Of a DNA stretch of 64,000 bases, positions 1 through 64,000 are shown one piece after another; within the stretch, counting starts at the first letter, position 1; each line of letters starts with the position of its first letter. Source of the stretch: a virus; IMG/VR virus record IMGVR_UViG_3300017991_000009, positions 31,167 through 95,166 of that record, one strand, 5' to 3'. Below the pieces are notes generated by a model. The model was given only the letters and a program-made list of their open reading frames with translations. It was not told where the DNA came from and did not search any database. The position numbers were made by a program, and so were the translations under genes.

Positions 1-1
1 A

Positions 2-610
2 GTCAAGCTGAAAGGTGCAGAGCAAAAGCCCGGGGCGGAGTTAGAGGACCAGCTACGCGCATCGCTCGGGCAGCCCACACTCCCTGGCGGGTTCGAGGTG
101 ACGTACAAAGGCCCAGGCCGATCCTTTGGTGCAGAGGGCAAGACCTTTCAGCGGGGCGTCACGGTGCAGATTGGTGACGTCAACCTTGCTGCACGCCTAA
201 CTAAGACGAAGGGGTTCCAGGTCATCATGTCGGGCAGGAAAGCGGAGGTGAAGGCTGGCCGCATCCTGACGATCTATGCGCGGCAGGAACACGCCCTGAT
301 GTTCCACGAGAACATGTTCGATGGCGGTATATCGTCAACGGAGGTGGATACCAAGGAGTTCATCGACAGCTACTTGATCTGCACTGTTGATGGGTTGGTG
401 GCCGAGGCTGCTGAGGTCCGCCCACCAACGAAGGAGGAGGCGAAGGAGCTAGAAGCTGAGGAACTCAACCAGGTGATGTCTGGCAAGGTCCCATACCGCA
501 AGAAGTTGGTCCCCAAGGGTAAGGGGAGGTGGGGCGTGCCCGAGCCCGAGAAAGAGTACGTGGTACCTGTTGAGATGCGGAACATGGGCCACAAGAAGGG
601 AGGATGGTGA
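2..610 (+). CDS. hypothetical protein, 5'-truncated by the window edge
   Basis: Frame is open from position 2 to the stop at 610; no recognisable motif. Confidence 0.6.
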   Translation, partial: VKLKGAEQKPGAELEDQLRASLGQPTLPGGFEVTYKGPGRSFGAEGKTFQRGVTVQIGDVNLAARLTKTKGFQVIMSGRKAEVKAGRILTIYARQEHALMFHENMFDGGISSTEVDTKEFIDSYLICTVDGLVAEAAEVRPPTKEEAKELEAEELNQVMSGKVPYRKKLVPKGKGRWGVPEPEKEYVVPVEMRNMGHKKGGW

Positions 611-885
611 TGCCGGATCGACCTGGCCCAGGTTTCGAGGAGGTGATCATATCCTCTGTCCGTATGACAGAAAACATCGTGACCTCGTACTGGCGCAGGT
701 TCTACGCTGGTGCAGCCTGCACACTTTGCGGTAACTCCGGTGTGATCGATAGTCGAGGGCGCGCGATGACCGCGGTTGGGGTGGCTGTCGGCAGGCTCAA
801 CTACTGCATTTGCCCTAATGGTATGGTGCTGCGCCGGAATAGGGCCAACCCGGAAGATCACTTGGACGAGCGGAGAAGAAGATGA
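604..885 (+). CDS. small Cys-rich (zinc-finger-like) hypothetical protein
   Basis: CTLCG and CICPNG motifs; overlaps neighbours in an operon-like way. Confidence 0.55.
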   Translation: MVMPDRPGPGFEEVIISSVRMTENIVTSYWRRFYAGAACTLCGNSGVIDSRGRAMTAVGVAVGRLNYCICPNGMVLRRNRANPEDHLDERRRR

Positions 886-1088
886 GCAGTAGAGACCCTG
901 TGTACCTGGATGAGTGTGAGTGCCTCAAAGAAACCGACAAGGCTCTCCTGGTGGAGATACCCGACCTGGGTGATGAGATCTGGATCCCCAAGTCCTGCGT
1001 GCATGATGACAGCGAGGTATACCGAGAAGACGACCGTGGCACGCTTGCCGTCGTACAGTGGTGGGCAGACCAAGAGGGGCTGGGATGA
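882..1088 (+). CDS. small phage hypothetical protein
   Basis: ETDKALLV...WIPKS pattern common in small phage proteins; ATGA coupling. Confidence 0.6.
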   Translation: MSSRDPVYLDECECLKETDKALLVEIPDLGDEIWIPKSCVHDDSEVYREDDRGTLAVVQWWADQEGLG

Positions 1089-1270
1089 GAGCCCGTTGGA
1101 TACGAGTGCAGGTATGGGCCTGCTCAAACTGCAAGGGCTTGATCCACCTCCCTGAAGGCGAGGACCCCATGACGGTGTGCCCCACGTGCCGGCGCTGCGG
1201 TACAGTGATGAGGGAGACCTCCCAGCTATACAGCGATAGCAGCACCAAGAAGAAGTGGGGGCACTCATGA
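1085..1270 (+). CDS. zinc-ribbon protein
   Basis: CSNC and CPTCRRCG; ATGA coupling on both sides. Confidence 0.55.
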   Translation: MRARWIRVQVWACSNCKGLIHLPEGEDPMTVCPTCRRCGTVMRETSQLYSDSSTKKKWGHS

Positions 1271-2418
1271 GGATCGCGGCGATCGGAGACCTCCACCTCG
1301 GTCGTGCTCTGTACGGGTACGACCTGACCCCTCATGTCAGGGACAAGATGTATCGGTTCTTTGACCTGTGCGTCAACAAGGATGTGAGGACCGCTGTCGT
1401 GCTGGGTGACGTATTCGATCGCCCGACGCCTCCCGAGCACCTCCGCAAGATGGTGGTGCAGTGGTTCAACGAGTTCGAGAGGGCCCGTATCAACCTGTTC
1501 GTGCTGGTTGGGAACCACGATGTGATGAGCAACCCAGAGTCACCGTCTGCCCTCGAGTCGTTGCGGGTGGTGGACTGGGACTATGTGCAGGTGGTGGATC
1601 GCCCCATCCAGTTCCTGCGCCGGCTGTTCTTCGTACCGTTCCCTTCTCCTGGCCTGTACGAGACGATAGACGAGTGGTTTGGGGAAGTAGCAGATGTGCA
1701 GGAGGTCCTCAAGCCCGGCGCTGTAGCTTTCACTCACCTGGGCGTGGAGGGCGCGAAGGTGGGAGAGCAGGAGTTCCCATACCGAGGCAGCGACTACAAC
1801 ATCCCAGAGGTGATGTTGACCGACGACCATATCGAGAAGATCGTGTGCGGGCACGTGCACAAGCCCCAGGATGTGGGCAAGGTGGTCATCTCTGGTGCGG
1901 CCGAGCGGTTGCGGTTCGATGAGCGAGGAGATCGCCGTGCGTTCATCCTGATCAACTTGCAGCGCCGGCTCACTGTGGCCAGGGTGCCATACGGCTCGAA
2001 GGCCCTCACGCTGCGCCAGATAGAGCTTGACGCATCAGGCTGGGCTCATGGCGGCACACCGCCGACCACCCAGGAGATGATCACCACGATAGGCCCCACC
2101 GATGTTCGGCAGGCGATCGTGAAGGTGCGGCCCTTCGTTGATGAGTACAGCACTGTGGACTGGTCTGTTATCGAGGCTGAGTTCTATCGGAAGCAGGCCC
2201 TCATGGTGTTCGTCGCTCCACCCATTAGGACAAAGCGGGAGCGAAAGCAGAAGCACGAGACCAAGGCTACCTCGTCGAAGGTAACCGCTCAGCGGTTCAT
2301 CAGGGCGCGGATAGCCGACAAGAACGAGCGTGTGCGTGTCACGCGGTTGTTCGAGAACTTGCGGAAGCGGATAGAGGATGATGGCAAAAGTGAAAGTAGT
2401 ATTCCAGGTGTGGGATGA
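1267..2418 (+). CDS. sbcD: SbcD/Mre11-like metallophosphoesterase nuclease subunit
   Basis: GDLHLG, GDVFD, GNHD, FTH and GHVH phosphoesterase motifs; SbcC-like gene nearby. Confidence 0.9.
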   Translation: MRIAAIGDLHLGRALYGYDLTPHVRDKMYRFFDLCVNKDVRTAVVLGDVFDRPTPPEHLRKMVVQWFNEFERARINLFVLVGNHDVMSNPESPSALESLRVVDWDYVQVVDRPIQFLRRLFFVPFPSPGLYETIDEWFGEVADVQEVLKPGAVAFTHLGVEGAKVGEQEFPYRGSDYNIPEVMLTDDHIEKIVCGHVHKPQDVGKVVISGAAERLRFDERGDRRAFILINLQRRLTVARVPYGSKALTLRQIELDASGWAHGGTPPTTQEMITTIGPTDVRQAIVKVRPFVDEYSTVDWSVIEAEFYRKQALMVFVAPPIRTKRERKQKHETKATSSKVTAQRFIRARIADKNERVRVTRLFENLRKRIEDDGKSESSIPGVG

Positions 2419-2626
2419 TCGAACCAAGCTCATCGACGTGAGCGAGGAGATCGAGGTATCCCCAATTAGGCTGGCCGGTCAGGTTACCCGGTGGCAAGCA
2501 ATCGCTACTATCGATAAGGAGGCGGGTGACGATCATCTTGTCGGTGTTGGTTACCGGCCTGTTAAAGCAATCACTAGTTGGTTGGACGAAAAAGTTACGG
2601 CGAAGGTGCGATCATGCCTGCAGTGA
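2381..2626 (+). CDS. hypothetical protein
   Basis: GAGG RBS; fills the gap between flanking genes. Confidence 0.5.
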   Translation: MAKVKVVFQVWDDRTKLIDVSEEIEVSPIRLAGQVTRWQAIATIDKEAGDDHLVGVGYRPVKAITSWLDEKVTAKVRSCLQ

Positions 2627-3093
2627 GAATCAAGCATAGGGATGTCACCGCGGCCCGTGACCAACTCTACGACGAGATCTTGGATGAGGGGTGCTACTGC
2701 CCCTGCTGTGATCGGTACGCACGGGCCTACGCCAGGGCAATCAACCACACGATGGCGCGGGCTCTAATCTGGTTGTGCAGGGAGTACCGGCGCACGGGTG
2801 AATGGGTCGACGTGCCGAAGACCGCGCCGCGGTGGCTAGTTAGGTCCAACCAGCTTCCTACCTTGAAGTATTGGGGCTTGGTGCAGCGGAAGCCCAACAA
2901 CGACCCTGCCAAGAAGTGTAGTGGGCTATGGCGCCCTACTCCGCGTGGCCGCAGGTTCGCTGGGAGCAGGATCAGGCTGAGGAAGAAAGCATTGGTCTAC
3001 AACGATCGCGTGCTTGAGTACCAGGGAGAGTTTATCTCGGTTGTCGATGCACTTGCACACCACTTCGACTACCGCGAGTTGTGGGAGGGGTAG
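2614..3093 (+). CDS. phage winged-helix-like DNA-binding protein with CPCC motif
   Basis: CPCC...LKYWGLV...GLWRPTPRG pattern seen in phage wHTH-like proteins. Confidence 0.55.
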   Translation: MPAVRIKHRDVTAARDQLYDEILDEGCYCPCCDRYARAYARAINHTMARALIWLCREYRRTGEWVDVPKTAPRWLVRSNQLPTLKYWGLVQRKPNNDPAKKCSGLWRPTPRGRRFAGSRIRLRKKALVYNDRVLEYQGEFISVVDALAHHFDYRELWEG

Positions 3094-4875
3094 ATGATCG
3101 TCGAGTCACTGGCACTGAAGAACTTCCTCGGGTACCGGCGTCAACTTTCCCTGCAGCTAGGCGACAAGTCAGCAATTGGGATTGTTGGTGGCAACGAATC
3201 CGGAAAATCGAGCATCTTGCAGGCGGTGTCCTACGGTATCTACGGCCGCACTCGTGCGGAGCGTGAGCTACAACTGATCAACGACAACGCCCGCAGCGAT
3301 CTTCTGGTGGAGATATGCTTGCGCTTTGCTGACGCCACTACCCTCGATATCACCAGGGGCCGCAGCAAGAAGAACGAGCGTATACTCAGGGTGGGGCAGT
3401 TGAAGGGTGACGAGGCGCAAGAGGCCATCGCTGAGAAGGTAGGCGTGTGCTACGACGACTTCATCGCCCTTTCGTATTTCATGCAAGGGGACATCCACCA
3501 ATTCATGACGGGGAACAAGCGGGCCTACTTTCAACGGTGGACCTCAAGCTTGCGGTATTGGGATGCTCTAGCAGAAGAGGCGAAGGCCTGGGCCGGGGAC
3601 GTGGAGGCAAAGCGCCACCTGCTGCAGGTGAAGATCGATAACGCCCGAGATACGATAAACTCAGCGAAGGACCTGCGGCGGAAGGTTGAACTGGCGGCCG
3701 ACGCGGTGGCCAAGTATGAGGAGCAGGTGCGTATCAGGACGGAGCAGGTAGCCACGCTCCAGGTGCAGATGAAGGAGGAGAAGGGCACCTCGGACCTGGA
3801 CGAAGAGTTGGCCCGACTGCAGAGTGACCTAGGTGACTACCACGACCAGGAGCGTGACCTCTCTCACCGTATCACTAGGAGGAGACAGGAAGCAAAGGAG
3901 ATCAGTACCGGTAAGTGCCCCCTGCTCGGCTGTTACTGTAAGCCGCTTGAGGCGAAAGGTGTGAAGGCTAGGGAAGAGACCGACAAGGAGGTCAAGCAAT
4001 TGGTTCGCCGGCGGCGATCTATGAAGGAGAAGGTCGCGGCTATACGAGAACGTGTGGACGCACTCGAGGAGAGGGTGGAGCGGCAAGGGCGACCTCTCCG
4101 CGGCATACAGACCGCCTTAGCAGAAGCCCGCAGCCAACTTAGGACAGTGCAGGAAGCGCTCAACCGCGCCCTGCAGTATCAGGCGACGGCCAAGGTTAGA
4201 TACGAAGAGGTAGGCAAGGCTAAGGCCCTGTTGAACCGGGCGAAGAAGGAAGACGCGGCGTGGGCTATAAAACTCCGCCGGTTGAACTTTCTCCGATTCA
4301 TGTGCGGTAAGTCTGGTGTACCTGCCCAACTTATCGAGGAGGAACTAGAGAGAGTTGAGGACAAGTGTAACTGGGTTCTAGACCGGCTTGACTACCCAAA
4401 GCAGATCAAGTTCAGCGCCTTTAAGGAGCTTGCAAAGTATGAGGCGGTGTGCCCGTCTTGTGGTGGGGAGGTCTGGCGTGGCGGGTTATGCAAGGGATGC
4501 GGTAACGCCCGGCCCCGCGCTCGAAGGGAGGAGCCCACCGTCACCGTCATCGATGGAGGCGTGACGCGCCCTTTTGCCCTTGAAAGTGGGGGCGCCCAGG
4601 TATTACAGTCGTTCGCTGTTCGTCTTGCGGGTAGCCTCTTCGTAGCATCCATGATGGGAGTGAAGGTCAGCTTGGTGATGCTCGACGAGGTGTTTGCAAT
4701 GCTGGACGCGAGCAACAGGCAGAAGCTAATGAGTCTGGTGATAGATAAGTTGAAGTCTGAGTTTGGGTTGAAGCAACAGTTAATTGTGAGCCACCAGGAA
4801 GATGTCATCAGCACAGTGGAGCACCTCCTGGTGGTGCGCAGGGAGCGAGGTGGCTCCGTAGCAACGTGGGCATGA
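3094..4875 (+). CDS. sbcC: SbcC/Rad50-like SMC ATPase
   Basis: Walker A GGNESGKS, Q-loop FMQG, coiled coil with central Cys hook, signature ESGG, Walker B MLDEVF, H-loop VSH. Confidence 0.92.
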   Translation: MIVESLALKNFLGYRRQLSLQLGDKSAIGIVGGNESGKSSILQAVSYGIYGRTRAERELQLINDNARSDLLVEICLRFADATTLDITRGRSKKNERILRVGQLKGDEAQEAIAEKVGVCYDDFIALSYFMQGDIHQFMTGNKRAYFQRWTSSLRYWDALAEEAKAWAGDVEAKRHLLQVKIDNARDTINSAKDLRRKVELAADAVAKYEEQVRIRTEQVATLQVQMKEEKGTSDLDEELARLQSDLGDYHDQERDLSHRITRRRQEAKEISTGKCPLLGCYCKPLEAKGVKAREETDKEVKQLVRRRRSMKEKVAAIRERVDALEERVERQGRPLRGIQTALAEARSQLRTVQEALNRALQYQATAKVRYEEVGKAKALLNRAKKEDAAWAIKLRRLNFLRFMCGKSGVPAQLIEEELERVEDKCNWVLDRLDYPKQIKFSAFKELAKYEAVCPSCGGEVWRGGLCKGCGNARPRARREEPTVTVIDGGVTRPFALESGGAQVLQSFAVRLAGSLFVASMMGVKVSLVMLDEVFAMLDASNRQKLMSLVIDKLKSEFGLKQQLIVSHQEDVISTVEHLLVVRRERGGSVATWA

Positions 4876-4894
4876 AAGCCCAAGGAGGAATCCA

Positions 4895-6262
4895 ATGGAA
4901 GCGAACGTGAAGGTAGTACTGCTCGATCCCAAGTCGATCAAGGTAGGCTGGCGGGTCAGGAAAGACTACGGCGATCTGAAGGAGCTTGCCGACTCTATCA
5001 GCGAAATAGGCCAGCTACAGCCCGCGGTGGTCAGGCAGAACGCAAAAGGTGAGTATGTGATTATCGCCGGCCTGCGGCGGGTCAGGGCTTGCCGGATGTT
5101 GGGCATCAAGGTCCGCGTGACGGTGATGGCTCCCGAGAGCGAGGAGCACAACCTGGTCATGCAGTTGGCCGAGAACGTCAAGCGGAAGGGCTTCGATAAG
5201 CTCGAGGTGGCCGAGGGTCTCAAGAGGTACCAGCGGGTGTACGCGAAGATGCACCCAGAGACGGCGTCTGGGGCCACCGGCCGCGGCCGGGCGAAGTCCA
5301 AGGATGCGGCGCCGCGCTTCACCCTGGTGGCGGCGAGGCAACTCGGCGTGTCCGAAACGGTGGTGATGGACCTCATGGGGATCGCCAATCTGCCAGCGGA
5401 CGAGAAGAAGGAGGTAGAGAAGGCCAGCACTACCAGGGAGCGCAACGTCGCCGCTACCAAGGCCCTCAGCAAGGTCAGGTACACCCGCAAGGTGCAAAAG
5501 CTGGAGGATGAGGGTGAGAAGAAGGCCAAGGCGCGAGCAAAGAAGGCCAAGGCGAAGGGTAAGCCCGCGCCGAAGGCCCCTCCCGTGTCCTTCTTCCTGG
5601 GTGCGTGGGAGGGCAAGATCAAAGACCTCGAACCGGAGTCGGTTGACCTTGTGCTCACTGATCCTCAGTACAACCTCGAACGGAGTTTGATTGCTCACGC
5701 GGAGCGGTCAAGCATCAACGAGGATGTAGACTGGGACAAGTTGGACGTTGGGTGGGTGTCGGCCATTGCCGATTCTGGCGTGCTTGCAAAGAACTCGACT
5801 ATCGTTGCTCACTGTCCCCTGGAGGCAATCGGAGACTACAAGTGGGTGATGGGGAAGGCGGGGCTGAAGTATCGCGGTGCACTCATCTGGCACAAGACAA
5901 ACCCCGGCACCGCGCACCGTAACACCTACTTGTCCTCTTGCGAGGCTATCGTGTGGGCCACCAAGGGCAAGGGAGGTACCTTTGTTCCCTTCAGCAACGC
6001 GGGAGTGAAGGACGCCCACAACTTCATCGAGGGGCCGATCTGCGGCGGTAACGAGAGGCTGAAACACCCTGCCCAGAAGCCGCTGTGGTTGATTCGCAAG
6101 CTCCTCAAGCGCCACTCTCAGAAGGGCGATGTGGTGCTTGATCTCTTTGCTGGCACGGGGACGACCTTGGTTGCTTGCAGGGAGATGAAGTTGCAGTGCA
6201 TCGGGATCGAGAAGTCCCGCAAGTACGCCCGGCTCCTGCGGGCGCGACTCGAGGTGATGTAG
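4895..6262 (+). CDS. ParB/Srx N-terminal domain fused to a beta-class N4/N6 DNA methyltransferase
   Basis: SISEIGQLQP, IAGLRRVRA, ENVKRK (ParB); TDPQY, HPAQKP, DLFAGTGT (MTase motif IV before motif I). Confidence 0.85.
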   Translation: MEANVKVVLLDPKSIKVGWRVRKDYGDLKELADSISEIGQLQPAVVRQNAKGEYVIIAGLRRVRACRMLGIKVRVTVMAPESEEHNLVMQLAENVKRKGFDKLEVAEGLKRYQRVYAKMHPETASGATGRGRAKSKDAAPRFTLVAARQLGVSETVVMDLMGIANLPADEKKEVEKASTTRERNVAATKALSKVRYTRKVQKLEDEGEKKAKARAKKAKAKGKPAPKAPPVSFFLGAWEGKIKDLEPESVDLVLTDPQYNLERSLIAHAERSSINEDVDWDKLDVGWVSAIADSGVLAKNSTIVAHCPLEAIGDYKWVMGKAGLKYRGALIWHKTNPGTAHRNTYLSSCEAIVWATKGKGGTFVPFSNAGVKDAHNFIEGPICGGNERLKHPAQKPLWLIRKLLKRHSQKGDVVLDLFAGTGTTLVACREMKLQCIGIEKSRKYARLLRARLEVM

Positions 6263-6263
6263 G

Positions 6264-6488
6264 GTGGATAGTATCGACGAGATCTTGGCCCAAATGAGGG
6301 CTGGGATCATCACGGTAGACGATATGCCTGCAGGTGTCTTGATCATTGAGAATTACTTGATGATCAATGTCGGTGGGCCTTCACCTGATTGGGTGAACGA
6401 GCTTGCCGCGTCACCTGTAGGCGAACGTCTCCTCCGCCGGATACTCGCCGGCATCGTGAGAAGGAGCAAGGTGACAGGTGCATACTAG
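6264..6488 (+). CDS. hypothetical protein
   Basis: ORF fills the gap between coupled genes. Confidence 0.45.
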   Translation: MDSIDEILAQMRAGIITVDDMPAGVLIIENYLMINVGGPSPDWVNELAASPVGERLLRRILAGIVRRSKVTGAY

Positions 6489-7260
6489 GATTATACGCAA
6501 CGTCGTTACACTAAGGAGACCAACAGCGATAGTTGGGATTGACCCGTCTCTCCGCGGCCACGCCATGGCGCTTGTCCTCAACGACCGAGTGAAGGCGGTT
6601 ATGGGGTGGACTGACAAGAAGACGTTACAGAGGAGGAACCCCGACACGCTCTGTTGGTTCAAGATGAGGGTGAACACGGACAGGGATCAGCAACACAGGT
6701 GCGCCCTCCTGTCCCGTTGGACGATCGCTAACATCGCCGAGCTAGTCGGCGACTGTGTGGTGCACGTTGCGATGGAGGGTTACGCCTTCTCTAAGAACGA
6801 CCGAGGGAACACCGGCATCCACGAGTTGTGTGGTGCGATCAAGCTGGGGCTATGGCACATGGGCATCCCTCTCCGAATCTACGACCCCTTGTCGGTCAAG
6901 TTGGCCTGGACCAACAACGGCCACGCAGACAAGGAAGAGATGAAGGAGGCATGCCTCAAGCTGTTCGGTTGGGACTTCGAGCGGCAGGGCTCCGCCGGCG
7001 CGGACCTGGCCGACGCGGTGTTGATAGCCAACTTACTGCACGTGGAGCTAGAAGTGAGGGCAGGGAGGATTCAACTAGAAGAACTGCGGCCGAGCCTCAG
7101 ACGGGTGCTACTCCGGGTTACCAAGAGTGAGCCCGAGGCGTTGATCACGCGGCCGTTTATCCATCCTGATGAAGTGGAACCCCCCGCGCCGATCTTGGGC
7201 GGGCCGGCCGAAAGTCGACTGCTAGGGCCAAGCTTTGGTACGATACCTGGCAGGAGGTAA
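6478..7260 (+). CDS. RuvC-like Holliday junction resolvase
   Basis: IVGIDPS, AMEGYAF, ADKEEM and DLADA acidic RNase H-fold motifs. Confidence 0.8.
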   Translation: MHTRIIRNVVTLRRPTAIVGIDPSLRGHAMALVLNDRVKAVMGWTDKKTLQRRNPDTLCWFKMRVNTDRDQQHRCALLSRWTIANIAELVGDCVVHVAMEGYAFSKNDRGNTGIHELCGAIKLGLWHMGIPLRIYDPLSVKLAWTNNGHADKEEMKEACLKLFGWDFERQGSAGADLADAVLIANLLHVELEVRAGRIQLEELRPSLRRVLLRVTKSEPEALITRPFIHPDEVEPPAPILGGPAESRLLGPSFGTIPGRR

Positions 7261-7267
7261 CAAGGCC

Positions 7268-7669
7268 ATGCAAGTGATAGCAGGTGACCGTACAAACATG
7301 CACCAAGAGATGGTGCGGAGCGGAGTACACGAGATGACTCAGGCAGAAGGAGCGTCGAGACTGAGGGGCTTACTCCTTGATGTAGTGAAGGAGTTGGTAG
7401 ACAGGCCCGACAAAGTGGAGGTCACGCAGACCGTGTCCGACGGTGGCAACACAGTAGTGCTCACCGTTCGCACGGCCGATGGCGAGGTCGGGAAGGTGAT
7501 CGGCCGCGGCGGTCGCAACGCGCAGGCTCTCCGTATCCTGTTCGAGGCGATTGCCGCCAAGTACAAGCAACGTGTGGTGCTCGAGATCGCTGACTCAGAC
7601 AATCCCCGCAGAAGGAGAAACAATGGATCGAAAGGCTCTAGAGGGCGCAATTCAGTGCGCGGTTCGTAG
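7268..7669 (+). CDS. khpA: KhpA/YlqC-like KH-domain RNA-binding protein (alternative start 7334)
   Basis: LVDRPDKVEV...GKVIGRGGRNAQALR...VVLEI, with the KH GxxG loop. Confidence 0.85.
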   Translation: MQVIAGDRTNMHQEMVRSGVHEMTQAEGASRLRGLLLDVVKELVDRPDKVEVTQTVSDGGNTVVLTVRTADGEVGKVIGRGGRNAQALRILFEAIAAKYKQRVVLEIADSDNPRRRRNNGSKGSRGRNSVRGS

Positions 7670-8417
7670 CGGTATCTTCGTCGACAAGCGAGACGAGATG
7701 CCTAGGGGTAAGGGCGCATGGCCCGAGCGGGAGTGCGAGGATATTCTCGGCCAGTGTGCGCACCAAAACGGGTCGGCTAACTTCAACCGCCCCAAAGACA
7801 CCGCTGGATACCATACCGGTGAGGACAACCACATTACCCCTGGCACGGGGTTGCCCACGACCGTCTATCACATGATGTTTCCTGACCTGCCAGGTCCAGG
7901 GTGGTTGGTCACTGACCTGCTTGCCCGTACCTATGGCCAGGGAGCCAGTGACAGAGGTGGCTACCCCGGAGATGAGAACACCCACTTGATCGCAATGCTG
8001 ATCATGGGTGGGTACAAAGGCCCTGGGTACAAGGGCTACAAAGACAGGCCATCACCACACCAGATGTCAAACTTTTGGAAAGCCACTGCGTGGCTGCAAC
8101 ACGTATTCGGTTACGGTGATGAAGGTCTGTTCGGGCACTACCACTTCGGCAAGTCGGCATGCCCTGGTTATTACGTGATGGACAAGATTGAGGGCAAGCG
8201 AGCCGAAGCACCTGACCTCAAGACGGATAAGGACTGGCAGGAGTCCCTGTTGCGGTGGGATGCTGATTGCCTGCCGCAGTTTGGTGCGGACGGCTGGTGG
8301 GGCAATGAAAGCAAGGCTGCCCTGCGACGATTCCAGTGCGCGATGAAGTTGCGGCAAACCGCATTGCAGGACCCCTTTTCAGAACTCGTGCTGTTAAAGA
8401 ACTACCCACCTAATTAG
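7623..8417 (+). CDS. endolysin-like N-acetylmuramoyl-L-alanine amidase with C-terminal peptidoglycan-binding domain
   Basis: AHQ, YH and GHYHFGKSACPG amidase_2 Zn ligands; ADGWWGNESKAALRRFQ PG-binding motif; AGGAG RBS. Confidence 0.75.
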   Translation: MDRKALEGAIQCAVRSGIFVDKRDEMPRGKGAWPERECEDILGQCAHQNGSANFNRPKDTAGYHTGEDNHITPGTGLPTTVYHMMFPDLPGPGWLVTDLLARTYGQGASDRGGYPGDENTHLIAMLIMGGYKGPGYKGYKDRPSPHQMSNFWKATAWLQHVFGYGDEGLFGHYHFGKSACPGYYVMDKIEGKRAEAPDLKTDKDWQESLLRWDADCLPQFGADGWWGNESKAALRRFQCAMKLRQTALQDPFSELVLLKNYPPN

Positions 8418-8436
8418 TGGGGTGAGGAGGTGTGTT

Positions 8437-8892
8437 ATGCAGGATACTAATGTTCAGCCACTTAGAGTTTCTCACCACATGGACGGAGTTGTGAGGTCAG
8501 CCGATAGGCTATCAGACCTCGGCTTTTTGGAACGGCTGGTGAGGAAGGCGGCGAAAGCGGCTAACATGCGTGTCCTCAACATGACTACCTCTTGTATTGA
8601 GGAAGACCTCGCTAAGTTACGGATCACGCCCTTCGCGGATGAGGGAGGGTATTCAATCCTTTGTCTCATCTCTACCTCTCACATCGCACTTCACGTTTGG
8701 CCAGCCCGGCGGTGTTTCATGTTTGATGCCGTTAGCTGCCGGCCCTTTGAGCCGAAGGACGTGCATGATTTGATCAAGCGAGAACTGGAAGTGACTGGGA
8801 TAAGTTACTGCGAAACCTACAGAGGGGATTATGAGTATCGTGATCGTTCGCCTGCTGTTGACGTTGGCGCTTGGCGACCCAGCGGGACTTAA
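8437..8892 (+). CDS. speD: S-adenosylmethionine decarboxylase-like pyruvoyl proenzyme
   Basis: GGYS...ISTSHIALHVWP...DAVSC matches the prokaryotic AdoMetDC fold (T|SH rather than E|SH). Confidence 0.8.
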   Translation: MQDTNVQPLRVSHHMDGVVRSADRLSDLGFLERLVRKAAKAANMRVLNMTTSCIEEDLAKLRITPFADEGGYSILCLISTSHIALHVWPARRCFMFDAVSCRPFEPKDVHDLIKRELEVTGISYCETYRGDYEYRDRSPAVDVGAWRPSGT

Positions 8893-9388
8893 CGCCGTCC
8901 ACGTAGATAAAGGTATCGCGTCACTCTACCGGCCGTGGAAGAAGAGTCGGTGGGTGCCATATGCGCGCTACCCAGGTAACTGGGGCGTCAAGCCCACGCC
9001 TCAAGATCTGGTGTGCGCTCACCGAACTCTACCCTTCGGTACGATTCTTAGACTGACGACAAGCAAGGGATCACCACCGGCTGTTTGCGTGGTGCTCGAT
9101 CGCGGGCCTTTCGGCTACTGCTTACGAAAGCAGGGAAGCGGGGTGAAGTACTCGCCGCAGTGCCCGCGAGGATATCAGTATGTCGTGGCCGCTGGCGGTA
9201 AGGCTACGGTGCGAAAGTGGGAGAAGAAGGATGGATTCTATCGAGGAATAATAGATGCTACACCAGCAGTGCATAAGTTAATGAGGTCAAAAGGGTGGAC
9301 AGTCGTTCGAGTAGACAGACTCACCGGATTAGGAAGGTGGATGCACGTGCTAAGGCTGACAGACTTAGAACCAGACTTGTTCCTGTAG
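8831..9388 (+). CDS. RlpA-like double-psi beta-barrel (lytic transglycosylase-like) exported protein
   Basis: Hydrophobic N-terminus; ASLY, AHRTLPFGT, VLDRGPF, IID motifs. Confidence 0.8.
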   Translation: MSIVIVRLLLTLALGDPAGLNAVHVDKGIASLYRPWKKSRWVPYARYPGNWGVKPTPQDLVCAHRTLPFGTILRLTTSKGSPPAVCVVLDRGPFGYCLRKQGSGVKYSPQCPRGYQYVVAAGGKATVRKWEKKDGFYRGIIDATPAVHKLMRSKGWTVVRVDRLTGLGRWMHVLRLTDLEPDLFL

Positions 9389-9978
9389 CAGGGTTGCAGC
9401 CTTGGCCGTGTGAACTCGAGGCAGCCTTTTACTGCCCCGAGAACGCTAGTGCATATCGTTTGCTCTGGTGCCCTAACTATGACGACTGCTTAGATATAGC
9501 CGCGATGGCGGACTGGTGCAGCTTCACCTGCAGGGCGTGCCCGGTGTATATGCTATTCGCCGACGATGCGCCACGGATAATCAGGAGAGTGAAAGATGAG
9601 CAACAGCACGAAGAACCCAAACCCAAAGGACGTACAAAAAGCAGTAGGCGGAAACGGGGCCGGCAACGTGGTCCCTATGCGCGTGCCCCTCGTGGGCGGG
9701 AGAAGGAAGGAGCCGCCCATCCCACCAAAGGTCAAACGCCAGATGTTGGCCGAGTTCAAGAGATGGAAGAAGCACCTTCACGACTTGATCGATCGGGGCT
9801 CTCAGCTTCAGGTCAACGCGCAAACCTTCGAGTACCAGTTTATCCTGCCCACGCAGTTGGTGAAGCTGGTGTGGGGAACCACGATGAAGGAGCGCATCAA
9901 GGCAGAGCAGGCGAACGGGTTGGAGAAGGAAGAGGCAGAGAAGGAGGCGGTGCGAAAGCTAAGGCAGGAGATGGATGA
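9295..9978 (+). CDS. Cys-rich putative zinc-binding protein with a long C-terminal overlap
   Basis: RLLWCPNYDDCLD.A...WCSFTCRAC motif; the C-terminal half overlaps the next ORF. Confidence 0.45.
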   Translation: MDSRSSRQTHRIRKVDARAKADRLRTRLVPVAGLQPWPCELEAAFYCPENASAYRLLWCPNYDDCLDIAAMADWCSFTCRACPVYMLFADDAPRIIRRVKDEQQHEEPKPKGRTKSSRRKRGRQRGPYARAPRGREKEGAAHPTKGQTPDVGRVQEMEEAPSRLDRSGLSASGQRANLRVPVYPAHAVGEAGVGNHDEGAHQGRAGERVGEGRGREGGGAKAKAGDG

Positions 9979-10141
9979 GGGCCAGCAACTGATGATGGAG
10001 AAGGGCGCAGTAGAGCAGAGTGCGAGAGCGGAAGTTGATGAGGAAGAAGAAGCAAAACGAAACGAAGAAGCGGAAGCCCAGGCTAAAGCCAACCTCGAAA
10101 AATTCAGGGCGGACCTCATCTCAGGGAAAGCGTTCAAGTAG
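9596..10141 (+). CDS. hypothetical charged/coiled-coil protein
   Basis: GGAG RBS; codon usage typical of the genome. Confidence 0.6.
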   Translation: MSNSTKNPNPKDVQKAVGGNGAGNVVPMRVPLVGGRRKEPPIPPKVKRQMLAEFKRWKKHLHDLIDRGSQLQVNAQTFEYQFILPTQLVKLVWGTTMKERIKAEQANGLEKEEAEKEAVRKLRQEMDEGQQLMMEKGAVEQSARAEVDEEEEAKRNEEAEAQAKANLEKFRADLISGKAFK

Positions 10142-10388
10142 TAAGGGTTACTACTGGCGCAACGTAGTATGTGAAGGATGCCCGAGGAGATGCCGATACG
10201 CTGACTTCCGGTTGTTCGATGGCAACGCCTACCAGGAGATGCTTGCTTCTCTTTGGGACGAAAGCCCGGACCCCGCTGACTGGAAGTACAAGACACGCGG
10301 TGTGATCTTGGGTAAGCTTCACGAGTACAAACGCAAAGCCTGGGAGGAACATATCAACAAGTGCCCTGAGTGGAGGAACAGCGAGTGA
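10020..10388 (+). CDS. hypothetical protein (start uncertain)
   Basis: C-terminal 80 aa look protein-like (CEGC...KYKTRGVILGKLHEYK); no clean start codon. Confidence 0.4.
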   Translation: MRERKLMRKKKQNETKKRKPRLKPTSKNSGRTSSQGKRSSSKGYYWRNVVCEGCPRRCRYADFRLFDGNAYQEMLASLWDESPDPADWKYKTRGVILGKLHEYKRKAWEEHINKCPEWRNSE

Positions 10389-11020
10389 TTGATATCATCA
10401 AGTCACACCCGTGGACGTTTGCAGTCAGCATGCTCATCTCCCTAGTGGCCATCGCCGGCGTGATCTACGGAGTGATCACCAAGGGCCGGTGGAAGGACTA
10501 CGGGCTCATGGTGCGCAATGGTTACAAGCTCCACATCAACCCGGCCGAGCTACCCATCCTGGTGTTCATGCACTCCAACGTCCCCAACTGGATCGCCGTC
10601 CTCTTCAACCAGGTGAGGGAAGAACTCAACAACAAGGTCGGCTTTGTCATGATGGGCAAGGCTGACGTGATACTGGTCCAGGGCTTGGACCTGGACAAGC
10701 TCCCCAAGGGCCACCTGGGCGTAGTCATGGGAGAAGACGAGAAGCACGGCCAGACCTACCACCGCTACGACAAGCGGACAGGAGAGATACTCTCCACCAA
10801 GATCACCCTGCCGCCCCTTGAACCCCTGGGCAATCGTGATCTCCTGATGAAGGTAATCATGCACGAGGTTGGCCATGTATTCGGCCTGGCCCACGATGAG
10901 CGCAGGGACAGTATCATGCATCCCAGCATCCAACACAGGGCGCAGGCGTTCACCGAAGGCGACATCAACCTGTTGAGGGAAACCTACAACAAGAGAGGAG
11001 AGCAATCATGGAAGGCATGA
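10370..11020 (+). CDS. membrane-anchored matrixin/metzincin zinc metalloprotease
   Basis: N-terminal TM helix; HEVGHVFGLAH and Met-turn SIMHP. Confidence 0.85.
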   Translation: MEEQRVIDIIKSHPWTFAVSMLISLVAIAGVIYGVITKGRWKDYGLMVRNGYKLHINPAELPILVFMHSNVPNWIAVLFNQVREELNNKVGFVMMGKADVILVQGLDLDKLPKGHLGVVMGEDEKHGQTYHRYDKRTGEILSTKITLPPLEPLGNRDLLMKVIMHEVGHVFGLAHDERRDSIMHPSIQHRAQAFTEGDINLLRETYNKRGEQSWKA

Positions 11021-11189
11021 GCCACGGCGTGGAAGTACCCATCGGTTTCATCAAACGTAAAGACACCAAGGGAGCCGAGGTACTCACCCCCAGGAACATC
11101 ATACCCCTGACTGTTGACACCGTGTCTTTACAGGAGGACAATGAATGTAAAGACAAAGAAGGAGTAGACAGGCGGTACGTGAGCGAAAG

Positions 11190-11426
11190 ATGAACATCCC
11201 CTCCCTCGTAGAAGCAAAGTGCAGTCACTGTGACAGCGGGAAGGTAGATGTCGGCTCAATCCTCGGCCCCCAGGCGTGCTCTAGCTGCCTGGGTAGTGGA
11301 TTTACCCTGGTCCAGCTTCCGACGCCTCCTGCAGCGGCTCAGAAGGCCAGGCGATGTCCCAAGTGTGGTGCATACACACGCAACTCTCTCCTCGCCCGCC
11401 TGTACCACGTATTTACCTGCAGATAG
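11190..11426 (+). CDS. zinc-finger protein (DnaJ-type CxxCxGxG)
   Basis: CSHCDSG, CSSCLGSG, CPKCG. Confidence 0.5.
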   Translation: MNIPSLVEAKCSHCDSGKVDVGSILGPQACSSCLGSGFTLVQLPTPPAAAQKARRCPKCGAYTRNSLLARLYHVFTCR

Positions 11427-11435
11427 GACAAGAAG

Positions 11436-12404
11436 ATGCCCAACAAACGCCTCCCCGCGGAGAAGCGGAAGCCAACCAAGTACAGTAAGCGTACCCTGAT
11501 CAAAGCCCGCCGGCAGATCATCCTAAAGTTACACACCGAAGGCAAAACCAACATACAGATAGCGGAAGCGGTAGCCATTAACCCAGCTTTGGTACAAAGG
11601 GAGATAGACCTGGCTACCGAGGAGTTTCTCCGCTCTTGGGCAGAGCAAGGACCAGAGCACACGTTCGTCCGGTACGCTTCCTTCCAACTGAACATCGTGC
11701 GTAAGCTCCAAGCCGCCCACGACCGCTTCCTGAAGGACAAGCACAACAAGCAGTACAACGCGGCTATCTCTGCCCTCCGTGCCCAATCTGATATCTACGA
11801 CAAGGTATTAGACAAGGGTATTACCTTTGGTGTCATCGAACAAACGAAAGCAAAGGACCACATCCGCCAATCTTCAGGAGAGATACGTATCAGACTACAG
11901 AAAGAAGTACGTGTCCTCTCCCGCCTCCTAGAAGAGGTAGACAACCCACCTGGCCCGCCCCCTAAACAGCTTACCCTCCCCCCATCCACTGGTACTGATG
12001 ATCTACAATCCGCTAGCACCCTTTACCCGATAATCGTCAACCCCCTCATGGGTCCCCTAGGTGTAATCCGCGACATCCCAGATTGGAGATTGCGCAAACT
12101 TTCCCCCTCGCGTAAAGACAAATCCCCACCCCCTGTACCTACCTCAGAAGAGGAGAAGTTAGCTGCCCAGGCAACGTATTTACAGGCAGAGCTTGACCGT
12201 ATCTCTTACCTGCAGGAAGAAGCTACCTCCCACCGTAAAGACACCAACATCATTGATATCGATCCCCAGGATGTAAATACAATAACCAATTCCCCGCCCC
12301 CAGGTAATAACAAACCTAACCCCGCTTCTAAGGATAAGAGCAAGCAACCCAATCACCAGCAAGATACACAGGCAGGATGGTTGGTAAAGCCTATGAGAGG
12401 GTAG
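11436..12404 (+). CDS. HTH DNA-binding protein, possible terminase small subunit, with a disordered Pro-rich C-terminus
   Basis: RRQIILKLHTEGKTNIQIAEAVAINPALVQREI HTH followed by helical segments, an architecture common in TerS. Confidence 0.5.
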   Translation: MPNKRLPAEKRKPTKYSKRTLIKARRQIILKLHTEGKTNIQIAEAVAINPALVQREIDLATEEFLRSWAEQGPEHTFVRYASFQLNIVRKLQAAHDRFLKDKHNKQYNAAISALRAQSDIYDKVLDKGITFGVIEQTKAKDHIRQSSGEIRIRLQKEVRVLSRLLEEVDNPPGPPPKQLTLPPSTGTDDLQSASTLYPIIVNPLMGPLGVIRDIPDWRLRKLSPSRKDKSPPPVPTSEEEKLAAQATYLQAELDRISYLQEEATSHRKDTNIIDIDPQDVNTITNSPPPGNNKPNPASKDKSKQPNHQQDTQAGWLVKPMRG

Positions 12405-12824
12405 TATATACACACTACCTTCCCCAGGAAGTAAATCCTACCAGTATCTGTTGAATAACCCCCCTTGTATGTCACAAGCACGCCCGTAGCTAGCCCAGTC
12501 CCCAGGAATCCCCACAACCACCAGGAGTGTACATACACCACCATTACCAGTAACAGCCTCCCTCCTAACATACCGGGGGGAGGTTAGATTACTGCTATGT
12601 GGGTAGAGGTGGGCCGGGGTTCCTACAATACACAAATGCCGCCAACTTCTGAGTAATCCATGTATATACACCACATACATACAAACAGGTAACAGGGGGA
12701 GCCCCGCATCTCACTGCTCTTGCCTCCATGGTGTATATACAGTCCATATCTCCCACCCCTATCTCCTAGTTACACGCTCCCTCCTGTATATACAAGCCAG
12801 GGGAATCTCAGATGTATTTACGTG

Positions 12825-12853
12825 TTGACATCCATCCCTTCCTGATGTAAATA
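12825..12853 (+). promoter_or_regulatory. sigma70-like promoter for the early gene block
   Basis: Perfect TTGACA at 12825-12830, 17 nt spacer, weak -10 TAAATA; GGAGG RBS downstream. Confidence 0.6.
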
Positions 12854-12882
12854 CAGACGTAGGATATCAGGGAGGTAAATAC

Positions 12883-13089
12883 ATGAGCGACGTAAAGACA
12901 AGGGAGGAAAACAGGAAGGCAGTTAATTTCAGGCTGCCACTCATCACCATCAGGAATCTGGGGAGGGAGGCACGACTGGGGAAGACAACGAGGACCAACG
13001 TGGTGGTGGAGGCGTTGGGGATGTACTTCAAGTGGAAGCAAAAGCGGAGGGACAAGGTAAGTACGGCAAGGAGGGAAAGAGGGAGGTAA
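12883..13089 (+). CDS. ribbon-helix-helix DNA-binding protein
   Basis: RKAVNFRLP beta strand followed by two helices (TRTNVVVEAL); strong RBS. Confidence 0.7.
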   Translation: MSDVKTREENRKAVNFRLPLITIRNLGREARLGKTTRTNVVVEALGMYFKWKQKRRDKVSTARRERGR

Positions 13090-13096
13090 ATACAAG

Positions 13097-13411
13097 ATGA
13101 AGAAGAGCACGGGCGACAACTACCTATCCAGTTACTGCAACCAGTACCACGAGAAGGCCACAGGGAAACCGATTGACCACGAGTGCAGGGTGATCCCACC
13201 GGCGGCGTTAGAGGCAGAGCGAGTCGGAGATACCGACTTGGCAATCCGGATACTGGAGCGGTGTGGGAAGTGCAGCAACTGCAAGAAGCTGGCGAGGGTA
13301 CAACGAGCAGTGCTGAGGTGCTGCAACTCCCCCTTTAGTCACGCGGACCAGGACGTGATTGATTTATGGAACGCTGAGTTGGAGAGGTTGCCCTGTACTG
13401 GTAGGAGGTGA
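13097..13411 (+). CDS. hypothetical protein
   Basis: GGAGG RBS; Cys/His-rich. Confidence 0.55.
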   Translation: MKKSTGDNYLSSYCNQYHEKATGKPIDHECRVIPPAALEAERVGDTDLAIRILERCGKCSNCKKLARVQRAVLRCCNSPFSHADQDVIDLWNAELERLPCTGRR

Positions 13412-13414
13412 ACA

Positions 13415-13675
13415 GTGAAAGAGAAAGCGGAGCAGGAAGCAATAGAGCAGATGAGGCAGTCGCCTTACAACTTTGATGATACGAGGTGGGCCGCGTATCA
13501 GAACCGGGCGCTGGATAGCGCGGGGCTGGGGCACCTACAGTTCCTAGCGGTGGGCCCCAGGAACACGTACAAGGAGAAGCCGCCGCAGTTCCCGGACACG
13601 GCGCAAGGCGTGGGCTGGAAGTACAGGTTCGTTGGTTGGGTGGATCTGGGGACGGGGGAGATTCATGCTGACTGA
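13415..13675 (+). CDS. hypothetical protein
   Basis: AGGAGG RBS. Confidence 0.55.
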   Translation: MKEKAEQEAIEQMRQSPYNFDDTRWAAYQNRALDSAGLGHLQFLAVGPRNTYKEKPPQFPDTAQGVGWKYRFVGWVDLGTGEIHAD

Positions 13676-14333
13676 CACGGGCTCCCAGTTTCTGAGGTGG
13701 ATAGACACCGCCCACTCCCTCTCTCACTTACCGTGGTACTCGAGGTTCAGGGTGGTCATCGACCTGTTCTACTTCGCAGTGCTCAGGGAGGAGCAGCAGT
13801 ACATGCAGGCGGTGGAGGAGGCGGGGAAGCAGGCTACCAGGGACGCGCCGGAGTGGATGGCAAAGCTCATGATGGAGATGCACGCCAACCCCAGCGACCA
13901 CCTGGGGAGCATCTACCAGGAAGCGTCGGTCAACGACAAGAAGCGGCTGGCCCAGTACTTCACCCCGGATGGGGTAGCGGCAGCGATGGCCGCGATGACT
14001 CTCGCCGACATCCACGAGGAGCAGTTCACCAAGGCTGGTGGGTTGAAGATTCACGAGCCCTCCTGTGGGACGGGAGTTATGTGCATTCACGCTGCAAGGC
14101 TGATCAACGAGGAGTTCGGTCAGTGGGGGCTGAACAGGACCAGCTTCACCCTGGTGGACAAGGACATCCTCTGTTGCAAGATAGCCCTCCTGCAGATGTT
14201 GTGGTTGCCGTACCCGGTGGCGGAGGTGGTGGTGATGCACGGCGATAGCCTGCGCCGGGAGGTATGGATGGAGGCCAGGTTCGGAAGAGGGACGCCACCC
14301 TCCCACACCAGGATTGTGAGGAAGACCCAATGA
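13665..14333 (+). CDS. truncated N6-adenine methyltransferase-like (HsdM-type SAM-binding half)
   Basis: QYFTP, EPSCGTG, VDKD, HGDSL present; ORF ends before an NPPF motif IV. Confidence 0.75.
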   Translation: MLTDTGSQFLRWIDTAHSLSHLPWYSRFRVVIDLFYFAVLREEQQYMQAVEEAGKQATRDAPEWMAKLMMEMHANPSDHLGSIYQEASVNDKKRLAQYFTPDGVAAAMAAMTLADIHEEQFTKAGGLKIHEPSCGTGVMCIHAARLINEEFGQWGLNRTSFTLVDKDILCCKIALLQMLWLPYPVAEVVVMHGDSLRREVWMEARFGRGTPPSHTRIVRKTQ

Positions 14334-14773
14334 AGAAGAAAGAAGCCCAGCCGATGGCCGCGGTTGATGACAGCCACCACCTGCTCCGCACCATGATGGA
14401 CCTGGCAGTCAGCCTCCGCCTGCTGGAGATGGAGAACAGGGACCCACCGGACATGTACGAGGAGATCACCTGCTTGGAGTGCCGAGGTTTGTGCAACGGC
14501 TGCGCCACCTGTGGAGACCACGGGAAGATGCCCAGGCACCTGGCGTATGCTCACTACCTGGGGGCCCACGGTGATGACCTGCTGTACCGATCAAAGAAGA
14601 AGGGAGAGACGGCGAAGGTGTTCAACCTGGTGGCGGAGATGCTGGCCGGGCTGGCCTTCCAACCAGGCGGGGTGACCTTCGCCGGCACCCACTACGAGGT
14701 GAAGCCCAAAGAGAAGCTATACCCAATCATTAGAAACGTGGAAGGGGGCGGGTATGAAAATGGTAATGCTTAG
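14330..14773 (+). CDS. hypothetical protein
   Basis: ATGA coupling; Cys cluster CLECRG.CNGCATC. Confidence 0.55.
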   Translation: MKKKEAQPMAAVDDSHHLLRTMMDLAVSLRLLEMENRDPPDMYEEITCLECRGLCNGCATCGDHGKMPRHLAYAHYLGAHGDDLLYRSKKKGETAKVFNLVAEMLAGLAFQPGGVTFAGTHYEVKPKEKLYPIIRNVEGGGYENGNA

Positions 14774-14963
14774 GTTGATTTTATTGGTGGCCCTATTGGT
14801 GAACTGCTGTGCTCATGGTGAGTTTAGGGAGGTTGTATCAAATACTAAGTGTGTCGAGAATGTGATCTTTGTCTTTGATGGTAAAGAGTGGTCTTGGTAT
14901 ACGGATTGTTCGTTGGTAGGTAGGGCGTGTTATGAAACGCATGATGGCGCACGGTGTTTATAA
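14754..14963 (+). CDS. small secreted/lipoprotein-like Cys-rich protein
   Basis: Hydrophobic signal ending LVNC; AT-richer than its flanks. Confidence 0.45.
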   Translation: MKMVMLRLILLVALLVNCCAHGEFREVVSNTKCVENVIFVFDGKEWSWYTDCSLVGRACYETHDGARCL

Positions 14964-14973
14964 GGAGGTAGAG

Positions 14974-15204
14974 ATGGATAACCCAACCAAGCAGTGGGTA
15001 GACAGGCTGGCAAAGAAGCTGGGCTACGAGGTGGTCTGGTCGCCGGTGAATCAGGCCTTCTTCATCACTGAGAAGCCAATCCGACTTCCACATGCCGCGT
15101 GGTCTGGTCCTATCCGGTCTGAGCCCAAGGTGATGGCAGTGAAGCACGACCTGGTGGACGTTGCGAACTGGTTGGAGGATAAGCGGAGTGAGGCGGTCGG
15201 CTGA
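14974..15204 (+). CDS. hypothetical protein
   Basis: TAAGGAGG RBS. Confidence 0.55.
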   Translation: MDNPTKQWVDRLAKKLGYEVVWSPVNQAFFITEKPIRLPHAAWSGPIRSEPKVMAVKHDLVDVANWLEDKRSEAVG

Positions 15205-15376
15205 CCTGTGGAGATCACCCCGCTGTGTATGGCCTGTGTGACGAAGCGGATAACCATAAAGAGAGGTAACGAGTGATGACGAGACAAGAGATCGACGCTT
15301 GGTGGGGCTTGCTCTTGAGCATTAGTGGTTTTGTGATCGGGTGGGTGCTGCGAGGCCTTTGGATCGGAGGGGTGTG

Positions 15377-15586
15377 ATGGTGAAGCCTGGGTTTTGGCAG
15401 ATACAGGCGAGGGTGTCTTACCGCAAGCCTAACGGGTGGACCGAGGAAGCCCAGCTTCCGACCTTCTATCTTGATCCTGACGTGCAAGCTATTCGTTCTG
15501 CAGAGCATGCCGAAAGCATAGCGGAGAAGATCATCGACCCGTTCGGGCTGTACCAGGTGTGCCCGTTGGCCGCCCATGTTGAGTGA
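15377..15586 (+). CDS. hypothetical protein
   Basis: GGAGG RBS; LPTFYLD motif. Confidence 0.5.
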   Translation: MVKPGFWQIQARVSYRKPNGWTEEAQLPTFYLDPDVQAIRSAEHAESIAEKIIDPFGLYQVCPLAAHVE

Positions 15587-15875
15587 GCACCGATTCTCGG
15601 TCTACGTCGTGCGGGATAGGAAGGACCGCCTGTACACGGGGATCTCCACCCACCCGAAGGCGCGTGTGCATGCACACAACAACTACAAGAACGGAGCGAA
15701 GTGCTTGAGGGGCACTCGGCCAGTGACGCTGGTCTGGGTGTCTACCATCAAGTTCACCAGAAGCGAGGCGCTCCGCATCGAGGCAGCGATCAAGCGGATG
15801 AACAAACAAGAGAAGGAGGACTTCATCGTATCCACCACGTGCGGTGGTGAGATGGGGCTCCTTGGCGGGGAGTGA
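15576..15875 (+). CDS. GIY-YIG nuclease (UPF0213/YhbQ-like)
   Basis: VYVV...LYTGIST...R..AHN...GAK...RSEALRIEAAIKRM. Confidence 0.85.
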   Translation: MLSEHRFSVYVVRDRKDRLYTGISTHPKARVHAHNNYKNGAKCLRGTRPVTLVWVSTIKFTRSEALRIEAAIKRMNKQEKEDFIVSTTCGGEMGLLGGE

Positions 15876-16312
15876 AAGTGAACCGGCGTAGTCCTAATAT
15901 CTCCAAGTGGATCAACGGGAAGGTAGCGTACATCCCGAGAGTGCTTGAAGGTTGTATAGAAGAGGAGCTTGATGCCCGCGCACCCCAGTGGCGCCAAGTG
16001 TTACAGGCTGACGTGGAGTTGGAGTTCCACGGGTACTTGCAAGATCCTGTCACGGATAGGCTGGCTGACTACGAGAAACTAAAGCACGTAGTGCGGGAGG
16101 CCCTCAGCACGTTGAATCCTCGTGAGCAGTGGATCCTTGAGTGTAGATTTGGCCTGGGTGTTGAGTCGGGTATGGCGTGGACGCTAGAGGAGATCGCGGC
16201 GTACCTTGGTAGATCAGTAGAGCGTATTAGGCAGGTGCAGAACAGAGGGTTGCGGAAGCTACGACATCCGAGCCGTACAAAAGGCACTAAGGCATTTTAT
16301 TTGTACTATTGA
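15872..16312 (+). CDS. stand-alone sigma70 region 4 (RpoD-like) protein
   Basis: LNPREQWILECRFGL...TLEEIA...ERIRQVQNRGLRKLRHPSR, close to the RpoD C-terminus; no region 2. Confidence 0.85.
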   Translation: MKVNRRSPNISKWINGKVAYIPRVLEGCIEEELDARAPQWRQVLQADVELEFHGYLQDPVTDRLADYEKLKHVVREALSTLNPREQWILECRFGLGVESGMAWTLEEIAAYLGRSVERIRQVQNRGLRKLRHPSRTKGTKAFYLYY

Positions 16313-16336
16313 CCCGAGCAGAAGAGGAGCGAGTGA

Positions 16337-16996
16337 ATGAACGAGCTACAGTTACAGCAGGCCCTGAACGACTACAACAAGGCGCGGATAGAGAAGATCC
16401 AGCAGTGGTCCGAGTCGCATGACGCTATCACCGTGGGGTGTAGCCAGTGCAGTATCACCCCCTACTGCTGCTACCAGATGGTGATGACACCGATCATGGA
16501 GGGGGTAGTGATCGCCCAGTACGCTAAGGAGGAGTGCCCCGATAGGATGGCGAAGGTGATCGCCCAGGGGAAGACCCAGGCGTACCTTCTTGCCCAGAGA
16601 TTGGGCAAGACCCCGGCCGAGCTAGTAGTGGGCACCTCCCAGGAAGAGTTAGAGCAATACCAGGACCTCTTCGATGACGCGGCTCACGCTTGGTACAACA
16701 TGAGCGAGCCCTGCGGCTTCCTGGATGGGCACAACCAGTGCTCGATCTACTCCCGCCGGCCGACGATGTGCGCGGCGTACTACGCTTGCGATACCTGCAC
16801 GCGAAAGATCGGCACGCACGAGGAGGTAGCGGTGTGGGACCACCGGGAGATCGTCGGGCTGACGCTCCAGGTGTCGATGTTAGCGGTTATGGATCTGTTT
16901 GGTATTGATGGGGAGGACACTCGGTACTTTCTCCCTATGCCGCTGGGTGCGGCTGTAGCGTTGGCGGATGAGGTGTTGTTGCCGCACGTGCGATAG
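16337..16996 (+). CDS. YkgJ/FliB-like cysteine-cluster (Fe-S/Zn) protein
   Basis: CSQC...CC and CGFL...CSIYSRRPTMC motifs. Confidence 0.75.
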   Translation: MNELQLQQALNDYNKARIEKIQQWSESHDAITVGCSQCSITPYCCYQMVMTPIMEGVVIAQYAKEECPDRMAKVIAQGKTQAYLLAQRLGKTPAELVVGTSQEELEQYQDLFDDAAHAWYNMSEPCGFLDGHNQCSIYSRRPTMCAAYYACDTCTRKIGTHEEVAVWDHREIVGLTLQVSMLAVMDLFGIDGEDTRYFLPMPLGAAVALADEVLLPHVR

Positions 16997-17019
16997 GTTA
17001 TCGGATTCTGATAACCTAT
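16993..17019. repeat. palindromic element TTATCG-N5-YGATAA, copy 1
   Basis: ATAGGTTATCG GATTC TGATAACCTAT, overlapping the stop codon. Confidence 0.75.
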
Positions 17020-17237
17020 AACCTAATGGAGGAGTGGCTGTGCACAGTACTAACAGGGCAGACTTAGAGATGCGCGACACTTGCAGGAACTACGGAGAGG
17101 TGGAACTCATGATAGGCAACCGGCCCCGCCGCGTGTCGCTTTGTTACTTGACTGACGAGTCGCACCCGCGGTGCACTCGGTGTACCCACTGGACACCCAG
17201 GGATCACGCGATCCAGGTCAGCACAGGATAGGAGCAG

Positions 17238-17792
17238 GTGATGAAGAAAACGGAGAACAAGTTCAGCGTGTCGATCAACACTGGTGCTGTCGACCGCATC
17301 GTAGAAGAGATGCGGGTTGATATGCTGAAGGCGGGATTGACCAAGGAGCAAACCGACGGCATATTCCAGCAGGCCCACGACCAATACCGCACCTGCCGCG
17401 ACGCGGGGAACTACTGGGATCATGTTAAGCGGTGTGCGGAGCAGGCGCTTGCTGCCTTGCCTCGCTGCGAGGAGTGCAAACGGGTGGTGCAGTATGAGGA
17501 TGCGCCCGTGTGCCCCGAGTGTAGGAAGGGAGAGGTCAAGGTAGAAGTGGAGGGAGTAGTCAACGAAGGTGTCAACCCCGTGCACCCGACCAAGCCCTGG
17601 CGCAAGGAGGTGGGGCAGTTCTCCTTCCAGTTCGACCATGCGGATGGGGGAGTCAGTACCTATTGTGCCCCCGTCTTCATCGAAGCGGAGGCGATGTACG
17701 AGCAAGCCCACAAGATCCTCACCAGAGTGGTGGAGGCTGGGGATAACCTGAAGCTAGCCGAGCTAGTGATGAAGTTCTTCGGTCAAGAGTAG
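17238..17792 (+). CDS. hypothetical protein with a central zinc ribbon
   Basis: CEEC...CPEC; AGGAG RBS. Confidence 0.55.
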   Translation: MMKKTENKFSVSINTGAVDRIVEEMRVDMLKAGLTKEQTDGIFQQAHDQYRTCRDAGNYWDHVKRCAEQALAALPRCEECKRVVQYEDAPVCPECRKGEVKVEVEGVVNEGVNPVHPTKPWRKEVGQFSFQFDHADGGVSTYCAPVFIEAEAMYEQAHKILTRVVEAGDNLKLAELVMKFFGQE

Positions 17793-17801
17793 GAGGCAGC
17801 C

Positions 17802-18380
17802 ATGAAAGAGAGCAAGAGGACGGCCACCAACCAGCGCCCGCTCCTGAAGCGGCAGGAGGAGATCACCTCCTGGCTTGTGGGTAGGCTAGAGGCGATCAGG
17901 CAGGCGCGCAAGACGCGCTCTGTTGACCTGGGGATTGCCCAGGCTCGGGTGGCCGCGCACGCGGCGCAGGCTGACGGGTTGGCGGAGAAGAAGGGGCAGT
18001 GTCAGGACAAGATCGCTTCCCTGGTGGAACAGATCACCACCTGCAATCTTCAGATCGCCGCCCTCAAGAAGGAGATCGCCAGCGTGGAGGAGCAGCAGGA
18101 TCGGGTGAGTGGTCATATGGCGAAGGCAGAGCAGAACGTCAGGCGTGTGCGACTGCATCACGTCGGCGTTATGCGGAAGCTGCAGGATGGGAAAGTTCGC
18201 CGTAAGCGTCGCGAACTCGCGAAGGTGGTCCGCCGGTTGGAGGCGAAGGAGCGCCGCCGGCGGGAGTCGGAGGAGTTGCCGAGGTTGGCGCCCCATGAGT
18301 TTCCTTTCATGACGCCGAAGATGAAGGCCGAGCAGATGAAGAAAGCCGAAGAGGAGAAGAAGGAGGCTACCAATGGCTGA
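17802..18380 (+). CDS. coiled-coil hypothetical protein
   Basis: AGGAGG RBS; heptad-like charged sequence. Confidence 0.6.
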   Translation: MKESKRTATNQRPLLKRQEEITSWLVGRLEAIRQARKTRSVDLGIAQARVAAHAAQADGLAEKKGQCQDKIASLVEQITTCNLQIAALKKEIASVEEQQDRVSGHMAKAEQNVRRVRLHHVGVMRKLQDGKVRRKRRELAKVVRRLEAKERRRRESEELPRLAPHEFPFMTPKMKAEQMKKAEEEKKEATNG

Positions 18381-18630
18381 CGAAGTGAACGAGGTGAAGA
18401 ACCTATCCGGTCTCAAGATCTTCGAGCTAGAGGAGATCAGAATCAATGAGTACCACCCGCAGGACGATGGCAAAGGGCTGCCTACTGAAGTGCACATGGC
18501 CCTGCGGTTGATGGGTGCCCCTCCCAACATGTTGATGGTGATGCGGCTGAAGTCGCGCCGCGCGGTGGATGACCTGGTGACGGCTTTGTGTCGGCATCGG
18601 GACAACGTGTGGCCGGAGAGGGGATCCTGA
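18373..18630 (+). CDS. hypothetical protein
   Basis: AGGAGG RBS; PTEVH...RLKS...DDLV.AL.RHR..VWP. Confidence 0.6.
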   Translation: MADEVNEVKNLSGLKIFELEEIRINEYHPQDDGKGLPTEVHMALRLMGAPPNMLMVMRLKSRRAVDDLVTALCRHRDNVWPERGS

Positions 18631-19070
18631 TGTCGTATGTGAAGACCTTCACGCCTCGGCTTGCCTCCGTGCTGGGGCACATCTCGGAGGGGTGGATGAG
18701 TATCTACGACCTGTCGGAGAAGACAGGAGCCCATCCCTCCTACATCAAGCGGTGCCTTCCCCTCCTGGATGAACTCGGCCTTGTGACCCGCGACACCGCG
18801 GCTGTCGCCGACACTGTGTCGGTGCGGTTAACTGCGAATGGTGAGCGGGCTATCAGATCCTTGTGGGGGGCTTTGCGATACCCGGCTGACGGTTCGCCTC
18901 CTCGCAACCCACGCAAGAAGAAGCAACTCAAGAACGCAGTCAAACGCCCCTGCGGAAGATGCGGCGGCCAACCCGCCAAGGTGGACGGTGGTTGGTGCAA
19001 GGCATGTGCTGGCCAGGGCTACATCGTAGTGAACGAAGGAAAGGTGAAAGATGGAACTCGCAGAGGCTAG
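18630..19070 (+). CDS. winged-HTH regulator with a C-terminal zinc finger
   Basis: MSIYDLSEKTG...LDELGLV...LTANG; CGRCGG...CKACAGQG. Confidence 0.6.
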   Translation: MSYVKTFTPRLASVLGHISEGWMSIYDLSEKTGAHPSYIKRCLPLLDELGLVTRDTAAVADTVSVRLTANGERAIRSLWGALRYPADGSPPRNPRKKKQLKNAVKRPCGRCGGQPAKVDGGWCKACAGQGYIVVNEGKVKDGTRRG

Positions 19071-19512
19071 AGCGGTATTTAAGGAGAAGTTGGCTGGGGA
19101 TGAGGGTACGTACCTCGCCTACCTTAGCCAGGTCGCTTGTGTCTTGATGGATGAACTCGACGTCACCAACAAGGCGGAGCGCAACGGGGTGGCGGAGCAG
19201 GTCCTCAAGGCGTTGTTCTGGGAGCCCGGTGAACAGTCGCCCGGTGTACCGGAGGTCATGCTCGACAAGCCTACCAAGGAGCCTGACATGGTGAATCACC
19301 CGCCCCACTACCAGTCGGGGTCGATGGAGGTGATCGAAGTCATCGAGGCGTTCAACCTCAACTTCCACCTGGGCAACGTGGTGAAGTACACCTTGCGCGC
19401 GGGGAAGAAGGCCGATCCCCAGGTCGATCTGGAGAAGGCGAAGTGGTACCTGGATCGGATGCTCAAGAGGATGGGTGGAGTAGCGGAGGAGGTAGTTGAT
19501 GGATCCGAGTAG
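19051..19512 (+). CDS. DUF3310-domain protein
   Basis: VNHPPHY...EVIEVIE...GNVVKY..RAGKK...DLEKAKWYL. Confidence 0.85.
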   Translation: MELAEARAVFKEKLAGDEGTYLAYLSQVACVLMDELDVTNKAERNGVAEQVLKALFWEPGEQSPGVPEVMLDKPTKEPDMVNHPPHYQSGSMEVIEVIEAFNLNFHLGNVVKYTLRAGKKADPQVDLEKAKWYLDRMLKRMGGVAEEVVDGSE

Positions 19513-19783
19513 CGGTAAGTTCTACCGAGAACTGAACGATGACGAGGCGGCCGAGTCACGAGGGCAGTTGGATGCCCTGCGCCATAGGTTCATCGAGAAG
19601 GGTGGCGAGGTCATCCCCGTACCCGATGACTTCATCCCCTTTGAGACAGGCGAGCGTATCCCCATCAAGGGTTACTTCTTCAAGCTCGTCGAGATCGATA
19701 CCATCAACCACACCATTAAGCTCAAGTTTGAGGGCCCCACCAAATCGACCCAGCGCAAGGCGAAGAAGAAAGGGAGGAAGTGA
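19499..19783 (+). CDS. hypothetical protein
   Basis: GGAGG RBS; coupled to the upstream gene. Confidence 0.5.
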   Translation: MDPSSGKFYRELNDDEAAESRGQLDALRHRFIEKGGEVIPVPDDFIPFETGERIPIKGYFFKLVEIDTINHTIKLKFEGPTKSTQRKAKKKGRK

Positions 19784-19874
19784 TGAAGGTAGGCTATATA
19801 GCCGGTTCACTCACAGGAAACTGGATCTCCTGAACATCAAACCAAAATGGAGTCATTTTGTAGAGCAGCCCCAG

Positions 19875-20225
19875 TTACCGGGACCTTTTGTGGAGGGCGG
19901 CCCTCTTCCGGGCAAGCATGTTGAGGCACGCATCTAACAACCAGATGGTGCGGGGGATGTCCTTCTCGTCACACCGTGTGTTGATCTCGTCTATGAGGTC
20001 GCCTTCTACCCGCGCCATTAAGGTGACTTTATGGGCTAGCATCTTCTCCGCGGACACCAATACCTCCCGCGGCCTCCTCATCCTCAAGTAGATCCGAAAG
20101 GCGCGGGTCATCCACTGGTTCCTGCTTATCCCGCTTCGTTCTACTGCGCGATCTACTTGAGCTAGGAGGTCAGTGCCTAGCCGAAATTGTATCGGGTACT
20201 TGTCAGGGGCTCGCTCTTGTGCCAT
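19875..20225 (-). CDS. tandem (double) ribbon-helix-helix regulator; only credible minus-strand gene
   Basis: IQFRLGTDLLAQVD...ISRNQWM and LMARVEGDLIDEIN...IPRTIWL repeats; AAGGAG RBS on the minus strand. Confidence 0.75.
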   Translation of the reverse strand: MAQERAPDKYPIQFRLGTDLLAQVDRAVERSGISRNQWMTRAFRIYLRMRRPREVLVSAEKMLAHKVTLMARVEGDLIDEINTRCDEKDIPRTIWLLDACLNMLARKRAALHKRSR

Positions 20226-20259
20226 GACTACTCTCCTTGGGACCCTTGGGATGTACCAT

Positions 20260-20306
20260 ACAAAACGACTGCACTTCAAGCCTTTTGCAATATGCAGTCG
20301 TTTTGT
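20260..20306. promoter_or_regulatory. 14-bp perfect inverted repeat (operator-like) in a divergent intergenic region
   Basis: ACAAAACGACTGCA-N19-TGCAGTCGTTTTGT. Confidence 0.7.
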
Positions 20307-20342
20307 GTTGTAAATCGAATCTGAAAGTGGTAGGAGATTGGT

Positions 20343-20549
20343 ATGAGAGTAACCCAGGTACACGAGCTAAAGACGGCGAGGGATGTCCTGCGGTTTTGCA
20401 GGACGTTGGTCCGTCTGAAAAACGAGTCGCCGCGGTCTTTGACTTTCACGGTCGCGGTAACAGCGGAGCAGCAGGTGAAGGTGGTCCGGCCGACGGGTCG
20501 GAAGGTGAATGGGAACTACTTGGAGGATACCCTTGAGCGCCTTGGTTGA
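20343..20549 (+). CDS. hypothetical protein
   Basis: AGGAG RBS. Confidence 0.5.
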   Translation: MRVTQVHELKTARDVLRFCRTLVRLKNESPRSLTFTVAVTAEQQVKVVRPTGRKVNGNYLEDTLERLG

Positions 20550-20571
20550 TCACAAGTTTGGGTACACCACC

Positions 20572-21147
20572 ATGCGCTGTATGGCAGGTGGGCGGTTAGA
20601 CCAGCTATGCGCGGAACTGAAGCAGGAGTTCCCCAAGCTGCGGATGCAGGAGAAACGAAGGCACTGGTACTGGAGGGTATTGCGTTACCTGATTCTCGTG
20701 CTTACCTTCGGTGGGAACCGCAGGTTTCTGGGCGGGTTCACAACAACGATCAGGCAGACGATCGCTTGGAGTGATGAGAAGTGGGAGAAGATAGATAGGA
20801 GGCTTGACAGTAACTGGGAGGACCGAGTGTGGTCTACCCTCATGCACGAAAGGGAACACCTCCGGCAGTTCAAGAGGTACACCACGATCGGGATGTCGTT
20901 GCTGTACTTGCTGGTCTTCTTCCCAGTGGGGCTATCATGGTTTAGGGCACGCTTCGAAAGAGAAGGCTATCTCCAGACACTGAGGTGTTGGTACGCCCTA
21001 GATCCGAGTTGGGCTCGGCACCCCAAAGCAAAGAGATGGTGGGTCGACCAGTTCACTGGTCCGAACTACGCCTGGTGCTGGATCTTCAGAGGTCAAGTGG
21101 AGGGGTGGTACGATCGCGAATTGTTTATGCTAGAGGCAGCAGCTTGA
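20572..21147 (+). CDS. membrane HExxH zincin-like protein (start uncertain)
   Basis: HEREH followed by FEREGY; hydrophobic segments. Confidence 0.65.
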   Translation: MRCMAGGRLDQLCAELKQEFPKLRMQEKRRHWYWRVLRYLILVLTFGGNRRFLGGFTTTIRQTIAWSDEKWEKIDRRLDSNWEDRVWSTLMHEREHLRQFKRYTTIGMSLLYLLVFFPVGLSWFRARFEREGYLQTLRCWYALDPSWARHPKAKRWWVDQFTGPNYAWCWIFRGQVEGWYDRELFMLEAAA

Positions 21148-21575
21148 CCGATGAAGAGGACCTGTCGATTGAGCAAGTTGATCAAATCCTCCTCTCGTGG
21201 GGGATTGATCCTGTCGGCTTCAGGGAGTTCGCGAGAGAAGTGGTGGGACAAGAAGTGGCGCAACCTCTGCACGACAAGCCCTACACCCAACGAATCATCG
21301 CCCTGCGTGAGCGGGTTGACGTCCTCATCGGATGGCTCAAGAAGGCCGGGGCCAAACCGGAGGACCTCGCCTCTGTTTTGGAGGGAGTGATTAGTGGCCT
21401 CTACCAAGAAACCCACCAGTTTAGGGAAGGGCATAGCGCGAAAAGGAACCAGCAGGAAGGCGCCAAAGAGGTGCGTGAAGCAAAGCCCCGGCGCTTCTAC
21501 AGAGTTTGCCGAGCCGACCTCCAAGTCAAAGAAGCCCAAACGGCTCCTCCGTCCAAAAGGTTCAAGGGGCGGTAA
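21144..21575 (+). CDS. hypothetical protein
   Basis: TTG start overlapping the upstream TGA; 3' end overlaps terL. Confidence 0.4.
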   Translation: MTDEEDLSIEQVDQILLSWGIDPVGFREFAREVVGQEVAQPLHDKPYTQRIIALRERVDVLIGWLKKAGAKPEDLASVLEGVISGLYQETHQFREGHSAKRNQQEGAKEVREAKPRRFYRVCRADLQVKEAQTAPPSKRFKGR

Positions 21576-22995
21576 GTACGGCACGGGGACTCACCCCAAG
21601 GGCGTAAGCCGCCACACCCAGATCGCCAGGTACGAAGCTAGCCGCGAAGCCACCAACGATATGCTTCGTAAGTTGGTGATCGAACACGATCGGATGGATA
21701 TCTTCTGCGAGTTTATTATGGGTGGGGATCCGCCCATGTGGTTCCACACTGAGATGATGGAGTTCCAGGACGAGCACGACGAGGCTCTCATCTTAGCCTT
21801 CGCCGGCGCACGGAAGACCCAACACTGTACTGTGGCGCGGGCTATCAAGGAGATCATCAAGAACCCAGATGTCCGCATCCTCCTCGTAGCGGACGCCGCT
21901 GATCAGGCGAAGACCTTCCTGCGTGGTGTAAAGTCCCACTTCGAGAACAACGAGAAGTTGAAGGAGGTGTTCGGCGACTTCTATACCGGTGCCGATAAGT
22001 GGACCGACTCCGAGATCATCGTGAACAAGCGCACTGCGGTTGGGCTCAGGGAACCTACCATTATGTGTGCCGGCGTGGATACCTCCTTGATCGGGCGCCA
22101 CTTCGAGATCATCGTATCGGACGACCTGGTGACGGAGGAGAACTCTGCTACCGACAACCAGCGGCAGAAGATCAAGAACTACTTCTATAAGACCCTCCTC
22201 CCGCGCCTCACACCTGATGGCCGGCTCTGGATCATTGGCACCAGGTGGCACGACGAGGACCTCTACGGCTGGTTGGCCAAGAACGACTACAAGGACTCCA
22301 CCTACGTCCTGGGTATCATCGATGAGGCGACCGATGAGTCGATCTGGGAGGATGTGTTCTCTACTGAGAGGATGCACCGCCTGCGGAAGGGTAACCTCGC
22401 AGCCTTCGAGTTACAGTGGCTATGCCGCAGTGGTGTCGCTTTGGGCGGCATCTTCAATGAGGACCACTTCCGGACATACGAAGACCTGCCCCCCAACATC
22501 TTCAAGTGGCAGGGCGTTGACCTCGCGGCCGGCCAGAAGGCCCGCAACGACTTCTTTGCTCACGTGACGATCGGAGTGGAGAAGACCCACCGAGATATCT
22601 ATCTCGTGCACTTCAGGGAGGCGAAGCTCACCTTCCCCAAGCAACTCGAGCTAGTGAATCAGCGGTTTAGGGATCACCCTGACACCGTGCGGGTGGGCAT
22701 CGAGGCGAACGCCTACCAGATCGTCATGACTCAGCAGGTGAGGGATCAGTACCCCGACATCCCGGTGGTGCCGCGGTATACCCTGAAGGATAAGGTTGCA
22801 CGTGCACAGCAAATGGCGACCCTTGCGACGGACAAGCCGATCTACGTTCGGCCGCAGCACCACAAGTTCGTTAGGCGCTTGTGTGCTTTCCCTAATGGCC
22901 CCAAGGACGTGTTTGATGCCTTCGATATCGCCGTGGGGATGGGGCTCAAAGGAGTGAAGAAACGGGGTAGGAAGCAGTCGATTGGTTTGATTTGA
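21394..22995 (+). CDS. terL: terminase large subunit
   Basis: Walker A-like AFAGARKT, Walker B IVSDDL, coupling motif GTRW, nuclease GVDLA/EAN/DVFDA; portal downstream. Confidence 0.92.
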   Translation: MASTKKPTSLGKGIARKGTSRKAPKRCVKQSPGASTEFAEPTSKSKKPKRLLRPKGSRGGKYGTGTHPKGVSRHTQIARYEASREATNDMLRKLVIEHDRMDIFCEFIMGGDPPMWFHTEMMEFQDEHDEALILAFAGARKTQHCTVARAIKEIIKNPDVRILLVADAADQAKTFLRGVKSHFENNEKLKEVFGDFYTGADKWTDSEIIVNKRTAVGLREPTIMCAGVDTSLIGRHFEIIVSDDLVTEENSATDNQRQKIKNYFYKTLLPRLTPDGRLWIIGTRWHDEDLYGWLAKNDYKDSTYVLGIIDEATDESIWEDVFSTERMHRLRKGNLAAFELQWLCRSGVALGGIFNEDHFRTYEDLPPNIFKWQGVDLAAGQKARNDFFAHVTIGVEKTHRDIYLVHFREAKLTFPKQLELVNQRFRDHPDTVRVGIEANAYQIVMTQQVRDQYPDIPVVPRYTLKDKVARAQQMATLATDKPIYVRPQHHKFVRRLCAFPNGPKDVFDAFDIAVGMGLKGVKKRGRKQSIGLI

Positions 22996-23021
22996 CTTCA
23001 GACTGCGTGTTATCCTACAGT
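22992..23021 (+). promoter_or_regulatory. putative sigma70-like promoter
   Basis: TTGACT-N18-TACAGT, followed by a TAAGGAGG RBS. Confidence 0.45.
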
Positions 23022-23059
23022 TCAATCGTTGAAATGACCCATTTTAAGGAGGAAACACA

Positions 23060-23386
23060 ATGTCAAGTTCCACAGGTGCTCGTTACAAGGCGGGCAGCAT
23101 CGTCGCCACGAACGCGGAACTCCTGGTCCAGACCGTGGGATTCGTCCCGCAGAAGATCAGAGTCCACAACGAGGACAACAACGTGATGGTCGAGTGGTTC
23201 GAGAGCCTGGCCGCCGGCAAGAACGTCAAGCACGCGGCTGACGGGACCCGTTCCGTCCTCGCCTCGGGCGGCGTCGAGCCCTACAGCTTCGACGACGGCG
23301 ACGGGAACCCCGGCATCAAGATCCCGCAGTTGGCCGACGTCAACGACACCACCACCGAGACCCTGCACTGGGAAGCCTGGGGCTAA
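23060..23386 (+). CDS. putative virion (head decoration-like) protein
   Basis: Strong RBS, strongly GC3-biased codons like the capsid gene, beta-rich; lies between terL and portal. Confidence 0.55.
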   Translation: MSSSTGARYKAGSIVATNAELLVQTVGFVPQKIRVHNEDNNVMVEWFESLAAGKNVKHAADGTRSVLASGGVEPYSFDDGDGNPGIKIPQLADVNDTTTETLHWEAWG

Positions 23387-23434
23387 TCGCCGCTTAGCGG
23401 GTGACGATCAAGCAACCCTGGCAAAGGAGGAACA

Positions 23435-23947
23435 ATGCAAGTCGGAAACATCCCCGAAAGGCACTTTGACGGGCAATCGAACGTCACCCGTGCCTCTAAG
23501 AAGGAGGCCGCAGATCTGCACCTGGCGGAACTGCTGGATCTCATGCAACTCCACCGCGTCCCTTCCAATGTCGAGGCGGCAGCTTTCACGGCCGCGGCTA
23601 ACGACACCTGGGAGGACGTTGACGTTGTGACACTCCTCAACGCGGCCCTCTCGTCCGACAGTATCCGGACAGGTGAGGCGGTTATGCTTCTCTGCACCCT
23701 GGAGGTGATCAACGGGGAAGCGGCCGTCAACAACATCAAGTATGGGCACGGCGAGATGCCGGACAACGACGATACCGTGAGGACATTCGCTATGGCGGGC
23801 GCGGTTGGTTCGGAGTTCATCCAGGGCGTCTGGCTGATGACCGACGACGACGGCCAGATCAAGTTCGAGACGGACGATACCACCAACGTGACGGTCAAGA
23901 TCCATCTCGAGGGCTTCCAGTACATCAGGAAGTCAGCCACTTCCTAG
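23435..23947 (+). CDS. putative virion structural protein
   Basis: AGGAGG RBS; acidic and beta-rich; head-region context. Confidence 0.55.
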   Translation: MQVGNIPERHFDGQSNVTRASKKEAADLHLAELLDLMQLHRVPSNVEAAAFTAAANDTWEDVDVVTLLNAALSSDSIRTGEAVMLLCTLEVINGEAAVNNIKYGHGEMPDNDDTVRTFAMAGAVGSEFIQGVWLMTDDDGQIKFETDDTTNVTVKIHLEGFQYIRKSATS

Positions 23948-24000
23948 TCGTGGGCTACATCTAGGGCGCGGTCACCCACCTCGCCCTTGAGGAGGGTGGC

Positions 24001-25671
24001 ATGACCACAAAACGCAAACGTGCTGCCCGCACGGCTAAAACCCCGGCGGACGCCGATCGTATCCAACTAGAGGCGATCGACAAGAAGGGGCAGCGGCGGT
24101 CGGTTACTCTGAAGGCCACGATAATTGACGGGCCCGAGGATGAGCCTCCGCGCCTGGACGAGGGGCCCACTAGCGCCGCTGACGAGCGAGACCCCTTCAA
24201 GAGCCAGTCGTTGGGTAAGCACCGCATCATTGATCCACCCTACAACCAGCGGAACCTCCTCACCCTGAAGGAGAAGTCCAACGTGTTAACGTCGTGCGTG
24301 AACAGCATGGTGACTAACACAGTGGGCTTTGGCTGGCGACTCAGGGAACGCATCATGCCCGATGATCTCCGGCGGAAGTTCGAGTCCGAGATCATACGGG
24401 AGAAAATGTCCCTCCTCACGTGGCTTGAATCGGTGCATCCTACCGAGTCGTTTACCGCGTTGCGTGAGCAGGCGAAGGATGACCAGCACTCCTGCGGCAA
24501 CGGTTACCTCGAGTTGATCGAGAATAAGGCAGGACGCCTGGTCGGACTGAACCACGTACACGGCCACTGCATCAGGTTGTGTGAACGGCAGAAACGCGCC
24601 GTGAAGGTAGACGTACCGCGCATCCGGCCGGATAAGAACTTCATGATCGAGGACGTCGCTATGTGGCACCGCTTCAGGAAGTTCGTCATGATGGTCGGCA
24701 CCAAGCCTCTCTTCTTTAAAGAGGCAGGCGATCCAAGGATGTTGGATCGCTACACCGGGGAGTACGGCAAGGACATCCCGTTCAACTGCCGCGCTACCTC
24801 ACTCCTCCACTTTAAGAACTACTTCGCGGCATATGCCTACGGCCTCCCTGTCTGGATCGGAGACACCCTCTCCGTAGTGGGGAGCCGCGAGGCGGAGGAA
24901 GTAAACTACGCCACTCTCCGCAACAACTCGATCCCATCGATGTTTGTCATAGTGGAGAACGGGTCACTTACCCAGGAATCGGTTGACCGCCTGCGGGAGT
25001 GGACGGAGCAGCAAATCCAGCGGTCGGCGAACCGATCGAAGTTCATCATCCTGGAGGGTGAGACTTCTGACGAGGGGATCATTAATCCCACCGACTTCAA
25101 GATCAAAGTCGAGCCCTTGAAGCAACTCCAGCAAGAGGACCAACTCTACCAGGAACTCGACAAGAACAACCGAGACAAGGTGCGGCAGGCTTTCCGTCTG
25201 CCGCCCATCTTTGTTGGTCGGGCCGACGACTACACTAGGGCCACGGCCGACACCAGCCGCGATATCGCAGACGAGCAGGTGTTTGCCCCGGAGCGGAACG
25301 GTGATGACTTCAAGACCAACCGCTTCATCCTCTTGCCCCTGGGTTCTCGGTTCCACGTGTTCCGATCGAACCATCCGAACATCACTGACGACATCGAGTT
25401 GATCCGCCTGATGGGCATCGCCGAGAAGTCTGGCGGTATGACCCCGCGGCGTGCCGACCGAATCATCCGTGATGTGTTCGGTGATGATATAGGGCCGATG
25501 CCCACCGGCATTGACCTGGACAAGCCCTTTACTATCACGTTCGCCGAGGCTCAGCAGGGCGGTACACTTGCGCAAGGCAACGCGAACGCAGACCGAGTTA
25601 TTGACGGCCTGCTCAACTTGCGTGAGAAGATAGAGGAGGAGCTTGAAGAAAGGTTGTACCACGAGGAGTAA
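24001..25671 (+). CDS. portal protein (PBSX/XkdE-like)
   Basis: IDPPY, GNGYLE, YGLP.W, AFRLPPIFVGRADDYTRATA, EQVFAPE motifs. Confidence 0.9.
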   Translation: MTTKRKRAARTAKTPADADRIQLEAIDKKGQRRSVTLKATIIDGPEDEPPRLDEGPTSAADERDPFKSQSLGKHRIIDPPYNQRNLLTLKEKSNVLTSCVNSMVTNTVGFGWRLRERIMPDDLRRKFESEIIREKMSLLTWLESVHPTESFTALREQAKDDQHSCGNGYLELIENKAGRLVGLNHVHGHCIRLCERQKRAVKVDVPRIRPDKNFMIEDVAMWHRFRKFVMMVGTKPLFFKEAGDPRMLDRYTGEYGKDIPFNCRATSLLHFKNYFAAYAYGLPVWIGDTLSVVGSREAEEVNYATLRNNSIPSMFVIVENGSLTQESVDRLREWTEQQIQRSANRSKFIILEGETSDEGIINPTDFKIKVEPLKQLQQEDQLYQELDKNNRDKVRQAFRLPPIFVGRADDYTRATADTSRDIADEQVFAPERNGDDFKTNRFILLPLGSRFHVFRSNHPNITDDIELIRLMGIAEKSGGMTPRRADRIIRDVFGDDIGPMPTGIDLDKPFTITFAEAQQGGTLAQGNANADRVIDGLLNLREKIEEELEERLYHEE

Positions 25672-25707
25672 TCCCAGTATCTCTGCCGAAGGGCAAGGAG
25701 GTTTCTA

Positions 25708-26328
25708 ATGAGTAGCAAGATCGAAGTACACAAGGTGGAACTCGTCGATGGCGAGGAACTCATGCAGATGGTGGACAAGGTGATTGCCGCGGTCACCCAG
25801 TCCAAAGGCAAACTGAAGAAGTCGCTATCCCTGCGCGGCATCTTCAAGGACCACGTCGTGGTGCGGGACGCGGAGTCCGGCAAGATGTTCCGGATGAAGA
25901 TGACCCGCGACGACAAGGGCCAGGTCGCCCTGGAGGGGATGGAGGAAGTCAAGCAGGTATTTGTCCCGGTTAAGCAAAAGGCTGATGGCGCCGGTGATCA
26001 TACTTGTGTTTGTGCAAGTTGTGGTTATACGGAGCAGGCGAAAATAGGTGAGGAGTGTCGGGCAAAAACGTGCCCGAAGTGCGGCGCTAAGATGACAAAG
26101 GCGCCAGCTAAGAGTGGGGATAAAGATGAGGACAAAGACAAGAAGGGTAAAACGGAAAAGTCCGATACCCCTGCTGTCACACTTGTTGCAGTTGATGGTG
26201 ATGTCGTTGAGACCCCACTTAGCCCGCCTGAGATCCTCACCCTCCTGAAGTCGGCCTCCGACGAGCAGGGCGAGATGGTCGAGGTCAAGGTCGAGAAGTC
26301 CGACAGTATGTGGGCGGGGGTTATTTAG
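25708..26328 (+). CDS. putative internal head protein with an inserted zinc ribbon and a scaffold-like C-terminus
   Basis: CVCASCG...CPKCG; ends KSDSMWAGVI, resembling the scaffold end KQSMWSGII. Confidence 0.65.
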   Translation: MSSKIEVHKVELVDGEELMQMVDKVIAAVTQSKGKLKKSLSLRGIFKDHVVVRDAESGKMFRMKMTRDDKGQVALEGMEEVKQVFVPVKQKADGAGDHTCVCASCGYTEQAKIGEECRAKTCPKCGAKMTKAPAKSGDKDEDKDKKGKTEKSDTPAVTLVAVDGDVVETPLSPPEILTLLKSASDEQGEMVEVKVEKSDSMWAGVI

Positions 26329-26351
26329 CTTATCGGATTTCGATAAGCTAA
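26325..26351. repeat. palindromic element TTATCG-N5-CGATAA, copy 2
   Basis: TTAGCTTATCG GATTT CGATAAGCTAA, overlapping the stop codon. Confidence 0.8.
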
Positions 26352-26370
26352 CTGCCATCAATGGAAGCCC

Positions 26371-27378
26371 GTGGTAGGTCTGAATCCCACAAACCTCACC
26401 ACCGAGGAGTTGTGTGACCTGGGGAGTGCAATTGACTCCACGTTGTGTGTCGTGCTCAAGGTCGCGCCTCGGAGGGAGTCTGAGATCATCGAAGGTCGAA
26501 TTGCCTCGACCATCGGTAGAGCTTGGAAGTCCACGGCGAATGCCGCGACCAACTCCGGCATAGCCAAACTCCTCAAGGGCCCTTTCACTGACCGGCGGAT
26601 CACCTCCTTCCTGAAGTCCTTGGGTGTGAAGCTGAAGACCCCCCTCACCAAGACCCAGATCAAGGTGATAGAGAAACGGCTCCAGTCTATCTGGAGGATC
26701 GCTAAGAAGTGGGCGGCGAAGGAGGCCAAGATCTCCTTCTCCTTCTCTCACGTTGATCAGCGAGCAGTCGCCGCGATCAACAGGCACCAGGTGTTCTGGG
26801 TAGGTGACTTCTACAACGACAAGTTGTCCCGCAGGATACGGGCCGTGTCTGAGGATGTCCTCCTTCGGCGCGGCCTCTCGCATAAAGAGGCGGGGGCGGT
26901 GCTAAGGAGAACTCTTCGCAGGGAGTTCGGTATCCTCCCTGGCGGTAAGACTAGGTTCGCGCCCACCGTCCCCGCTCGCTATGCGGGAAACCCCGATCTC
27001 TACTTCCGACAGGTAGCGTCAACCGCGGCGCACCAGTCGAGGACCTTCGGCACGTTGACCGCGTTCAGCGAGGCGGGGGTAACCAGCTACCAGCTTATCA
27101 ACCCGGATGACGAGCGTACCGGGCAGATCTGTCAACAGATGAGCGGGCAGGTTTTCTCCGTACAGACGGGGGTGCGGCAGATGAATCGCATCCTTGGAGC
27201 GAAGGACCCGAAGGACGTGAAGAAGATCGCCCCGTGGTTGTCAGGTGACGACATCGAGGCGGCCCTCGCGGGTGCACGCACAGGCAGCCAGCAGGCTACG
27301 GATAGGCTTGCCGCTGCAGGTGCGATCCTTCCGCCGTTCCACGCTTTGTGCAGGACAGATATTGTGATTCCGAGCTAG
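26371..27378 (+). CDS. head morphogenesis protein (Mu gpF / SPP1 gp7-like)
   Basis: DDERTGQIC...PPFHALCRT C-terminal motif; follows the portal. Confidence 0.8.
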   Translation: MVGLNPTNLTTEELCDLGSAIDSTLCVVLKVAPRRESEIIEGRIASTIGRAWKSTANAATNSGIAKLLKGPFTDRRITSFLKSLGVKLKTPLTKTQIKVIEKRLQSIWRIAKKWAAKEAKISFSFSHVDQRAVAAINRHQVFWVGDFYNDKLSRRIRAVSEDVLLRRGLSHKEAGAVLRRTLRREFGILPGGKTRFAPTVPARYAGNPDLYFRQVASTAAHQSRTFGTLTAFSEAGVTSYQLINPDDERTGQICQQMSGQVFSVQTGVRQMNRILGAKDPKDVKKIAPWLSGDDIEAALAGARTGSQQATDRLAAAGAILPPFHALCRTDIVIPS

Positions 27379-27380
27379 TC

Positions 27381-27722
27381 ATGAAGAAGCGGACTACGAT
27401 ACAAACTCTCATCTTTGACAAGGCAAAGTTTCCTACGAGGGACTCGGTACGTAAGTGGATCAAGGCTCATGGATTTCACATCATGCGCCAAAAGGAGAAA
27501 GTGACGAAGCCGGGTATTGACGAAACCGCTGGTAGCTTTAGAGTGCGCCAGAGGGCGCCTAGTGATTTCGTGCGAGGGTCGTTCAGAACGATTAATATTA
27601 CTGATGGAGTGAAAGCTGTTATCGGAAGGCTGAAGTCTAGCGTGAAGAAAACGGGCGTAGTACTTGAAGTAAAAGGCCCCTATGACTTGCTGGATATATT
27701 GGAGGAGTTATGTGGCGATTAG
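27381..27722 (+). CDS. small head-associated protein
   Basis: QTLIFDK..F...W...HGF...RVRQ..P..F..GSFRT..I..GVKAVIGRLK, recalled from phage head loci. Confidence 0.55.
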   Translation: MKKRTTIQTLIFDKAKFPTRDSVRKWIKAHGFHIMRQKEKVTKPGIDETAGSFRVRQRAPSDFVRGSFRTINITDGVKAVIGRLKSSVKKTGVVLEVKGPYDLLDILEELCGD

Positions 27723-28075
27723 AGAAAGCGTTCAAATTTGAGGCAGCACATTCCCTGCCTTATCACCGTGGTAAGTGTAAGCGGGTACACGGCCACTCTT
27801 GGCATGGGAAGGTAGTCCTTGAGCGTAACGATCTTACCGAGGATGGCCCCGAGGCGGGAATGGTCACTGACTTTGGGAAGGTAAAGGAGGTGATTGACCA
27901 GGTGTTAGACCAGTACCTCGATCACCTGTTCCTCAACGAATCTACTGGGATGCGCAACCCCACCTCGGAGCTACTTGCGAAGTGGCTCTACGATCACTTG
28001 AAGGTTCGCCTGCCGTACCTCGCGGCGATCGTCATCCAGGAGACGGACTCGAGCACCTGCGAGTACCGACCGTAG
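27710..28075 (+). CDS. queD: 6-carboxy-5,6,7,8-tetrahydropterin synthase
   Basis: FEAAH, CKRVHGHSW, LDH..LN, PTSE.LA, ET motifs. Confidence 0.92.
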   Translation: MWRLEKAFKFEAAHSLPYHRGKCKRVHGHSWHGKVVLERNDLTEDGPEAGMVTDFGKVKEVIDQVLDQYLDHLFLNESTGMRNPTSELLAKWLYDHLKVRLPYLAAIVIQETDSSTCEYRP

Positions 28076-28078
28076 GCG

Positions 28079-28681
28079 ATGCTGGGGAAGAGGTACATAG
28101 TCAAGGAGATCTTCTACTCCCTACAGGGAGAGGGGATGCGTGCAGGCGAGGCTAGTGTTTTTGTCCGCTTCGCTGGTTGTAACCTTAACTGTAGGAAGGA
28201 GACGCATGGTTTCGACTGTGACACCGACTTCAAGGGCGGTGTGAAACTGACCGCGGAAGGGGTACTCGAGGCAATCAAGAACGTCAACGAGCACTGTCGC
28301 TGGATCGTGCTGACCGGCGGGGAGCCCGCCGTGCAGTTGGATTCGGCACTCGTTTCTGTTCTGAAGGCCGCTGGCTATAGCCTGGCGATCGAAACCAATG
28401 GTACAAAGGCCTTGCCCGAGGGGCTTGACTGGATATCAGTTTCGCCGAAGCCCGGTACCTGCCTGGAGCAAACGAGAGCGATGGAGGTGAAATATGTCCT
28501 ACGTGCTGGTGACCTTTTGCCTACGCGGTCAGAGATTAAGGCCGCTTACTATCTATTGAGCCCCGCCTTTGAGGGAAACACTCTGCCCCAGGATAACCTG
28601 CGGCACTGCATCAACCTCTGCCTGGGTAACCCCAAGTGGATCCTTTCTGTCCAACTACACAAGCTAATAGGTGTGAGATGA
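28079..28681 (+). CDS. queE: 7-carboxy-7-deazaguanine synthase (radical SAM)
   Basis: EIFYSLQGEG, FVRFAGCNL, CDTDF, TGGEP, ETNG, VSPK, QLHK. Confidence 0.92.
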   Translation: MLGKRYIVKEIFYSLQGEGMRAGEASVFVRFAGCNLNCRKETHGFDCDTDFKGGVKLTAEGVLEAIKNVNEHCRWIVLTGGEPAVQLDSALVSVLKAAGYSLAIETNGTKALPEGLDWISVSPKPGTCLEQTRAMEVKYVLRAGDLLPTRSEIKAAYYLLSPAFEGNTLPQDNLRHCINLCLGNPKWILSVQLHKLIGVR

Positions 28682-29235
28682 GTGAAGATCTAGTACGAGA
28701 GATGATTCTAGCGATTGGTGACGACCCCGACCGAGAAGGTCTGAAGGAAACACCCAAGCGGGTGGTGAAGTCGTGGGCTGAGTTGTACTCAGGCTACAAC
28801 GCGGATGCGGCTGAGTACTGCAAGGTGTTCTCCGCGACCTATGATCAAGTAGTGGTGTTCAAGGACATCGACTACTTTTCAATGTGCGAACACCACATGC
28901 TGCCTTTCTTCGGGAAGGTGTATATCGCCTACTTGCCTGCAACCAACGGCAAGCAGGGGGCCAAGGTGATCGGGGCGTCTAAGATGGCCCGAATCGTGAA
29001 CGTGTTTGCACGCAGGTTGCAGATACAGGAGCAGATGACTCAACAGGTCGCGGAAGCGATCCAGGAGATGATTCACCCGAGGGGGTTGGCAGTCATCGTG
29101 GATGGGATGCACCTTTGCATGATGGCAAGAGGCGTGAGTCAGCAACACGCCACGATGCGAACCAGTGCCATGTGGGGCCTCTATCGAGAGGACCACAGGG
29201 CGCAGGCTGAAGCCCTTCGGTTGATGGGGTTTTAG
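28678..29235 (+). CDS. folE: GTP cyclohydrolase I
   Basis: REGLKETPKRV, SMCEHHMLPF, SKMAR, RRLQIQE, HLCMMARG. Confidence 0.95.
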   Translation: MSEDLVREMILAIGDDPDREGLKETPKRVVKSWAELYSGYNADAAEYCKVFSATYDQVVVFKDIDYFSMCEHHMLPFFGKVYIAYLPATNGKQGAKVIGASKMARIVNVFARRLQIQEQMTQQVAEAIQEMIHPRGLAVIVDGMHLCMMARGVSQQHATMRTSAMWGLYREDHRAQAEALRLMGF

Positions 29236-29236
29236 G

Positions 29237-29980
29237 ATGCCAAAGATCATCCTTGCCCCGCACCTAGATGACGAGGTGATCGGCTGCTACTCCATCCTCG
29301 GAGAAGTGGACCGAATCGTGTACTTCACAAGCGACTATCGTGAAGAGAACCTGCCCGATGATCGCTACGAGAAGTTCAAGGGCACACTGCCCCACGGCAT
29401 TGCTGAGGCCGACACGGTATTCCTCCCAAGCAGGTTCGACCACCATCCCTTTCACCGATATGTCCGCAACGTCGGGCTCGGGCTTCCTGGGATCAAGTGG
29501 TTCTATAGCGTTGAAATGAACGTACCGTGGTTAGAAGAGGAAGCGGACCCTGACGGGAAGTGGGCCATGATGGAACGGCTTTACCCGCAGGAGGTACCAC
29601 GGCTCGTTGATCATAAGTATCGGCTGTTCAAGAGTATCAAGCCGTTCGACGAAGTGATCCGGGCTAGCGTGAAGATCGTCATTGAAAGGTGGCACCGCTG
29701 GCCCGCTGCACCGGAGAAGGTCGCGTTCTTGCGCAACCTCCACCGCCACTTGTTCCACGTCAACGTGCGCGTTCAGCAGTTCCAAGACGACCGCGACCTT
29801 GAATACTTCCTGTTGAGGGAAGAGGTGGGAGAGATTGTCAACGGGTTCAAGTGGGAAGAACGCACCAGTTGTGAAATGCTAGCCCTTAGCGTAAAGCGAA
29901 CATTGGAAATGAGGTACCTCGACCGAATGGTTCAGGTATCAGTCTATGAGGACAACGAAAACGGATGCGAGGTGGAGTGA
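29237..29980 (+). CDS. PIG-L/LmbE-type deacetylase fused to a DpdL-like (QueD-like T-fold) domain
   Basis: N-terminal APHLDDEVIG and DHHPFH; C-terminal HRWP.AP...LRNLHRHLF (LxxxHRHxF), DRDLEY, SCEM, EDNENG. Confidence 0.75.
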   Translation: MPKIILAPHLDDEVIGCYSILGEVDRIVYFTSDYREENLPDDRYEKFKGTLPHGIAEADTVFLPSRFDHHPFHRYVRNVGLGLPGIKWFYSVEMNVPWLEEEADPDGKWAMMERLYPQEVPRLVDHKYRLFKSIKPFDEVIRASVKIVIERWHRWPAAPEKVAFLRNLHRHLFHVNVRVQQFQDDRDLEYFLLREEVGEIVNGFKWEERTSCEMLALSVKRTLEMRYLDRMVQVSVYEDNENGCEVE

Positions 29981-30714
29981 TGAAACACGTAGGCGAAAAC
30001 AAACACGTAGGCGAAAACATCGTCGATATAGCCAATGAGGGCCGCAAGCTCAACCTGTTTCAGGTTGAGGTAACCAACATATGCAACGGCAAGTGTGAAT
30101 ACTGCCCACAGTCGACAATGAAACGAAAGGCGGGGTATATCTCGCCTATGGTGTACCGCTCGGCGCTTCACGCAATGGAGAACGACGCCTTCCACCTGCA
30201 TGGGCACGGGGAAACCTTGATGCACAAGCAGGTGGTTGAGATGGTGGACCTTGCCACCAGCTTGGGTAAGGAGGTCGGGTTTTCAACCAACGGCTCCCTT
30301 CTCACGCAGGAGAAACTCGATGCGTTGGCCCAGGCCGGGTTGAAGTGGCTCCGTCTGCACGTCGGCCCGTTCGGTGTGCGGCTCAACCAGTTCAAGGTAC
30401 CCGAAGGCTTGATCGCCACCGAGCACCGGGTGGGCGATAACGGTCCCGAGGAGGTTGAGGACAAAGGGATGACTTCGTGGGGTGGTTGGGTGGATGGTGT
30501 CGAGGAAACAGGAGGGGCTGACCGCTGCTCCTTTTTAGGGTACCCCAACGGCAAGGAGTGGCGGTGCTTGCTCTACGACGGAACGGTAACTTTGTGTTGC
30601 GTTGACTACGAAGGTGGTGCTACACAAAGTGACATCTGTAGCAAGTGCCGTGGGTTTGTTTTCAGGAGCCCTCGCGATTGGGGAAACTATGACGGCGAAG
30701 GCTGGGAATTCTAG
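29980..30714 (+). CDS. radical SAM protein with a SPASM/twitch-like C-terminus
   Basis: CNGKCEYC, GHGETL, STNG, C...DGTVTLCC.D...CSKC. Confidence 0.85.
   Translation: MKHVGENKHVGENIVDIANEGRKLNLFQVEVTNICNGKCEYCPQSTMKRKAGYISPMVYRSALHAMENDAFHLHGHGETLMHKQVVEMVDLATSLGKEVGFSTNGSLLTQEKLDALAQAGLKWLRLHVGPFGVRLNQFKVPEGLIATEHRVGDNGPEEVEDKGMTSWGGWVDGVEETGGADRCSFLGYPNGKEWRCLLYDGTVTLCCVDYEGGATQSDICSKCRGFVFRSPRDWGNYDGEGWEF
29983..30018 (+). repeat. 18-bp in-frame tandem duplication
   Basis: AAACACGTAGGCGAAAAC x2 (KHVGEN KHVGEN). Confidence 0.9.
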
Positions 30715-30723
30715 GAGCGAATC

Positions 30724-31164
30724 ATGAATACGAAAGTGCAAGCGGCAAAGCATGTGATTGCGGACGCGATAGCGAAACACGATCACCGAATCTACGTGGC
30801 GTACTCAGGCGGCAAGGACAGCCAGGCTCTCCTGCGGTTGGTGCGCTCGGTCAACCCCCACGCCCTGGTCGTGCACAATGGCTACGAGGGTGAATCGGTC
30901 GAAGACGAGTTCGGCATCTTGAAGGTCAAGCCCCCCAAGGCAGAGACCGTGCCGAAGTTCATGGAGGCGGTTGACCTTGGTGCGCAGTTCGATGCAACGC
31001 GCCGCGCCGAGAACAAGCTGGTGTGTATCGACGGCAAGGAGATCCACCGCAGCAACATGACCGGCCCCTACACCGCAAAAGGTTACTTCGGGCTGGAAGT
31101 CTACTTCCCTCTCTGGGACTGGTCAGACGAGGAAGTGCTGACCTTCTTGGAGGTGAGCGAATGA
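30724..31164 (+). CDS. compact PP-loop protein, PAPS-reductase-like (adenine nucleotide alpha-hydrolase fold)
   Basis: AYSGGKDS, TRRAE, PLWDWSDEEV; only 146 aa. Confidence 0.75.
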   Translation: MNTKVQAAKHVIADAIAKHDHRIYVAYSGGKDSQALLRLVRSVNPHALVVHNGYEGESVEDEFGILKVKPPKAETVPKFMEAVDLGAQFDATRRAENKLVCIDGKEIHRSNMTGPYTAKGYFGLEVYFPLWDWSDEEVLTFLEVSE

Positions 31165-31691
31165 AGGTTGACCGCTGCCACTACAGTTATGACGGCGAGG
31201 GAGATCTAATCGGTACCAAGACCTTCTTTTGTCACTACCCAGGTGAGACCTCAATCGAGCAGTTTGACTTGAGCAAGGTAGGGGCGGTCTTTGTCAATAC
31301 GGACACCCTTGACGAGACCCTTGGAGGGTGGATCGACCGTTGCGGTAAGATAGTGACGGTTGAGGTAGACGGGGAGGTGTTGAACACGACGCCCGCCGTA
31401 ACCATCGACCTTGATGGTGCGAGGCTGTTCGTTGTCGTGGATCGCTTTTTCCCGCACCTCGTCAACTTCACTGGGTTCGTAAAGGTTAGAGTAATGGCCG
31501 AAGCTAACCTCCCTGAGTGCTTGAGGCTGGCAAATACCTACGCGATGCAAGGGCGGCAAGTCCTCCTGATGCCCGAGTTTACTGACATCGGGCACAAGGA
31601 GGTAGGTGAGGTCATGATGGGGATCTACGATGAGGTCCACCCGCTGGTGCGGGTCATGCCTCCAGTTCAGTTCCTCTTGGGGGTGAAGTGA
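31161..31691 (+). CDS. degenerate QueE/NrdG-like protein lacking the Fe-S cysteines
   Basis: SYDGEG..IG..TFF, VTVEVDG, VLLMPE and RVMPPVQFLLGVK echo QueE segments; no CxxxCxxC. Confidence 0.5.
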   Translation: MKVDRCHYSYDGEGDLIGTKTFFCHYPGETSIEQFDLSKVGAVFVNTDTLDETLGGWIDRCGKIVTVEVDGEVLNTTPAVTIDLDGARLFVVVDRFFPHLVNFTGFVKVRVMAEANLPECLRLANTYAMQGRQVLLMPEFTDIGHKEVGEVMMGIYDEVHPLVRVMPPVQFLLGVK

Positions 31692-32758
31692 TGCTCTACT
31701 ATCTGCCTATCGAACCGCTTGAGGAGAGGTACACCGAGCAGTGGTATCGGTGGTTCCCGGAAGAGTTCAAGCGGCAAGGGATTCGCTACCAGACTATCGA
31801 CGGGGAGACCCTCGTTGATGAGGTTCAGGTAGGGACGTTTCTGGACGTGAACTCAACGCTCTATTACAAGGCAGAGCAACTCAGGCGTGTCGCCAAACTC
31901 TTTCACCATGGGTTGATCGAGAGTGGTGACAAGTTCTTTGTGGCGGATGTCGAGTTTTGGGGTATCGAAAGTATCAGGTACCTCGCCACCCTCAACAAGG
32001 TGGACGTGGGGATCCTCGGGTTCTGTCACGCAGGGAGTTACACGGTTGAGGATTTCATGGAACCGTGCGCACCCTTCGCTCACCACTACGAGACCGCTTG
32101 GGGATCGGTCTTTGATATGATCTTCGTTGGGAGCGAGTACCATAAGCGTATGCTGGTGGAAAAGCGGAAGCTGCCCGCTGACAAGCTCATGGTTACCGGC
32201 AACCCCTACGATGCGTCAGAAGTGCCTAAGCTGAACCTCCCTGTGAACCACACACGGGTCATCCTCACCAATCGCCCTGACCCTGAGAAACGTCCCGAGG
32301 TCACACTGAAGGTTTTCGCTCAACTTAAGAAACAACACCCCTCTTGGGACTTTCTGGTGACCACTGGCCGCAAACAGTGGGGCTCGGGTGCCGTTAGAAA
32401 CACCGCCCTTGCCCTGCGGGACCAGGGTGTGATCACCATTCACGAAGGTATCTCAAAAGGCGAGTACCTCGAACTGCTAGCAAGTAGCCGCGTCATGACA
32501 GGGAACACCATTGAGGAGAACTTCGGGTATTGCGTCCTGGAGGCCCTTTTGGTTGACACCATCCCTGTTGTGCCGAACGACTTTAGCCACCCTGAACTAC
32601 TCCAGAATGACGAAAGGTGCCTCTTTGACACTACAGGTCGTCAGATGACCTTGATCGAACGTGCAATAGAGGATCCTTTTTCCGTTCTAGGGTATAGTAA
32701 GCGGTACGAGGATTCGCTTGCGGCGATAGTGCTAAGTATCAAGGAGGGCCGACCATGA
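31691..32758 (+). CDS. GT-B (GT4-like) glycosyltransferase
   Basis: EPLEERYTEQW, HAGSY, R.DPEK.P, EENFGYCVLEA (Ex7E), PVVP. Confidence 0.85.
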   Translation: MLYYLPIEPLEERYTEQWYRWFPEEFKRQGIRYQTIDGETLVDEVQVGTFLDVNSTLYYKAEQLRRVAKLFHHGLIESGDKFFVADVEFWGIESIRYLATLNKVDVGILGFCHAGSYTVEDFMEPCAPFAHHYETAWGSVFDMIFVGSEYHKRMLVEKRKLPADKLMVTGNPYDASEVPKLNLPVNHTRVILTNRPDPEKRPEVTLKVFAQLKKQHPSWDFLVTTGRKQWGSGAVRNTALALRDQGVITIHEGISKGEYLELLASSRVMTGNTIEENFGYCVLEALLVDTIPVVPNDFSHPELLQNDERCLFDTTGRQMTLIERAIEDPFSVLGYSKRYEDSLAAIVLSIKEGRP

Positions 32759-33861
32759 AGTTTTATTTCGTAGCAGGAGCTAACGACTCCGTGAACGTAC
32801 TGTTGGACGAAAAGGTCCGGTCTATCCTCGTGTCCTTCGCCCACTTCAAGAAAAAGTTGCCCGACAGATTGGTTGCAGCGGCCAAGAAAGGCACGATCCA
32901 CCTGATGTTGGATTCAGGTGCATTCACCAACGCAACCAAGCCTGGGCACGTCACCCTTCCTGAGTACATTGACTTCGTGAAATCTCACAAGTCGTTGCTC
33001 ACGGAGTACGTGACCCTTGACGACTTGAAAGCCCGCAGCACCACGGTCAAGAACCTTGCAAAGATACGCGAGGCGGGTCTTGACCCTATGCTGGTTGACC
33101 ATATGTGGTTCCCTTGGTTCGAGAAGTTCCTCGGCCCTGAGTACAAGAAGGGAAAGAAGGTATGCTGGGGAGGCTTGGTATCGCTTGCCCAGAAGCCCTC
33201 GACCACTGACGCCGCAGCCGCGAACATGAACCTCAACGTCCTCGGCAAGAGGATGAAGGAGCGTGGAAGCAGAGCAAGGGCGAAGCCTGTTTCCTCTGTC
33301 CACCTTCTTGGTGTTGGTCAACGCATCAAAGCGTTTCTCGGGTTCTTTGATGTTGTGGACTCAGTTGACTCCACGACTTGGAGGATCGCTGCCCAGAAGT
33401 TCGGTCGGGTCGCGTGGGTAAGCCGCGACGACCAGGGGTGGCCGAAACTTCACACGCCTCACCACACCGAGATACCCGACAAACTGAAAGCCAAACTCAA
33501 GCAACAGGGCTTTGACATATCGAGCCCGAAAGACCGTGACCGCATTGCTATCCGTGCCTTCAAACTCTTTTTCAAGATGGTGGAGGAGCGGTATCAGAAG
33601 GCGAAGCAAGCCGGTGAGGAGATCGCCCAGGTCGCCAAGTCTGAACTCCTGATCAAGGATTCGGAGGCGGTGCCTTCTGGGGACATCATTGAGGTGCTCA
33701 CCTCTGAGTTACCAGAGGATGAAATGATTGCCCTGGTTGGGGACCTTTCGCAGGACCTCAACCCAGAGGACATCAACCCGCCTCTACTGAAAGAAGTCTC
33801 CGACGCCGAGCTACTCCACCTTCACAGGCAACTGCACGGGCTAGGAGGTTCCCATGCCTAG
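32755..33861 (+). CDS. DpdA/TGT-like base-exchange transglycosylase with a C-terminal extension
   Basis: LDSGAFT, VTLDD, WGGLV, VHLLG, SVDSTTW; no Zn-binding CxCxxC; adjacent to deazaguanine genes. Confidence 0.8.
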   Translation: MKFYFVAGANDSVNVLLDEKVRSILVSFAHFKKKLPDRLVAAAKKGTIHLMLDSGAFTNATKPGHVTLPEYIDFVKSHKSLLTEYVTLDDLKARSTTVKNLAKIREAGLDPMLVDHMWFPWFEKFLGPEYKKGKKVCWGGLVSLAQKPSTTDAAAANMNLNVLGKRMKERGSRARAKPVSSVHLLGVGQRIKAFLGFFDVVDSVDSTTWRIAAQKFGRVAWVSRDDQGWPKLHTPHHTEIPDKLKAKLKQQGFDISSPKDRDRIAIRAFKLFFKMVEERYQKAKQAGEEIAQVAKSELLIKDSEAVPSGDIIEVLTSELPEDEMIALVGDLSQDLNPEDINPPLLKEVSDAELLHLHRQLHGLGGSHA

Positions 33862-34843
33862 TGAAGTGATGAGCACTCAGGAGGAGTCGCGAATCAGTGC
33901 CCACCTCCTTGTCGTTCAGGAGATGGTGAGGCGCGGCTTTAGTCACGACACGGTTGACGGGGTAGACGAAGCTACTCAGGCCATGGGTTGCGCTATTGGC
34001 CTGAAAGGTGACGAGCTTGAGTTGCTGGGGCTCACCAAAGCTGCCTTGAGCAAGCAGGTACCGCAGAAAGACGCACCGATGGAGGACAAGCGGAAGGCCC
34101 AGAAGGCAAGGGCTGCCCGGTTCGGCATCGAGGCGCTGGAAGGGAGAGGCGAAAGGCTGTCGTTCCCTGCGGGGTACCCCACAGACTTGAACCTCTACGG
34201 CGACCCGGTGAACCTGATGTTCCCGCTAGACCCAGCGGGGAGGGCTCGCAACGCCCGAGCCAGGTTCAAGCAGTTCGCTGACGACATCTACGAGCAGGAC
34301 AAGTCAAAGCGAATCGTGCACACGCGAATCGTGAAACGCCTCCTGTCTCTAGGGTCTGTACCTTCCTTTGATGAGGACGACCCGCTCGACAAACTGCTAC
34401 CACCTGACGTTCGTAGGCGGTTGCAGAAGTCAGTCATCGAGGTTGACCTTGACGATGACGACACCGAGGTCAACGAGGTCACCCTCATTGCAAAGGCCAC
34501 CGACGACGAACGGCACATTGTACTCGGCGTGGTGCTCGAACCTGACTCAGTTGATACACAGGGAGACACCATCAAGGCCGACGAAATCGAGCGTGCCGCC
34601 CACTTGTGGCTTGCAAGGTTTCAGGATCGCGGACTTATGCACCGCAGGATCGTGAACTCCAAGATCGAGATCTACGAGTCCTACCTTGCACCTGTGAACT
34701 TGACCTTGGGAGGGCAAAAGGTTAAAAAGGGCACTTGGTTACTCATGTACCATGTCCTTGACGACGCCCTCTGGAAGGACATCAAGAGTGGGAAGATCGC
34801 CGGGTTCAGCATGGGCGGATTTGCTAGAAGGGTCAAACTTTGA
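33854..34843 (+). CDS. XkdF-like prohead serine protease with N-terminal accessory (DUF6582-like) domains
   Basis: IVLGVVLEPD..DTQGD, MH, ESYLAP, KKGTWL, WKDIKSGKIAGFSMGG; YGDPVNLMFPLD...RNA upstream. Confidence 0.85.
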   Translation: MPSEVMSTQEESRISAHLLVVQEMVRRGFSHDTVDGVDEATQAMGCAIGLKGDELELLGLTKAALSKQVPQKDAPMEDKRKAQKARAARFGIEALEGRGERLSFPAGYPTDLNLYGDPVNLMFPLDPAGRARNARARFKQFADDIYEQDKSKRIVHTRIVKRLLSLGSVPSFDEDDPLDKLLPPDVRRRLQKSVIEVDLDDDDTEVNEVTLIAKATDDERHIVLGVVLEPDSVDTQGDTIKADEIERAAHLWLARFQDRGLMHRRIVNSKIEIYESYLAPVNLTLGGQKVKKGTWLLMYHVLDDALWKDIKSGKIAGFSMGGFARRVKL

Positions 34844-34850
34844 GTACAAT
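34821..34850 (+). promoter_or_regulatory. putative sigma70-like promoter for scaffold/capsid
   Basis: TTGCTA-N18-TACAAT. Confidence 0.45.
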
Positions 34851-34872
34851 GTAGCCAACGGAAGCAGTCAAA

Positions 34873-36102
34873 ATGCCAAGTACCAAACAACCTAACGCAG
34901 AGGCGAGACTGGAAGACCTGGACGTCAGGGAGGTCTCAGTGGTAGATCGTCCTGCGAACAAGAGAAAGTTCCTGATCGTCAAAAGCGTAGACGGTCTGGA
35001 AGTCATCAGAATGGAGGAAGGTATGCCCAGGAACGCAATCCCAGCAAATCGCGCCGAAGAGATGGGTTTCGTTCCCGTTCCTGTTCAAGACGAGCCGGCT
35101 CCGGTGGCCAAGGAAGAGGACACCGATGACAGCCTTCTCGATCTGTTCGGGTTTGGGGACGACTTGGACCCCGAGAACCCGGACGTAGTGGACGATGGTG
35201 ACGATGACGGTGAGGTCGTGATCGTCACCAAGGGTGTGAAGGCAATGGCTCTCAAGGAGACTAACGCGGCCCTTCAGAATATGATGAAGGTGACCAACAC
35301 CCTGAGGGGCCTCGCGGAGAAGTCGGGCGAGGTATCCAAGGAAGTCGCCGCGCAGTTCGGCCAGATTTCCGAAGCTATCACCGCCACGCTGGCCAAGATG
35401 GGGGAGAAGGGTGGAGACGGAGACGACAAGGACGCCGCGCATAAGGCCGCAGACGCCGCGGCGGTTTTCGCCGCCTGTAAGGCCACGGTCGAACGCCTCA
35501 TGGCCTGCGTGAACAAGATCAAGGCGCTGGACGACAACGCGGAGGAGATTCCCGCGGACGTCAAGGCTGACCTGGCCAAGATCGCGAAGGCTCTGGGCAT
35601 CATGGCCCAAAAGTTTGGCGGAGCAGGCGACACCCAGGACGACAAGGGTGACGACCAGGCCGACAAGGGCAAGGCCCAGAAGCGTGAAGGCCTAGAGATC
35701 TTCCTCAAGCATGGCTCTGACGGCGACGACCCCGAGGTTATCCTCAAGGCGGGGGCGAAGATGCGCCGGGCCCGGCTCAGCAAGCTGAAGGCGGCGATCA
35801 AGGCACTCAACGAGGTTCTGATCGAACTCGACCCGTCCGAGAAGCTGGATGACGATGATGGCAAGGACGACAAGAAGGGCAAGAAGAAGCCTGCCAAGAA
35901 GTCTGAAGGCCCCAGTCTGGGCGAGAAGCTGGTAGGGGCCATCACGACCCTCACCGAGAAGGTAGATGGTCTGGGCACTCAGGTCCAGGACATCACCAAG
36001 CGGGTAGGGGAGATGGAGGACACCCGCCCCGCAGGCGCAACCAACGATGACCCACCTGCCGAGGTTCAGAAGAAACAAAGCATGTGGAGCGGCATAATTT
36101 AA
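34873..36102 (+). CDS. capsid scaffolding protein with an N-terminal protease strand motif
   Basis: LDVREVSVVDRPAN...KS, then acidic/helical repeats; directly upstream of the MCP. Confidence 0.75.
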   Translation: MPSTKQPNAEARLEDLDVREVSVVDRPANKRKFLIVKSVDGLEVIRMEEGMPRNAIPANRAEEMGFVPVPVQDEPAPVAKEEDTDDSLLDLFGFGDDLDPENPDVVDDGDDDGEVVIVTKGVKAMALKETNAALQNMMKVTNTLRGLAEKSGEVSKEVAAQFGQISEAITATLAKMGEKGGDGDDKDAAHKAADAAAVFAACKATVERLMACVNKIKALDDNAEEIPADVKADLAKIAKALGIMAQKFGGAGDTQDDKGDDQADKGKAQKREGLEIFLKHGSDGDDPEVILKAGAKMRRARLSKLKAAIKALNEVLIELDPSEKLDDDDGKDDKKGKKKPAKKSEGPSLGEKLVGAITTLTEKVDGLGTQVQDITKRVGEMEDTRPAGATNDDPPAEVQKKQSMWSGII

Positions 36103-36144
36103 GGGCTGGCGTCGGCTCGCCGGACCACTAACAGGAGGAAGGAA

Positions 36145-37341
36145 ATGACAAACCAGGAAGCCATCAACAAGGCGACTATCGTGACCGATGCCATGGCCAA
36201 CGCCGGACTGCTAAACGCCGAGCAGTCCAACAAGCTCATCGACTATGTGGTCGACGAGACGTCCATGAAGGATCGGGTGCGGATAGTCAGGTTCAACGCC
36301 AACCAGCGACTGATCGAGAAGATCAACGTCGCCAACCGAGTCGCGGTCCCGAAGGAAGAGGCTGCCGACCCGCGTGTCCGCAGGGGTGTGAGTACCGACA
36401 AGGTTACCTTGACCCATGCGGAGATCATGGTGCCGTTCGAGATCGGTGACCTCGTAGGAGAAGAGGGTATCGAGGGCGACGATATCTACGACCATGTGGT
36501 CAGGATGATGGGCAAGCGGCTCGCCAACAACGTGGAGGAGGTCTGGTGGGACGGGAACACCGTTGGCCCCGCTCAGACCGAAGAGTTCATGCTGGAGGGC
36601 GGCAACGCCAACCTCTACATGAAGGACTCCTACCTAGCCCTCTTCAACGGCTGGTTGAAGCTAGCCGAGTCGGGCCACATCGTGGACGCCGCCGGCGCAT
36701 CCTTCGGCCCCGCCCTGCTCAGCCGGGCGATCAACGCCATGCCCAGGAAGTTCCGCAAGAACAAGAACCTCCTGAAGTGGCTCATCGCCTCCGACTTCGA
36801 GCAGGTTTACCGCGACCAGATCTCTGGCCGCGGCACCGCAGAGGGTGATAAGGCACTGTTTGCCACCGGGAACCTCCCCGGCTACGGCATTGAACTCGTG
36901 CCGGTTGCCCTGCTGGACGACCAGCCTTTGTACGTCGAGGACAGTGTGGCGAACACGGACGGCACCACCGCGACCCCCGTCAGTTACGGCCCGCTCACCG
37001 AGTTGGTCCTCACCGTCCAGACGTTGGGCTCCGCCCCGATGGCCAAGTACATCCTGGCCACCGACTACACCGTGGACGAGACCAATGGTACCTGGACCCG
37101 CCTCGGTGGCGGCTCTATCGGCTCGGGCGCGACCATCAAGGCGACGTATCGCACAGGCGGCAAGGTGTTACTGACCAACCCGCAGAACCTGATCGCCGCG
37201 ATCGGCCGGGAGATCCGGATCGAGAAGCAGCGGAACATCTTCAAGGGTACCTGGGAGTACGCGATCACCGCTAAGATCGGTTGCCAGATCGAGGAAACCG
37301 ACGCCTGCGTGATGATCACGAACATCGCCCCGCCCGAGTAG
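36145..37341 (+). CDS. major capsid protein (HK97 fold, XkdG-like) with an inserted beta domain
   Basis: GLLNAEQS..LID, IEG, GNT...NGWLK, MPRKFR, TNPQNLI..I.REIRIE; strong RBS. Confidence 0.9.
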   Translation: MTNQEAINKATIVTDAMANAGLLNAEQSNKLIDYVVDETSMKDRVRIVRFNANQRLIEKINVANRVAVPKEEAADPRVRRGVSTDKVTLTHAEIMVPFEIGDLVGEEGIEGDDIYDHVVRMMGKRLANNVEEVWWDGNTVGPAQTEEFMLEGGNANLYMKDSYLALFNGWLKLAESGHIVDAAGASFGPALLSRAINAMPRKFRKNKNLLKWLIASDFEQVYRDQISGRGTAEGDKALFATGNLPGYGIELVPVALLDDQPLYVEDSVANTDGTTATPVSYGPLTELVLTVQTLGSAPMAKYILATDYTVDETNGTWTRLGGGSIGSGATIKATYRTGGKVLLTNPQNLIAAIGREIRIEKQRNIFKGTWEYAITAKIGCQIEETDACVMITNIAPPE

Positions 37342-37406
37342 CCAAAGCGAGCGCTAACGAGGACGCAGTGGAGTAGTGCTGCACGACACGAACGAGGAGA
37401 GTGAAC

Positions 37407-37670
37407 ATGGTAGCCGAAATTACTTACAACGCGGGGAAGTCGTATCGCATTAAGGCGACGAAGTTCCTGCAGCACAAGACCGAAGTCGTGACCGACCCGG
37501 ACGTCATCAAGCGGTGCCAGATGACGGCGGGCTTCGCGGTGCGGATCGTCCAGCCGGAGCGGAAGAAGAAGGCCGCCCTGAAGAAGACGGCACCGGCCGC
37601 CAAGAAGACCGTGCGGGAAGTCGTCCCCGAGACCGAGGAGCAGCCGAAGAAACGGGGCGGCTCGAAGTAG
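37407..37670 (+). CDS. small basic hypothetical protein
   Basis: AGGAG RBS; Lys/Ala-rich tail. Confidence 0.55.
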   Translation: MVAEITYNAGKSYRIKATKFLQHKTEVVTDPDVIKRCQMTAGFAVRIVQPERKKKAALKKTAPAAKKTVREVVPETEEQPKKRGGSK

Positions 37671-37684
37671 GGTTACGATGACGG

Positions 37685-38038
37685 ATGGTGATCGCCAATA
37701 CGACAGCAGGGTCAACTCACACCTTCGACCTCACCGCTGAGGCGGATCACCAAGCCCTTTTATCTCTTATCACTTCAGGTAAAGTCACAGCCCTTGCACT
37801 CCTGCAAGATGGAGTGCAGCATGCCCTACCTCTCCCCAAGCGGTTCCACAAGCGCCCAACGTTTGGCGCTGAGGTGCTTCGTAACGGCACCGAGAAGCCG
37901 CTTGGGGAGCGGATCTATGTGCAAGTAGAGGATGTGAGAGTCGCCCTCACGAGCACCTTCAGGACCAAGCTAGTGCGGTGTGACCTGGTGAAAATTGGTT
38001 ACATGAGATACGATGCAGGCAGGAGCAGGCAACAATGA
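37685..38038 (+). CDS. hypothetical protein
   Basis: ORF in the structural operon. Confidence 0.5.
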   Translation: MVIANTTAGSTHTFDLTAEADHQALLSLITSGKVTALALLQDGVQHALPLPKRFHKRPTFGAEVLRNGTEKPLGERIYVQVEDVRVALTSTFRTKLVRCDLVKIGYMRYDAGRSRQQ

Positions 38039-38334
38039 TTCTGCAACCTGTAACCACCGGAGGCGGTAGCCAAAGAGTACGGAGAATACCGGACGGGACC
38101 AAGGACGGGGCGAACAAAGTGTTCACCACACCAGGGGGTGAGAAGTTCTTGATGACTTCTGGATACGAGGTTTGGTTCTTTGTCAACGGGGTGTTGAAGG
38201 AGGCGGGGGGTTCTAGCGACTACGTTGCCAGCGAAAGTGGAGGACCTGGTACAGGTTTTGATACAATAACACTTAACGATATTGCACCAGACTCTTGGGA
38301 CAACCTGACGATGGTGTACTTTATAACTGGCTAA
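38035..38334 (+). CDS. small virion beta-domain protein
   Basis: DGANKVFT...VNGV...DY...APDS.D.L.Y pattern. Confidence 0.6.
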   Translation: MILQPVTTGGGSQRVRRIPDGTKDGANKVFTTPGGEKFLMTSGYEVWFFVNGVLKEAGGSSDYVASESGGPGTGFDTITLNDIAPDSWDNLTMVYFITG

Positions 38335-38349
38335 CAAAGGAGCTAAAAG

Positions 38350-39888
38350 ATGGGAAGAACCTTCATCAGACAAGACGACCAAATCCGGGAGTCGGTGCTC
38401 TATGACGATACCGTGGCTGCCGGCGCGACAATGGAGAGTTCTCCAGGCGACCTGGAGGATGATCTCAACAGCCTCCGCTCTCAGCAGAAGCGGGCGATTT
38501 GGGCGGATGCCGCAGGTAACTGGTACGATGACATCCCCACCTATAACGCCAAGAAGAGAGGCGTTGCCAAGGTCAACGAGGACCTCGACGACCTCGAGAC
38601 CAAACCCCTCTTGTTTCGGAACCAGAAGTTAGACGACATCTCGGTCCCCGCGACCCAGAACTACGTAGTCCTCAGTGGGACGGAGAAGCCCTCCGAGACG
38701 GCCGCAGTCGACGTGGTAAACACTGAAGGTGCGGTGGTTGCGTACTACTCAGGGTTCCCCGGTCACTCACTCGTGCAGGTAGATGGGGCGAATGATATCA
38801 AGCCGAATAACCTTTGCCTGGTCGTGGCTTCGAGCGATGGCCAGCCTATTCAGTCTGGAGGCCGTGACGTTTGGGCACTCCTGCAGTCTGAGGATAGCGT
38901 TGACGGTCATACCTTCAACGATACCGATCATCGAGTGCAGTTGTCCTTTGTGCGCGTGAACAGCACAGGCGACGACCTGGAAGCCTGCCCGGTGGCGGAC
39001 ATCGAAAGCACCACCATCAACTACAGTTATGTCAGGCAGAGCCACCTCGACAACATCCCGAAGTGGGCCTTCCTGACCGGCGCATTCCTCGACCAGACCG
39101 CGGTGGGGGATGTCACTCTGGACCTGGCGATCGACAACCAGACGGGCATCGCCACCCAGACCGGCAAGGACATCGACTGGGACGTCGCGGACGACTACGA
39201 GATGGCCTTCACCTCGGACAGCGGTGGGACGGATATGTTTAAGCTGTCCCCGGCCGCGGCGGGTGACGTGGCCCAGTTCAACGTGGACGACCTGGACGTC
39301 AACACCACCAACCCGGCCGACTTCAGCGAGGGCGTCAAGCTTGACACCGGAGGGGAAGAGATCGACATCGGTGTCAACGCAGGGTTCATCGAGTCGACCG
39401 GCAGCAACGACCTCACCGTGAAGGGTGCCGCGGAACTCCTCCTGGAAGACGTGAACCGCGCGGGCTCTACCTGGGCGCAGGTAGGCATCAAGCTGTCCGA
39501 GACTACCCAGGAGTGGGATGACTACGAGAGCCAGTTCGGTGGTGAGGTTTCTCTCCTCAAGGGCATCGTGGACGCCGCCAAGGCCTCCGGCCGTTCCAAG
39601 GGTGTCGCGGCGTGTACCGCTGACATCGCGGCCAACACCAACGTGACAGGTGCGGGCGGCTCCCCCAACATCGACGCGCAGCTTCCGGACTACAGCGCGG
39701 TCACCTTTGTGGACGACGTGGATGTGTTCGTCAACGGTGAGCTACAGCGCAACGGTGCGGACGCTTCGGCGAACCACGATGTGTACCCGGGGACGACCCC
39801 GGCCAATGGTGATCTGATGTTCGAGTACAAGCTGCACGGTACGAGCAGCAAGCCTGACCAGATCACCATGATCGTGCACGGTGTATAA
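38350..39888 (+). CDS. acidic virion structural protein (head fibre/collar-like)
   Basis: 512 aa, D/T/G-rich, high-expression codon bias, VFVNGELQ...DVY C-terminal module. Confidence 0.6.
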   Translation: MGRTFIRQDDQIRESVLYDDTVAAGATMESSPGDLEDDLNSLRSQQKRAIWADAAGNWYDDIPTYNAKKRGVAKVNEDLDDLETKPLLFRNQKLDDISVPATQNYVVLSGTEKPSETAAVDVVNTEGAVVAYYSGFPGHSLVQVDGANDIKPNNLCLVVASSDGQPIQSGGRDVWALLQSEDSVDGHTFNDTDHRVQLSFVRVNSTGDDLEACPVADIESTTINYSYVRQSHLDNIPKWAFLTGAFLDQTAVGDVTLDLAIDNQTGIATQTGKDIDWDVADDYEMAFTSDSGGTDMFKLSPAAAGDVAQFNVDDLDVNTTNPADFSEGVKLDTGGEEIDIGVNAGFIESTGSNDLTVKGAAELLLEDVNRAGSTWAQVGIKLSETTQEWDDYESQFGGEVSLLKGIVDAAKASGRSKGVAACTADIAANTNVTGAGGSPNIDAQLPDYSAVTFVDDVDVFVNGELQRNGADASANHDVYPGTTPANGDLMFEYKLHGTSSKPDQITMIVHGV

Positions 39889-39954
39889 AGTAGTAGCTTC
39901 ACGCTAATACTTGCAGTACAATCCGACAGCAACTGCCGAAGTGAGGGATACGCG

Positions 39955-40533
39955 ATGACTCTAGAGAAAGCCGAACTGAAGATGTCCGTAGCTCACGAGC
40001 TAGGGTGCCAGGTTGACGACCAGCTTGCCGGGGCCGAGAAGGACGGTCTTCGGCATGCCGGTGCCAAGTCAGCTTTGTTTCACGCCGCGAAGGAGATCAA
40101 CCGACAGCTACACGCAGCGGTCAAGCGTGACCTGGAGGAGGGGGCCTTTGAGGGCGAGAAGTTCCCAGAGAGTGAGCTACAGCTTCAGTCCCTTATTAAC
40201 AGGTGGATCTCCCGTGCATCTGGGTTGTGTGAGAACATGGCCCAGATGCACGAGTCCCAAGAGATCGTGAAGGCTGGTGAGACGGCTGGCCTGAAGAAGG
40301 TGATCGACCGCATCAAGAAGTACCACGATGCGGAACGGCAGAAGGCCGCCGCTTTGAAAGATGCCGAAGATGGGAAGGTGGTGCCGATCAGGGGTGGCAC
40401 TCGGGCTTCAGGGCAGCACCCGGGCCCAACGCTCAAGGACCGCCGGTTGGCGGAGGGGCCGAAGACAGCGAAGAAGAAGCCGGTAAAGAGAAAGCCCACA
40501 AAGAAGAAGGCGCCGGCGAAGACCGGCAAGTGA
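39955..40533 (+). CDS. hypothetical protein with a Lys-rich tail
   Basis: GAGG RBS; helical. Confidence 0.55.
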   Translation: MTLEKAELKMSVAHELGCQVDDQLAGAEKDGLRHAGAKSALFHAAKEINRQLHAAVKRDLEEGAFEGEKFPESELQLQSLINRWISRASGLCENMAQMHESQEIVKAGETAGLKKVIDRIKKYHDAERQKAAALKDAEDGKVVPIRGGTRASGQHPGPTLKDRRLAEGPKTAKKKPVKRKPTKKKAPAKTGK

Positions 40534-40542
40534 TGGTGTGTT

Positions 40543-40812
40543 ATGTCCGGTGAAGTCCCTGCTCTCAGGGTAGTACCCGCCTCTCTCGAGGATGTTATCA
40601 GGAGAGGTAGGCGGTGCCCAATGGATTGTTCGATGGTAAAGACCCTTGACCAGAGGATGGCGGAACGTAGAAGGCAGATCCAGGACATCCTGGAGGGCAA
40701 GGACTTCACAGTGGAAGAGTTGATGGCGGCAGAAGAGGAGGAGCTTGACGAAGAACTCCTCCTCGTGCGGGACATCCTGCGCGACTGGAACTACATTGAT
40801 AACTTGAGGTAG
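40543..40812 (+). CDS. hypothetical protein
   Basis: ORF between coupled genes. Confidence 0.4.
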   Translation: MSGEVPALRVVPASLEDVIRRGRRCPMDCSMVKTLDQRMAERRRQIQDILEGKDFTVEELMAAEEEELDEELLLVRDILRDWNYIDNLR

Positions 40813-40814
40813 GG

Positions 40815-42026
40815 ATGAAAACCCGGGATGAAAGGGTACAGGACCTATTCTTTGAGGTGCCAGAGGTCGCAGGGCAACCTACGGAAGAGGGTCAAACGCG
40901 GCTTTACAGTGGGGATGTCTTTGGGTTTGTTGATGGGCTTCTCTGTACCCTTACTGGGTGGTTGTTGACTTCGGGGTATTTGCAGCCCAAAGTTGATGGC
41001 AACAGTATCCGCCTCTACGACTCCGCAGGCACAGCGTGGGGTACGATTGACCGATCAATAGGCAACCTGGCAATCAGTGTTGGCGGCACAGGTGCCAACG
41101 CCCTATACAAGAACTGCCAGAAGGAATTAACGCAACTAGGCGGTTCGACCACTTCACAATACGCGCAGGTTCAGAACGGTGGCGATGCCGCGTGTCACAC
41201 CATCTACGGTGATCGCACGACCAAACTCTACGGGCGCCAGCGTCACCAAAACGCCAATGTAACCTCCGAGTACATGGACGTAGGTAGGGACGCGACGAAT
41301 GGCTACATCAGAGTTTATGGCGGGGGTGAGATCCTACAACTCACGCAAAAGGTACTAGAAGCGCGGTTATCTGGAAGTTCATCATCCGAAATGCTCAAAG
41401 TACTGAGTGATCTTGGTGACGCTTTCAAAGTGTTTGCAGATTTAACGGCACGGTTTTACGGAGACGTGACGCATGAGGGTCACGTCTTGCCTGATGTGAA
41501 TGCCTCTAGGAACATAGGGTCTAGTTCCCTTGGGTGGGACAGAGGGTTTTTTGCCGATTACGTGCGAATTAACGGGGGCATCAACTACACGGAATTAACG
41601 GGTGGTCGAATCAATTGCCAAAACACTAATCTCACTCTTAATGGCGGGTTTGGTATGATGTTTCGTATCCTCCAAATATTTGGGGATTCGATTTTCAAGT
41701 TTGTCGGCAACGCCTCGACCCGTAAGGGCAGGGTGCGAGTGTTTTATGGGACTGGTAGTGGGTCAACGTGGATAGACACAACGCACGACGGCACTGATGG
41801 GGCATTAGAGTCAGGTTCAGGAGATCTTCGCCTGAAGGCACCTGCCGGACAGCGGATCGTCGCGGAGAAGCCGTTGCAACTTCCGTCCTATACTGTAGCA
41901 ACAACGCCTTCTGCATCACCTGCTGGGCAAATGATTTACGTCTCGGACGAGACTGGTGGAGCGGTACCAGCGTTTTCTGACGGACGAGACTGGCGTAGGG
42001 TTACTGATCGAGTCATTGTTAGTTGA
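40815..42026 (+). CDS. putative fibre/receptor-binding protein
   Basis: G/S/T-rich beta repeats; C-terminal LPSYTVA..P...GQMIYVSDE.GGAVPAFSDG.DWRRVTDR motif typical of phage fibres. Confidence 0.6.
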   Translation: MKTRDERVQDLFFEVPEVAGQPTEEGQTRLYSGDVFGFVDGLLCTLTGWLLTSGYLQPKVDGNSIRLYDSAGTAWGTIDRSIGNLAISVGGTGANALYKNCQKELTQLGGSTTSQYAQVQNGGDAACHTIYGDRTTKLYGRQRHQNANVTSEYMDVGRDATNGYIRVYGGGEILQLTQKVLEARLSGSSSSEMLKVLSDLGDAFKVFADLTARFYGDVTHEGHVLPDVNASRNIGSSSLGWDRGFFADYVRINGGINYTELTGGRINCQNTNLTLNGGFGMMFRILQIFGDSIFKFVGNASTRKGRVRVFYGTGSGSTWIDTTHDGTDGALESGSGDLRLKAPAGQRIVAEKPLQLPSYTVATTPSASPAGQMIYVSDETGGAVPAFSDGRDWRRVTDRVIVS

Positions 42027-42037
42027 TCGGAGATGCC

Positions 42038-42529
42038 ATGGCAAAGGAAATAACTCGGTGTACTTACCTGGTTGAGTGTGGCGGCGACCCGCTCATCCCT
42101 TTGCATCATGGCGTGTCTTACGACGTAACCGATGGGGACAAAGTCTACTCAAAGCTTTTGGAGTTGGATGATTTTGACGGTTCCAAGATGTTGAGTGAGG
42201 CTCTCGATTCTGCTGTCGATGCAGTTGAGGCCGAAGAGGGGATTGATGTTTCACTCGGGGACGTGCGGGAGCGGAACTTCCTCGTCGCTACATATAACCT
42301 CCAAAGGCGTTTGGAGAAGGAAACGTGGTATGAAACTGATTTAGGGGATGGTCAGTATTCTGGGATCGTGGAGCAAACAACTTATACTTATGTGCATGGT
42401 CTTCTTTCTCATAAGACCATCCAGCTATATTGGGCTGATGGTAGTCCTCGTGGCGATCCCATCGTTTGGAAGTATTACCGCAACGTGACAACCAATGAGT
42501 TGGTGATGAAGAAAGAGATGCAGGTATGA
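42038..42529 (+). CDS. hypothetical protein
   Basis: GGAG RBS; structural region. Confidence 0.5.
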   Translation: MAKEITRCTYLVECGGDPLIPLHHGVSYDVTDGDKVYSKLLELDDFDGSKMLSEALDSAVDAVEAEEGIDVSLGDVRERNFLVATYNLQRRLEKETWYETDLGDGQYSGIVEQTTYTYVHGLLSHKTIQLYWADGSPRGDPIVWKYYRNVTTNELVMKKEMQV

Positions 42530-43269
42530 ACGAGAAACTTGGGCAGCTTCTTCCGCCATCTGAAGAGGACGGAAAGCCAGTTTACGTAATGTCGCCCTCG
42601 ACGGAGGGTCTCTATACCTGGCTTTCTACTAGAGGTGATGACCTGAATCCTACTCCACCAGCGAGTGGTCGAGGCGATGGCGCGAAGTATTATCTGAGCT
42701 TTGATGAACCTGGTGAGCAGGAGGTCGAGGTGCAGTATGGCGAGCCGATCGAGCTTCATGACGGCCACGTGAATTATGATCCTAGTAACTGGGGGTTCGC
42801 AGACGAGTGGAGCTTTCTGGTCAGGATACCAGCAAACACCCCGGTGGTGAACGGCACCAGTGAGGGTAACTGTAACTTGGTGGAGATCCCCGGCACCGGG
42901 GGAACCATGCACATCATCGTTCCAGCGGATGGGGACGGCACGCACGATATTGATCTGGAGACTGCGATCGTTACGCCTTGTGGTAAAGAGGAGGACGGGT
43001 ACTGGACTCTCGCGGATAGGTGGGAAGAGGAAATCACACCTAATACGGAGCCTGTGAAAGGCTCTTGGAACATGTACGATTTCTCCAATGACATGTTCTT
43101 CATCAAGCGGCTTGACTGTGGCGATCCACGCGGGGTGTGGGACCTGGATGCCTACAAGGCGGAGTGGATCAGCAGTCGCTGGAAGATCGTATTCCGCTGT
43201 ACCAGAGTGTCAGCAGGAGCCGGCGAGATCGGCGGTTACATTATGGTGTTTCGTCCAGGGGCTACGTAA
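42526..43269 (+). CDS. hypothetical (virion?) protein
   Basis: ATGA coupling; acidic and beta-rich. Confidence 0.55.
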   Translation: MNEKLGQLLPPSEEDGKPVYVMSPSTEGLYTWLSTRGDDLNPTPPASGRGDGAKYYLSFDEPGEQEVEVQYGEPIELHDGHVNYDPSNWGFADEWSFLVRIPANTPVVNGTSEGNCNLVEIPGTGGTMHIIVPADGDGTHDIDLETAIVTPCGKEEDGYWTLADRWEEEITPNTEPVKGSWNMYDFSNDMFFIKRLDCGDPRGVWDLDAYKAEWISSRWKIVFRCTRVSAGAGEIGGYIMVFRPGAT

Positions 43270-43283
43270 GAAGGACGGCCGGT

Positions 43284-43865
43284 ATGGACAGGGACTTCAC
43301 GATAGGGTTTTCTACCTCGAACTCGTTTACCAGTCGGATGCTTCGTTGGTTGATGGGCTCGAGGATTAGCCACGTCTACGGCTCTTGGAAGGTGCATAAG
43401 GACATCAGGCTGGTTGTTGGGATGGAGTCCAACGGCCTTGACTGGAGGCCACTCAGGAAGTTCCGCAAGACAAATACCTTGGTGTATGCATACAAACCTG
43501 TGAGGGGGGAACTAGCTAGCTGGGAGATGCTTGAGGAGCATCTCAACTGGTTCGCGAAGGAGTATGCCAACAAGGCTTACGCCTTCAAGGTGCTGGCGGT
43601 GCTCTTCCTGTTCAAGGTCTTGGGGAAGCTAGGCAGCCCGGGGCGATGGGTGAGGGACAAGCTGCACGGCGTCTTGTCGTACCTGTCCCTCAAGCTGTTC
43701 GGTAATGACAAGGAGGTATGTTGCAGTGCCTACCTCGAACTGCTCCAGCATGTAGGGGATCCTTGTGTGGACCACCTGAAGTCCCACGAAAACGACACGC
43801 AGGAGTTGTTGGAGGCGATCTCCTCAAGTAGTGACTGGGAGCTTGTGTACCCGGCAGACAACTAG
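43284..43865 (+). CDS. permuted papain-like (YiiX/YaeF-like) amidase
   Basis: SRMLRW...SHV (His) precedes Y...CCS (Cys), the permuted NlpC/P60 order. Confidence 0.55.
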   Translation: MDRDFTIGFSTSNSFTSRMLRWLMGSRISHVYGSWKVHKDIRLVVGMESNGLDWRPLRKFRKTNTLVYAYKPVRGELASWEMLEEHLNWFAKEYANKAYAFKVLAVLFLFKVLGKLGSPGRWVRDKLHGVLSYLSLKLFGNDKEVCCSAYLELLQHVGDPCVDHLKSHENDTQELLEAISSSSDWELVYPADN

Positions 43866-43888
43866 CAAAAGGACAGTGGTGTACGAAA

Positions 43889-44617
43889 GTGACAGTAGTG
43901 AGGATCAAGGCAGGCGATCTAGAGCCCATCGGGGTTCTGGTGGTGGATCGCTCGGTACCGCCTCAGCCTATTGTTGGCCTCGCCAACATCATGGTCCGCA
44001 TCCGCCGGGCGAGCAACGACTTCCTCTTCGACTGGTCCGACAACATCTTTAAGACTGCAGCTAGTGTCGTTCAGCAGTACATCGCTTTGGTGGAGGTAGA
44101 CGCGACCTTCGCGCCGGGGTGGTACAAGCTGCACGATGCCGCTAAGGGGCACGACGGGGGCTTCGATACCTCCTCGATCGTCAACCCAGTAGACGCCGAC
44201 TCCTACTTTTTCACAGCCACGCAGGAGGGGCCCCCCCAGAGTGCTGGCAATATGCCGCAGACGGGGGAGATCAAGGTAGGCGGATGGGTGGACGAAATCG
44301 TGACGGAGAAGGGGCTGACGGTACTACAGAGTTTCAGCTACGAGCCTTCGACACAGGTGCTTACGGGATTGGTGTGGGTGGAGCGGGACGGCCTGGTGCT
44401 GATAACCCCAACGGGGGGTACCATCGACTGGCGACGTAAAGACGGTACGCTCCTGTTCAGTGAGGTGCTCACGGGCCCTGATGCCCATGGGTTCTTCTAC
44501 TTTGAGAAATCTAGCCCGGGCCTTGACTCGAACACGCCGTACTACTCGAAGGCGTTCGTGGCGGTGCCTGGCATCGGTACGGTTGAGGGAGGCAAGGGTG
44601 CCTTCACGGTGGGCTAA
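43889..44617 (+). CDS. putative virion protein
   Basis: Beta-rich; structural operon. Confidence 0.5.
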   Translation: MTVVRIKAGDLEPIGVLVVDRSVPPQPIVGLANIMVRIRRASNDFLFDWSDNIFKTAASVVQQYIALVEVDATFAPGWYKLHDAAKGHDGGFDTSSIVNPVDADSYFFTATQEGPPQSAGNMPQTGEIKVGGWVDEIVTEKGLTVLQSFSYEPSTQVLTGLVWVERDGLVLITPTGGTIDWRRKDGTLLFSEVLTGPDAHGFFYFEKSSPGLDSNTPYYSKAFVAVPGIGTVEGGKGAFTVG

Positions 44618-45120
44618 TGCGGCTGTTCAGCTACGACGACAGGGAGTCGCAGGCACTCCACCTGTCAACCAGCTTGGGGCATCCGGAGCTATTCACTCCA
44701 GGGGACAGGAAGACTCAGCCCCTCTGGGTGGTGGCGATTTACAGCCCGGATGCTTGCGCTTGTATCTGCGTGCGGCCAGACGGGCAGGTCATGCTCCTGA
44801 TCGCGCAGGACGCCGAGGTGCGCCTCTACGTCCCGCAGGACGCGCAGACTGAACTCGAGGTGAAAGCGGATGCAGCGGCCAGTATTGACGTAGAGGCTGC
44901 GCCTGATGTAGGAATTGAGGTACCGCAAGAGGTAACGAGGACAACGGAGATGTTGGATCCAGCTAGCGTTACCCTCGAACTAGGGGCAGAAGCACAGGTC
45001 GCACTTGGCATTGGTAGTGAAGCTGGTGCTATTATAGGAGTGATGAACGATGCTTCTGTGACGATAGAGGTCAGAGAGGACGCCGGCATAACCATCGAAG
45101 TGGAGGCATGTGAAGAGTGA
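44617..45120 (+). CDS. hypothetical protein with a repetitive acidic C-terminus
   Basis: Roughly 11-aa spaced D-A-x-V/I repeats. Confidence 0.45.
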   Translation: MRLFSYDDRESQALHLSTSLGHPELFTPGDRKTQPLWVVAIYSPDACACICVRPDGQVMLLIAQDAEVRLYVPQDAQTELEVKADAAASIDVEAAPDVGIEVPQEVTRTTEMLDPASVTLELGAEAQVALGIGSEAGAIIGVMNDASVTIEVREDAGITIEVEACEE

Positions 45121-45530
45121 GCCAGCAATACGACATAACAGCGGAGAACCTCCGCTCAAATGACTTCCGACCCCTCCACGCCGGTGACGACTACGACTTC
45201 CAGTGGACGATCACCTGGCCCGGCACGGAGGACCTGACTGGGGCTACCGTGTGGTTCACGGTCAAGAAGTCGGCGGTCGAGAGTGACACGGACGCCAAGC
45301 TCCAACTGAAGTCCGACAACACTGACGAGATCGAGATCACCGACGCCGGTGCCAGCCAGTTGACGGTGAAGTTCCGAGGTGAGGCGGCGACTGAGATCAA
45401 GCGAACGAAAGACCTTGGAGGTGAGTGGAGCTACGACATGCAGGTAGTCCTGGCAAGCGGAAAAACCGTGACCGTCGCCTGGGGCACGATCGAGTTCCTG
45501 CCGAGCCTCACGCGAGCGGTCACGCCATAA
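45117..45530 (+). CDS. BppU-like Ig-fold virion protein
   Basis: GDDY.F...DLTGATVWFTVK...YDMQV...G.I pattern. Confidence 0.6.
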   Translation: MSQQYDITAENLRSNDFRPLHAGDDYDFQWTITWPGTEDLTGATVWFTVKKSAVESDTDAKLQLKSDNTDEIEITDAGASQLTVKFRGEAATEIKRTKDLGGEWSYDMQVVLASGKTVTVAWGTIEFLPSLTRAVTP

Positions 45531-45542
45531 AAGGAGAAGGTG

Positions 45543-45989
45543 ATGAACAACGTCCTATACGCAAAGCCCAACTACAACACGCACCGAGAGATCAGGAAGT
45601 ATGACGGGGCGACAGGTGCCCCCCTCGCGGTGGACGACGATAGCGCCGACCTTGCGGTAGTGAAGGCGGCGAACCCTAAAGGCCCATTGGACTGTGGAGG
45701 TTTCGATACCGTGTTCGTGGCGGTTGACATCACAGCCGGCGGTGCGGCCGACGTGACGCTCCAACCATTGGAGGCGGTCACCAAGCCCGACGGCTCTTGG
45801 GAGTTCCGTGTGCTTGCTGCCAACATCGGGCCTATTAATGAGGCTAGTCAGTTGCAAGAGGTGACGGTGAACGGCGGCAACGTGTTCTTCCGACTGCACG
45901 ACACCAATGGCAACCCGACCGTAGTGGAGATTCTGGTCGCCGGCGGTGCTCAGATGTCGCAGGAGCCGGGCTTCAGACGAAAGAGGTAG
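45543..45989 (+). CDS. putative virion protein
   Basis: AGGAG RBS; beta-rich. Confidence 0.5.
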   Translation: MNNVLYAKPNYNTHREIRKYDGATGAPLAVDDDSADLAVVKAANPKGPLDCGGFDTVFVAVDITAGGAADVTLQPLEAVTKPDGSWEFRVLAANIGPINEASQLQEVTVNGGNVFFRLHDTNGNPTVVEILVAGGAQMSQEPGFRRKR

Positions 45990-45992
45990 CTG

Positions 45993-46712
45993 ATGGGCAA
46001 CTACGTTGATCGGGCGGACGTGAAGGCAGAGGGTATCCCCAGCGGTACCGACAACAGCCTGATCGACCGCCGCATCACCAAGTGGGAGGCCCTGGTGGAG
46101 CGTATCACCAGGAACATCTTCCGCCAGGTCGATCCCGGTGCTCTCATCTTCGATGGGAACAACAGCCGCATCCTCCACTTCAACCTCCCACTGATCGAGG
46201 TCACGGAGTTGAGGATCAACGGTGATGACGTTGCCCTGGACACGGATGACTACCGCGCCTTTGTCGGCCGCGGGCCCGTGCAGGACGACAGGTGGAACCC
46301 GAAGATCGAACTCACCCCGGTGAGGTCTAGCCTCTGGCGGACCCAGCCAGGGATGTTCGTCAAAGGGCTCGACCAGACCATCACGGCGAAGTGGGGCTTC
46401 CTGGAGGCGGATGACACCTGCCCGCAGCCCGTCAAGGATGCGATCGTCAAGCTCGTGGTCCTGGACATCGAGGGGTACTTTGAGTCGGCATCGGGAGGGG
46501 GTAGGGCGATCACTCCGATGAGGCGTGAGAAGACCGACGGGCACGAAGTTGAGTATATGCAAATGGAAAACATCAAGACGTTGTGGACCTTGCTCCCTAC
46601 TGACATCGCGGACATCCTGTCTATGTACCGAGCCCCGTGGAAGCTGGGCTCGCCTGAGCCCATCCGCTTTATCTCCGACCCAGGTATCGACTCCTGGGTG
46701 ATGGGGTTCTAG
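45993..46712 (+). CDS. head-tail connector/adaptor
   Basis: YVDRADVK, WGF...P..VKDA..LV, EKTDGHEVEY, ILSMYR. Confidence 0.7.
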   Translation: MGNYVDRADVKAEGIPSGTDNSLIDRRITKWEALVERITRNIFRQVDPGALIFDGNNSRILHFNLPLIEVTELRINGDDVALDTDDYRAFVGRGPVQDDRWNPKIELTPVRSSLWRTQPGMFVKGLDQTITAKWGFLEADDTCPQPVKDAIVKLVVLDIEGYFESASGGGRAITPMRREKTDGHEVEYMQMENIKTLWTLLPTDIADILSMYRAPWKLGSPEPIRFISDPGIDSWVMGF

Positions 46713-47144
46713 ATGGCTATCCTACCGCGCCTCCTTCATCCTATCCCTGTCTGGTTGCGGAAGGCTGACAGGGAGTTCACGGCCGCGTATGATCACAACC
46801 TGCGGGAGCCAGTGGGCCAGGTGCGGCGAGAGCAGAAGCCCATCAAGCTCGTTGCCCAGATCTCGGTAGGGAACGCCGACGACCCTAAAGCCTCGCAGGG
46901 CGGGGTGGTGGAAGACTCCGACGGCTACCTCCTCTTCCTTACTAGGGACCTCAAGCGGGCGAAAGTGGAGGTGGATCGCGGGGACCGGGTGATCAAGATC
47001 GGAGAGGGGGACAACGAGAGGGAGGTTGATTACTACATCACCAAGCTGAAGTGGATGGGGCACTACCCGCATGCCGGCGGGCCAACCATGGTCCGCGCCT
47101 ACTTCGAGGACCGCCACCCGTCGCACCAGCGGGGTGACCTGTGA
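46713..47144 (+). CDS. head closure / stopper-like protein
   Basis: Position after the adaptor; RGDRV motif. Confidence 0.55.
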   Translation: MAILPRLLHPIPVWLRKADREFTAAYDHNLREPVGQVRREQKPIKLVAQISVGNADDPKASQGGVVEDSDGYLLFLTRDLKRAKVEVDRGDRVIKIGEGDNEREVDYYITKLKWMGHYPHAGGPTMVRAYFEDRHPSHQRGDL

Positions 47145-47725
47145 CCGTCAAGGCTTCTCTCACGCTGGAAGGGTTCGACGAACTGAAGGACAAGCTGGAC
47201 CCCAAGAAGTTCCCTCGGCGGATGGAGAAGCACGTTAAGAAGGCCACCCTCAAGAACGCCATGATCGGCGCCGGCCGGGTCAAGTGGGATATACAGCGGG
47301 GGAAGTTTGCTGCAAATGCACCGCTAACCCGCGCCCTCAAAGGTAGCTCAAAGCCCCTGGTTGACACAGAAGAGTTGTTCAAGTCGATCACAGGTGACGC
47401 TGTAGCCTGGAACGTCGCCCTCATCGGCGTGTTGAAGAATAGGCAGGTGAAGAACCCAGAGACAGGGGACGTTGAGGACATCATGATGATCGCCAAGATA
47501 CTGCACGACGGCGCGGTCATCCCAGTTACACCACCGATGCGGCGGCTGTTCTATGCCTTAGCGAAGAAGTACCCTGGGCAGGTCACCCCGCTGTCTATCA
47601 GGACGAAGGTGATCGTGCTGCCGGCGCGACCGTTCCTGAAGGGTGTATTGGACAAAACGGAGATAGCGAAGTACAAAGCTAACTGGATGGCCGCTGTCCG
47701 CAAGGCCCTAGCCGGAGTTGACTGA
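47141..47725 (+). CDS. neck/tail completion protein (Mu gpG / HK97 gp10-like)
   Basis: NAPLT...KGSSKPLVDT..L..SI, LHDG, LPARPFL. Confidence 0.75.
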   Translation: MTVKASLTLEGFDELKDKLDPKKFPRRMEKHVKKATLKNAMIGAGRVKWDIQRGKFAANAPLTRALKGSSKPLVDTEELFKSITGDAVAWNVALIGVLKNRQVKNPETGDVEDIMMIAKILHDGAVIPVTPPMRRLFYALAKKYPGQVTPLSIRTKVIVLPARPFLKGVLDKTEIAKYKANWMAAVRKALAGVD

Positions 47726-49023
47726 TGCTGCAAAAGTTGGTCAAGGAATTCTCCTTCGAGGAGCAGAATAGGTCACGCCTCACGTTCAGTGACAGCGGCA
47801 AGATCCGCCTTGACCCAAAGGATGGCAAGCTGAAGTTGAAGGTGCAGAGTTACAACAAGGCGACGGGGGCAGCCGAGTACCCGACTGACGACGACCTCAC
47901 AGTCACCACCTGGTTGACGAACCCTCTCGCCCTCAAGCAGTGGCTAGGCTTTGACGTCGAGCCCCTCCCGGCCGAGCAACCCGCTGGCGCCAGCGTGCGC
48001 TATCGGCTGAACGACGGCACCGATGACCGCTACTGGGACGGGGGTGCCTGGTCGGTAGCTAGTTTGTCCACACACTGGAATACGCAGGCTGAGGTATCGA
48101 CGAATATCTCAACGTTTCCCGTTACTTCTAAGTCACTCGCCCTTGTGATCAACCTGTTGACAACCGACGACTCGGTCACCCCCACCGTCGAGAAGATCAA
48201 CATCCTGATGCAATGCGACCTCGACTACATCAGGTCGCTAGTGTCGGATGCAATCCTCACCTCGTTGCGGGACGGTATCCAACCGTCGCTTGACTTTGCC
48301 CTCCTCTCGGTGGGCGGATCGGTGGTGAGCCTCCTCGATATGCAGACGCGGTATAACATCGCCGCGATCGAGGCGGTCTACAACCACACGCAGGACCCTG
48401 ATCACACCACCGACTTGTTATCGAGCTATGACGCGGATGGGAAGGCGATTAGGCTTACAGCAGAGGTGCCGCGCGGAGAATCAATCTGGGTGGACTTCAA
48501 GGTCGAGCCCGAGGTGCACCTCAACTGGTCGAGCCAGGACTACGTAGAGGTAGAGAGCCTCCCGGCCGTCGTGGTGGACAACTTCGACCTGACGGGGAAC
48601 CAGGTATTCGCTACTCAAATTGTGAGGAATATCGCCACGAATCAGGCTACCGTGCGCAGGTTCCCTTTTAGACTTCGATTAGAGTTTGAGGTATTATTGC
48701 TGGCAGAGAACAACCAGACTTTGTTAGCTATGATGGACAAAGCCCTAGAGCACCAAGCCGCAAACACCAGGTTCCACTGGCCCGCCGTGGACGAATACCT
48801 GTCGTGTAGCTGCCCGTCTCTGGGGCTTTTCCGTCCCAAGCCGAACCTGAGTGATAAGCACGAGGCGAGGTATACTCTCACGCTTCACAATATCTATCTT
48901 TGGTTGTGCCCGGAGGACACCACCTACTTGGTGCAGCGGTTCAACCTCAACCTGTCGAGTCCAGGGCTCCAGGGCGGTCAACTTTGGACTGGCGTTAAAA
49001 CTGGTCAGCCCGACACAAACTAA
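47725..49023 (+). CDS. tail terminator-like protein with N-terminal extra domains
   Basis: Directly upstream of the sheath; LPAVVV...LEFEV C-terminal module. Confidence 0.5.
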   Translation: MLQKLVKEFSFEEQNRSRLTFSDSGKIRLDPKDGKLKLKVQSYNKATGAAEYPTDDDLTVTTWLTNPLALKQWLGFDVEPLPAEQPAGASVRYRLNDGTDDRYWDGGAWSVASLSTHWNTQAEVSTNISTFPVTSKSLALVINLLTTDDSVTPTVEKINILMQCDLDYIRSLVSDAILTSLRDGIQPSLDFALLSVGGSVVSLLDMQTRYNIAAIEAVYNHTQDPDHTTDLLSSYDADGKAIRLTAEVPRGESIWVDFKVEPEVHLNWSSQDYVEVESLPAVVVDNFDLTGNQVFATQIVRNIATNQATVRRFPFRLRLEFEVLLLAENNQTLLAMMDKALEHQAANTRFHWPAVDEYLSCSCPSLGLFRPKPNLSDKHEARYTLTLHNIYLWLCPEDTTYLVQRFNLNLSSPGLQGGQLWTGVKTGQPDTN

Positions 49024-49035
49024 GGAGGAACGCAG

Positions 49036-51375
49036 ATGGCACAAAAACGTTACGGGCCGACTCTGGACGCCGGGACGGTCATTATCGAGAGGGACAGCGA
49101 GAAGTCGATCGACCCGTCCCAGCTAGGCTCAACGGCTTACACGGGTATCCTGGAGCGAGGTCCGGTCGGCGAACTCATCACCACAACCGGCAAGAAGGAC
49201 CTGCTCGCCAAGACGGGCGGGCTGATCCCGGATAGCCTCCTCCCCGACTGCTGCCAGGACTTCTGGGACCACTCGGGGGGTGCGGGCGTCCTCTTCCTGT
49301 ACCGCGTGACGGACGGGACGGAGAAGAAGGCTACGCTGACCCTTTGGGACAGGGCCTGGCCGCGCAACCAGGTGATCCGAGTCGACGCGCACAACGGAGG
49401 GTCCTGGGCAGGCAAGCGGGATACCTACGTCTTCGACGTCTCCGGGTCGGGCGACATCAACGAGACCACGCTGGATATGCCGGCGGGGCTCCACCCGATC
49501 CAGAAGGACCAGTTCAAGGGTGGGACGCTACTCTGCACCGAGACCGGGACTTCCTACGAGATCATCGGGAACGACGCCAGTACGGGCGTGGCAGTCACGG
49601 AGTTGCGCATCGCCTTGGATTCCACCCTCGAGACCGACTTCGGCTCGGGGACGGACTTCGAGTTCGCGGTAGAACTCGAGTCGGCGGATGCGTGGGGCCG
49701 GGACCGCATGATGAGCGTGGAGATCACGGATGGGCAGGTGAACCCCTCGACCGAGTGGGGCCTCAACATCTACGTGAACGACGGGCTGGTCAAGACCTAC
49801 CCGGACCTCTCCTCGGACCCGAACGCGGAGAACTACTTCGCCAAGGTCATCAACGAGGACACGTCCAACTGGTACATCACGGTCACCGACCTTTGGACGG
49901 GTGCCGTGACGGCGACCACCAGGCCGGCGAACCACTACGTGGAGGTGGCCGACTCGGAGATCGCGGAGAAGCAACTGGACCTCACCACGGTGGGTGTTCA
50001 GTGGTCGCTAGCCGCGACGGGTGGGGCGAGCACGCTCGGCACCTTCACCTTTGGAGCCAAGGTCATCCCGGACGTGTACGAGATCGAGTACGATGGGATA
50101 TCGGCCTGGACCGTGACGTCGCTGAACCAGCAGGCGCAGCACACCTTCCCGGATGCGACGAGCGGGACGCCCTACGCGGCGGACAACCCCTACTCGTTCG
50201 GCTTCACGCTCACGGAGACCACCCCGGCCGTGGGGGACAAGTTCACCGTGCATGTCTGGCCGTTGGAGGAGGACGAGGCGATTGATGGCCGCATCTTCTT
50301 CCCCGACGAGTCGTTCGCGCCGGGTACAGGTTGGATGATCACCGACAACGACGAGAACGCCGTTGACATCACCAGCGGGGACATGACCGACGGCGGGGCG
50401 ATCAGTGGCACCATCAAGGTCAGGCTGCAGTACAAGCAACAGTTGACCCAGGGGTACGACGGTATCGCCACCATCGACGAGAATGACTTTCTGCCGGCGT
50501 ATGACGTCAACTCCTCGCCGTTCAACGAGACGGAACAGCAGGGGTACGGCCTCATCAAGCACGCGACCCCAGGGATCAACGAACTATCCGGTCCCAACGC
50601 CCTGGTGGTCCAGCAGGCAGGCATCAACTACGCCGAGTCGAAGAACCACCAGTACCGCCCCGAATTCCCCTCCAGCTACACGGACGAGGTGGCGGCGCGT
50701 ACCTGGGTGCAGAACACTCTGGGCAAGAACGACCACGAGAAGATCATCTTCCCGTCATATGCCAGCGTGTCCGACCCGGTGAAGACCAGCCTGCTCAAGA
50801 CTGTCCCCATTACGGGTATGGTCCACGGCAGGGAGGCCAAGACGGCCCGCGACTACAACGGGTACCACAAGGTCGCGGCAGGCGGGGATGTTACGCTGCC
50901 GCGCATCCGCGAGATACCGACTCTGGATCGGCGCCTCAACGGCGAGGTGCTCAACCCGGCCGGTATCCAGCGGGTGGAGAAGCGGAAGGGGCGGTTCATC
51001 GTCTGGGGCGCGAGGGTCCCCTACGTGGACTCCGCGTGGAAGTTCTGCCAACATCGGGAACTCATGTCGTACTACGAGCACGTCCTGAGCGAGAACTTCG
51101 ACTGGGTGATCTTCGCGATCAACGACCCGCTGGAGCAGCCGAAGTTGTTCGCGGCGCTCGAGTCCTTCTTCTACCCGGAGTGGACGAAGCGGGCGATCCG
51201 CGGCGACACCTTCACCGACGCCTGCGAGATTAAGATCGACGAGGAGAACAACACCGACGCCACCCGCGCGGCGGGGGATCTGAACTGCGACATCAGCCTC
51301 CAACTCGCGGACACGGTAGAGCGGTTCATCATCACAATCGGAAAGCAGGGTGTGTTCGACTCCACCGCTGCCTAG
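49036..51375 (+). CDS. contractile tail sheath protein
   Basis: ERGPVG, LNPAGIQ, VWGAR, WVIFAIND, IKIDEENNT, ERFIITI. Confidence 0.92.
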   Translation: MAQKRYGPTLDAGTVIIERDSEKSIDPSQLGSTAYTGILERGPVGELITTTGKKDLLAKTGGLIPDSLLPDCCQDFWDHSGGAGVLFLYRVTDGTEKKATLTLWDRAWPRNQVIRVDAHNGGSWAGKRDTYVFDVSGSGDINETTLDMPAGLHPIQKDQFKGGTLLCTETGTSYEIIGNDASTGVAVTELRIALDSTLETDFGSGTDFEFAVELESADAWGRDRMMSVEITDGQVNPSTEWGLNIYVNDGLVKTYPDLSSDPNAENYFAKVINEDTSNWYITVTDLWTGAVTATTRPANHYVEVADSEIAEKQLDLTTVGVQWSLAATGGASTLGTFTFGAKVIPDVYEIEYDGISAWTVTSLNQQAQHTFPDATSGTPYAADNPYSFGFTLTETTPAVGDKFTVHVWPLEEDEAIDGRIFFPDESFAPGTGWMITDNDENAVDITSGDMTDGGAISGTIKVRLQYKQQLTQGYDGIATIDENDFLPAYDVNSSPFNETEQQGYGLIKHATPGINELSGPNALVVQQAGINYAESKNHQYRPEFPSSYTDEVAARTWVQNTLGKNDHEKIIFPSYASVSDPVKTSLLKTVPITGMVHGREAKTARDYNGYHKVAAGGDVTLPRIREIPTLDRRLNGEVLNPAGIQRVEKRKGRFIVWGARVPYVDSAWKFCQHRELMSYYEHVLSENFDWVIFAINDPLEQPKLFAALESFFYPEWTKRAIRGDTFTDACEIKIDEENNTDATRAAGDLNCDISLQLADTVERFIITIGKQGVFDSTAA

Positions 51376-51379
51376 GCAA

Positions 51380-51404
51380 TAGCTTATCGTAATCCGATAA
51401 GCTA
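51380..51404. repeat. palindromic element TTATCG-N5-CGATAA, copy 3 (inverted relative to copy 2)
   Basis: TAGCTTATCG TAATC CGATAAGCTA; reverse complement differs from copy 2 at one base. Confidence 0.8.
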
Positions 51405-51433
51405 AAGTGACTCGACACCCAAGGAGATGAAAC

Positions 51434-51886
51434 ATGGGAATCAAACAGGTGCTTCAGGAGAACCGCATCCCGGTCAACAGGTACCAGTTGATCATCCAGC
51501 CATTCAACGTGCCCGAAGTTACGTTGGTGTCTATCAGTGGCCTGGAGGAGGAACTGGACGCCCCTGAGCTACCCGATCGCACCGTGAGGAGCGGCGGGAG
51601 AAGCAAGCCGGTAGAGTTCGATATTATGCAGCCCACCCACCACGATCTCGAGGTGGCGGCGATGGAAACCTGGTACACGCAGTGCAAGCTGGCCCTCCCG
51701 GGCTATCTGCGGCTGGGCATGCTCACCCTCTTCGACGAAGCGGGCCTGCTCCCCAGGCGTAGGCGCACGCTGCCGAACATCTGGTTGAAGAAACGGGCGG
51801 AGTCCGACCTAGAGATGGAGAACGAAGGCGAGATGCACGTAATTACCTGGACGTGTCAGACGGACCAGGTAATCGTCACCCCATAG
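51434..51886 (+). CDS. tail tube protein
   Basis: 150 aa after the sheath; SISGLEEE, W.. and L.ME.EGE patterns of T4 gp19-like tubes. Confidence 0.8.
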   Translation: MGIKQVLQENRIPVNRYQLIIQPFNVPEVTLVSISGLEEELDAPELPDRTVRSGGRSKPVEFDIMQPTHHDLEVAAMETWYTQCKLALPGYLRLGMLTLFDEAGLLPRRRRTLPNIWLKKRAESDLEMENEGEMHVITWTCQTDQVIVTP

Positions 51887-51945
51887 CTAGGACGACCTGT
51901 CCCTAACAAGCATCCATTTATGGATGTAATTGGAGGGATAAACGG

Positions 51946-52800
51946 ATGTACACCACTACCATCAAGGAGCTTGGTCCCAAGCTTCCAATCGGGAGAATCC
52001 AAGGCAACACCCTGCTGAAGGACTTCTCCCTCCGGCCTTACAAGTCCCGCATCGATCGGTTCATGAATATCTGGCGGGAGCAGAACGAGGGCCAGCACCA
52101 GGCACTCCTCTCCGCAAAGTTCCTCAGCCTGGTGGTTGAGAGCTTTGCAGGAGAGGCTCTGCCGCTCATCGCGGAAGGGAAGGAGAAGGGGAACTCCACC
52201 CCAGAGGTCATGCTGAAGGTACTGGACTGGTACTGGGCGGACGCGATGTACGTCTATCTCTATTCCAGGATCACCACGCTGTCCGAGTTCATCGAGGTGC
52301 CGTTCGCCTGCCCGATGAGCAAGTGTGGGTTCAAGGGAATGCTCAAGCCAAACCTCCTCACCACCGAAGTGGTAGTGATGGAGTCACCAGAGGAGCTATT
52401 CCACTGGGTGAAGATGCGGCGAGGCTTCAAGGTCAACCAAAACAAGCACCACGTGCAGGAGTTGAAACTGCAGCCGGTGAAGTTCAAGACCCTCCTCGCC
52501 CCCGGTGCGGTAATGGAGGGCGTGGAGTCGTTGGGGTACAATCAGTTCCGGGACTCGATCGCAGAGTTGAAAGGTGTGGACAGGAACTACGTGATCACCG
52601 ATGAGGAGATCGATGAGATCGAACGGATCGATACCCTGATGGTTGATCGCCAAGCCGGGAAGGTGAGCGCAGGGCCCAAGTTGAGGACTACCCTGGAGTG
52701 CCCCAAGGACAAGTGTGGCGGTAGGATCATCAACGCATTAGATTGGTCGTTCGACTCTTTTTTCGACAGTTCCGTACCTTTGGGAGAGTTGATGACCTGA
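51946..52800 (+). CDS. tail assembly chaperone (gpG-like)
   Basis: Between tube and tape measure; two CP..KCG motifs; slippery site near the end. Confidence 0.7.
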   Translation: MYTTTIKELGPKLPIGRIQGNTLLKDFSLRPYKSRIDRFMNIWREQNEGQHQALLSAKFLSLVVESFAGEALPLIAEGKEKGNSTPEVMLKVLDWYWADAMYVYLYSRITTLSEFIEVPFACPMSKCGFKGMLKPNLLTTEVVVMESPEELFHWVKMRRGFKVNQNKHHVQELKLQPVKFKTLLAPGAVMEGVESLGYNQFRDSIAELKGVDRNYVITDEEIDEIERIDTLMVDRQAGKVSAGPKLRTTLECPKDKCGGRIINALDWSFDSFFDSSVPLGELMT

Positions 52801-52949
52801 TCGAGGATGTTCACATCCTCAACTACTATGGGAGATACAGCTTCCTAGACGTGCTGGAGATGACTCCCAGGGAGCGGGACAGGTTGATCAACAGGCTCCT
52901 GAAGCAGTACCGCGAGGAGGCAAAGGTACGGAAGAGGTATACTAAATAG
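52758..52949 (+). CDS. -1 frameshift extension (gpGT-like) of the tail chaperone
   Basis: T TTT TTC at 52758-52764 in the chaperone frame; -1 frame reads FFRQFRT...MTPRERDRLI to 52949. Confidence 0.75.
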   Translation, partial: FFRQFRTFGRVDDLIEDVHILNYYGRYSFLDVLEMTPRERDRLINRLLKQYREEAKVRKRYTK

Positions 52950-52958
52950 GGAGGCACA

Positions 52959-55328
52959 ATGGCCACGGAAACACTATCAGCCAAACTCCAGTTCCAAGGC
53001 GACGCCGCAGTAGCGGGTGTCAACAAAGCCTCCCGATCCTTCATGGGGCTCGGTAAGAGCGCCCACACCGCCCAGCAGGGCGTTCAGAACCTACAGAAGG
53101 GATTTGCCGGTATGGGAATCGCGACCGCCGCAGCAGGCGGGATCGCGACCTCTGCCGTTAAGAAGTACGCTGACTTCGAGGGGCAGATGGCCGCGGTCAA
53201 GGCTGTCCTGGGTGAAGAGGCGGCGCCGATGTTCGGCACCCTGGAAAAGCAGGCGATGAAGTTGGGGTCCACCACCTCCTTCACAGGCAAGCAGGCAGCC
53301 GAGGCAATGGAGAACCTCGCCCGCTCTGGTATGTCTGCGGAGGAGATTATGTCTGCGATTGGGCCTACCTTAGCAGCCGCCGCGGCCGATGGGATGGACC
53401 TAGGCACCGCGGCCGATATCGTGGCCAGCAACATGAAGGCGTTTGGGATGCAAGCGAGTGACGCCACGCGCATCGCTGACACCCTGGCGTTCGTGTCCGC
53501 CAAGACGAATACCGACATGGTAGGCCTGCAGGAGGGTCTGAAGTTCGTAGGCCCGGTGGCGAGGTCGATGGGTATCGAACTCGAGGACACGGCCGCAGCA
53601 CTAGGCGTGTTGGCAGATGTTGGCCTGAAGGGTACCCTCGCAGGCACGGGGATGAAGAATGCTCTCCTAAAGATCGCCAAGTCGGCCAAAGGTGGGAAAG
53701 TTGCCGTAGGCCAATTCAGCGCCAAAGTTGAGAATACTGCAGACGGCAGTGTCAACCTAGCTGGCACGATGCTGAATGTGGTGGAGCAACTGCAAAACAT
53801 CAAGGACCCACTCAAGCGAGCTAACGCCTCAATGGAACTCTTGGGGATGCGTGGAATGGGTGCGGCTGGTGCTTTTGAGGCACTGGGTGAGAACGAAGGG
53901 AAGATCAAGCTCCTGTTCGATAATATGGCGGACAAGGCGAGGGGCAAGGCGATCGAAATGCAGAACACCAGGCTAGGTGGGCTGCACGGCACCATGGTGC
54001 GGATGAGTTCTGCGATCGATGGTGCTTTCAACTCGTTGGGAAAGTTTCTTGCTCCGTTAGCCTCGCCAATTATTGAGAAAGCTACCGCCTTCCTGGGTGA
54101 CATGTCCGCCACCTTCGGCTTGATCGGAGAAGGGGCGGATAAGAATAAGGACAAGCTGCAGGGGCTCAACCAGACTGCAGTCGCCTTGGCGTTGGGTATC
54201 AAGGAGGGGATCTCTGGAGCGAAGGCGATCTTCAGTGCCTTTGGTACGGTGCTGAAGGGGGTGCTGTACACCGCGGACATGTTGCTGGGCCCGTTCTCCT
54301 TCTTCGCACCAGGAGGTTCTGGTGTACAGGGGATAGCTGGGTTCGCGATCAAGTTTGCTGCACTTGGCATCGCAATCAAGGGGACCACCAAGCTGATCGG
54401 TAGGATGGCCTCCGTCACCAAGGGCACCTTCCAGATCATGAAGGGGGTGCTAGGGGGCGCAGCCAACATCCTGGGGCGCACCAAGACCTTCGGCAAGTTG
54501 ATGTCAAAATTGCCTGGTGGTCTTGGTAAGGTGGCAAAGGTTGCCGGCGCGGCAGAAAAGATTACTGCTAATCCGGTTAGGGTAGTCAACTTTGATGAGA
54601 TGGGTGGCCTTGGTATGGGCACCAGCACGGCTGCGGCGCCGCTGGGTCAACAGTCAGCGCAAACGGTTGGGGCGTTTGCTAGGATGCGCGGTGCCGTCAA
54701 TGGGTTAGCGGGCCGCATCCCAAAGGTTGGTAATTTACTCACCAGGAACCTGGGGTCTGTGGCAAGGGGTAGTGGTTCCCTCGTAAGTAGGCTAGCAGGC
54801 CCCGCTGGACTTGTCGCAGCCGCGGGTGCCGCAGGGGTCGGGTTAGGTATGTTGATCGATCGTACCTTCAAACTATCCGATCGTATCAGTGACTTCGCTG
54901 TCGGCTTCAATAAGCGGGCCGCAGATCGCAGGGTGGAGGCTCACAGGAAGGAAGTAGGCGTAGCATCCGCGCGGGAGCAGGTTCAGCAACTGGCCAAGTT
55001 CCAGCAACGGGGCGTGACGTTAGGTGGTGTTAAGGAGGGCAAGCGCGTAACAGTTACGAGGGAGCTTGCACTCGAAAGGCTGCAGTCACAGTGGTCCTCG
55101 ATGAAGGTCACCCAAGAGGAGCAGAAGCGGCTACTCAAGGTACTGCAGCCTGAGCTACAGAAGTTGAGCACCGCGGCCGAGTTGCAGGCGCAGGGCAAGC
55201 CGTTGGAGGTGACGCTGAAGGTTGACGGCCAGGTCGTTGGCAAGGCAACAGCCAAGGCAGGCGAGGAGAAGAGCAGTAGGGGTGCCAGGAGCCACTCCTC
55301 AGCACCCCGCACAGGCAATAGGAGGTAG
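52959..55328 (+). CDS. tape measure protein (TP901-type core)
   Basis: A.KLGSTTSFT..QAAEAME.LARSG, ADTLA...TNTD...L.EGLKFVGPVA, GLKGTLAGT. Confidence 0.92.
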   Translation: MATETLSAKLQFQGDAAVAGVNKASRSFMGLGKSAHTAQQGVQNLQKGFAGMGIATAAAGGIATSAVKKYADFEGQMAAVKAVLGEEAAPMFGTLEKQAMKLGSTTSFTGKQAAEAMENLARSGMSAEEIMSAIGPTLAAAAADGMDLGTAADIVASNMKAFGMQASDATRIADTLAFVSAKTNTDMVGLQEGLKFVGPVARSMGIELEDTAAALGVLADVGLKGTLAGTGMKNALLKIAKSAKGGKVAVGQFSAKVENTADGSVNLAGTMLNVVEQLQNIKDPLKRANASMELLGMRGMGAAGAFEALGENEGKIKLLFDNMADKARGKAIEMQNTRLGGLHGTMVRMSSAIDGAFNSLGKFLAPLASPIIEKATAFLGDMSATFGLIGEGADKNKDKLQGLNQTAVALALGIKEGISGAKAIFSAFGTVLKGVLYTADMLLGPFSFFAPGGSGVQGIAGFAIKFAALGIAIKGTTKLIGRMASVTKGTFQIMKGVLGGAANILGRTKTFGKLMSKLPGGLGKVAKVAGAAEKITANPVRVVNFDEMGGLGMGTSTAAAPLGQQSAQTVGAFARMRGAVNGLAGRIPKVGNLLTRNLGSVARGSGSLVSRLAGPAGLVAAAGAAGVGLGMLIDRTFKLSDRISDFAVGFNKRAADRRVEAHRKEVGVASAREQVQQLAKFQQRGVTLGGVKEGKRVTVTRELALERLQSQWSSMKVTQEEQKRLLKVLQPELQKLSTAAELQAQGKPLEVTLKVDGQVVGKATAKAGEEKSSRGARSHSSAPRTGNRR

Positions 55329-55330
55329 TC

Positions 55331-56101
55331 GTGGCACAGTCGCAGAAGATCCCGGTTGACTGGAAGATCAAGAACCTCGACAGCGGGGCCACTTTCGAGC
55401 CGCCCTATCCTATCACCGACAGCGGCGTAAGGATGAGCGTAGGTGGTGAGGTTGCCCAGCAGGCGAGGTTCGGCTTCCAGGACCCCATCACGCAGTGGGT
55501 TCAAGGCAGGCTGCGTAGCCTCACGTTCGTTTCCGTCTTGTTCGCTGAGGACTCGGATGAGAACATTCTCGGCCAACTGAGCGACGTGGTGAAACTGTCC
55601 ATCAAGGACGAGACATTGGGGCGCCCCCCTATCTGCGTGTTCAGTTGGGGCAAGACGATCTCCGAAGTATGTATGTTCGACTCCGTGGACCCGGAAATCG
55701 AATCGCTGATCACTACGGGAGCGAGTGCTGGGCACCCAAAGCACGTCACGCTGAACTTCACCGTGTCGCGGTACGTGCCCTTTTCACAACAGCAGATCGA
55801 CCCCACCAAGCCAGCGAAGGAGAGCTACTACCTTGTAGTCTCTGCTGCCCTGCAGACCTATGAGGGGATCGCTAAGAGATACTACGGCCGGCCCCTCCTG
55901 GGTGACAGGCTGCGGAAGAGAAACCCCGACATGCCGATGCAACCTGATGTCGGCTCGACGATTAGGATACCGGCCCGCGCCGTTGTGACTAGGGAGACGG
56001 TGGAGCCCGAGTTCCACGCCCTCAGCCTGACCAATGAGGAGGCAGTCGCAAGCTTCGAGGAGATCCTGGCCAACCGTAACGCGAGGAAGGCGGTGTTCTA
56101 G
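55331..56101 (+). CDS. tail tube initiator fused to a LysM-like domain
   Basis: PPICVFSWG; IAKRYYG...L...NP...G..IRIP. Confidence 0.7.
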   Translation: MAQSQKIPVDWKIKNLDSGATFEPPYPITDSGVRMSVGGEVAQQARFGFQDPITQWVQGRLRSLTFVSVLFAEDSDENILGQLSDVVKLSIKDETLGRPPICVFSWGKTISEVCMFDSVDPEIESLITTGASAGHPKHVTLNFTVSRYVPFSQQQIDPTKPAKESYYLVVSAALQTYEGIAKRYYGRPLLGDRLRKRNPDMPMQPDVGSTIRIPARAVVTRETVEPEFHALSLTNEEAVASFEEILANRNARKAVF

Positions 56102-57435
56102 TGTCACGCCTCCCGCTCACCAGGTACACCGAAGCCGGTGACGATCTTGTGCCTAATTTCGACCTGACGATCTCGGGCAGGGACGCCGGCAAATCGACCC
56201 AGCTATTCGAGGCAGTCCGCCCCCTCATCGCTAGTGTGACCTATGAAGAGGACGAGGAGATGGCGGGGATGTTTACCCTCCAGGTGATCAACCAACCGGA
56301 AATCACCTACGGCTCGCCTGACAACTGGCGCGCGGTGGTAGACAGCAAGGCCTTCCAGGAAGGCAATGCGATCGATCTCTACATGGGATACGGTGGCGTC
56401 CAGCAGTACATGGGACGCACTGAGATCGTGAAGTGGCTGCCGGTATTCGAGGAGGACGGGCCCACCATCTTCACCATCAAGGCTTATGATGGCCGCCACA
56501 GGATGATGGAGGGCAACCAGCACAAGGTGCGGCAGAGCGGCAAGGATAGGAAGCGGAAGAGCTTCTACAAAAACCTCCCTGATGAACTCATCGTGAAGAA
56601 GATCGCGGAGAAGTACGGCTACGGGGTCGACTACGATGCAACCGAGTCCAAGAAGCACTCGAAGACTGGCGCCGGTGGCAGTAAGAAGGCCGCGTTCCCT
56701 ACCAGGGTGCAAAACTCGGACACTAGCGACTGGGTGTTCCTGCAGCGGCTAGCGGAGATCAACCGCTTCGATCTCTGGGTATCCTGGAGCACAGGCAAGA
56801 ACCAGTGGATCATCAACTTCAAGAAGCGCCAGGACGCGGGTCAGGCTGAGTACCTCTTCACGTATAACGGTAACGATGGCAGCCTAATCTCCGCGCAGCC
56901 TGACTTCTCTATTACTGATCAGCCTACTGACGTGGAGGTGCTCCACTTTGATCGTAGGAAGAGGACGATCGAGCGGTCAATCATTTCTGACATCACGCCG
57001 GCCGAGGATGTGAAGCTGACTAGTGCTAGCCCCGGTAACTTCCAGGCGAAGAAGACGATCGGGCTCGGTGCTCGGGTTAGGTTCAGCGCCTTTGGGCAGG
57101 TGATCGAGGCATTCTCGAACAAGCCGTTCCGCAGCAAGGCAGAGGCCGAGACTTTCGCCCAGCACTTCCTGAAGGAGCGGGAGCGGGACTTCCTGGTGAT
57201 GACCGGCAAGGTGGTGGGAATTGAGACCCTACGGCCACGCCAGGTGCACCAGCTAGCAGGACTGGGGGCTCGGCTTGATGGCTTCTACCGATTCACCAAG
57301 ACCAGGCATGTGATGCAACCAGGGAACCTCTACCAGGTGGAGTTCATGGCGCACAAGATTCTCTCGCAGGAGATCGCGAGACGGAAGGCTACTACTACCG
57401 TTCAGACAACTTCGACACCACAGGCGGCAGGTTGA
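56101..57435 (+). CDS. baseplate hub protein (P2 gpD / Mu gp44-like)
   Basis: MGYG, IAEKYG, Q...SDWVFLQRLA, GLGARLDGFY. Confidence 0.85.
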   Translation: MSRLPLTRYTEAGDDLVPNFDLTISGRDAGKSTQLFEAVRPLIASVTYEEDEEMAGMFTLQVINQPEITYGSPDNWRAVVDSKAFQEGNAIDLYMGYGGVQQYMGRTEIVKWLPVFEEDGPTIFTIKAYDGRHRMMEGNQHKVRQSGKDRKRKSFYKNLPDELIVKKIAEKYGYGVDYDATESKKHSKTGAGGSKKAAFPTRVQNSDTSDWVFLQRLAEINRFDLWVSWSTGKNQWIINFKKRQDAGQAEYLFTYNGNDGSLISAQPDFSITDQPTDVEVLHFDRRKRTIERSIISDITPAEDVKLTSASPGNFQAKKTIGLGARVRFSAFGQVIEAFSNKPFRSKAEAETFAQHFLKERERDFLVMTGKVVGIETLRPRQVHQLAGLGARLDGFYRFTKTRHVMQPGNLYQVEFMAHKILSQEIARRKATTTVQTTSTPQAAG

Positions 57436-58121
57436 TGAAACAGGAACAGCTAACGGGCATTGTACAGAGCGTGGACGATCCGGCGAGGGCGGGCCGTATC
57501 CGGGTGTCGATCACCGCGATGGATGGGCAGGAGTACCCGGAGTGGATCGAGCCTATCTTCCCACCTGGGTGGGTGACGTGGCCTGAGCCCGGCGATGAGG
57601 TAGAGATAGTTCTCCCAGAGGGGGAGGACCTGATCGAATTCGCTGACGAAGTGAAGTACCGGGGCAAGGTACTCAGTGAGAACCATCCCGTACCTGACGA
57701 GTTCAAGGACAGCTACCCCAAAGCGAGGGGGTACAAGACGAAGTACGGCCACCTGTTGATCTTCGACGACAAGGAGAAGTTCATTACCCTCTATACAAAG
57801 GAGGGGATGAGGCTCACCTTGGACGACAAGAACGGGAAAGCCGCGGTTTACCATAAGGATACGATGGTCGTCAGCTTGACGAACGACGGTATCTACTTCG
57901 GGACAGAGGCTGCGGCCGAGCCGATGGTGCTGGGTGAGTTGTGGAAGACCCTCATGGATACCTTGATGCAAGCCCTCATTGATCACACGCATCCTACTGG
58001 CACAGGCCCCAGTGGTCCGATGAACGTCCCGCAGAGCACCACGATCGGGACTCTACAGTCGGGGGTGAACGCTGGCGACCAACTGAGCAACTTCATCAAG
58101 GGTCAGAAGGTGAGGCCGTAG
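57435..58121 (+). CDS. baseplate spike protein (gpV-like)
   Basis: DDPARAGRIRV OB fold, PEPGDEV, GHLLIFDD, HTH iron-binding tip HTHPTG. Confidence 0.88.
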   Translation: MKQEQLTGIVQSVDDPARAGRIRVSITAMDGQEYPEWIEPIFPPGWVTWPEPGDEVEIVLPEGEDLIEFADEVKYRGKVLSENHPVPDEFKDSYPKARGYKTKYGHLLIFDDKEKFITLYTKEGMRLTLDDKNGKAAVYHKDTMVVSLTNDGIYFGTEAAAEPMVLGELWKTLMDTLMQALIDHTHPTGTGPSGPMNVPQSTTIGTLQSGVNAGDQLSNFIKGQKVRP

Positions 58122-58616
58122 ATGGCGTTGAACAAGTCGGGGCTGATATCGGACCTCACCAACATCTTTGCTGGGTACCCCGCATCCGCAGTGATCGCTG
58201 CCACGCAGATCGCAAACGCTTATGATAGCTACGCGAGTGCGGCGCAGCACTGTGGGCTGCTCAACCCCACGTTGGTGAACCTCTCCGACTTGCGTGATGG
58301 GCTGCAAGCCTCGATGGAGAATCAGGGAAGCTACGCGACGATCGCGCAGGAGTGGGCCGATGCCTTCGAGGCGTATTGGACCGGCGCGCTATTCGGCGTG
58401 ACGGGGGCGGTCACCACGATTACAGGCAAGGCAGCTTTCCAGGCCGGCCTTGAGTCGATGTGGTCTACGTTGACCGGGAACCCAGCCACCACCTTTGCTA
58501 TTGCAGCCCAGCAACATGGTGACCTGATGGATACCTTCACCAAGACAGTCAACGCTAACGATACGGTCCTCCCCAACCCGCCTGGGACGGGGTGTGGGCC
58601 GGCGCCAATAACGTGA
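58122..58616 (+). CDS. baseplate-associated protein
   Basis: MALNK..L...IANAYDSY pattern typical after spike genes. Confidence 0.6.
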   Translation: MALNKSGLISDLTNIFAGYPASAVIAATQIANAYDSYASAAQHCGLLNPTLVNLSDLRDGLQASMENQGSYATIAQEWADAFEAYWTGALFGVTGAVTTITGKAAFQAGLESMWSTLTGNPATTFAIAAQQHGDLMDTFTKTVNANDTVLPNPPGTGCGPAPIT

Positions 58617-58623
58617 GGTCGAT

Positions 58624-59007
58624 ATGGCAAAAGGGATCGCAGTACCAGCCAAGGCGATAAGAGGGAGACTCAAACTCCTTGGCGGGGATGAGTACGTCAC
58701 CCAACTGGTCATGACGATGTTGGGTGCAAACGATAGCGACAACCCCTTTCAGGACATCGGCCTGGGCGACTGGATGATTTACGAGTTGAACGACCAGATG
58801 ACCGAAGGGGAGATCAGGGAGCAGGTAATCGCAGGCTTTCGGTCGCTAGAAGTTGACCAGCTAGCCAAGTTGGACGATCCTCAGAAGGACCTGGTGTTTA
58901 CCAGAACGGAGGAGAGTGGTGAGCTACAGCTTGACCTCACCTACACCAACATGGAAACCCAGGAGCGGATAGAACTAGAAGTACCGATTCCACCTGCAGG
59001 AGACTAA
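58624..59007 (+). CDS. baseplate wedge gp25/gpW-like protein
   Basis: 127 aa before baseplate J; NPF..IG. Confidence 0.65.
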   Translation: MAKGIAVPAKAIRGRLKLLGGDEYVTQLVMTMLGANDSDNPFQDIGLGDWMIYELNDQMTEGEIREQVIAGFRSLEVDQLAKLDDPQKDLVFTRTEESGELQLDLTYTNMETQERIELEVPIPPAGD

Positions 59008-59010
59008 ACG

Positions 59011-61464
59011 ATGCCCAGCCTTATCAGCATTCCCGACGTCGAGTTCGCAGGGTTCTACTACCCTGAGATCCTCCGCGAGCTACTGACCTACCTCCGCAGG
59101 TTCAGGGATCGAATTGGCCTCACCGATGAGAACGAGTACGAGGTGCACGTTCAGATGGTGCGGGCCTTTTCGCTCGTGGGCCACCTCAACAACACCAGGC
59201 TAGATACAGTAGCCACGGAGTTGATCTACAGCACTTGCAAGCTCCTGGAGAGTGCGAAGGTGCTCCTGCGGCTGATCGGTGTGGAGCTATCCAGCGCCTC
59301 GCCGGCGGTTGCGGATGTGGTGATCAAGCTGTCGGAGGTGACGAGTTCGGACATCGTGGGGTTCATCCCTGAGCTAGCCGAGTTCGCTACCGACAGCGTC
59401 CCCCCTATCCCCTACGAGGTACTCGAGGATGGTGGTGTCGACCTGGACCGGACGGATCAGGTGAGCTACGTCTACGGGCTCGAGAAGGAGAAAGAGGGCT
59501 CGGCCGGCCAGGTGAGTGCCACGGCGCCCGACGTGTTCACCAGGACATCGGGTGACGTCTTTGCCGCGGGGGACCTGGGCAAGCATATCTTCATCCTCGA
59601 AAGTCTGAATGGGAACCCGCGGGAGCTACGCATTACGGAGTACATCGACGCAGATAACGTGAGGGTCGTCGAAGTGCCAGGCAGCGGCTCGCCGGGGTTC
59701 CAAACTGAGACGGGGCTGGACTGGACGTTGAAGGCGTTCACGACCGACAAGGCGACGGAGGCCAACACAGGTGGCTCTCCCTTCGATCCATGGGTAGATG
59801 CCGAGGATGGTGACTGCCTCTACGTAGGCCACAAGCAGGTCCTACCAGGTCAGATCGACGTGGAGTTAGACACCGCCGCGGCGAACATCGCCGGCGTGTT
59901 CGAGTATTTCGATAACAGCTTGTCCCAGTTCTTCCCATCAGGTGTGACGGACAACGGTGACGGTACGATCACCTTTGACCTTACCTCTCTCTTGGGTGCA
60001 CCCGATCGCCACGGTGCGGAGATAGAGATCGAGTACATCCCAACAGGGACGAAAGAGCGTGTGGCGTCTACGTTCTCCCTGAGCGCGAACAAGGCAACCA
60101 CGCAGTCAACCCTCGGTCAGACTTCGGTGAGCACGGACATAGAGGACTACCTCATCACCGCGGACTGGGTGCCGTTCGAGAATCAGGACGACAAGACCCT
60201 CGACCTCACAGTTGACGAGGCTGTCACCTTCAACTTCCCGCAAGACGAGTACCGCAACTGGAAGGAGACGGAGGTCAACCTGGTGGAGGCGTGGTGGTGG
60301 CGCTACCGCATCGTGGAGGTGTCTACTCCGACCGAGCCGTCCATCGATCGCATCAAGATCGATCAGGGTGATCAGTATATGGTAGTGCAAGCTACTCAGG
60401 GGGAGACCATCGGCCCGCTTGTCCTTGGGAGCAGCGACGGTTCTTCCTTTCAGGAGTTCTCGTTGCCCGAATCGCCCTTCATCGACGACACCGAGATGAT
60501 CGAGGTAGACGAGGGCGGTAGCGGATCCTGGACGGAGTGGTCCAGGGTAGCCAACTTCCTGAATAGCTCCGAGACTAGCCGTCACTACGTGAGGGAAAGT
60601 AGCGCGGAAGACGTGGCCACCATCCGCTTCGGTGACGGGGAGAACGGGAAGATACCCCCAAGTGGGACGGACAACCTCCGCGCTACTTGGCGCATTGGAG
60701 GGGACATCGACGGCAACGTCGGAGTCATGGAGGTCAACACCAATGCGGATGGTGTGAGCGGTATTGCGGAGGTGTGGAACCCGCGGTCGGCCTCGGGTTG
60801 GAGGATGAAGGAGGGTGGGTCGGACGACGACCTGGCGCGTGTCAAGAGAGATGCCCCCGCCGCTCTGCGCACTAGGGAGACTGCGAGCAACGAGGGGGAC
60901 ACGGAGCGCCTGGCCGTCAAGGAATTCACCGACTCTGATGGTGTCAAGCCAGTGGCCCGCGCAGTGGCCCAGGAGGAGGGCTTCGGCCCTAAGACGGTCA
61001 AGCTCTTGGTCGTAGGAGCAGGCGGCACCACGCTGTCTACTTCTCAGCGAGAGGAGCTAGAAGAGTACTTCAACGGCAACCGGGAGTCCCGCCCGCAGGT
61101 CAAGGGGAAGATCACCCTCGGCCACCACCTGACCGTAGTCAACTTCGAGCCCCGCCTAGTGCAGATCCAGGCTACTGTGGTGTGGAAGGGGGGTAACGCG
61201 GAATCGGTGCGAGCGGCACTCCTCGCCCTGATCACACCGCTGGCACTCGAAGAGGATGGTACTACTTACGTGTTCGAATACAACGGGTACGTAAGTCGAT
61301 CGCGTGTGCACGCAGAAATCCACTCGGTAGACCCCGGAGTCGAGGACGTTCCTACCTTGCTGATCAACGGTAGCTCAACCGCGAGCCTTAGCCTGGGGCC
61401 GAACGAGCTACCGTACACAACAGCGAGTAGTATCGTGATCAATATCCAGGAGACCGCCGCGTAA
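59011..61464 (+). CDS. baseplate J / wedge protein
   Basis: LGSSDG...QEF, IRFGDGENGKIPP, GG..DGNV, A..ALRTRE.A...D. Confidence 0.88.
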   Translation: MPSLISIPDVEFAGFYYPEILRELLTYLRRFRDRIGLTDENEYEVHVQMVRAFSLVGHLNNTRLDTVATELIYSTCKLLESAKVLLRLIGVELSSASPAVADVVIKLSEVTSSDIVGFIPELAEFATDSVPPIPYEVLEDGGVDLDRTDQVSYVYGLEKEKEGSAGQVSATAPDVFTRTSGDVFAAGDLGKHIFILESLNGNPRELRITEYIDADNVRVVEVPGSGSPGFQTETGLDWTLKAFTTDKATEANTGGSPFDPWVDAEDGDCLYVGHKQVLPGQIDVELDTAAANIAGVFEYFDNSLSQFFPSGVTDNGDGTITFDLTSLLGAPDRHGAEIEIEYIPTGTKERVASTFSLSANKATTQSTLGQTSVSTDIEDYLITADWVPFENQDDKTLDLTVDEAVTFNFPQDEYRNWKETEVNLVEAWWWRYRIVEVSTPTEPSIDRIKIDQGDQYMVVQATQGETIGPLVLGSSDGSSFQEFSLPESPFIDDTEMIEVDEGGSGSWTEWSRVANFLNSSETSRHYVRESSAEDVATIRFGDGENGKIPPSGTDNLRATWRIGGDIDGNVGVMEVNTNADGVSGIAEVWNPRSASGWRMKEGGSDDDLARVKRDAPAALRTRETASNEGDTERLAVKEFTDSDGVKPVARAVAQEEGFGPKTVKLLVVGAGGTTLSTSQREELEEYFNGNRESRPQVKGKITLGHHLTVVNFEPRLVQIQATVVWKGGNAESVRAALLALITPLALEEDGTTYVFEYNGYVSRSRVHAEIHSVDPGVEDVPTLLINGSSTASLSLGPNELPYTTASSIVINIQETAA

Positions 61465-61479
61465 CCAGAGAGGGCTTTA

Positions 61480-62721
61480 ATGGCTGATAAGTTTCAGAAC
61501 GGGCTAAAACTCACCACCTTCAGCGGGTCTGGCGGTAGACTGGGCCGCGTCTTTTGTCGTTGGTTATTTGAGTGGGCGACGAAAGTGGTGGGGATGACCG
61601 ATGTCGACAAGAGCGGCTCGAAGTGGACTACCTACGTCGCATCAGGATCAGACGGCCAGTCGGTGGCGAGTTACACCAAGAGGTTCTCGATAGGCGCTGA
61701 CTCTCACGTCTTCACCGTAGACGATATCGGCGCGTACCTGACGATCCCTGGAATTACGCCGGCGGCCTTTGCGGGTATCTATCGAATCGCCAGCATCGTC
61801 TCTGATAAGGTGGTGGAGATCGAGTACCAGTTCAGCATCCACTCGTCGGGTATCCCTTGCAACTTGACGGGGCTGTCCTGGTACCTGTGGAGGGCTGAGG
61901 ATGCCTATGCGCCGGACCCTGCTGACTGGTGCGTGCTTGGCGGGACGGGGACTACGGGAGGAGGCTACACCTACCATCTCAGGATGGAGGTGAACACCGA
62001 GGGCACCACTACTATGGGGATGCCGAAGTTCATCCTGTCCCCCTTCGGAAGCTGGAACGCCGGCTCCCACACCTGGGACGATAGCCGCTATATCTCGGAG
62101 GTTGTGTGGGAGGATTGGAACTACTCCGTGTATGACCAGCCAAGTATGCGAGTATTCGCGGCGGGTGACACCGATCGCCTGATCCTAATGCTGAGGTTTG
62201 AGCGGCACTCCGAGGAGTACACCGAGGGGTGTTACTGTTGGCACTTCGTCTACCTCGGAGAGATCGACACTTTCCACGCCTCGCAGGACGCCCGCCCCTG
62301 CATTGTATGGGAAGGGAGCAACCGCGGCTCGTACAATGTGGGAGAAGATGGGGAGGACCTGATCGGGTACTCGCCTGACAGTAACATCAACGGCCGGGGG
62401 AAGTGGCTCACCTACGATGATCTTACTACCGTGAGTGGCTATATCATGTTCCCTCACGTGCCTACCAACGAGAACCAGAACTGGATGAGCGGCATTCACA
62501 GGAGGTACAGCGCGGTCTCAGGAGAGTGGTTGCTAGCGGACCTCCTCTGTGAGTGTCGGGACGCCGGGTACAATGAAGTTAGAGGATCACTCAGGCGGGT
62601 GTGGTCGACAGGTAGGAACAACCCCAGAGCAGAGCCCTTTGGGGTGGACAACGAGTACCTGCATATAATCGGAGGCATCGTGATCCCCTGGAGCGGGAGC
62701 CGTTGCTACTACGTGAGGTGA
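61480..62721 (+). CDS. putative tail fibre/baseplate protein, paralog A
   Basis: Follows baseplate J; aligns by eye with the 62989 ORF. Confidence 0.6.
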   Translation: MADKFQNGLKLTTFSGSGGRLGRVFCRWLFEWATKVVGMTDVDKSGSKWTTYVASGSDGQSVASYTKRFSIGADSHVFTVDDIGAYLTIPGITPAAFAGIYRIASIVSDKVVEIEYQFSIHSSGIPCNLTGLSWYLWRAEDAYAPDPADWCVLGGTGTTGGGYTYHLRMEVNTEGTTTMGMPKFILSPFGSWNAGSHTWDDSRYISEVVWEDWNYSVYDQPSMRVFAAGDTDRLILMLRFERHSEEYTEGCYCWHFVYLGEIDTFHASQDARPCIVWEGSNRGSYNVGEDGEDLIGYSPDSNINGRGKWLTYDDLTTVSGYIMFPHVPTNENQNWMSGIHRRYSAVSGEWLLADLLCECRDAGYNEVRGSLRRVWSTGRNNPRAEPFGVDNEYLHIIGGIVIPWSGSRCYYVR

Positions 62722-62725
62722 TCCA

Positions 62726-62980
62726 ATGACTGAAGTAGATCGGAAGAACAAGCTGGTCAAAAAACTGTGGTACTGGTTTCCCCTCCGGTGGACCTACGGA
62801 GGTACCACCTGGCGGATTCACCAATATAAGGTGACCGGCGACGAGGAGGAGGGCGGTATCGATGTTACTGTGGTGCAGGGTACCGAGGCCCCGCAGGTGA
62901 TCCACTTCACGAACGACGAATGTTACGGAGCCTCTGCGCTGTCGGTGTCTAGCGCACGGGGTAGAGTTACTAGTCTATAG
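62726..62980 (+). CDS. hypothetical protein
   Basis: GAGG RBS; sits between the paralogs. Confidence 0.5.
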   Translation: MTEVDRKNKLVKKLWYWFPLRWTYGGTTWRIHQYKVTGDEEEGGIDVTVVQGTEAPQVIHFTNDECYGASALSVSSARGRVTSL

Positions 62981-62988
62981 GAGCGATC

Positions 62989-64000
62989 ATGGCCAGGTAC
63001 CAGAACGGTCTATTCCTCGAGAAGTCAGAGAGCAACGTAGGCGCAGCCTTTGCTCGTTGGCTGTTCGAGTTTCTGACGCAGGTTGTTGGGTGGGCGGTGC
63101 ACGACAAGGCGGTAGGGACGAAGTGGGACAACTACATCGCCTCGGGCTCGAGCACTGCAACGACCTCGGACACCGAGACGATCGACATCACCTCACCAGG
63201 CTATGCCTTCGCCCTCTCGGATGTCGGACGCTACCTCACCTTGGTGGGCTTCTCCACACCCGAGGAAGATGGTATCTACCGCATCCTAGAGTACGTATCG
63301 GTTCTGGGGGACGTATATACGATCAAGGTGGATAAACGGATGGGGCCCCACTCCGATGGCTTCACCGCGGCCGAGACCGTGGACTGGGCACTCTGGAGTT
63401 CTGACGACGCTTACACACCAGACCAGGGAGACATAGCGGTGGTGATCGGCAAGGGGAAGACTGGCGCCGGCACCACGACGGGCGACGGTACTGGTGACGA
63501 CATCTCAATGGTAGGCTCGGTAGCGACCCTCACCGACGCGGGTGCCAACTTCCAGACCTCTGACGTGGGCAAGGACATCACGATCAGCAACGCCTCCAAC
63601 CCGGGGAACAACGGCACCTTTGCCATCGCCTCTCGGATCAGTGCTACTCAGATCACCTACAACAACGCCTCTGGCGTGAACGAGACCTCTGCCTTTGACT
63701 GGCAGATTACCTACGATTATCACCTCAAAATAGAGGTGGACAGTACCACTAACAGCCGGTACCCCAAGTTGGAGGTTTCTCCATTCGCTAGCTGGGACAA
63801 CGTTGGCCACGCCTGGACCGACAGCCGCTATACCTCGGAGATCACCTATGGTGATGGCGGGGACAACTCGGGTAGGCAGTCGCGAGTGGTTTGCTGGGCC
63901 GAGGCTGATGAGTACAATCTGCGGGTGGTGCACCGAGGCTGGACGATGCCCGGATACGGATACCTGCACTGGTACTATACCCTCGCCGGCGAGATCGATA
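62989..64000 (+). CDS. putative tail fibre/baseplate protein, paralog B (3'-truncated; absent from the ORF track)
   Basis: ATG at 62989 with AGGAG RBS; MARYQNGL...ARWLFEFLTQVVGW...KWDNYIASG; frame appears open to the window end. Confidence 0.7.
   Translation, partial: MARYQNGLFLEKSESNVGAAFARWLFEFLTQVVGWAVHDKAVGTKWDNYIASGSSTATTSDTETIDITSPGYAFALSDVGRYLTLVGFSTPEEDGIYRILEYVSVLGDVYTIKVDKRMGPHSDGFTAAETVDWALWSSDDAYTPDQGDIAVVIGKGKTGAGTTTGDGTGDDISMVGSVATLTDAGANFQTSDVGKDITISNASNPGNNGTFAIASRISATQITYNNASGVNETSAFDWQITYDYHLKIEVDSTTNSRYPKLEVSPFASWDNVGHAWTDSRYTSEITYGDGGDNSGRQSRVVCWAEADEYNLRVVHRGWTMPGYGYLHWYYTLAGEID

Follow-up and report, generated by a model that had tools for sequence, protein, structure and literature searches.

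A viral fusion of a minimal PIG-L-like domain with a DpdL-type T-fold domain, and its recurrent association with a GT4-type glycosyltransferase in deazaguanine gene clusters

The synthesis of 7-carboxy-7-deazaguanine (CDG) by enzymes of the FolE, QueD and QueE families is established chemistry. To our knowledge, DpdL is the only route that has been proposed to 7-deazaguanine in phage DNA. In other pathways, the PIG-L-family enzymes MshB and BshB de-N-acetylate what the GlcNAc transferases MshA and BshA produce, and the same logic of glycosyl transfer followed by deacetylation is found in PIG-A/PIG-L and in the aminoglycoside pair BtrM/BtrD. GT4 enzymes as a class use many donors.

Hutinet et al. 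(2023, NAR, PMC10516641) gave the name DpdL to CGPG_00067 of Cellulophaga phage phiST and to its homologue in phage ACP17, and proposed that the protein is a CDG decarboxylase. The diagnostic change is the replacement of the QueD motif CxxxHGH by LxxxHRHxF, while the genomic criterion is that FolE, QueD, QueE and DpdA are encoded and QueC is not (PMC10516641). The same study reported that phiST DNA contains dDG and that dCDG is a natural phage DNA base. The decarboxylase role remains unproven, founding members included, and heterologous expression yielded no dDG (PMC10516641).

The window analysed here, meaning the whole stretch of 64,000 nucleotides, spans positions 31167-95166 of a virus record that is complete at 95,166 bp and carries direct terminal repeats. 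It encodes a 7-deazaguanine DNA-modification operon in the order QueD, QueE, FolE, fusion, radical SAM, PP-loop, unknown, GT4 glycosyltransferase and DpdA. The genes, and the two domains of the fusion, are the following (positions in the window):

27710..28075, plus strand: QueD (CPH4 synthase; PF01242, 1.5e-32)
28079..28681, plus strand: QueE (CDG synthase, radical SAM; phrog_2076, 2.5e-31; Pfam Fer4_12 and Radical_SAM)
28636..29235, plus strand: FolE (GTP cyclohydrolase I; PF01227, 1.1e-64)
29237..29980, plus strand: fusion gene, mini-PIG-L domain plus DpdL domain (247 aa; open reading frame, about 40 full-length homologues, AlphaFold2)
29237..29650, plus strand: N-terminal domain of the fusion, residues 1-138, minimal LmbE/PIG-L-fold metal hydrolase (structure, motifs, conservation)
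29651..29977, plus strand: C-terminal domain of the fusion, residues 139-247, DpdL-type QueD paralogue with a T-fold (Foldseek, VIA, tblastn, phrog_17812)
29965..30714, plus strand: extra radical SAM protein (PF04055, 1.1e-12; likely start at ATG 29980)
30724..31164, plus strand: small PP-loop (PAPS-reductase-like) ATPase (SGGKDS motif; PF01507, 1.8e-5)
31158..31691, plus strand: conserved protein, function unknown (about 177 aa if begun at ATG 31158; homologues in loci L006, L008 and L014-L017)
31688..32758, plus strand: GT4-type GT-B glycosyltransferase (PF00534, 2e-9; AlphaFold2 pLDDT 93.6; Foldseek)
32755..33861, plus strand: DpdA-like DNA transglycosylase candidate (phrog_887, queuine tRNA-ribosyltransferase, 1.4e-19)

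QueC (PF06508) was not found in the complete 95,166-bp genome by a search that was positive in 14 of 14 control genomes. With FolE, QueD, QueE and a DpdA-like gene present and QueC absent, the phage meets the genomic criterion for DpdL. The DpdA-like candidate was found via PHROGs; Pfam TGT gave no above-cut-off match to 32755-33861, and phiST DpdA3 used as a query gave no match in the genome. Another open reading frame considered as DpdA (2578-3093) has a sub-threshold Pfam TGT match, lies between Mre11-like and Rad50-like genes, falls in phrog_2693 (unknown function) and was judged spurious.

Three genes separate the fusion from the glycosyltransferase. The extra radical SAM protein, which has weak NCBIfam matches to SPASM-type maturases, was seen only in the window, L006 and L056 among the loci examined. 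The small PP-loop protein is homologous to a neighbour of the N-domain gene in Xanthomonas phage X1 (E 2e-14), and its gene is present in most loci of the DpdL lineage (the window, L006, L008, L014-L020, L038 and X1); in the fused loci L007 and L009-L013, a tblastn search revealed no PP-loop gene. The product of 31158-31691 has no match in Pfam, PHROGs or NCBIfam. It was considered as a QueE paralogue, which was unsupported (BLASTP against the local QueE, E 12; no Pfam match), and it is not homologous to the gene that lies between the N-domain and glycosyltransferase genes in phage X1.

The fusion gene starts with ATG at 29237 and ends with TGA at 29978-29980, giving 247 aa on the plus strand. 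A single base separates the FolE stop from its ATG, and its TGA overlaps the ATG at 29980 of the downstream gene, so that the gene is translationally coupled on both sides. The AlphaFold2 model, built from a 52-sequence alignment, consists of two domains with a confidently modelled junction (mean pLDDT 93.8, pTM 0.81). When this model was searched with an all-against-representatives structural aligner (VIA-align, Z scores), the matches split cleanly, residues 1-138 going to the LmbE/PIG-L fold and residues 138-247 to the QueD/PTPS T-fold. The catalytic residues of both domains are all conserved. No match to the fusion protein was obtained in NCBIfam. The PDB, queried at sequence level with a profile of full-length family members, gave none either, even at E 10; only the N-domain profile yielded hits there, which were weak but aligned correctly.

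The best structural match of the N-terminal domain is BC1534 (2ixd_B; Z 10.6, rmsd 2.9, 135 aligned). By chain, it is followed by 3dfi (Z 9.9), 3we7 (Z 9.8) and 1uan (Z 9.8), with 5bmo and 1q7t also matched; by name, the matches include Dbv21 (Z 9.9), diacetylchitobiose deacetylase (Z 9.8), TT1542 (Z 9.8), GalB (Z 9.5), LnmX (Z 8.3) and MshB (Z 7.9). These LmbE/PIG-L matches span 131-138 of the 138 residues, and the only other folds matched were two Can2 CARF-domain chains (Z 6.5 and 5.6). In the ESM Atlas, residues 1-138 have as neighbours PIG-L clusters (TM 0.77-0.87) together with viral proteins some 156-179 aa long. In a Foldseek search with the whole model the LmbE match was weak (1uan, E 0.028).

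The domain retains the full set of metal and catalytic motifs, as P8-H9-L10-D11-D12-E13 and H70-P71-F72-H73. Fused and stand-alone family members alike have H9, D11, D12, E13 and H73 without exception, and at least 90% of them have H70 and P71. In a profile of 31 N-domain sequences, the motifs APHxDDE and HPxHR align with PHPDD and HPDHR of the Pyrococcus diacetylchitobiose deacetylase (E 0.016). By the residue roles in this family (MshB/Dac), H9, D12 and H73 would be the zinc ligands, D11 the general-base aspartate and H70 the transition-state histidine. The Pfam PIG-L model (PF02585) remains below threshold on the fusion (16.5 versus 28.2 bits, residues 5-21 only), and a stand-alone relative (L023:7986-8456) scores 29.5 bits. 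The N-domain is therefore best described as a divergent, truncated sub-family of LmbE/PIG-L, and from its fold and conserved motif positions it looks catalytically complete. Since it has 138 aa against 219-310 residues in the matched PIG-L chains, it lacks part of the classical enzyme, possibly substrate-binding parts. Its deacetylase activity is inferred only from the motifs and from the pairing with a GT4 enzyme described below; there are no activity data.

The C-terminal domain has the QueD fold. Foldseek matched it to E. coli QueD (4ntk) with probability 1.0, and the structural matches include 3d7j (Z 11.4), 3qn0 (Z 11.2) and 2dj6 (Z 11.2). Residues 147-246 match phrog_17812 (unknown function, 1.7e-14), and in a tblastn search of 50,697 GenBank phages residues 144-246 matched phiST CGPG_00067 and its Acidovorax phage ACP17 homologue. 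The identity to CGPG_00067 is 34% in the alignment (E 4e-11 in the local search). The LxxxHRHxF signature is present as L166-R-N-L-H170-R-H172-L-F174, and the conserved residues are H153, H170-R-H172, E215 and E239, the histidine and glutamate positions aligning both with DpdL proteins that stand alone and with the QueD of the same phage. Leu166 occupies the position of the catalytic cysteine of QueD (CxxxHGH), and Pfam gave no PF01242 (PTPS/QueD) match to this domain. Judged on its sequence, with Leu166 in place of the cysteine and no PF01242 match, the domain is not a QueD. By homology, published signature and fold, it is DpdL.

The preliminary description of this DNA had proposed a minimal PIG-L domain joined in frame to a QueD-like, DpdL-like T-fold domain. 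Both halves of that proposal hold, the first by fold, motifs and homology over residues 1-138, the second by fold, signature and homology over residues 139-247, and all the motifs quoted for them are present (PHLDDE 8-13, DHHPFH 68-73, LRNLHRHLF 166-174, SCEM 213-216 and EDNENG 239-244). It had asked for a structure prediction, which returned two domains with an LmbE/PIG-L fold in the N-terminal part and a T-fold in the C-terminal part, and it had named two findings that would refute it. One, an N-terminal part without the PIG-L fold, is excluded because residues 1-138 match only LmbE/PIG-L enzymes strongly. The other, an assembly artefact, is excluded by the recurrence of the two-domain form. 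About 40 full-length homologues (protein clusters, 39-62% identity) were found in independent JGI, ENA, Logan and NCBI assemblies. The fused form also occurs in 15 IMG/VR loci, some only 29-32% identical to the window protein. Because the form recurs in this way, the fusion is neither chance nor an assembly error.

Among GenBank phages the fused form is absent, no record covering at least 80% of the query in the tblastn search of 50,697 phages. The coupling of the two domains is not obligatory, since DpdL occurs without a PIG-L-like N-domain in 13 of the 16 matching GenBank phage records. The earlier statement that no described fusion of these families was known is in line with the lack of fused GenBank phage records and with the paper that defined DpdL (PMC10516641), in which PIG-L, LmbE and deacetylase do not appear. 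Our literature searches turned up no paper that connects phage deazaguanine DNA with a deacetylase or a glycosyltransferase. Both domain families are already known; their fusion, the family of viral mini-PIG-L proteins and its systematic pairing with a GT4 enzyme in deazaguanine DNA-modification clusters are not described in the literature searched.

Relatives of the N-domain are numerous. A profile search of 1.84 billion representative proteins gave 1192 at E ≤ 0.001 and 489 at E ≤ 1e-10. Most are stand-alone proteins of 150-180 aa (typically about 155), and a DpdL domain is present in 14 of 146 newly listed representatives. A scan of 185,579 prokaryote species genomes gave only five N-domain loci, all on MAG contigs, and the family is essentially viral.

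Its constant neighbour is a glycosyltransferase. Of the 60 IMG/VR (viral) loci whose N-domain could be scored, 58 also contain a homologue of the window enzyme (31688-32758), usually as the next gene downstream. This pairing spans two types of deazaguanine cluster. The QueC type has the order QueD, QueE, FolE, radical SAM, QueC, an unknown of about 135 aa, N-domain (about 155 aa), glycosyltransferase and DpdA, and the DpdL type the order QueD, QueE, FolE, N-domain/DpdL fusion, sometimes radical SAM, PP-loop, unknown, glycosyltransferase and DpdA. QueC lies close by in 33 loci that carry both the N-domain and the glycosyltransferase. The near-universal pairing of a PIG-L-like protein with a GT4 enzyme, which was absent from the preliminary description, is the stronger signal. 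That description had also argued from the fusion that deacetylation and the T-fold step act in one pathway. The argument gains support from the fused gene always lying between FolE/QueE and the glycosyltransferase/DpdA, and from the occurrence of both domains as separate genes in the same deazaguanine clusters elsewhere.

The model of the glycosyltransferase (pLDDT 93.6) has a GT-B fold of the GT4 type. Its best Foldseek match is MshA (3c4q, 4e-14), and BshA also scores high. This likeness counts for a sugar-based role, because both enzymes work with PIG-L-family deacetylases. Glycogen synthase, LmbT, mannosyltransferases and a cyanobacterial pterin glucosyltransferase score in a range similar to MshA, and since GT4 enzymes with other donors score about equally, a GlcNAc donor has not been shown.

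Split versions of the system exist in cultured phages. In Xanthomonas phages X1 and BUDD and in Burkholderia phage BCSR5, DpdL, a PP-loop protein, the N-domain (with a C-terminal extension), a glycosyltransferase and a TGT-like protein each have a gene of their own, the glycosyltransferases being 41-44% identical to that of the window. Locus L038 is split as well, in the order DpdL, PP-loop, N-domain and glycosyltransferase, and L056 has the N-domain and DpdL as separate genes in the same deazaguanine cluster. In a maximum-likelihood tree of 197 N-domains, 114 stand-alone rows are set apart from a group of 83 rows (SH-aLRT 90). Every one of the 55 fused and 23 extension forms falls in this group, the latter nested among the fused ones. 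The extensions are 60-90 additional C-terminal residues in proteins of 205-240 aa. The idea that they are degenerate DpdL domains was unsupported by hhalign (probability 12%, 20 columns); because they are nested among fused forms, it is still possible.

The fusion was also predicted as a homotrimer, with a score of 0.89 against 0.01 for the best of three controls. For comparison, 20 of 30 proteins whose structures are pairs of one chain attained that mark, against 1 of 23 with single-chain structures. Contacts agreed between runs to at least 92%, and the partner pLDDT was at least 90. The predicted interface consists of the T-fold edge strands 139-146 and 241-247 and of the N-domain segments 66-87 and 94-101. 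Its tightest contacts are those between strands 139-146 and 241-247, the classic barrel closure of T-fold proteins, so that the result may reflect likeness to solved QueD/PTPS oligomers. Segment 66-87 contains the HPxH motif and segment 94-101 is strongly conserved; on the model, either one may owe its conservation to assembly or to a shared active site. The three-copy prediction supports self-binding without showing it.

Taken together, these features suggest a pathway in which the GT4 enzyme and the PIG-L-like domain form an MshA/MshB-like pair that adds an amino sugar to a deazaguanine and then de-N-acetylates it, coupled to DpdL. We regard this pathway as evenly poised between right and wrong. 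It builds on what was observed directly, namely the identities of the domains, their catalytic motifs, their membership of the operon, the co-occurrence of the glycosyltransferase and the existence of fused and split forms, and it adds by inference the substrate, the donor sugar, the attachment site and the order of the steps.

In this pathway, FolE, QueD and QueE would lead to CDG. The DpdL domain, which keeps the zinc-binding histidines of QueD and has leucine in place of cysteine, would process CDG, decarboxylation to 7-deazaguanine being proposed and unproven, and it may assemble into trimers via its T-fold. DpdA would swap guanine in DNA for the deazapurine. The GT4 enzyme, three genes downstream of the fusion, would attach an N-acetyl-hexosamine to the deazapurine, which could be the free base or already part of DNA. 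As a putative minimal zinc hydrolase, the N-domain would then strip the acetyl group and leave a free amine, by the logic of MshA/MshB, BshA/BshB and PIG-A/PIG-L. The fusion to DpdL may serve to keep the deacetylase on a deazapurine-binding oligomer. Since the glycosyltransferase/N-domain pair works in clusters of the QueC type as well as the DpdL type, one would expect an attachment site that the two bases share. An exocyclic nitrogen is a candidate, by analogy with huimycin. In huimycin biosynthesis HuiG transfers GlcNAc from UDP-GlcNAc onto a 7-deazapurine nitrogen (bioRxiv 10.64898/2026.04.15.718813).

Several points speak against this pathway. GT4 enzymes with other donors match the glycosyltransferase about as well as MshA does; the LmbE fold supports other chemistry, as in GalB, a hydratase (Z 9.5); the N-domain is short and sub-threshold in Pfam; unsubstituted 7-deazaguanine has no hydroxyl acceptor; 13 of the 16 matching GenBank phage records have DpdL without N-domain or glycosyltransferase; and attempts to reproduce DpdL activity heterologously failed (PMC10516641). 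A bolder form of the same proposal is that phages X1, BUDD and BCSR5, together with many uncultivated phages, carry an unrecognised DNA base, an amino-sugar 7-deazaguanine whose sugar is installed by the GT4 enzyme and unmasked by the mini-PIG-L protein, linked through the exocyclic nitrogen or as an amide of the CDG carboxylate, the deacetylase being built into the DpdL oligomer in the present phage. We put this forward tentatively, as a possibility that we lean against. Since three cultured phages carry the split version, it could be tested directly by nucleoside mass spectrometry.

The same genes could instead work in the manner of mycothiol synthesis. The glycosyltransferase and the N-domain would then make a free amino sugar, and a PP-loop enzyme would adenylate the CDG carboxylate and join the amine to it as an amide. 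This enzyme would be the small PAPS-reductase-like protein in the present lineage and QueC in the other, while DpdL would bind or present CDG without decarboxylating it. A PP-loop ATPase is indeed found near the N-domain and glycosyltransferase genes in both lineages, either QueC (33 loci) or the small PP-loop protein. MshA/MshB/MshC and BshA/BshB/BshC are known to perform glycosyl transfer, deacetylation and ATP-dependent amide ligation. There is precedent in QueC homologues, RoyL among them, which join amines to adenylated CDG (bioRxiv 10.64898/2026.04.15.718813). In addition, dCDG is a natural phage DNA base and the decarboxylase role of DpdL is unproven (PMC10516641). However, tblastn detected no PP-loop gene in several fused loci (L007, L009-L013), the dDG of phiST, a phage with DpdL only, fits decarboxylation (PMC10516641), and the acceptor of the glycosyltransferase would remain unknown. 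A ligation of this kind thus seems unlikely to us, though it is not negligible.

Alternatively, the N-domain may act on the deazapurine or an intermediate itself, as an amidase, a hydratase or a DpdL helper (the missing factor), with the glycosyltransferase serving independently, for example on another base. The physical fusion to DpdL, the location of the HPxH-bearing segment 66-87 in the predicted trimer interface and the presence of the non-deacetylase GalB in the LmbE fold are compatible with such a role, and the truncated N-domain may miss part of the classical substrate-binding region. It is less easily reconciled with the stand-alone N-domains, which are equally common in QueC-type clusters without DpdL (114 of the 197 family rows), or with a constant partner that across 58 of 60 loci is the glycosyltransferase and not DpdL; moreover, phiST makes dDG without any N-domain. 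We therefore doubt that the N-domain acts in this way. That the fusion is meaningless, two neighbouring genes joined by stop-codon loss or by an assembly or gene-calling error with a perhaps inactive N-domain, is mechanically easy to imagine in an operon whose genes overlap or abut, but it is very improbable and largely refuted by the roughly 40 clusters down to 39% identity and the loci at 29-32% identity, by the standing of fused and extension forms as one of the two main groups of the family (83 versus 114 rows, SH-aLRT 90), and by the conserved catalytic residues of both domains in a model confident across the junction.

The conserved fusion partner is a concrete candidate for an enzyme that acts together with DpdL. 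The presence of the mini-PIG-L/GT4 pair in two cluster types, with a family of at least 1192 representative clusters, suggests a whole class of sugar-decorated deazaguanines in phage DNA that is missing from the published surveys of deazaguanine modifications. If the proposal of an added and de-N-acetylated amino sugar is true, it would bear on restriction evasion, type IV restriction, glycosylase defences and the sequencing and enzymatic handling of phage DNA, and a deacetylase built into the DpdL oligomer would explain why lone DpdL was inactive in E. coli.

Among known systems, the actinomycete enzymes HuiG (the huimycin GlcNAc transferase) and RoyL (a QueC-like CDG amide synthetase) offer precedent for GlcNAc on a 7-deazapurine nitrogen and for CDG amides. 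They differ in belonging to small-molecule pathways. Neither a deacetylase partner nor a DNA target was found in the passages of the preprint consulted, and a term search of it (bioRxiv 10.64898/2026.04.15.718813) did not find 'deacetylase', 'PIG-L' or 'phage'.

LmbE/PIG-L enzymes (PF02585), such as MshB, BshB/BC1534, PIG-L, Dbv21 and diacetylchitobiose deacetylase, share with the N-domain the core fold (Z 7.9-10.6) and both motifs, and in the mycothiol, bacillithiol and GPI pathways the deacetylase is likewise paired with a GT4 glycosyltransferase. In contrast to these enzymes, the N-domain has 138 aa rather than 219-310, remains under the Pfam threshold, is almost exclusively viral and lies in clusters for DNA-base modification. 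QueD and 6-pyruvoyl-tetrahydropterin synthase (PF01242) resemble the C-terminal domain in the T-fold, the zinc-binding histidine triad and the edge-strand trimer, which is predicted here. In the fusion, however, the catalytic cysteine of CxxxHGH is replaced by leucine and the Pfam PTPS match is absent, and the phage has a canonical QueD of its own (27710-28075).

The closest relatives are the DpdL proteins of phiST (CGPG_00067) and ACP17. They have the same QueD-like T-fold and LxxxHRHxF signature, their three conserved histidines and conserved glutamates also recur in the C-terminal domain, and they are encoded in the same setting, with FolE, QueD, QueE and DpdA present and QueC absent (PMC10516641). 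The DpdL proteins known so far stand alone and have about 115-125 aa. Here, by contrast, a PIG-L-like domain precedes DpdL, which makes up the C-terminal half of a protein of 247 aa, and the present cluster adds to it a GT4 glycosyltransferase, a PP-loop protein and a radical SAM protein.

The whole modification operon of the viral genome is enclosed by its head-morphogenesis block (window 27348-34843). The portal and its downstream head genes flank the operon on one side and an XkdF-like prohead protease gene on the other, the start of the latter overlapping the end of the DpdA-like gene. The following features are discussed here:

2578-3093, 171-aa ORF of unknown function (phrog_2693), between the Mre11-like and Rad50-like genes
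24001-25671, portal
30724-31164, small PP-loop (PAPS-reductase-like) protein, 146 aa
31158-31691, conserved protein of unknown function
33854-34843, XkdF-like prohead protease

Directly past the stop codon of the gene encoding the mini-PIG-L-DpdL fusion, an 18-bp unit is duplicated perfectly in tandem (2.1 copies of AAACACGTAGGCGAAAAC, window 29983-30019) at the radical SAM gene's 5' end, and KHVGEN is thereby encoded twice. The only Pfam TGT signal of the genome lies in the ORF at 2578-3093 (E 0.005, 30 residues) and is probably spurious.

In DpdL-type clusters, the small PP-loop protein is kept adjoining the mini-PIG-L domain (N-domain). The window copy has a homologue in Xanthomonas phage X1 (E 2e-14), whose gene adjoins that of the N-domain there, and the small PP-loop protein may substitute for the missing QueC. 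The homologue of the 31158-31691 product seems to be fused with this PP-loop protein at certain loci, given that the cluster includes proteins of up to 351 aa. The proposal that ORF 31158-31691 encodes a cluster-less QueE paralogue was unsupported, BLASTP giving an E value of 12 and Pfam no support.

A further protein family of ca. 125-165 aa with a conserved YSPL[VI]IRKY segment is found at L040:7573-7992 and in about 24 further viral loci (e.g. L022, L026, L047 and L068), and no match for it was obtained in Pfam or PHROG. In QueC-type clusters, its gene is most often flanked by QueC and the stand-alone mini-PIG-L gene, and in some loci (L028, L036, L063) the protein has an additional N-terminal domain. 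In one group of loci (L021, L023-L025, L028, L031, L032, L036, L041, L048, L049, L053 and others), the stand-alone N-domain and the GT4 glycosyltransferase (GT) genes occur alongside those for family A DNA polymerase, ThyX, dCMP deaminase, ribosomal protein S21, a DnaJ-type zinc-finger protein and another GT. Here QueC is several kb distant or beyond the fetched flank, and the link to deazaguanine genes is therefore looser.

Some N-domain proteins (205-240 aa) carry a 60-90 aa C-terminal extension without the HRH motif of the DpdL signature, including:

L003:9034-9681, extended N-domain form
L069:6986-7693, extended N-domain form
protein rows P0043-P0052, P0120, P0143 and others, extended N-domain forms

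In the tree, these extended forms fall nested inside the true fusions. Their extensions might be decayed DpdL domains, but the hhalign probability for this is just 12%. In Xanthomonas phage X1, Burkholderia phage BCSR5 and viral locus L038, an extended form occurs together with a separate DpdL gene.

Follow-up and report, generated by a model that had tools for sequence, protein, structure and literature searches.

A DpdA-like enzyme and an XkdF prohead protease encoded by overlapping genes in an uncultured phage and by single genes in its relatives

In an uncultured phage with a genome of 95 kb, a DpdA-like enzyme with a predicted base-exchange activity and a head-maturation protease are encoded by two overlapping genes, whereas dozens of relatives carry one fused protein; this contrast suggests, without proving, that DNA-modifying enzymes ride the protease into the capsid. 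The analysis was performed on a stretch of 64,000 nucleotides (hereafter the window), and all of the features described here lie on its plus strand. ORF A (32755..33861, 368 aa) was assigned as a DpdA/TGT-like enzyme with a C-terminal tail on the basis of its translation, a match to phrog_887 and a structural model. ORF B (33854..34843, 329 aa) comprises the second helix and the remainder of a His-rich helical module, a middle domain and an XkdF protease. Taken as a whole, the data are best explained if the gene that related phages carry in one piece is divided here into ORF A and ORF B, which we consider probable.

The two genes are located in a head-gene module. The genes for the portal (24001-25671), a Zn-ribbon protein (25708-26328) and a MuF-like minor head protein (26371-27378) form the upstream end of this module, and genes for QueD, QueE and FolE, which are responsible for 7-deazaguanine precursor synthesis, are found inside it (27710..29235). 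A scaffold-like protein (34873..36102) and the major capsid protein (phrog_1623; 36145..37341) are encoded downstream of ORF B. ORF A and ORF B occupy the protease slot of the module, in the order portal, MuF, protease, scaffold and capsid protein, and a protease is placed between the portal/MuF and scaffold/capsid genes in 79 of the 80 loci with a related capsid protein.

The XkdF protease and the His-rich helical module

The XkdF (Peptidase_S78_2) protease domain extends over residues 209-327 of ORF B (34478..34834) and matches the Pfam family PF14550 with 92 bits, the cut-off (gathering score) being 24. The domain is present as a single copy in the 95-kb genome, and a genome search revealed no Peptidase_S78 match above the cut-off of that family. 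Two residues, H263 and S319, do not vary across 40 sequences of the XkdF domain and are assumed, by analogy, to be the catalytic residues. Structural comparison using VIA-align revealed that the XkdF domain of the 593-aa fusion of the relative L014 (not that of ORF B) matches T4 gp21 (5jbl) with a Z-score of 8.0 and an rmsd of 3.3 over 110 residues, the next unrelated structure having a Z-score of 5.7 and the VZV protease one of 4.8. A Foldseek search of the PDB with a model of the His-rich module and the XkdF domain gave nothing at E-values up to 0.001. The middle domain of ORF B (KRKAQKARAARFGIEAL..YGDPVNLMFPL; 34076..34453) is common to other proteases and scaffold-like proteins. The XkdF gene of Pseudomonas phage PPSC2, which is located between the terminase and capsid genes and encodes 150 aa, shares with ORF B the Pfam family, the place in the head module and the invariant His and Ser; in contrast, ORF B has an additional N-terminal extension of 208 aa, and relatives carry up to ~1650 aa of enzymes. 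The "DNA methyltransferase" labels attached to XkdF genes of cultured phages were rejected as evidence of fusion; such labels are unreliable, since the PPSC2 gene of just 150 aa bears one.

The His-rich module is divided between the two genes. Helix 1 (DAELLHLHRQLH, residues 350-361) is found at the C-terminus of ORF A (33802..33837), and helix 2 and the following helices (..SAHLLVVQEMVRRGFSH..GLKGDELELLGL) are encoded by residues 11-66 of ORF B (33884..34051). The frame changes in the loop that joins the two helices; therefore, ORF A ends with helix 1 and ORF B starts with helix 2. A sequence-only reading of the locus had described the His-rich motif as one continuous module that is split here, and this is borne out by both homologues and models: 60 of the 71 matches to an HMM of the module among the sequences gathered span both helices, and in the AF2 model of L014 the corresponding helices (40-52 and 55-74, pLDDT ~90) are packed as a hairpin. 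The hairpin is similar to that of ribosomal protein L29 (rmsd 1.5 over 48 residues), and the structure matches of the helical module are generic helical ones only. The helix-2 half of the HMM matches ORF B at 1e-8. An HMM restricted to helix 1 matches the tail of ORF A with 14.1 bits, a score which was reached by one of 2000 shuffles and which is the highest among the 505 frames of the window. In the model of ORF A alone, helix 1 has a score of ~57. A predicted complex of ORF B residues 1-100 with ORF A residues 296-368 scored 0.16 against a mark of 0.32, a value that is uninformative on binding. P0077 is the only other protease found to start right at helix 2.

Fused relatives and entry of the enzyme into the capsid

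A TGT-like enzyme and XkdF are present in one protein (422-1780 aa) in 54 of the 150 best cluster representatives at 50% identity; for example, P0002 (481 aa), P0003 (579 aa), L002 (644 aa) and L003 (714 aa) are such fusions, and ten further fused metagenome loci were found. The fused genes share a layout of an N-terminal TGT-fold enzyme, an acidic disordered linker, the His-rich module, variable middle domains and a C-terminal XkdF domain of the gp21/assemblin fold. Residues 1-228 of ORF A align with residues 5-227 of the L002 fusion, and residues 17-329 of ORF B align with residues 382-644, the capsid proteins of the window phage and L002 being 64% identical. Eleven loci encode a capsid protein at least 60% identical to that of the window phage: seven of them carry the fusion, three the His module and XkdF without TGT, and one Dam with XkdF, and the split arrangement is found in none of them. 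The abundance of single-ORF TGT-like::XkdF proteins, among the cluster representatives as well as in the phages with the closest capsids, agrees with the earlier proposal that the enzyme belongs, or once belonged, to a head polyprotein. In other relatives, the N-terminal slot of the protease is filled by Dam, Dcm, DNA ligase or InPase. FolE/QueD/QueE genes adjoin the TGT-XkdF gene in 18 of 20 loci, as compared with one of 15 XkdF loci with other or no cargo.

Phage proteins with a C-terminal assemblin-like peptidase have been described as polyvalent proteins (Iyer, Burroughs, Anand, de Souza and Aravind 2017; PMC5512222). The proteins of the window's relatives are similar to them in being large and multidomain, in being encoded among virion genes, in carrying DNA-acting enzyme domains, including Dam, Dcm, DNA ligase and InPase, in the same protein, and in having the head protease always at the C-terminus. 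The terms TGT, queuine and deazaguanine are absent from the main text of that paper, and DpdA-like cargo is therefore not among the domains described there. Effector domains and peptidase are joined in one polypeptide in the relatives, whereas the protein of the window is split into two genes; as enzyme and peptidase are on separate ORFs, the window contains a split derivative and not a strict member of the polyvalent class.

For the fused relatives, it is reasonably likely that the proteins belong to the polyvalent class of head proteins, that the protease domain takes the enzyme into the procapsid and then cuts it free, and that the freed enzyme would work on the genome inside the head or close to it, or exit with the DNA. 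Prohead proteases of model phages self-digest and exit the head, and therefore a cargo role is not automatic. For the window phage, we infer that the enzyme may be loaded into the capsid, cleaved at a Lys|Ser bond and active. In such a split phage, the enzyme might dock on the protease, helix 1 and helix 2 re-forming the hairpin in trans, or it might have turned into a free late enzyme, and the chances of the two appear about even. A wider role of the XkdF protease as a general procapsid loader of DpdA-like transglycosylase, Dam, Dcm and ligase in the ~95-kb clade is more doubtful; the genome would then be hypermodified or sealed in the head, or the enzymes would be ejected, and the tether would here be the split hairpin, possibly metal-bridged via four conserved histidines.

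A less probable but serious alternative is that the enzyme acts outside the capsid, the fusion serving only to co-express the two late and in equimolar amounts, or to let the protease release the enzyme outside the shell. The DNA would then be modified in the cytoplasm after replication, as has been proposed for characterised DpdAs, and the split would simply free the enzyme again. Some 60 more distantly related enzymes (~300 aa) are free-standing beside FolE/QueE genes, with neither XkdF nor another protease nearby, which indicates that the enzyme can work without the tether; in addition, the split phage is still present across samples of 2018 and 2021. An exclusively cytoplasmic enzyme would also fit the published view that deazaguanine is inserted after replication (PMC10516641). 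However, the fusion partner is always a prohead protease, always C-terminal and never another late protein, and the same slot is occupied by Dam, Dcm and ligase in relatives. Moreover, the split did not occur at a domain border and left helix 1 of the protease module on the enzyme.

Returning to loading via the protease, the phage P1 DarB/Dar system and the T4 Alt and internal proteins are enzymes that are loaded into the head and processed by a protease (PMC5512222). By analogy, they may serve as a working model for cargo of this kind. The P1 Dar and T4 Alt proteins depend on separate targeting sequences or partner proteins and are not known to be covalently fused to the prohead protease. In current descriptions, phage 7-deazaguanine modification is carried out by free enzymes after replication. 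The widespread fusion of a DpdA-like enzyme to a prohead protease, in the slot also used by Dam, Dcm and ligase, points to a possible place and time of action in or at the capsid. The natural split provides a ready test of whether a short helical module suffices to load foreign cargo into a capsid; if true, such loading could also be exploited in the engineering of phages or capsid nanocontainers.

The transglycosylase-like barrel and its tail

Residues 1-299 of ORF A (32755..33651) were assigned as a TGT-like barrel on the basis of pLDDT values above 95, matches to PDB structures and motif conservation, with residues 1-295 exceeding a pLDDT of 95 in the AF2 model. ORF A matches phrog_887, annotated as "queuine tRNA-ribosyltransferase", at 1.4e-19. 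The top 50 PDB structure matches of the barrel are all TGT or ArcTGT (E 2.6e-7 to 8e-6, the lowest being that of 1iq8 at 2.6e-7), with TM-scores of 0.42-0.49 against TGT structures, and the top matches in BFVD are phage queuine tRNA-ribosyltransferases (best E 2.9e-12). The TGT barrel that the sequence-only reading had recognized in ORF A is thus confirmed at the level of the fold. The barrel contains the motifs LDSGAFTN (D53), LDD (D89), VDH (residues 114-116) and DSVDS (D205) together with H183; S54, G55, H183 and D205 do not vary among 43 relatives, in which D53, D89 and S203 are at least 90% conserved. Judging from motif likeness, the DSG-type and late-barrel Asp motifs presumably provide the catalytic Asp residues of TGT. 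Together with the neighbouring precursor genes, motifs and model indicate a DpdA-like enzyme that would be tied to 7-deazaguanine synthesis and for which base exchange is predicted.

The nearest viral folds in BFVD include proteins of Vibrio phage nt-1 and Cellulophaga phage phiST, which are phages cited for DpdA2 and DpdA3 (PMC6884629; PMC10516641), and the likeness of ORF A to these proteins is at fold level only. ORF A is similar to the phage enzymes DpdA1-4 (Hutinet 2019, PMC6884629; NAR 2023, PMC10516641) in its TGT-type barrel, its conserved Asp motifs and the adjacent FolE/QueD/QueE genes. Unlike these enzymes, it shows no sequence match to deposited phages or to Pfam TGT, and its kin are fused to (and here split from) a prohead protease inside a head module; text searches of these two papers revealed no protease or capsid fusion arrangement for DpdA. 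In searches with ORF A, no match was obtained to Pfam (including PF01702, TGT), NCBIfam, the PADLOC Dpd models or PDB sequences, and neither tblastn of ORF A (E 1e-5) nor blastn of the region matched any of 50,697 phage records. A Pfam TGT match at 2653-2751 of the window (15.8 bits) lies in a small Cys-rich ORF and was judged to be due to chance.

These missing sequence matches would be expected if the N-terminal domain were not a DNA transglycosylase, acting instead on tRNA or persisting as a dead barrel that serves as structural or DNA-binding cargo, and the TM-scores against TGT structures, only 0.43-0.49, are in line with such a domain. The Zn-binding Cys/His subdomain of tRNA TGTs is also absent, ORF A having a single Cys (VCWGG) and no CxCxxC; the lack of this cluster is at the same time one reason against filing ORF A as a tRNA TGT. 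Such a departure from transglycosylase function is nevertheless highly unlikely, because the DSG and DS.D(S/T) motifs, H183 and D89 show little or no variation in the 43 relatives, the link with FolE/QueD/QueE is tight, and the folds nearest among viruses include those of the two phages cited for DpdA2 and DpdA3.

At the end of the last helix of the barrel, a candidate processing site, K295|S296 in QVAK|SE, is encoded at 33637..33642, in accordance with the earlier assignment. A similar hydrophobic-x-K-(S/D/E)-acidic motif occurs at the equivalent place in about half of the fused relatives listed, and its sequence is compatible with a cleavage site. The acidic linker that follows (residues 300-349, 33652..33801) is predicted to be disordered (pLDDT 36-50).

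The junction of the two genes

ORF A and ORF B overlap by 8 nt, ORF B being in the +1 frame, and the junction reads CTA GGA GGT TCC CAT GCC TAG. The ATG of ORF B at 33854 overlaps the stop codon of ORF A, and the frame of ORF B is closed by a TAG at 33842-33844 and open from 33845 only, so that, as read from the sequence, both frames are open over 14 nt (33845..33858). The coordinates of the two ORFs, the letters of the junction and the opening of the ORF B frame at 33845 are as originally reported. By the same reading, one base fewer within 33845-33858, for example in the CCC at 33851-33853, would yield a single fused ORF. A Shine-Dalgarno sequence, AGGAGG (33843..33848), is located 5 nt before the ATG of ORF B, and strong ribosome-binding sites (RBSs) of this kind are also found at ORF A, the major capsid protein gene and other genes of the phage. 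ORF A and ORF B would be made separately by coupled translation, with no frameshift, as the RBS of ORF B is strong and 5 nt from the ATG and a slippery site was not found.

A programmed +1 frameshift within 33845-33858, which would yield some covalent ORF A-ORF B fusion beside the separate products, had been put forward as the weaker option in the sequence-only reading, and we regard it as very improbable. ORF B is indeed in the +1 frame, the 14 nt open in both frames end at a stop codon, and relatives need the fused form. In prfB, an SD-like sequence stands upstream of the +1 frameshift site with a spacing of 3 nt, and AGGAGG is likewise upstream here. However, no codon re-pairs in the +1 frame (TCC to CCC and GCC to CCU are mismatched), and AGGAGG is 1 or 7 nt from the candidate P-site codons and 5 nt from the ATG, an initiation distance like that of other RBSs. 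Since the relatives are all fused in frame, they contain no comparable site; a slippery P-site codon, an SD spacing of ~3 nt and a conserved site, as in prfB, are all missing at the junction. Of the earlier interpretation, the head-polyprotein ancestry and the single His module are supported, and the frameshift is not.

The split exists in the actual DNA: the junction shows no differences and no gaps in the assemblies (Logan contigs) of four runs from four studies (2018 and 2021), two of which are possibly the window's own source and in which, being contigs, rare variants are hidden. The four assemblies do not differ from one another and thus carry no information on selection at the junction. 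That the split is an error of assembly or sequencing, or that it represents a defective minority form of a living phage with one fused gene, is the least probable explanation of all; the loss of one base would join the ORFs, and all close relatives that have the enzyme carry it as a fusion, but the same gapless junction in the four assemblies, two of them possibly the window's own source, a longest homopolymer of only CCC and the complete RBS and ATG of ORF B argue against it. As a counterpoint, the split may have arisen recently by a one-base accident and survived only because an RBS and an ATG adjoined by chance, in which case the retention of helix 1 on ORF A would be meaningless.

The enzyme-protease pair and its gene neighbourhood

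The window is the closing 64 kb of an IMG/VR virus record that is 95,166 bp long and has direct terminal repeats; almost all of its genes lie on the + strand. The gene order starts with terminase (start 21394), portal (start 24001), a 206-aa Zn-ribbon protein (25708-26328, +) and a MuF-like minor head protein (start 26371). These are followed by a small ORF of 124 aa (27348-27722, +), by QueD, QueE and FolE (27710-29235), and by four tailoring-type genes (29237-32758, +) for a PIG-L-like::T-fold ORF (29237), a second radical-SAM enzyme, a PP-loop protein and a glycosyltransferase. ORF A, the TGT/DpdA-like enzyme gene (32755-33861, +, 368 aa), and ORF B, which ends in the XkdF prohead protease (33854-34843, +, 329 aa), come next, directly ahead of a scaffold-like protein (34873-36102, +) and the major capsid protein (start 36145). 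The entire deazaguanine cluster is therefore located inside the head module, immediately upstream of the protease.

ORF A has no match in Pfam, NCBIfam, PADLOC or PDB sequences, nor by tblastn in 50,697 deposited phage genomes; it matches phrog_887, "queuine tRNA-ribosyltransferase", at 1.4e-19. Structure models were read for confidence and secondary structure. The AlphaFold model of ORF A, with 43 relatives as input, is confident over aa 1-295 (pLDDT above 95) and, from around residue 300 on, disordered apart from one helix at 350-362. All 50 top PDB structure matches are tRNA-guanine or archaeosine transglycosylases, and the top viral ones are phage "queuine tRNA-ribosyltransferases", including proteins from the Vibrio phage nt-1 and the Cellulophaga phage phiST, two phages cited for DpdA2 and DpdA3 (PMC6884629, PMC10516641). 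The motifs LDSGAFTN, LDD, VDH, H183 and DSVDS are invariant or almost so across the family. FolE/QueD/QueE accompany the TGT fusions described below in 18 of 20 loci, versus 1 of 15 for other XkdF genes, which ties the barrel (the TGT-like part) to deazaguanine chemistry. Family scans of the window detected QueD, QueE and FolE and no QueC-type match. The glycosyltransferase and the PIG-L-like::T-fold gene co-occur with FolE/QueE and a TGT-like gene, fused and free alike, in at least 18 other loci, and the QueC-less cluster at 29237-32758 looks like a widespread variant pathway. A weak Pfam TGT match in a Zn-motif region (15.8 bits, E 2.9e-4), found in a 171-aa Cys-rich ORF (CYCPCC; 2578-3093, +), is probably due to chance.

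In ORF B, the XkdF/Peptidase_S78_2 domain occupies aa 209-327 (92 bits, cut-off 24) with H263 and S319 invariant, and the genome contains neither a second XkdF domain nor an HK97-type protease. In a structure search, the homologous domain of a relative gave Z 8.0 with gp21, the prohead protease of T4, clearly above the next matches. The middle domain of ORF B (34076-34453, +; KRKAQKARAARFGIEAL..YGDPVNLMFPL) has at least 50 relatives, many in scaffold-like proteins starting with EVSVVDRPA and some in Mu-I-like proteins without XkdF. The N-terminus of the window's scaffold-like protein (34906-34989, +; LEDLDVREVSVVDRPANKRKFLIVKS) aligns to positions 1-30 of the phrog_3017 protease profile and, weakly, to Pfam Peptidase_S78 (11 bits, under the cut-off); in other phages this strand stands immediately before the XkdF domain. 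Pseudomonas phage PPSC2 (L006:3370-3822) has a bare 150-aa XkdF protease in the canonical slot that is annotated "putative methyltransferase", a product name also carried by XkdF-domain matches of other cultured phages; the label looks like it spread from fused forms.

Fused relatives and the divided hairpin module

The sequence-only reading proposed that the enzyme is or was part of a head polyprotein, and abundant single-ORF TGT-like::XkdF proteins support this. A first protein search revealed two ORF A relatives bearing PF14550 (P0002, 481 aa; P0003, 579 aa), and in viral contigs L002 and L003 barrel, linker and XkdF share one ORF (644 aa and 714 aa, respectively), with deazaguanine genes on one side and scaffold and capsid genes on the other. 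Residues 5-227 of the L002 protein align to ORF A aa 1-228 and residues 382-644 to ORF B aa 17-329; the capsid proteins of the two phages share 64% identity. A fusion profile was run over 1.84 billion cluster representatives, and 54 of the best 150 combine TGT-like and XkdF parts in one protein (422-1780 aa), with XkdF at the extreme C-terminus in all 54. A metagenome scan, in which some loci are one contig present in two collections, yielded another 10 fused loci, these from the closest relatives; about 60 more distant ORF A relatives (25-30% identity) are free-standing, at about 300 aa. Among viral loci found via the capsid protein, 79 of 80 carry one XkdF gene upstream of scaffold and capsid genes, its product ranging from 126 aa (truncated where the contig stops) up to 1766 aa. 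Where capsid identity is at least 60% (11 loci), the gene is a TGT fusion in seven, His-rich module plus XkdF only in three and Dam plus XkdF in one. Fusion is, by these comparisons, the rule among homologues, and the window-type split occurs in no other locus found. The pair occupies the protease slot and shares a common origin with the single-chain proteins.

A His-rich module precedes XkdF in many proteins, whether or not a barrel is present. Its consensus consists of helix 1 (..ELLALHKRLH..), a loop of about 9-25 residues and helix 2 (..HLLVVQE(L/M)xKRGMxH..LD). The module HMM gave 71 matches. Both helices are covered in 60, and most of the remaining 11 show both by eye; an evident helix 1 is absent only from ORF B, P0077 and ORFs in L101 and L083. 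The nearest architectural twins of ORF B (P0067 and P0156) have both. The end of ORF A scored 14.1 bits with a helix-1-only HMM, a value reached by 1 of 2000 shuffles and the highest among 505 window frames. When aa 340-593 of the L014 fusion were modelled, the module came out as a helical domain of high confidence, with helix 1 (40-52) and helix 2 (55-74) at pLDDT ~90; together these align with the helical hairpin of ribosomal protein L29 (rmsd 1.5, 48 residues). The sequence-only reading had described the module as one continuous unit, here shared between two ORFs; the HMM matches and the L014 model bear this out. With helix 1 at the end of ORF A, the gene boundary thus falls inside the loop of a folded unit, not at a domain border.

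Translation across the junction

ORF A and ORF B overlap by 8 nt (ATGCCTAG), with ORF B in the +1 frame; as a TAG closes that frame at 33842-33844, both frames are open over 33845-33858 only. With one base fewer in this stretch, the two would read as one ORF whose loop has 21 residues, inside the family range. A programmed +1 frameshift, the option also raised from the sequence, could join the two ORFs and is very improbable: the 14 nt offer no codon able to re-pair after a +1 slip, the SD spacing is unlike the prfB type, and relatives have no such site. An assembly error is unlikely because the longest homopolymer is CCC and the junction is reproduced with 0 differences and 0 gaps in Logan assemblies of four public runs from four studies (sediment 2018, seawater 2021), although the window itself may derive from two of these runs and contigs conceal rare variants. 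AGGAGG lies 5 nt ahead of the ORF B ATG, and similar sites precede ORF A, the capsid gene and several others. Together with the points against a frameshift, this ribosome-binding site leads us to read ORF A and ORF B as made separately via coupled translation.

For the helix 1 retained on ORF A, two readings are about even. It may let the hairpin re-form in trans with ORF B, by which the enzyme would still reach the head, or it may be a remnant of one recently inserted base, a change tolerated only because an RBS and an ATG lay alongside.

The protease N-terminus as a cargo slot

Prohead proteases of the gp21/assemblin fold work inside the procapsid, as established for T4 gp21, HK97 gp4 and herpesvirus assemblins, so that N-terminal fusion partners should, by analogy, be carried into it and could then be released by cleavage. 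Active-site motifs are conserved in both halves of the window pair, and the acidic linker is predicted to be disordered. A conserved hydrophobic-x-K-(S/D/E)-acidic motif marks the barrel end in about half of the listed fused relatives. In ORF A it reads QVAK/SE, with the K295 and S296 codons at 33637-33642 as first placed, a reasonable candidate cleavage site and no more.

An ATP-dependent DNA ligase is present in 10 of 34 long TGT..XkdF proteins; Dam and other methyltransferases also occur in such proteins. In capsid-related phages without the barrel, the N-terminal slot holds a D12 Dam methylase, a C5 cytosine methylase plus ligase, a SAM methyltransferase plus ligase, or an InPase. These contents mark it as a slot for DNA-enzyme cargo.

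The general idea of polyvalent head proteins ending in a head protease is published (PMC5512222); the text of that paper does not mention TGT, queuine or deazaguanine, and the window differs from its proteins by the natural split through the connecting module. Insertion of 7-deazaguanines was concluded to be post-replicative (PMC6884629, PMC10516641), and searching both texts for protease, capsid and fusion terms retrieved no enzyme-protease arrangement. A full-text literature search for a link between DpdA and a prohead protease likewise returned nothing beyond one unrelated paper. Set against this literature, the DpdA-like enzyme is a new class of cargo for polyvalent proteins that end in a protease, in a new genomic and probably a new physical setting.

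Several further features were observed in these proteins. One fusion (P0008, 1464 aa) has two TGT-like barrels, locus L091 carries a tandem pair of free barrels, and one giant fusion contains an intein and a LAGLIDADG domain; on contig L002, a LAGLIDADG homing-endonuclease gene (8137-8661, -) lies between QueE and FolE. The 124-aa ORF at 27348-27722 (+) is a free copy of the domain between the His-rich module and XkdF in the L002, L003 and L015 fusions (TIQTLIFDK..F...ET..SFR.RQ..P..F..GSFRTI...GVKAV.G.LK), and it seems that domains from inside the head pass back and forth between genes of their own and the N-terminal extension of the protease. The Zn-ribbon protein ends in ..SDSMWAGVI and the window's scaffold-like protein in ..KKQSMWSGII, while the ending of the L002 scaffold is ..RQSMWGNV..; head-internal proteins may share a C-terminal tag of this kind.
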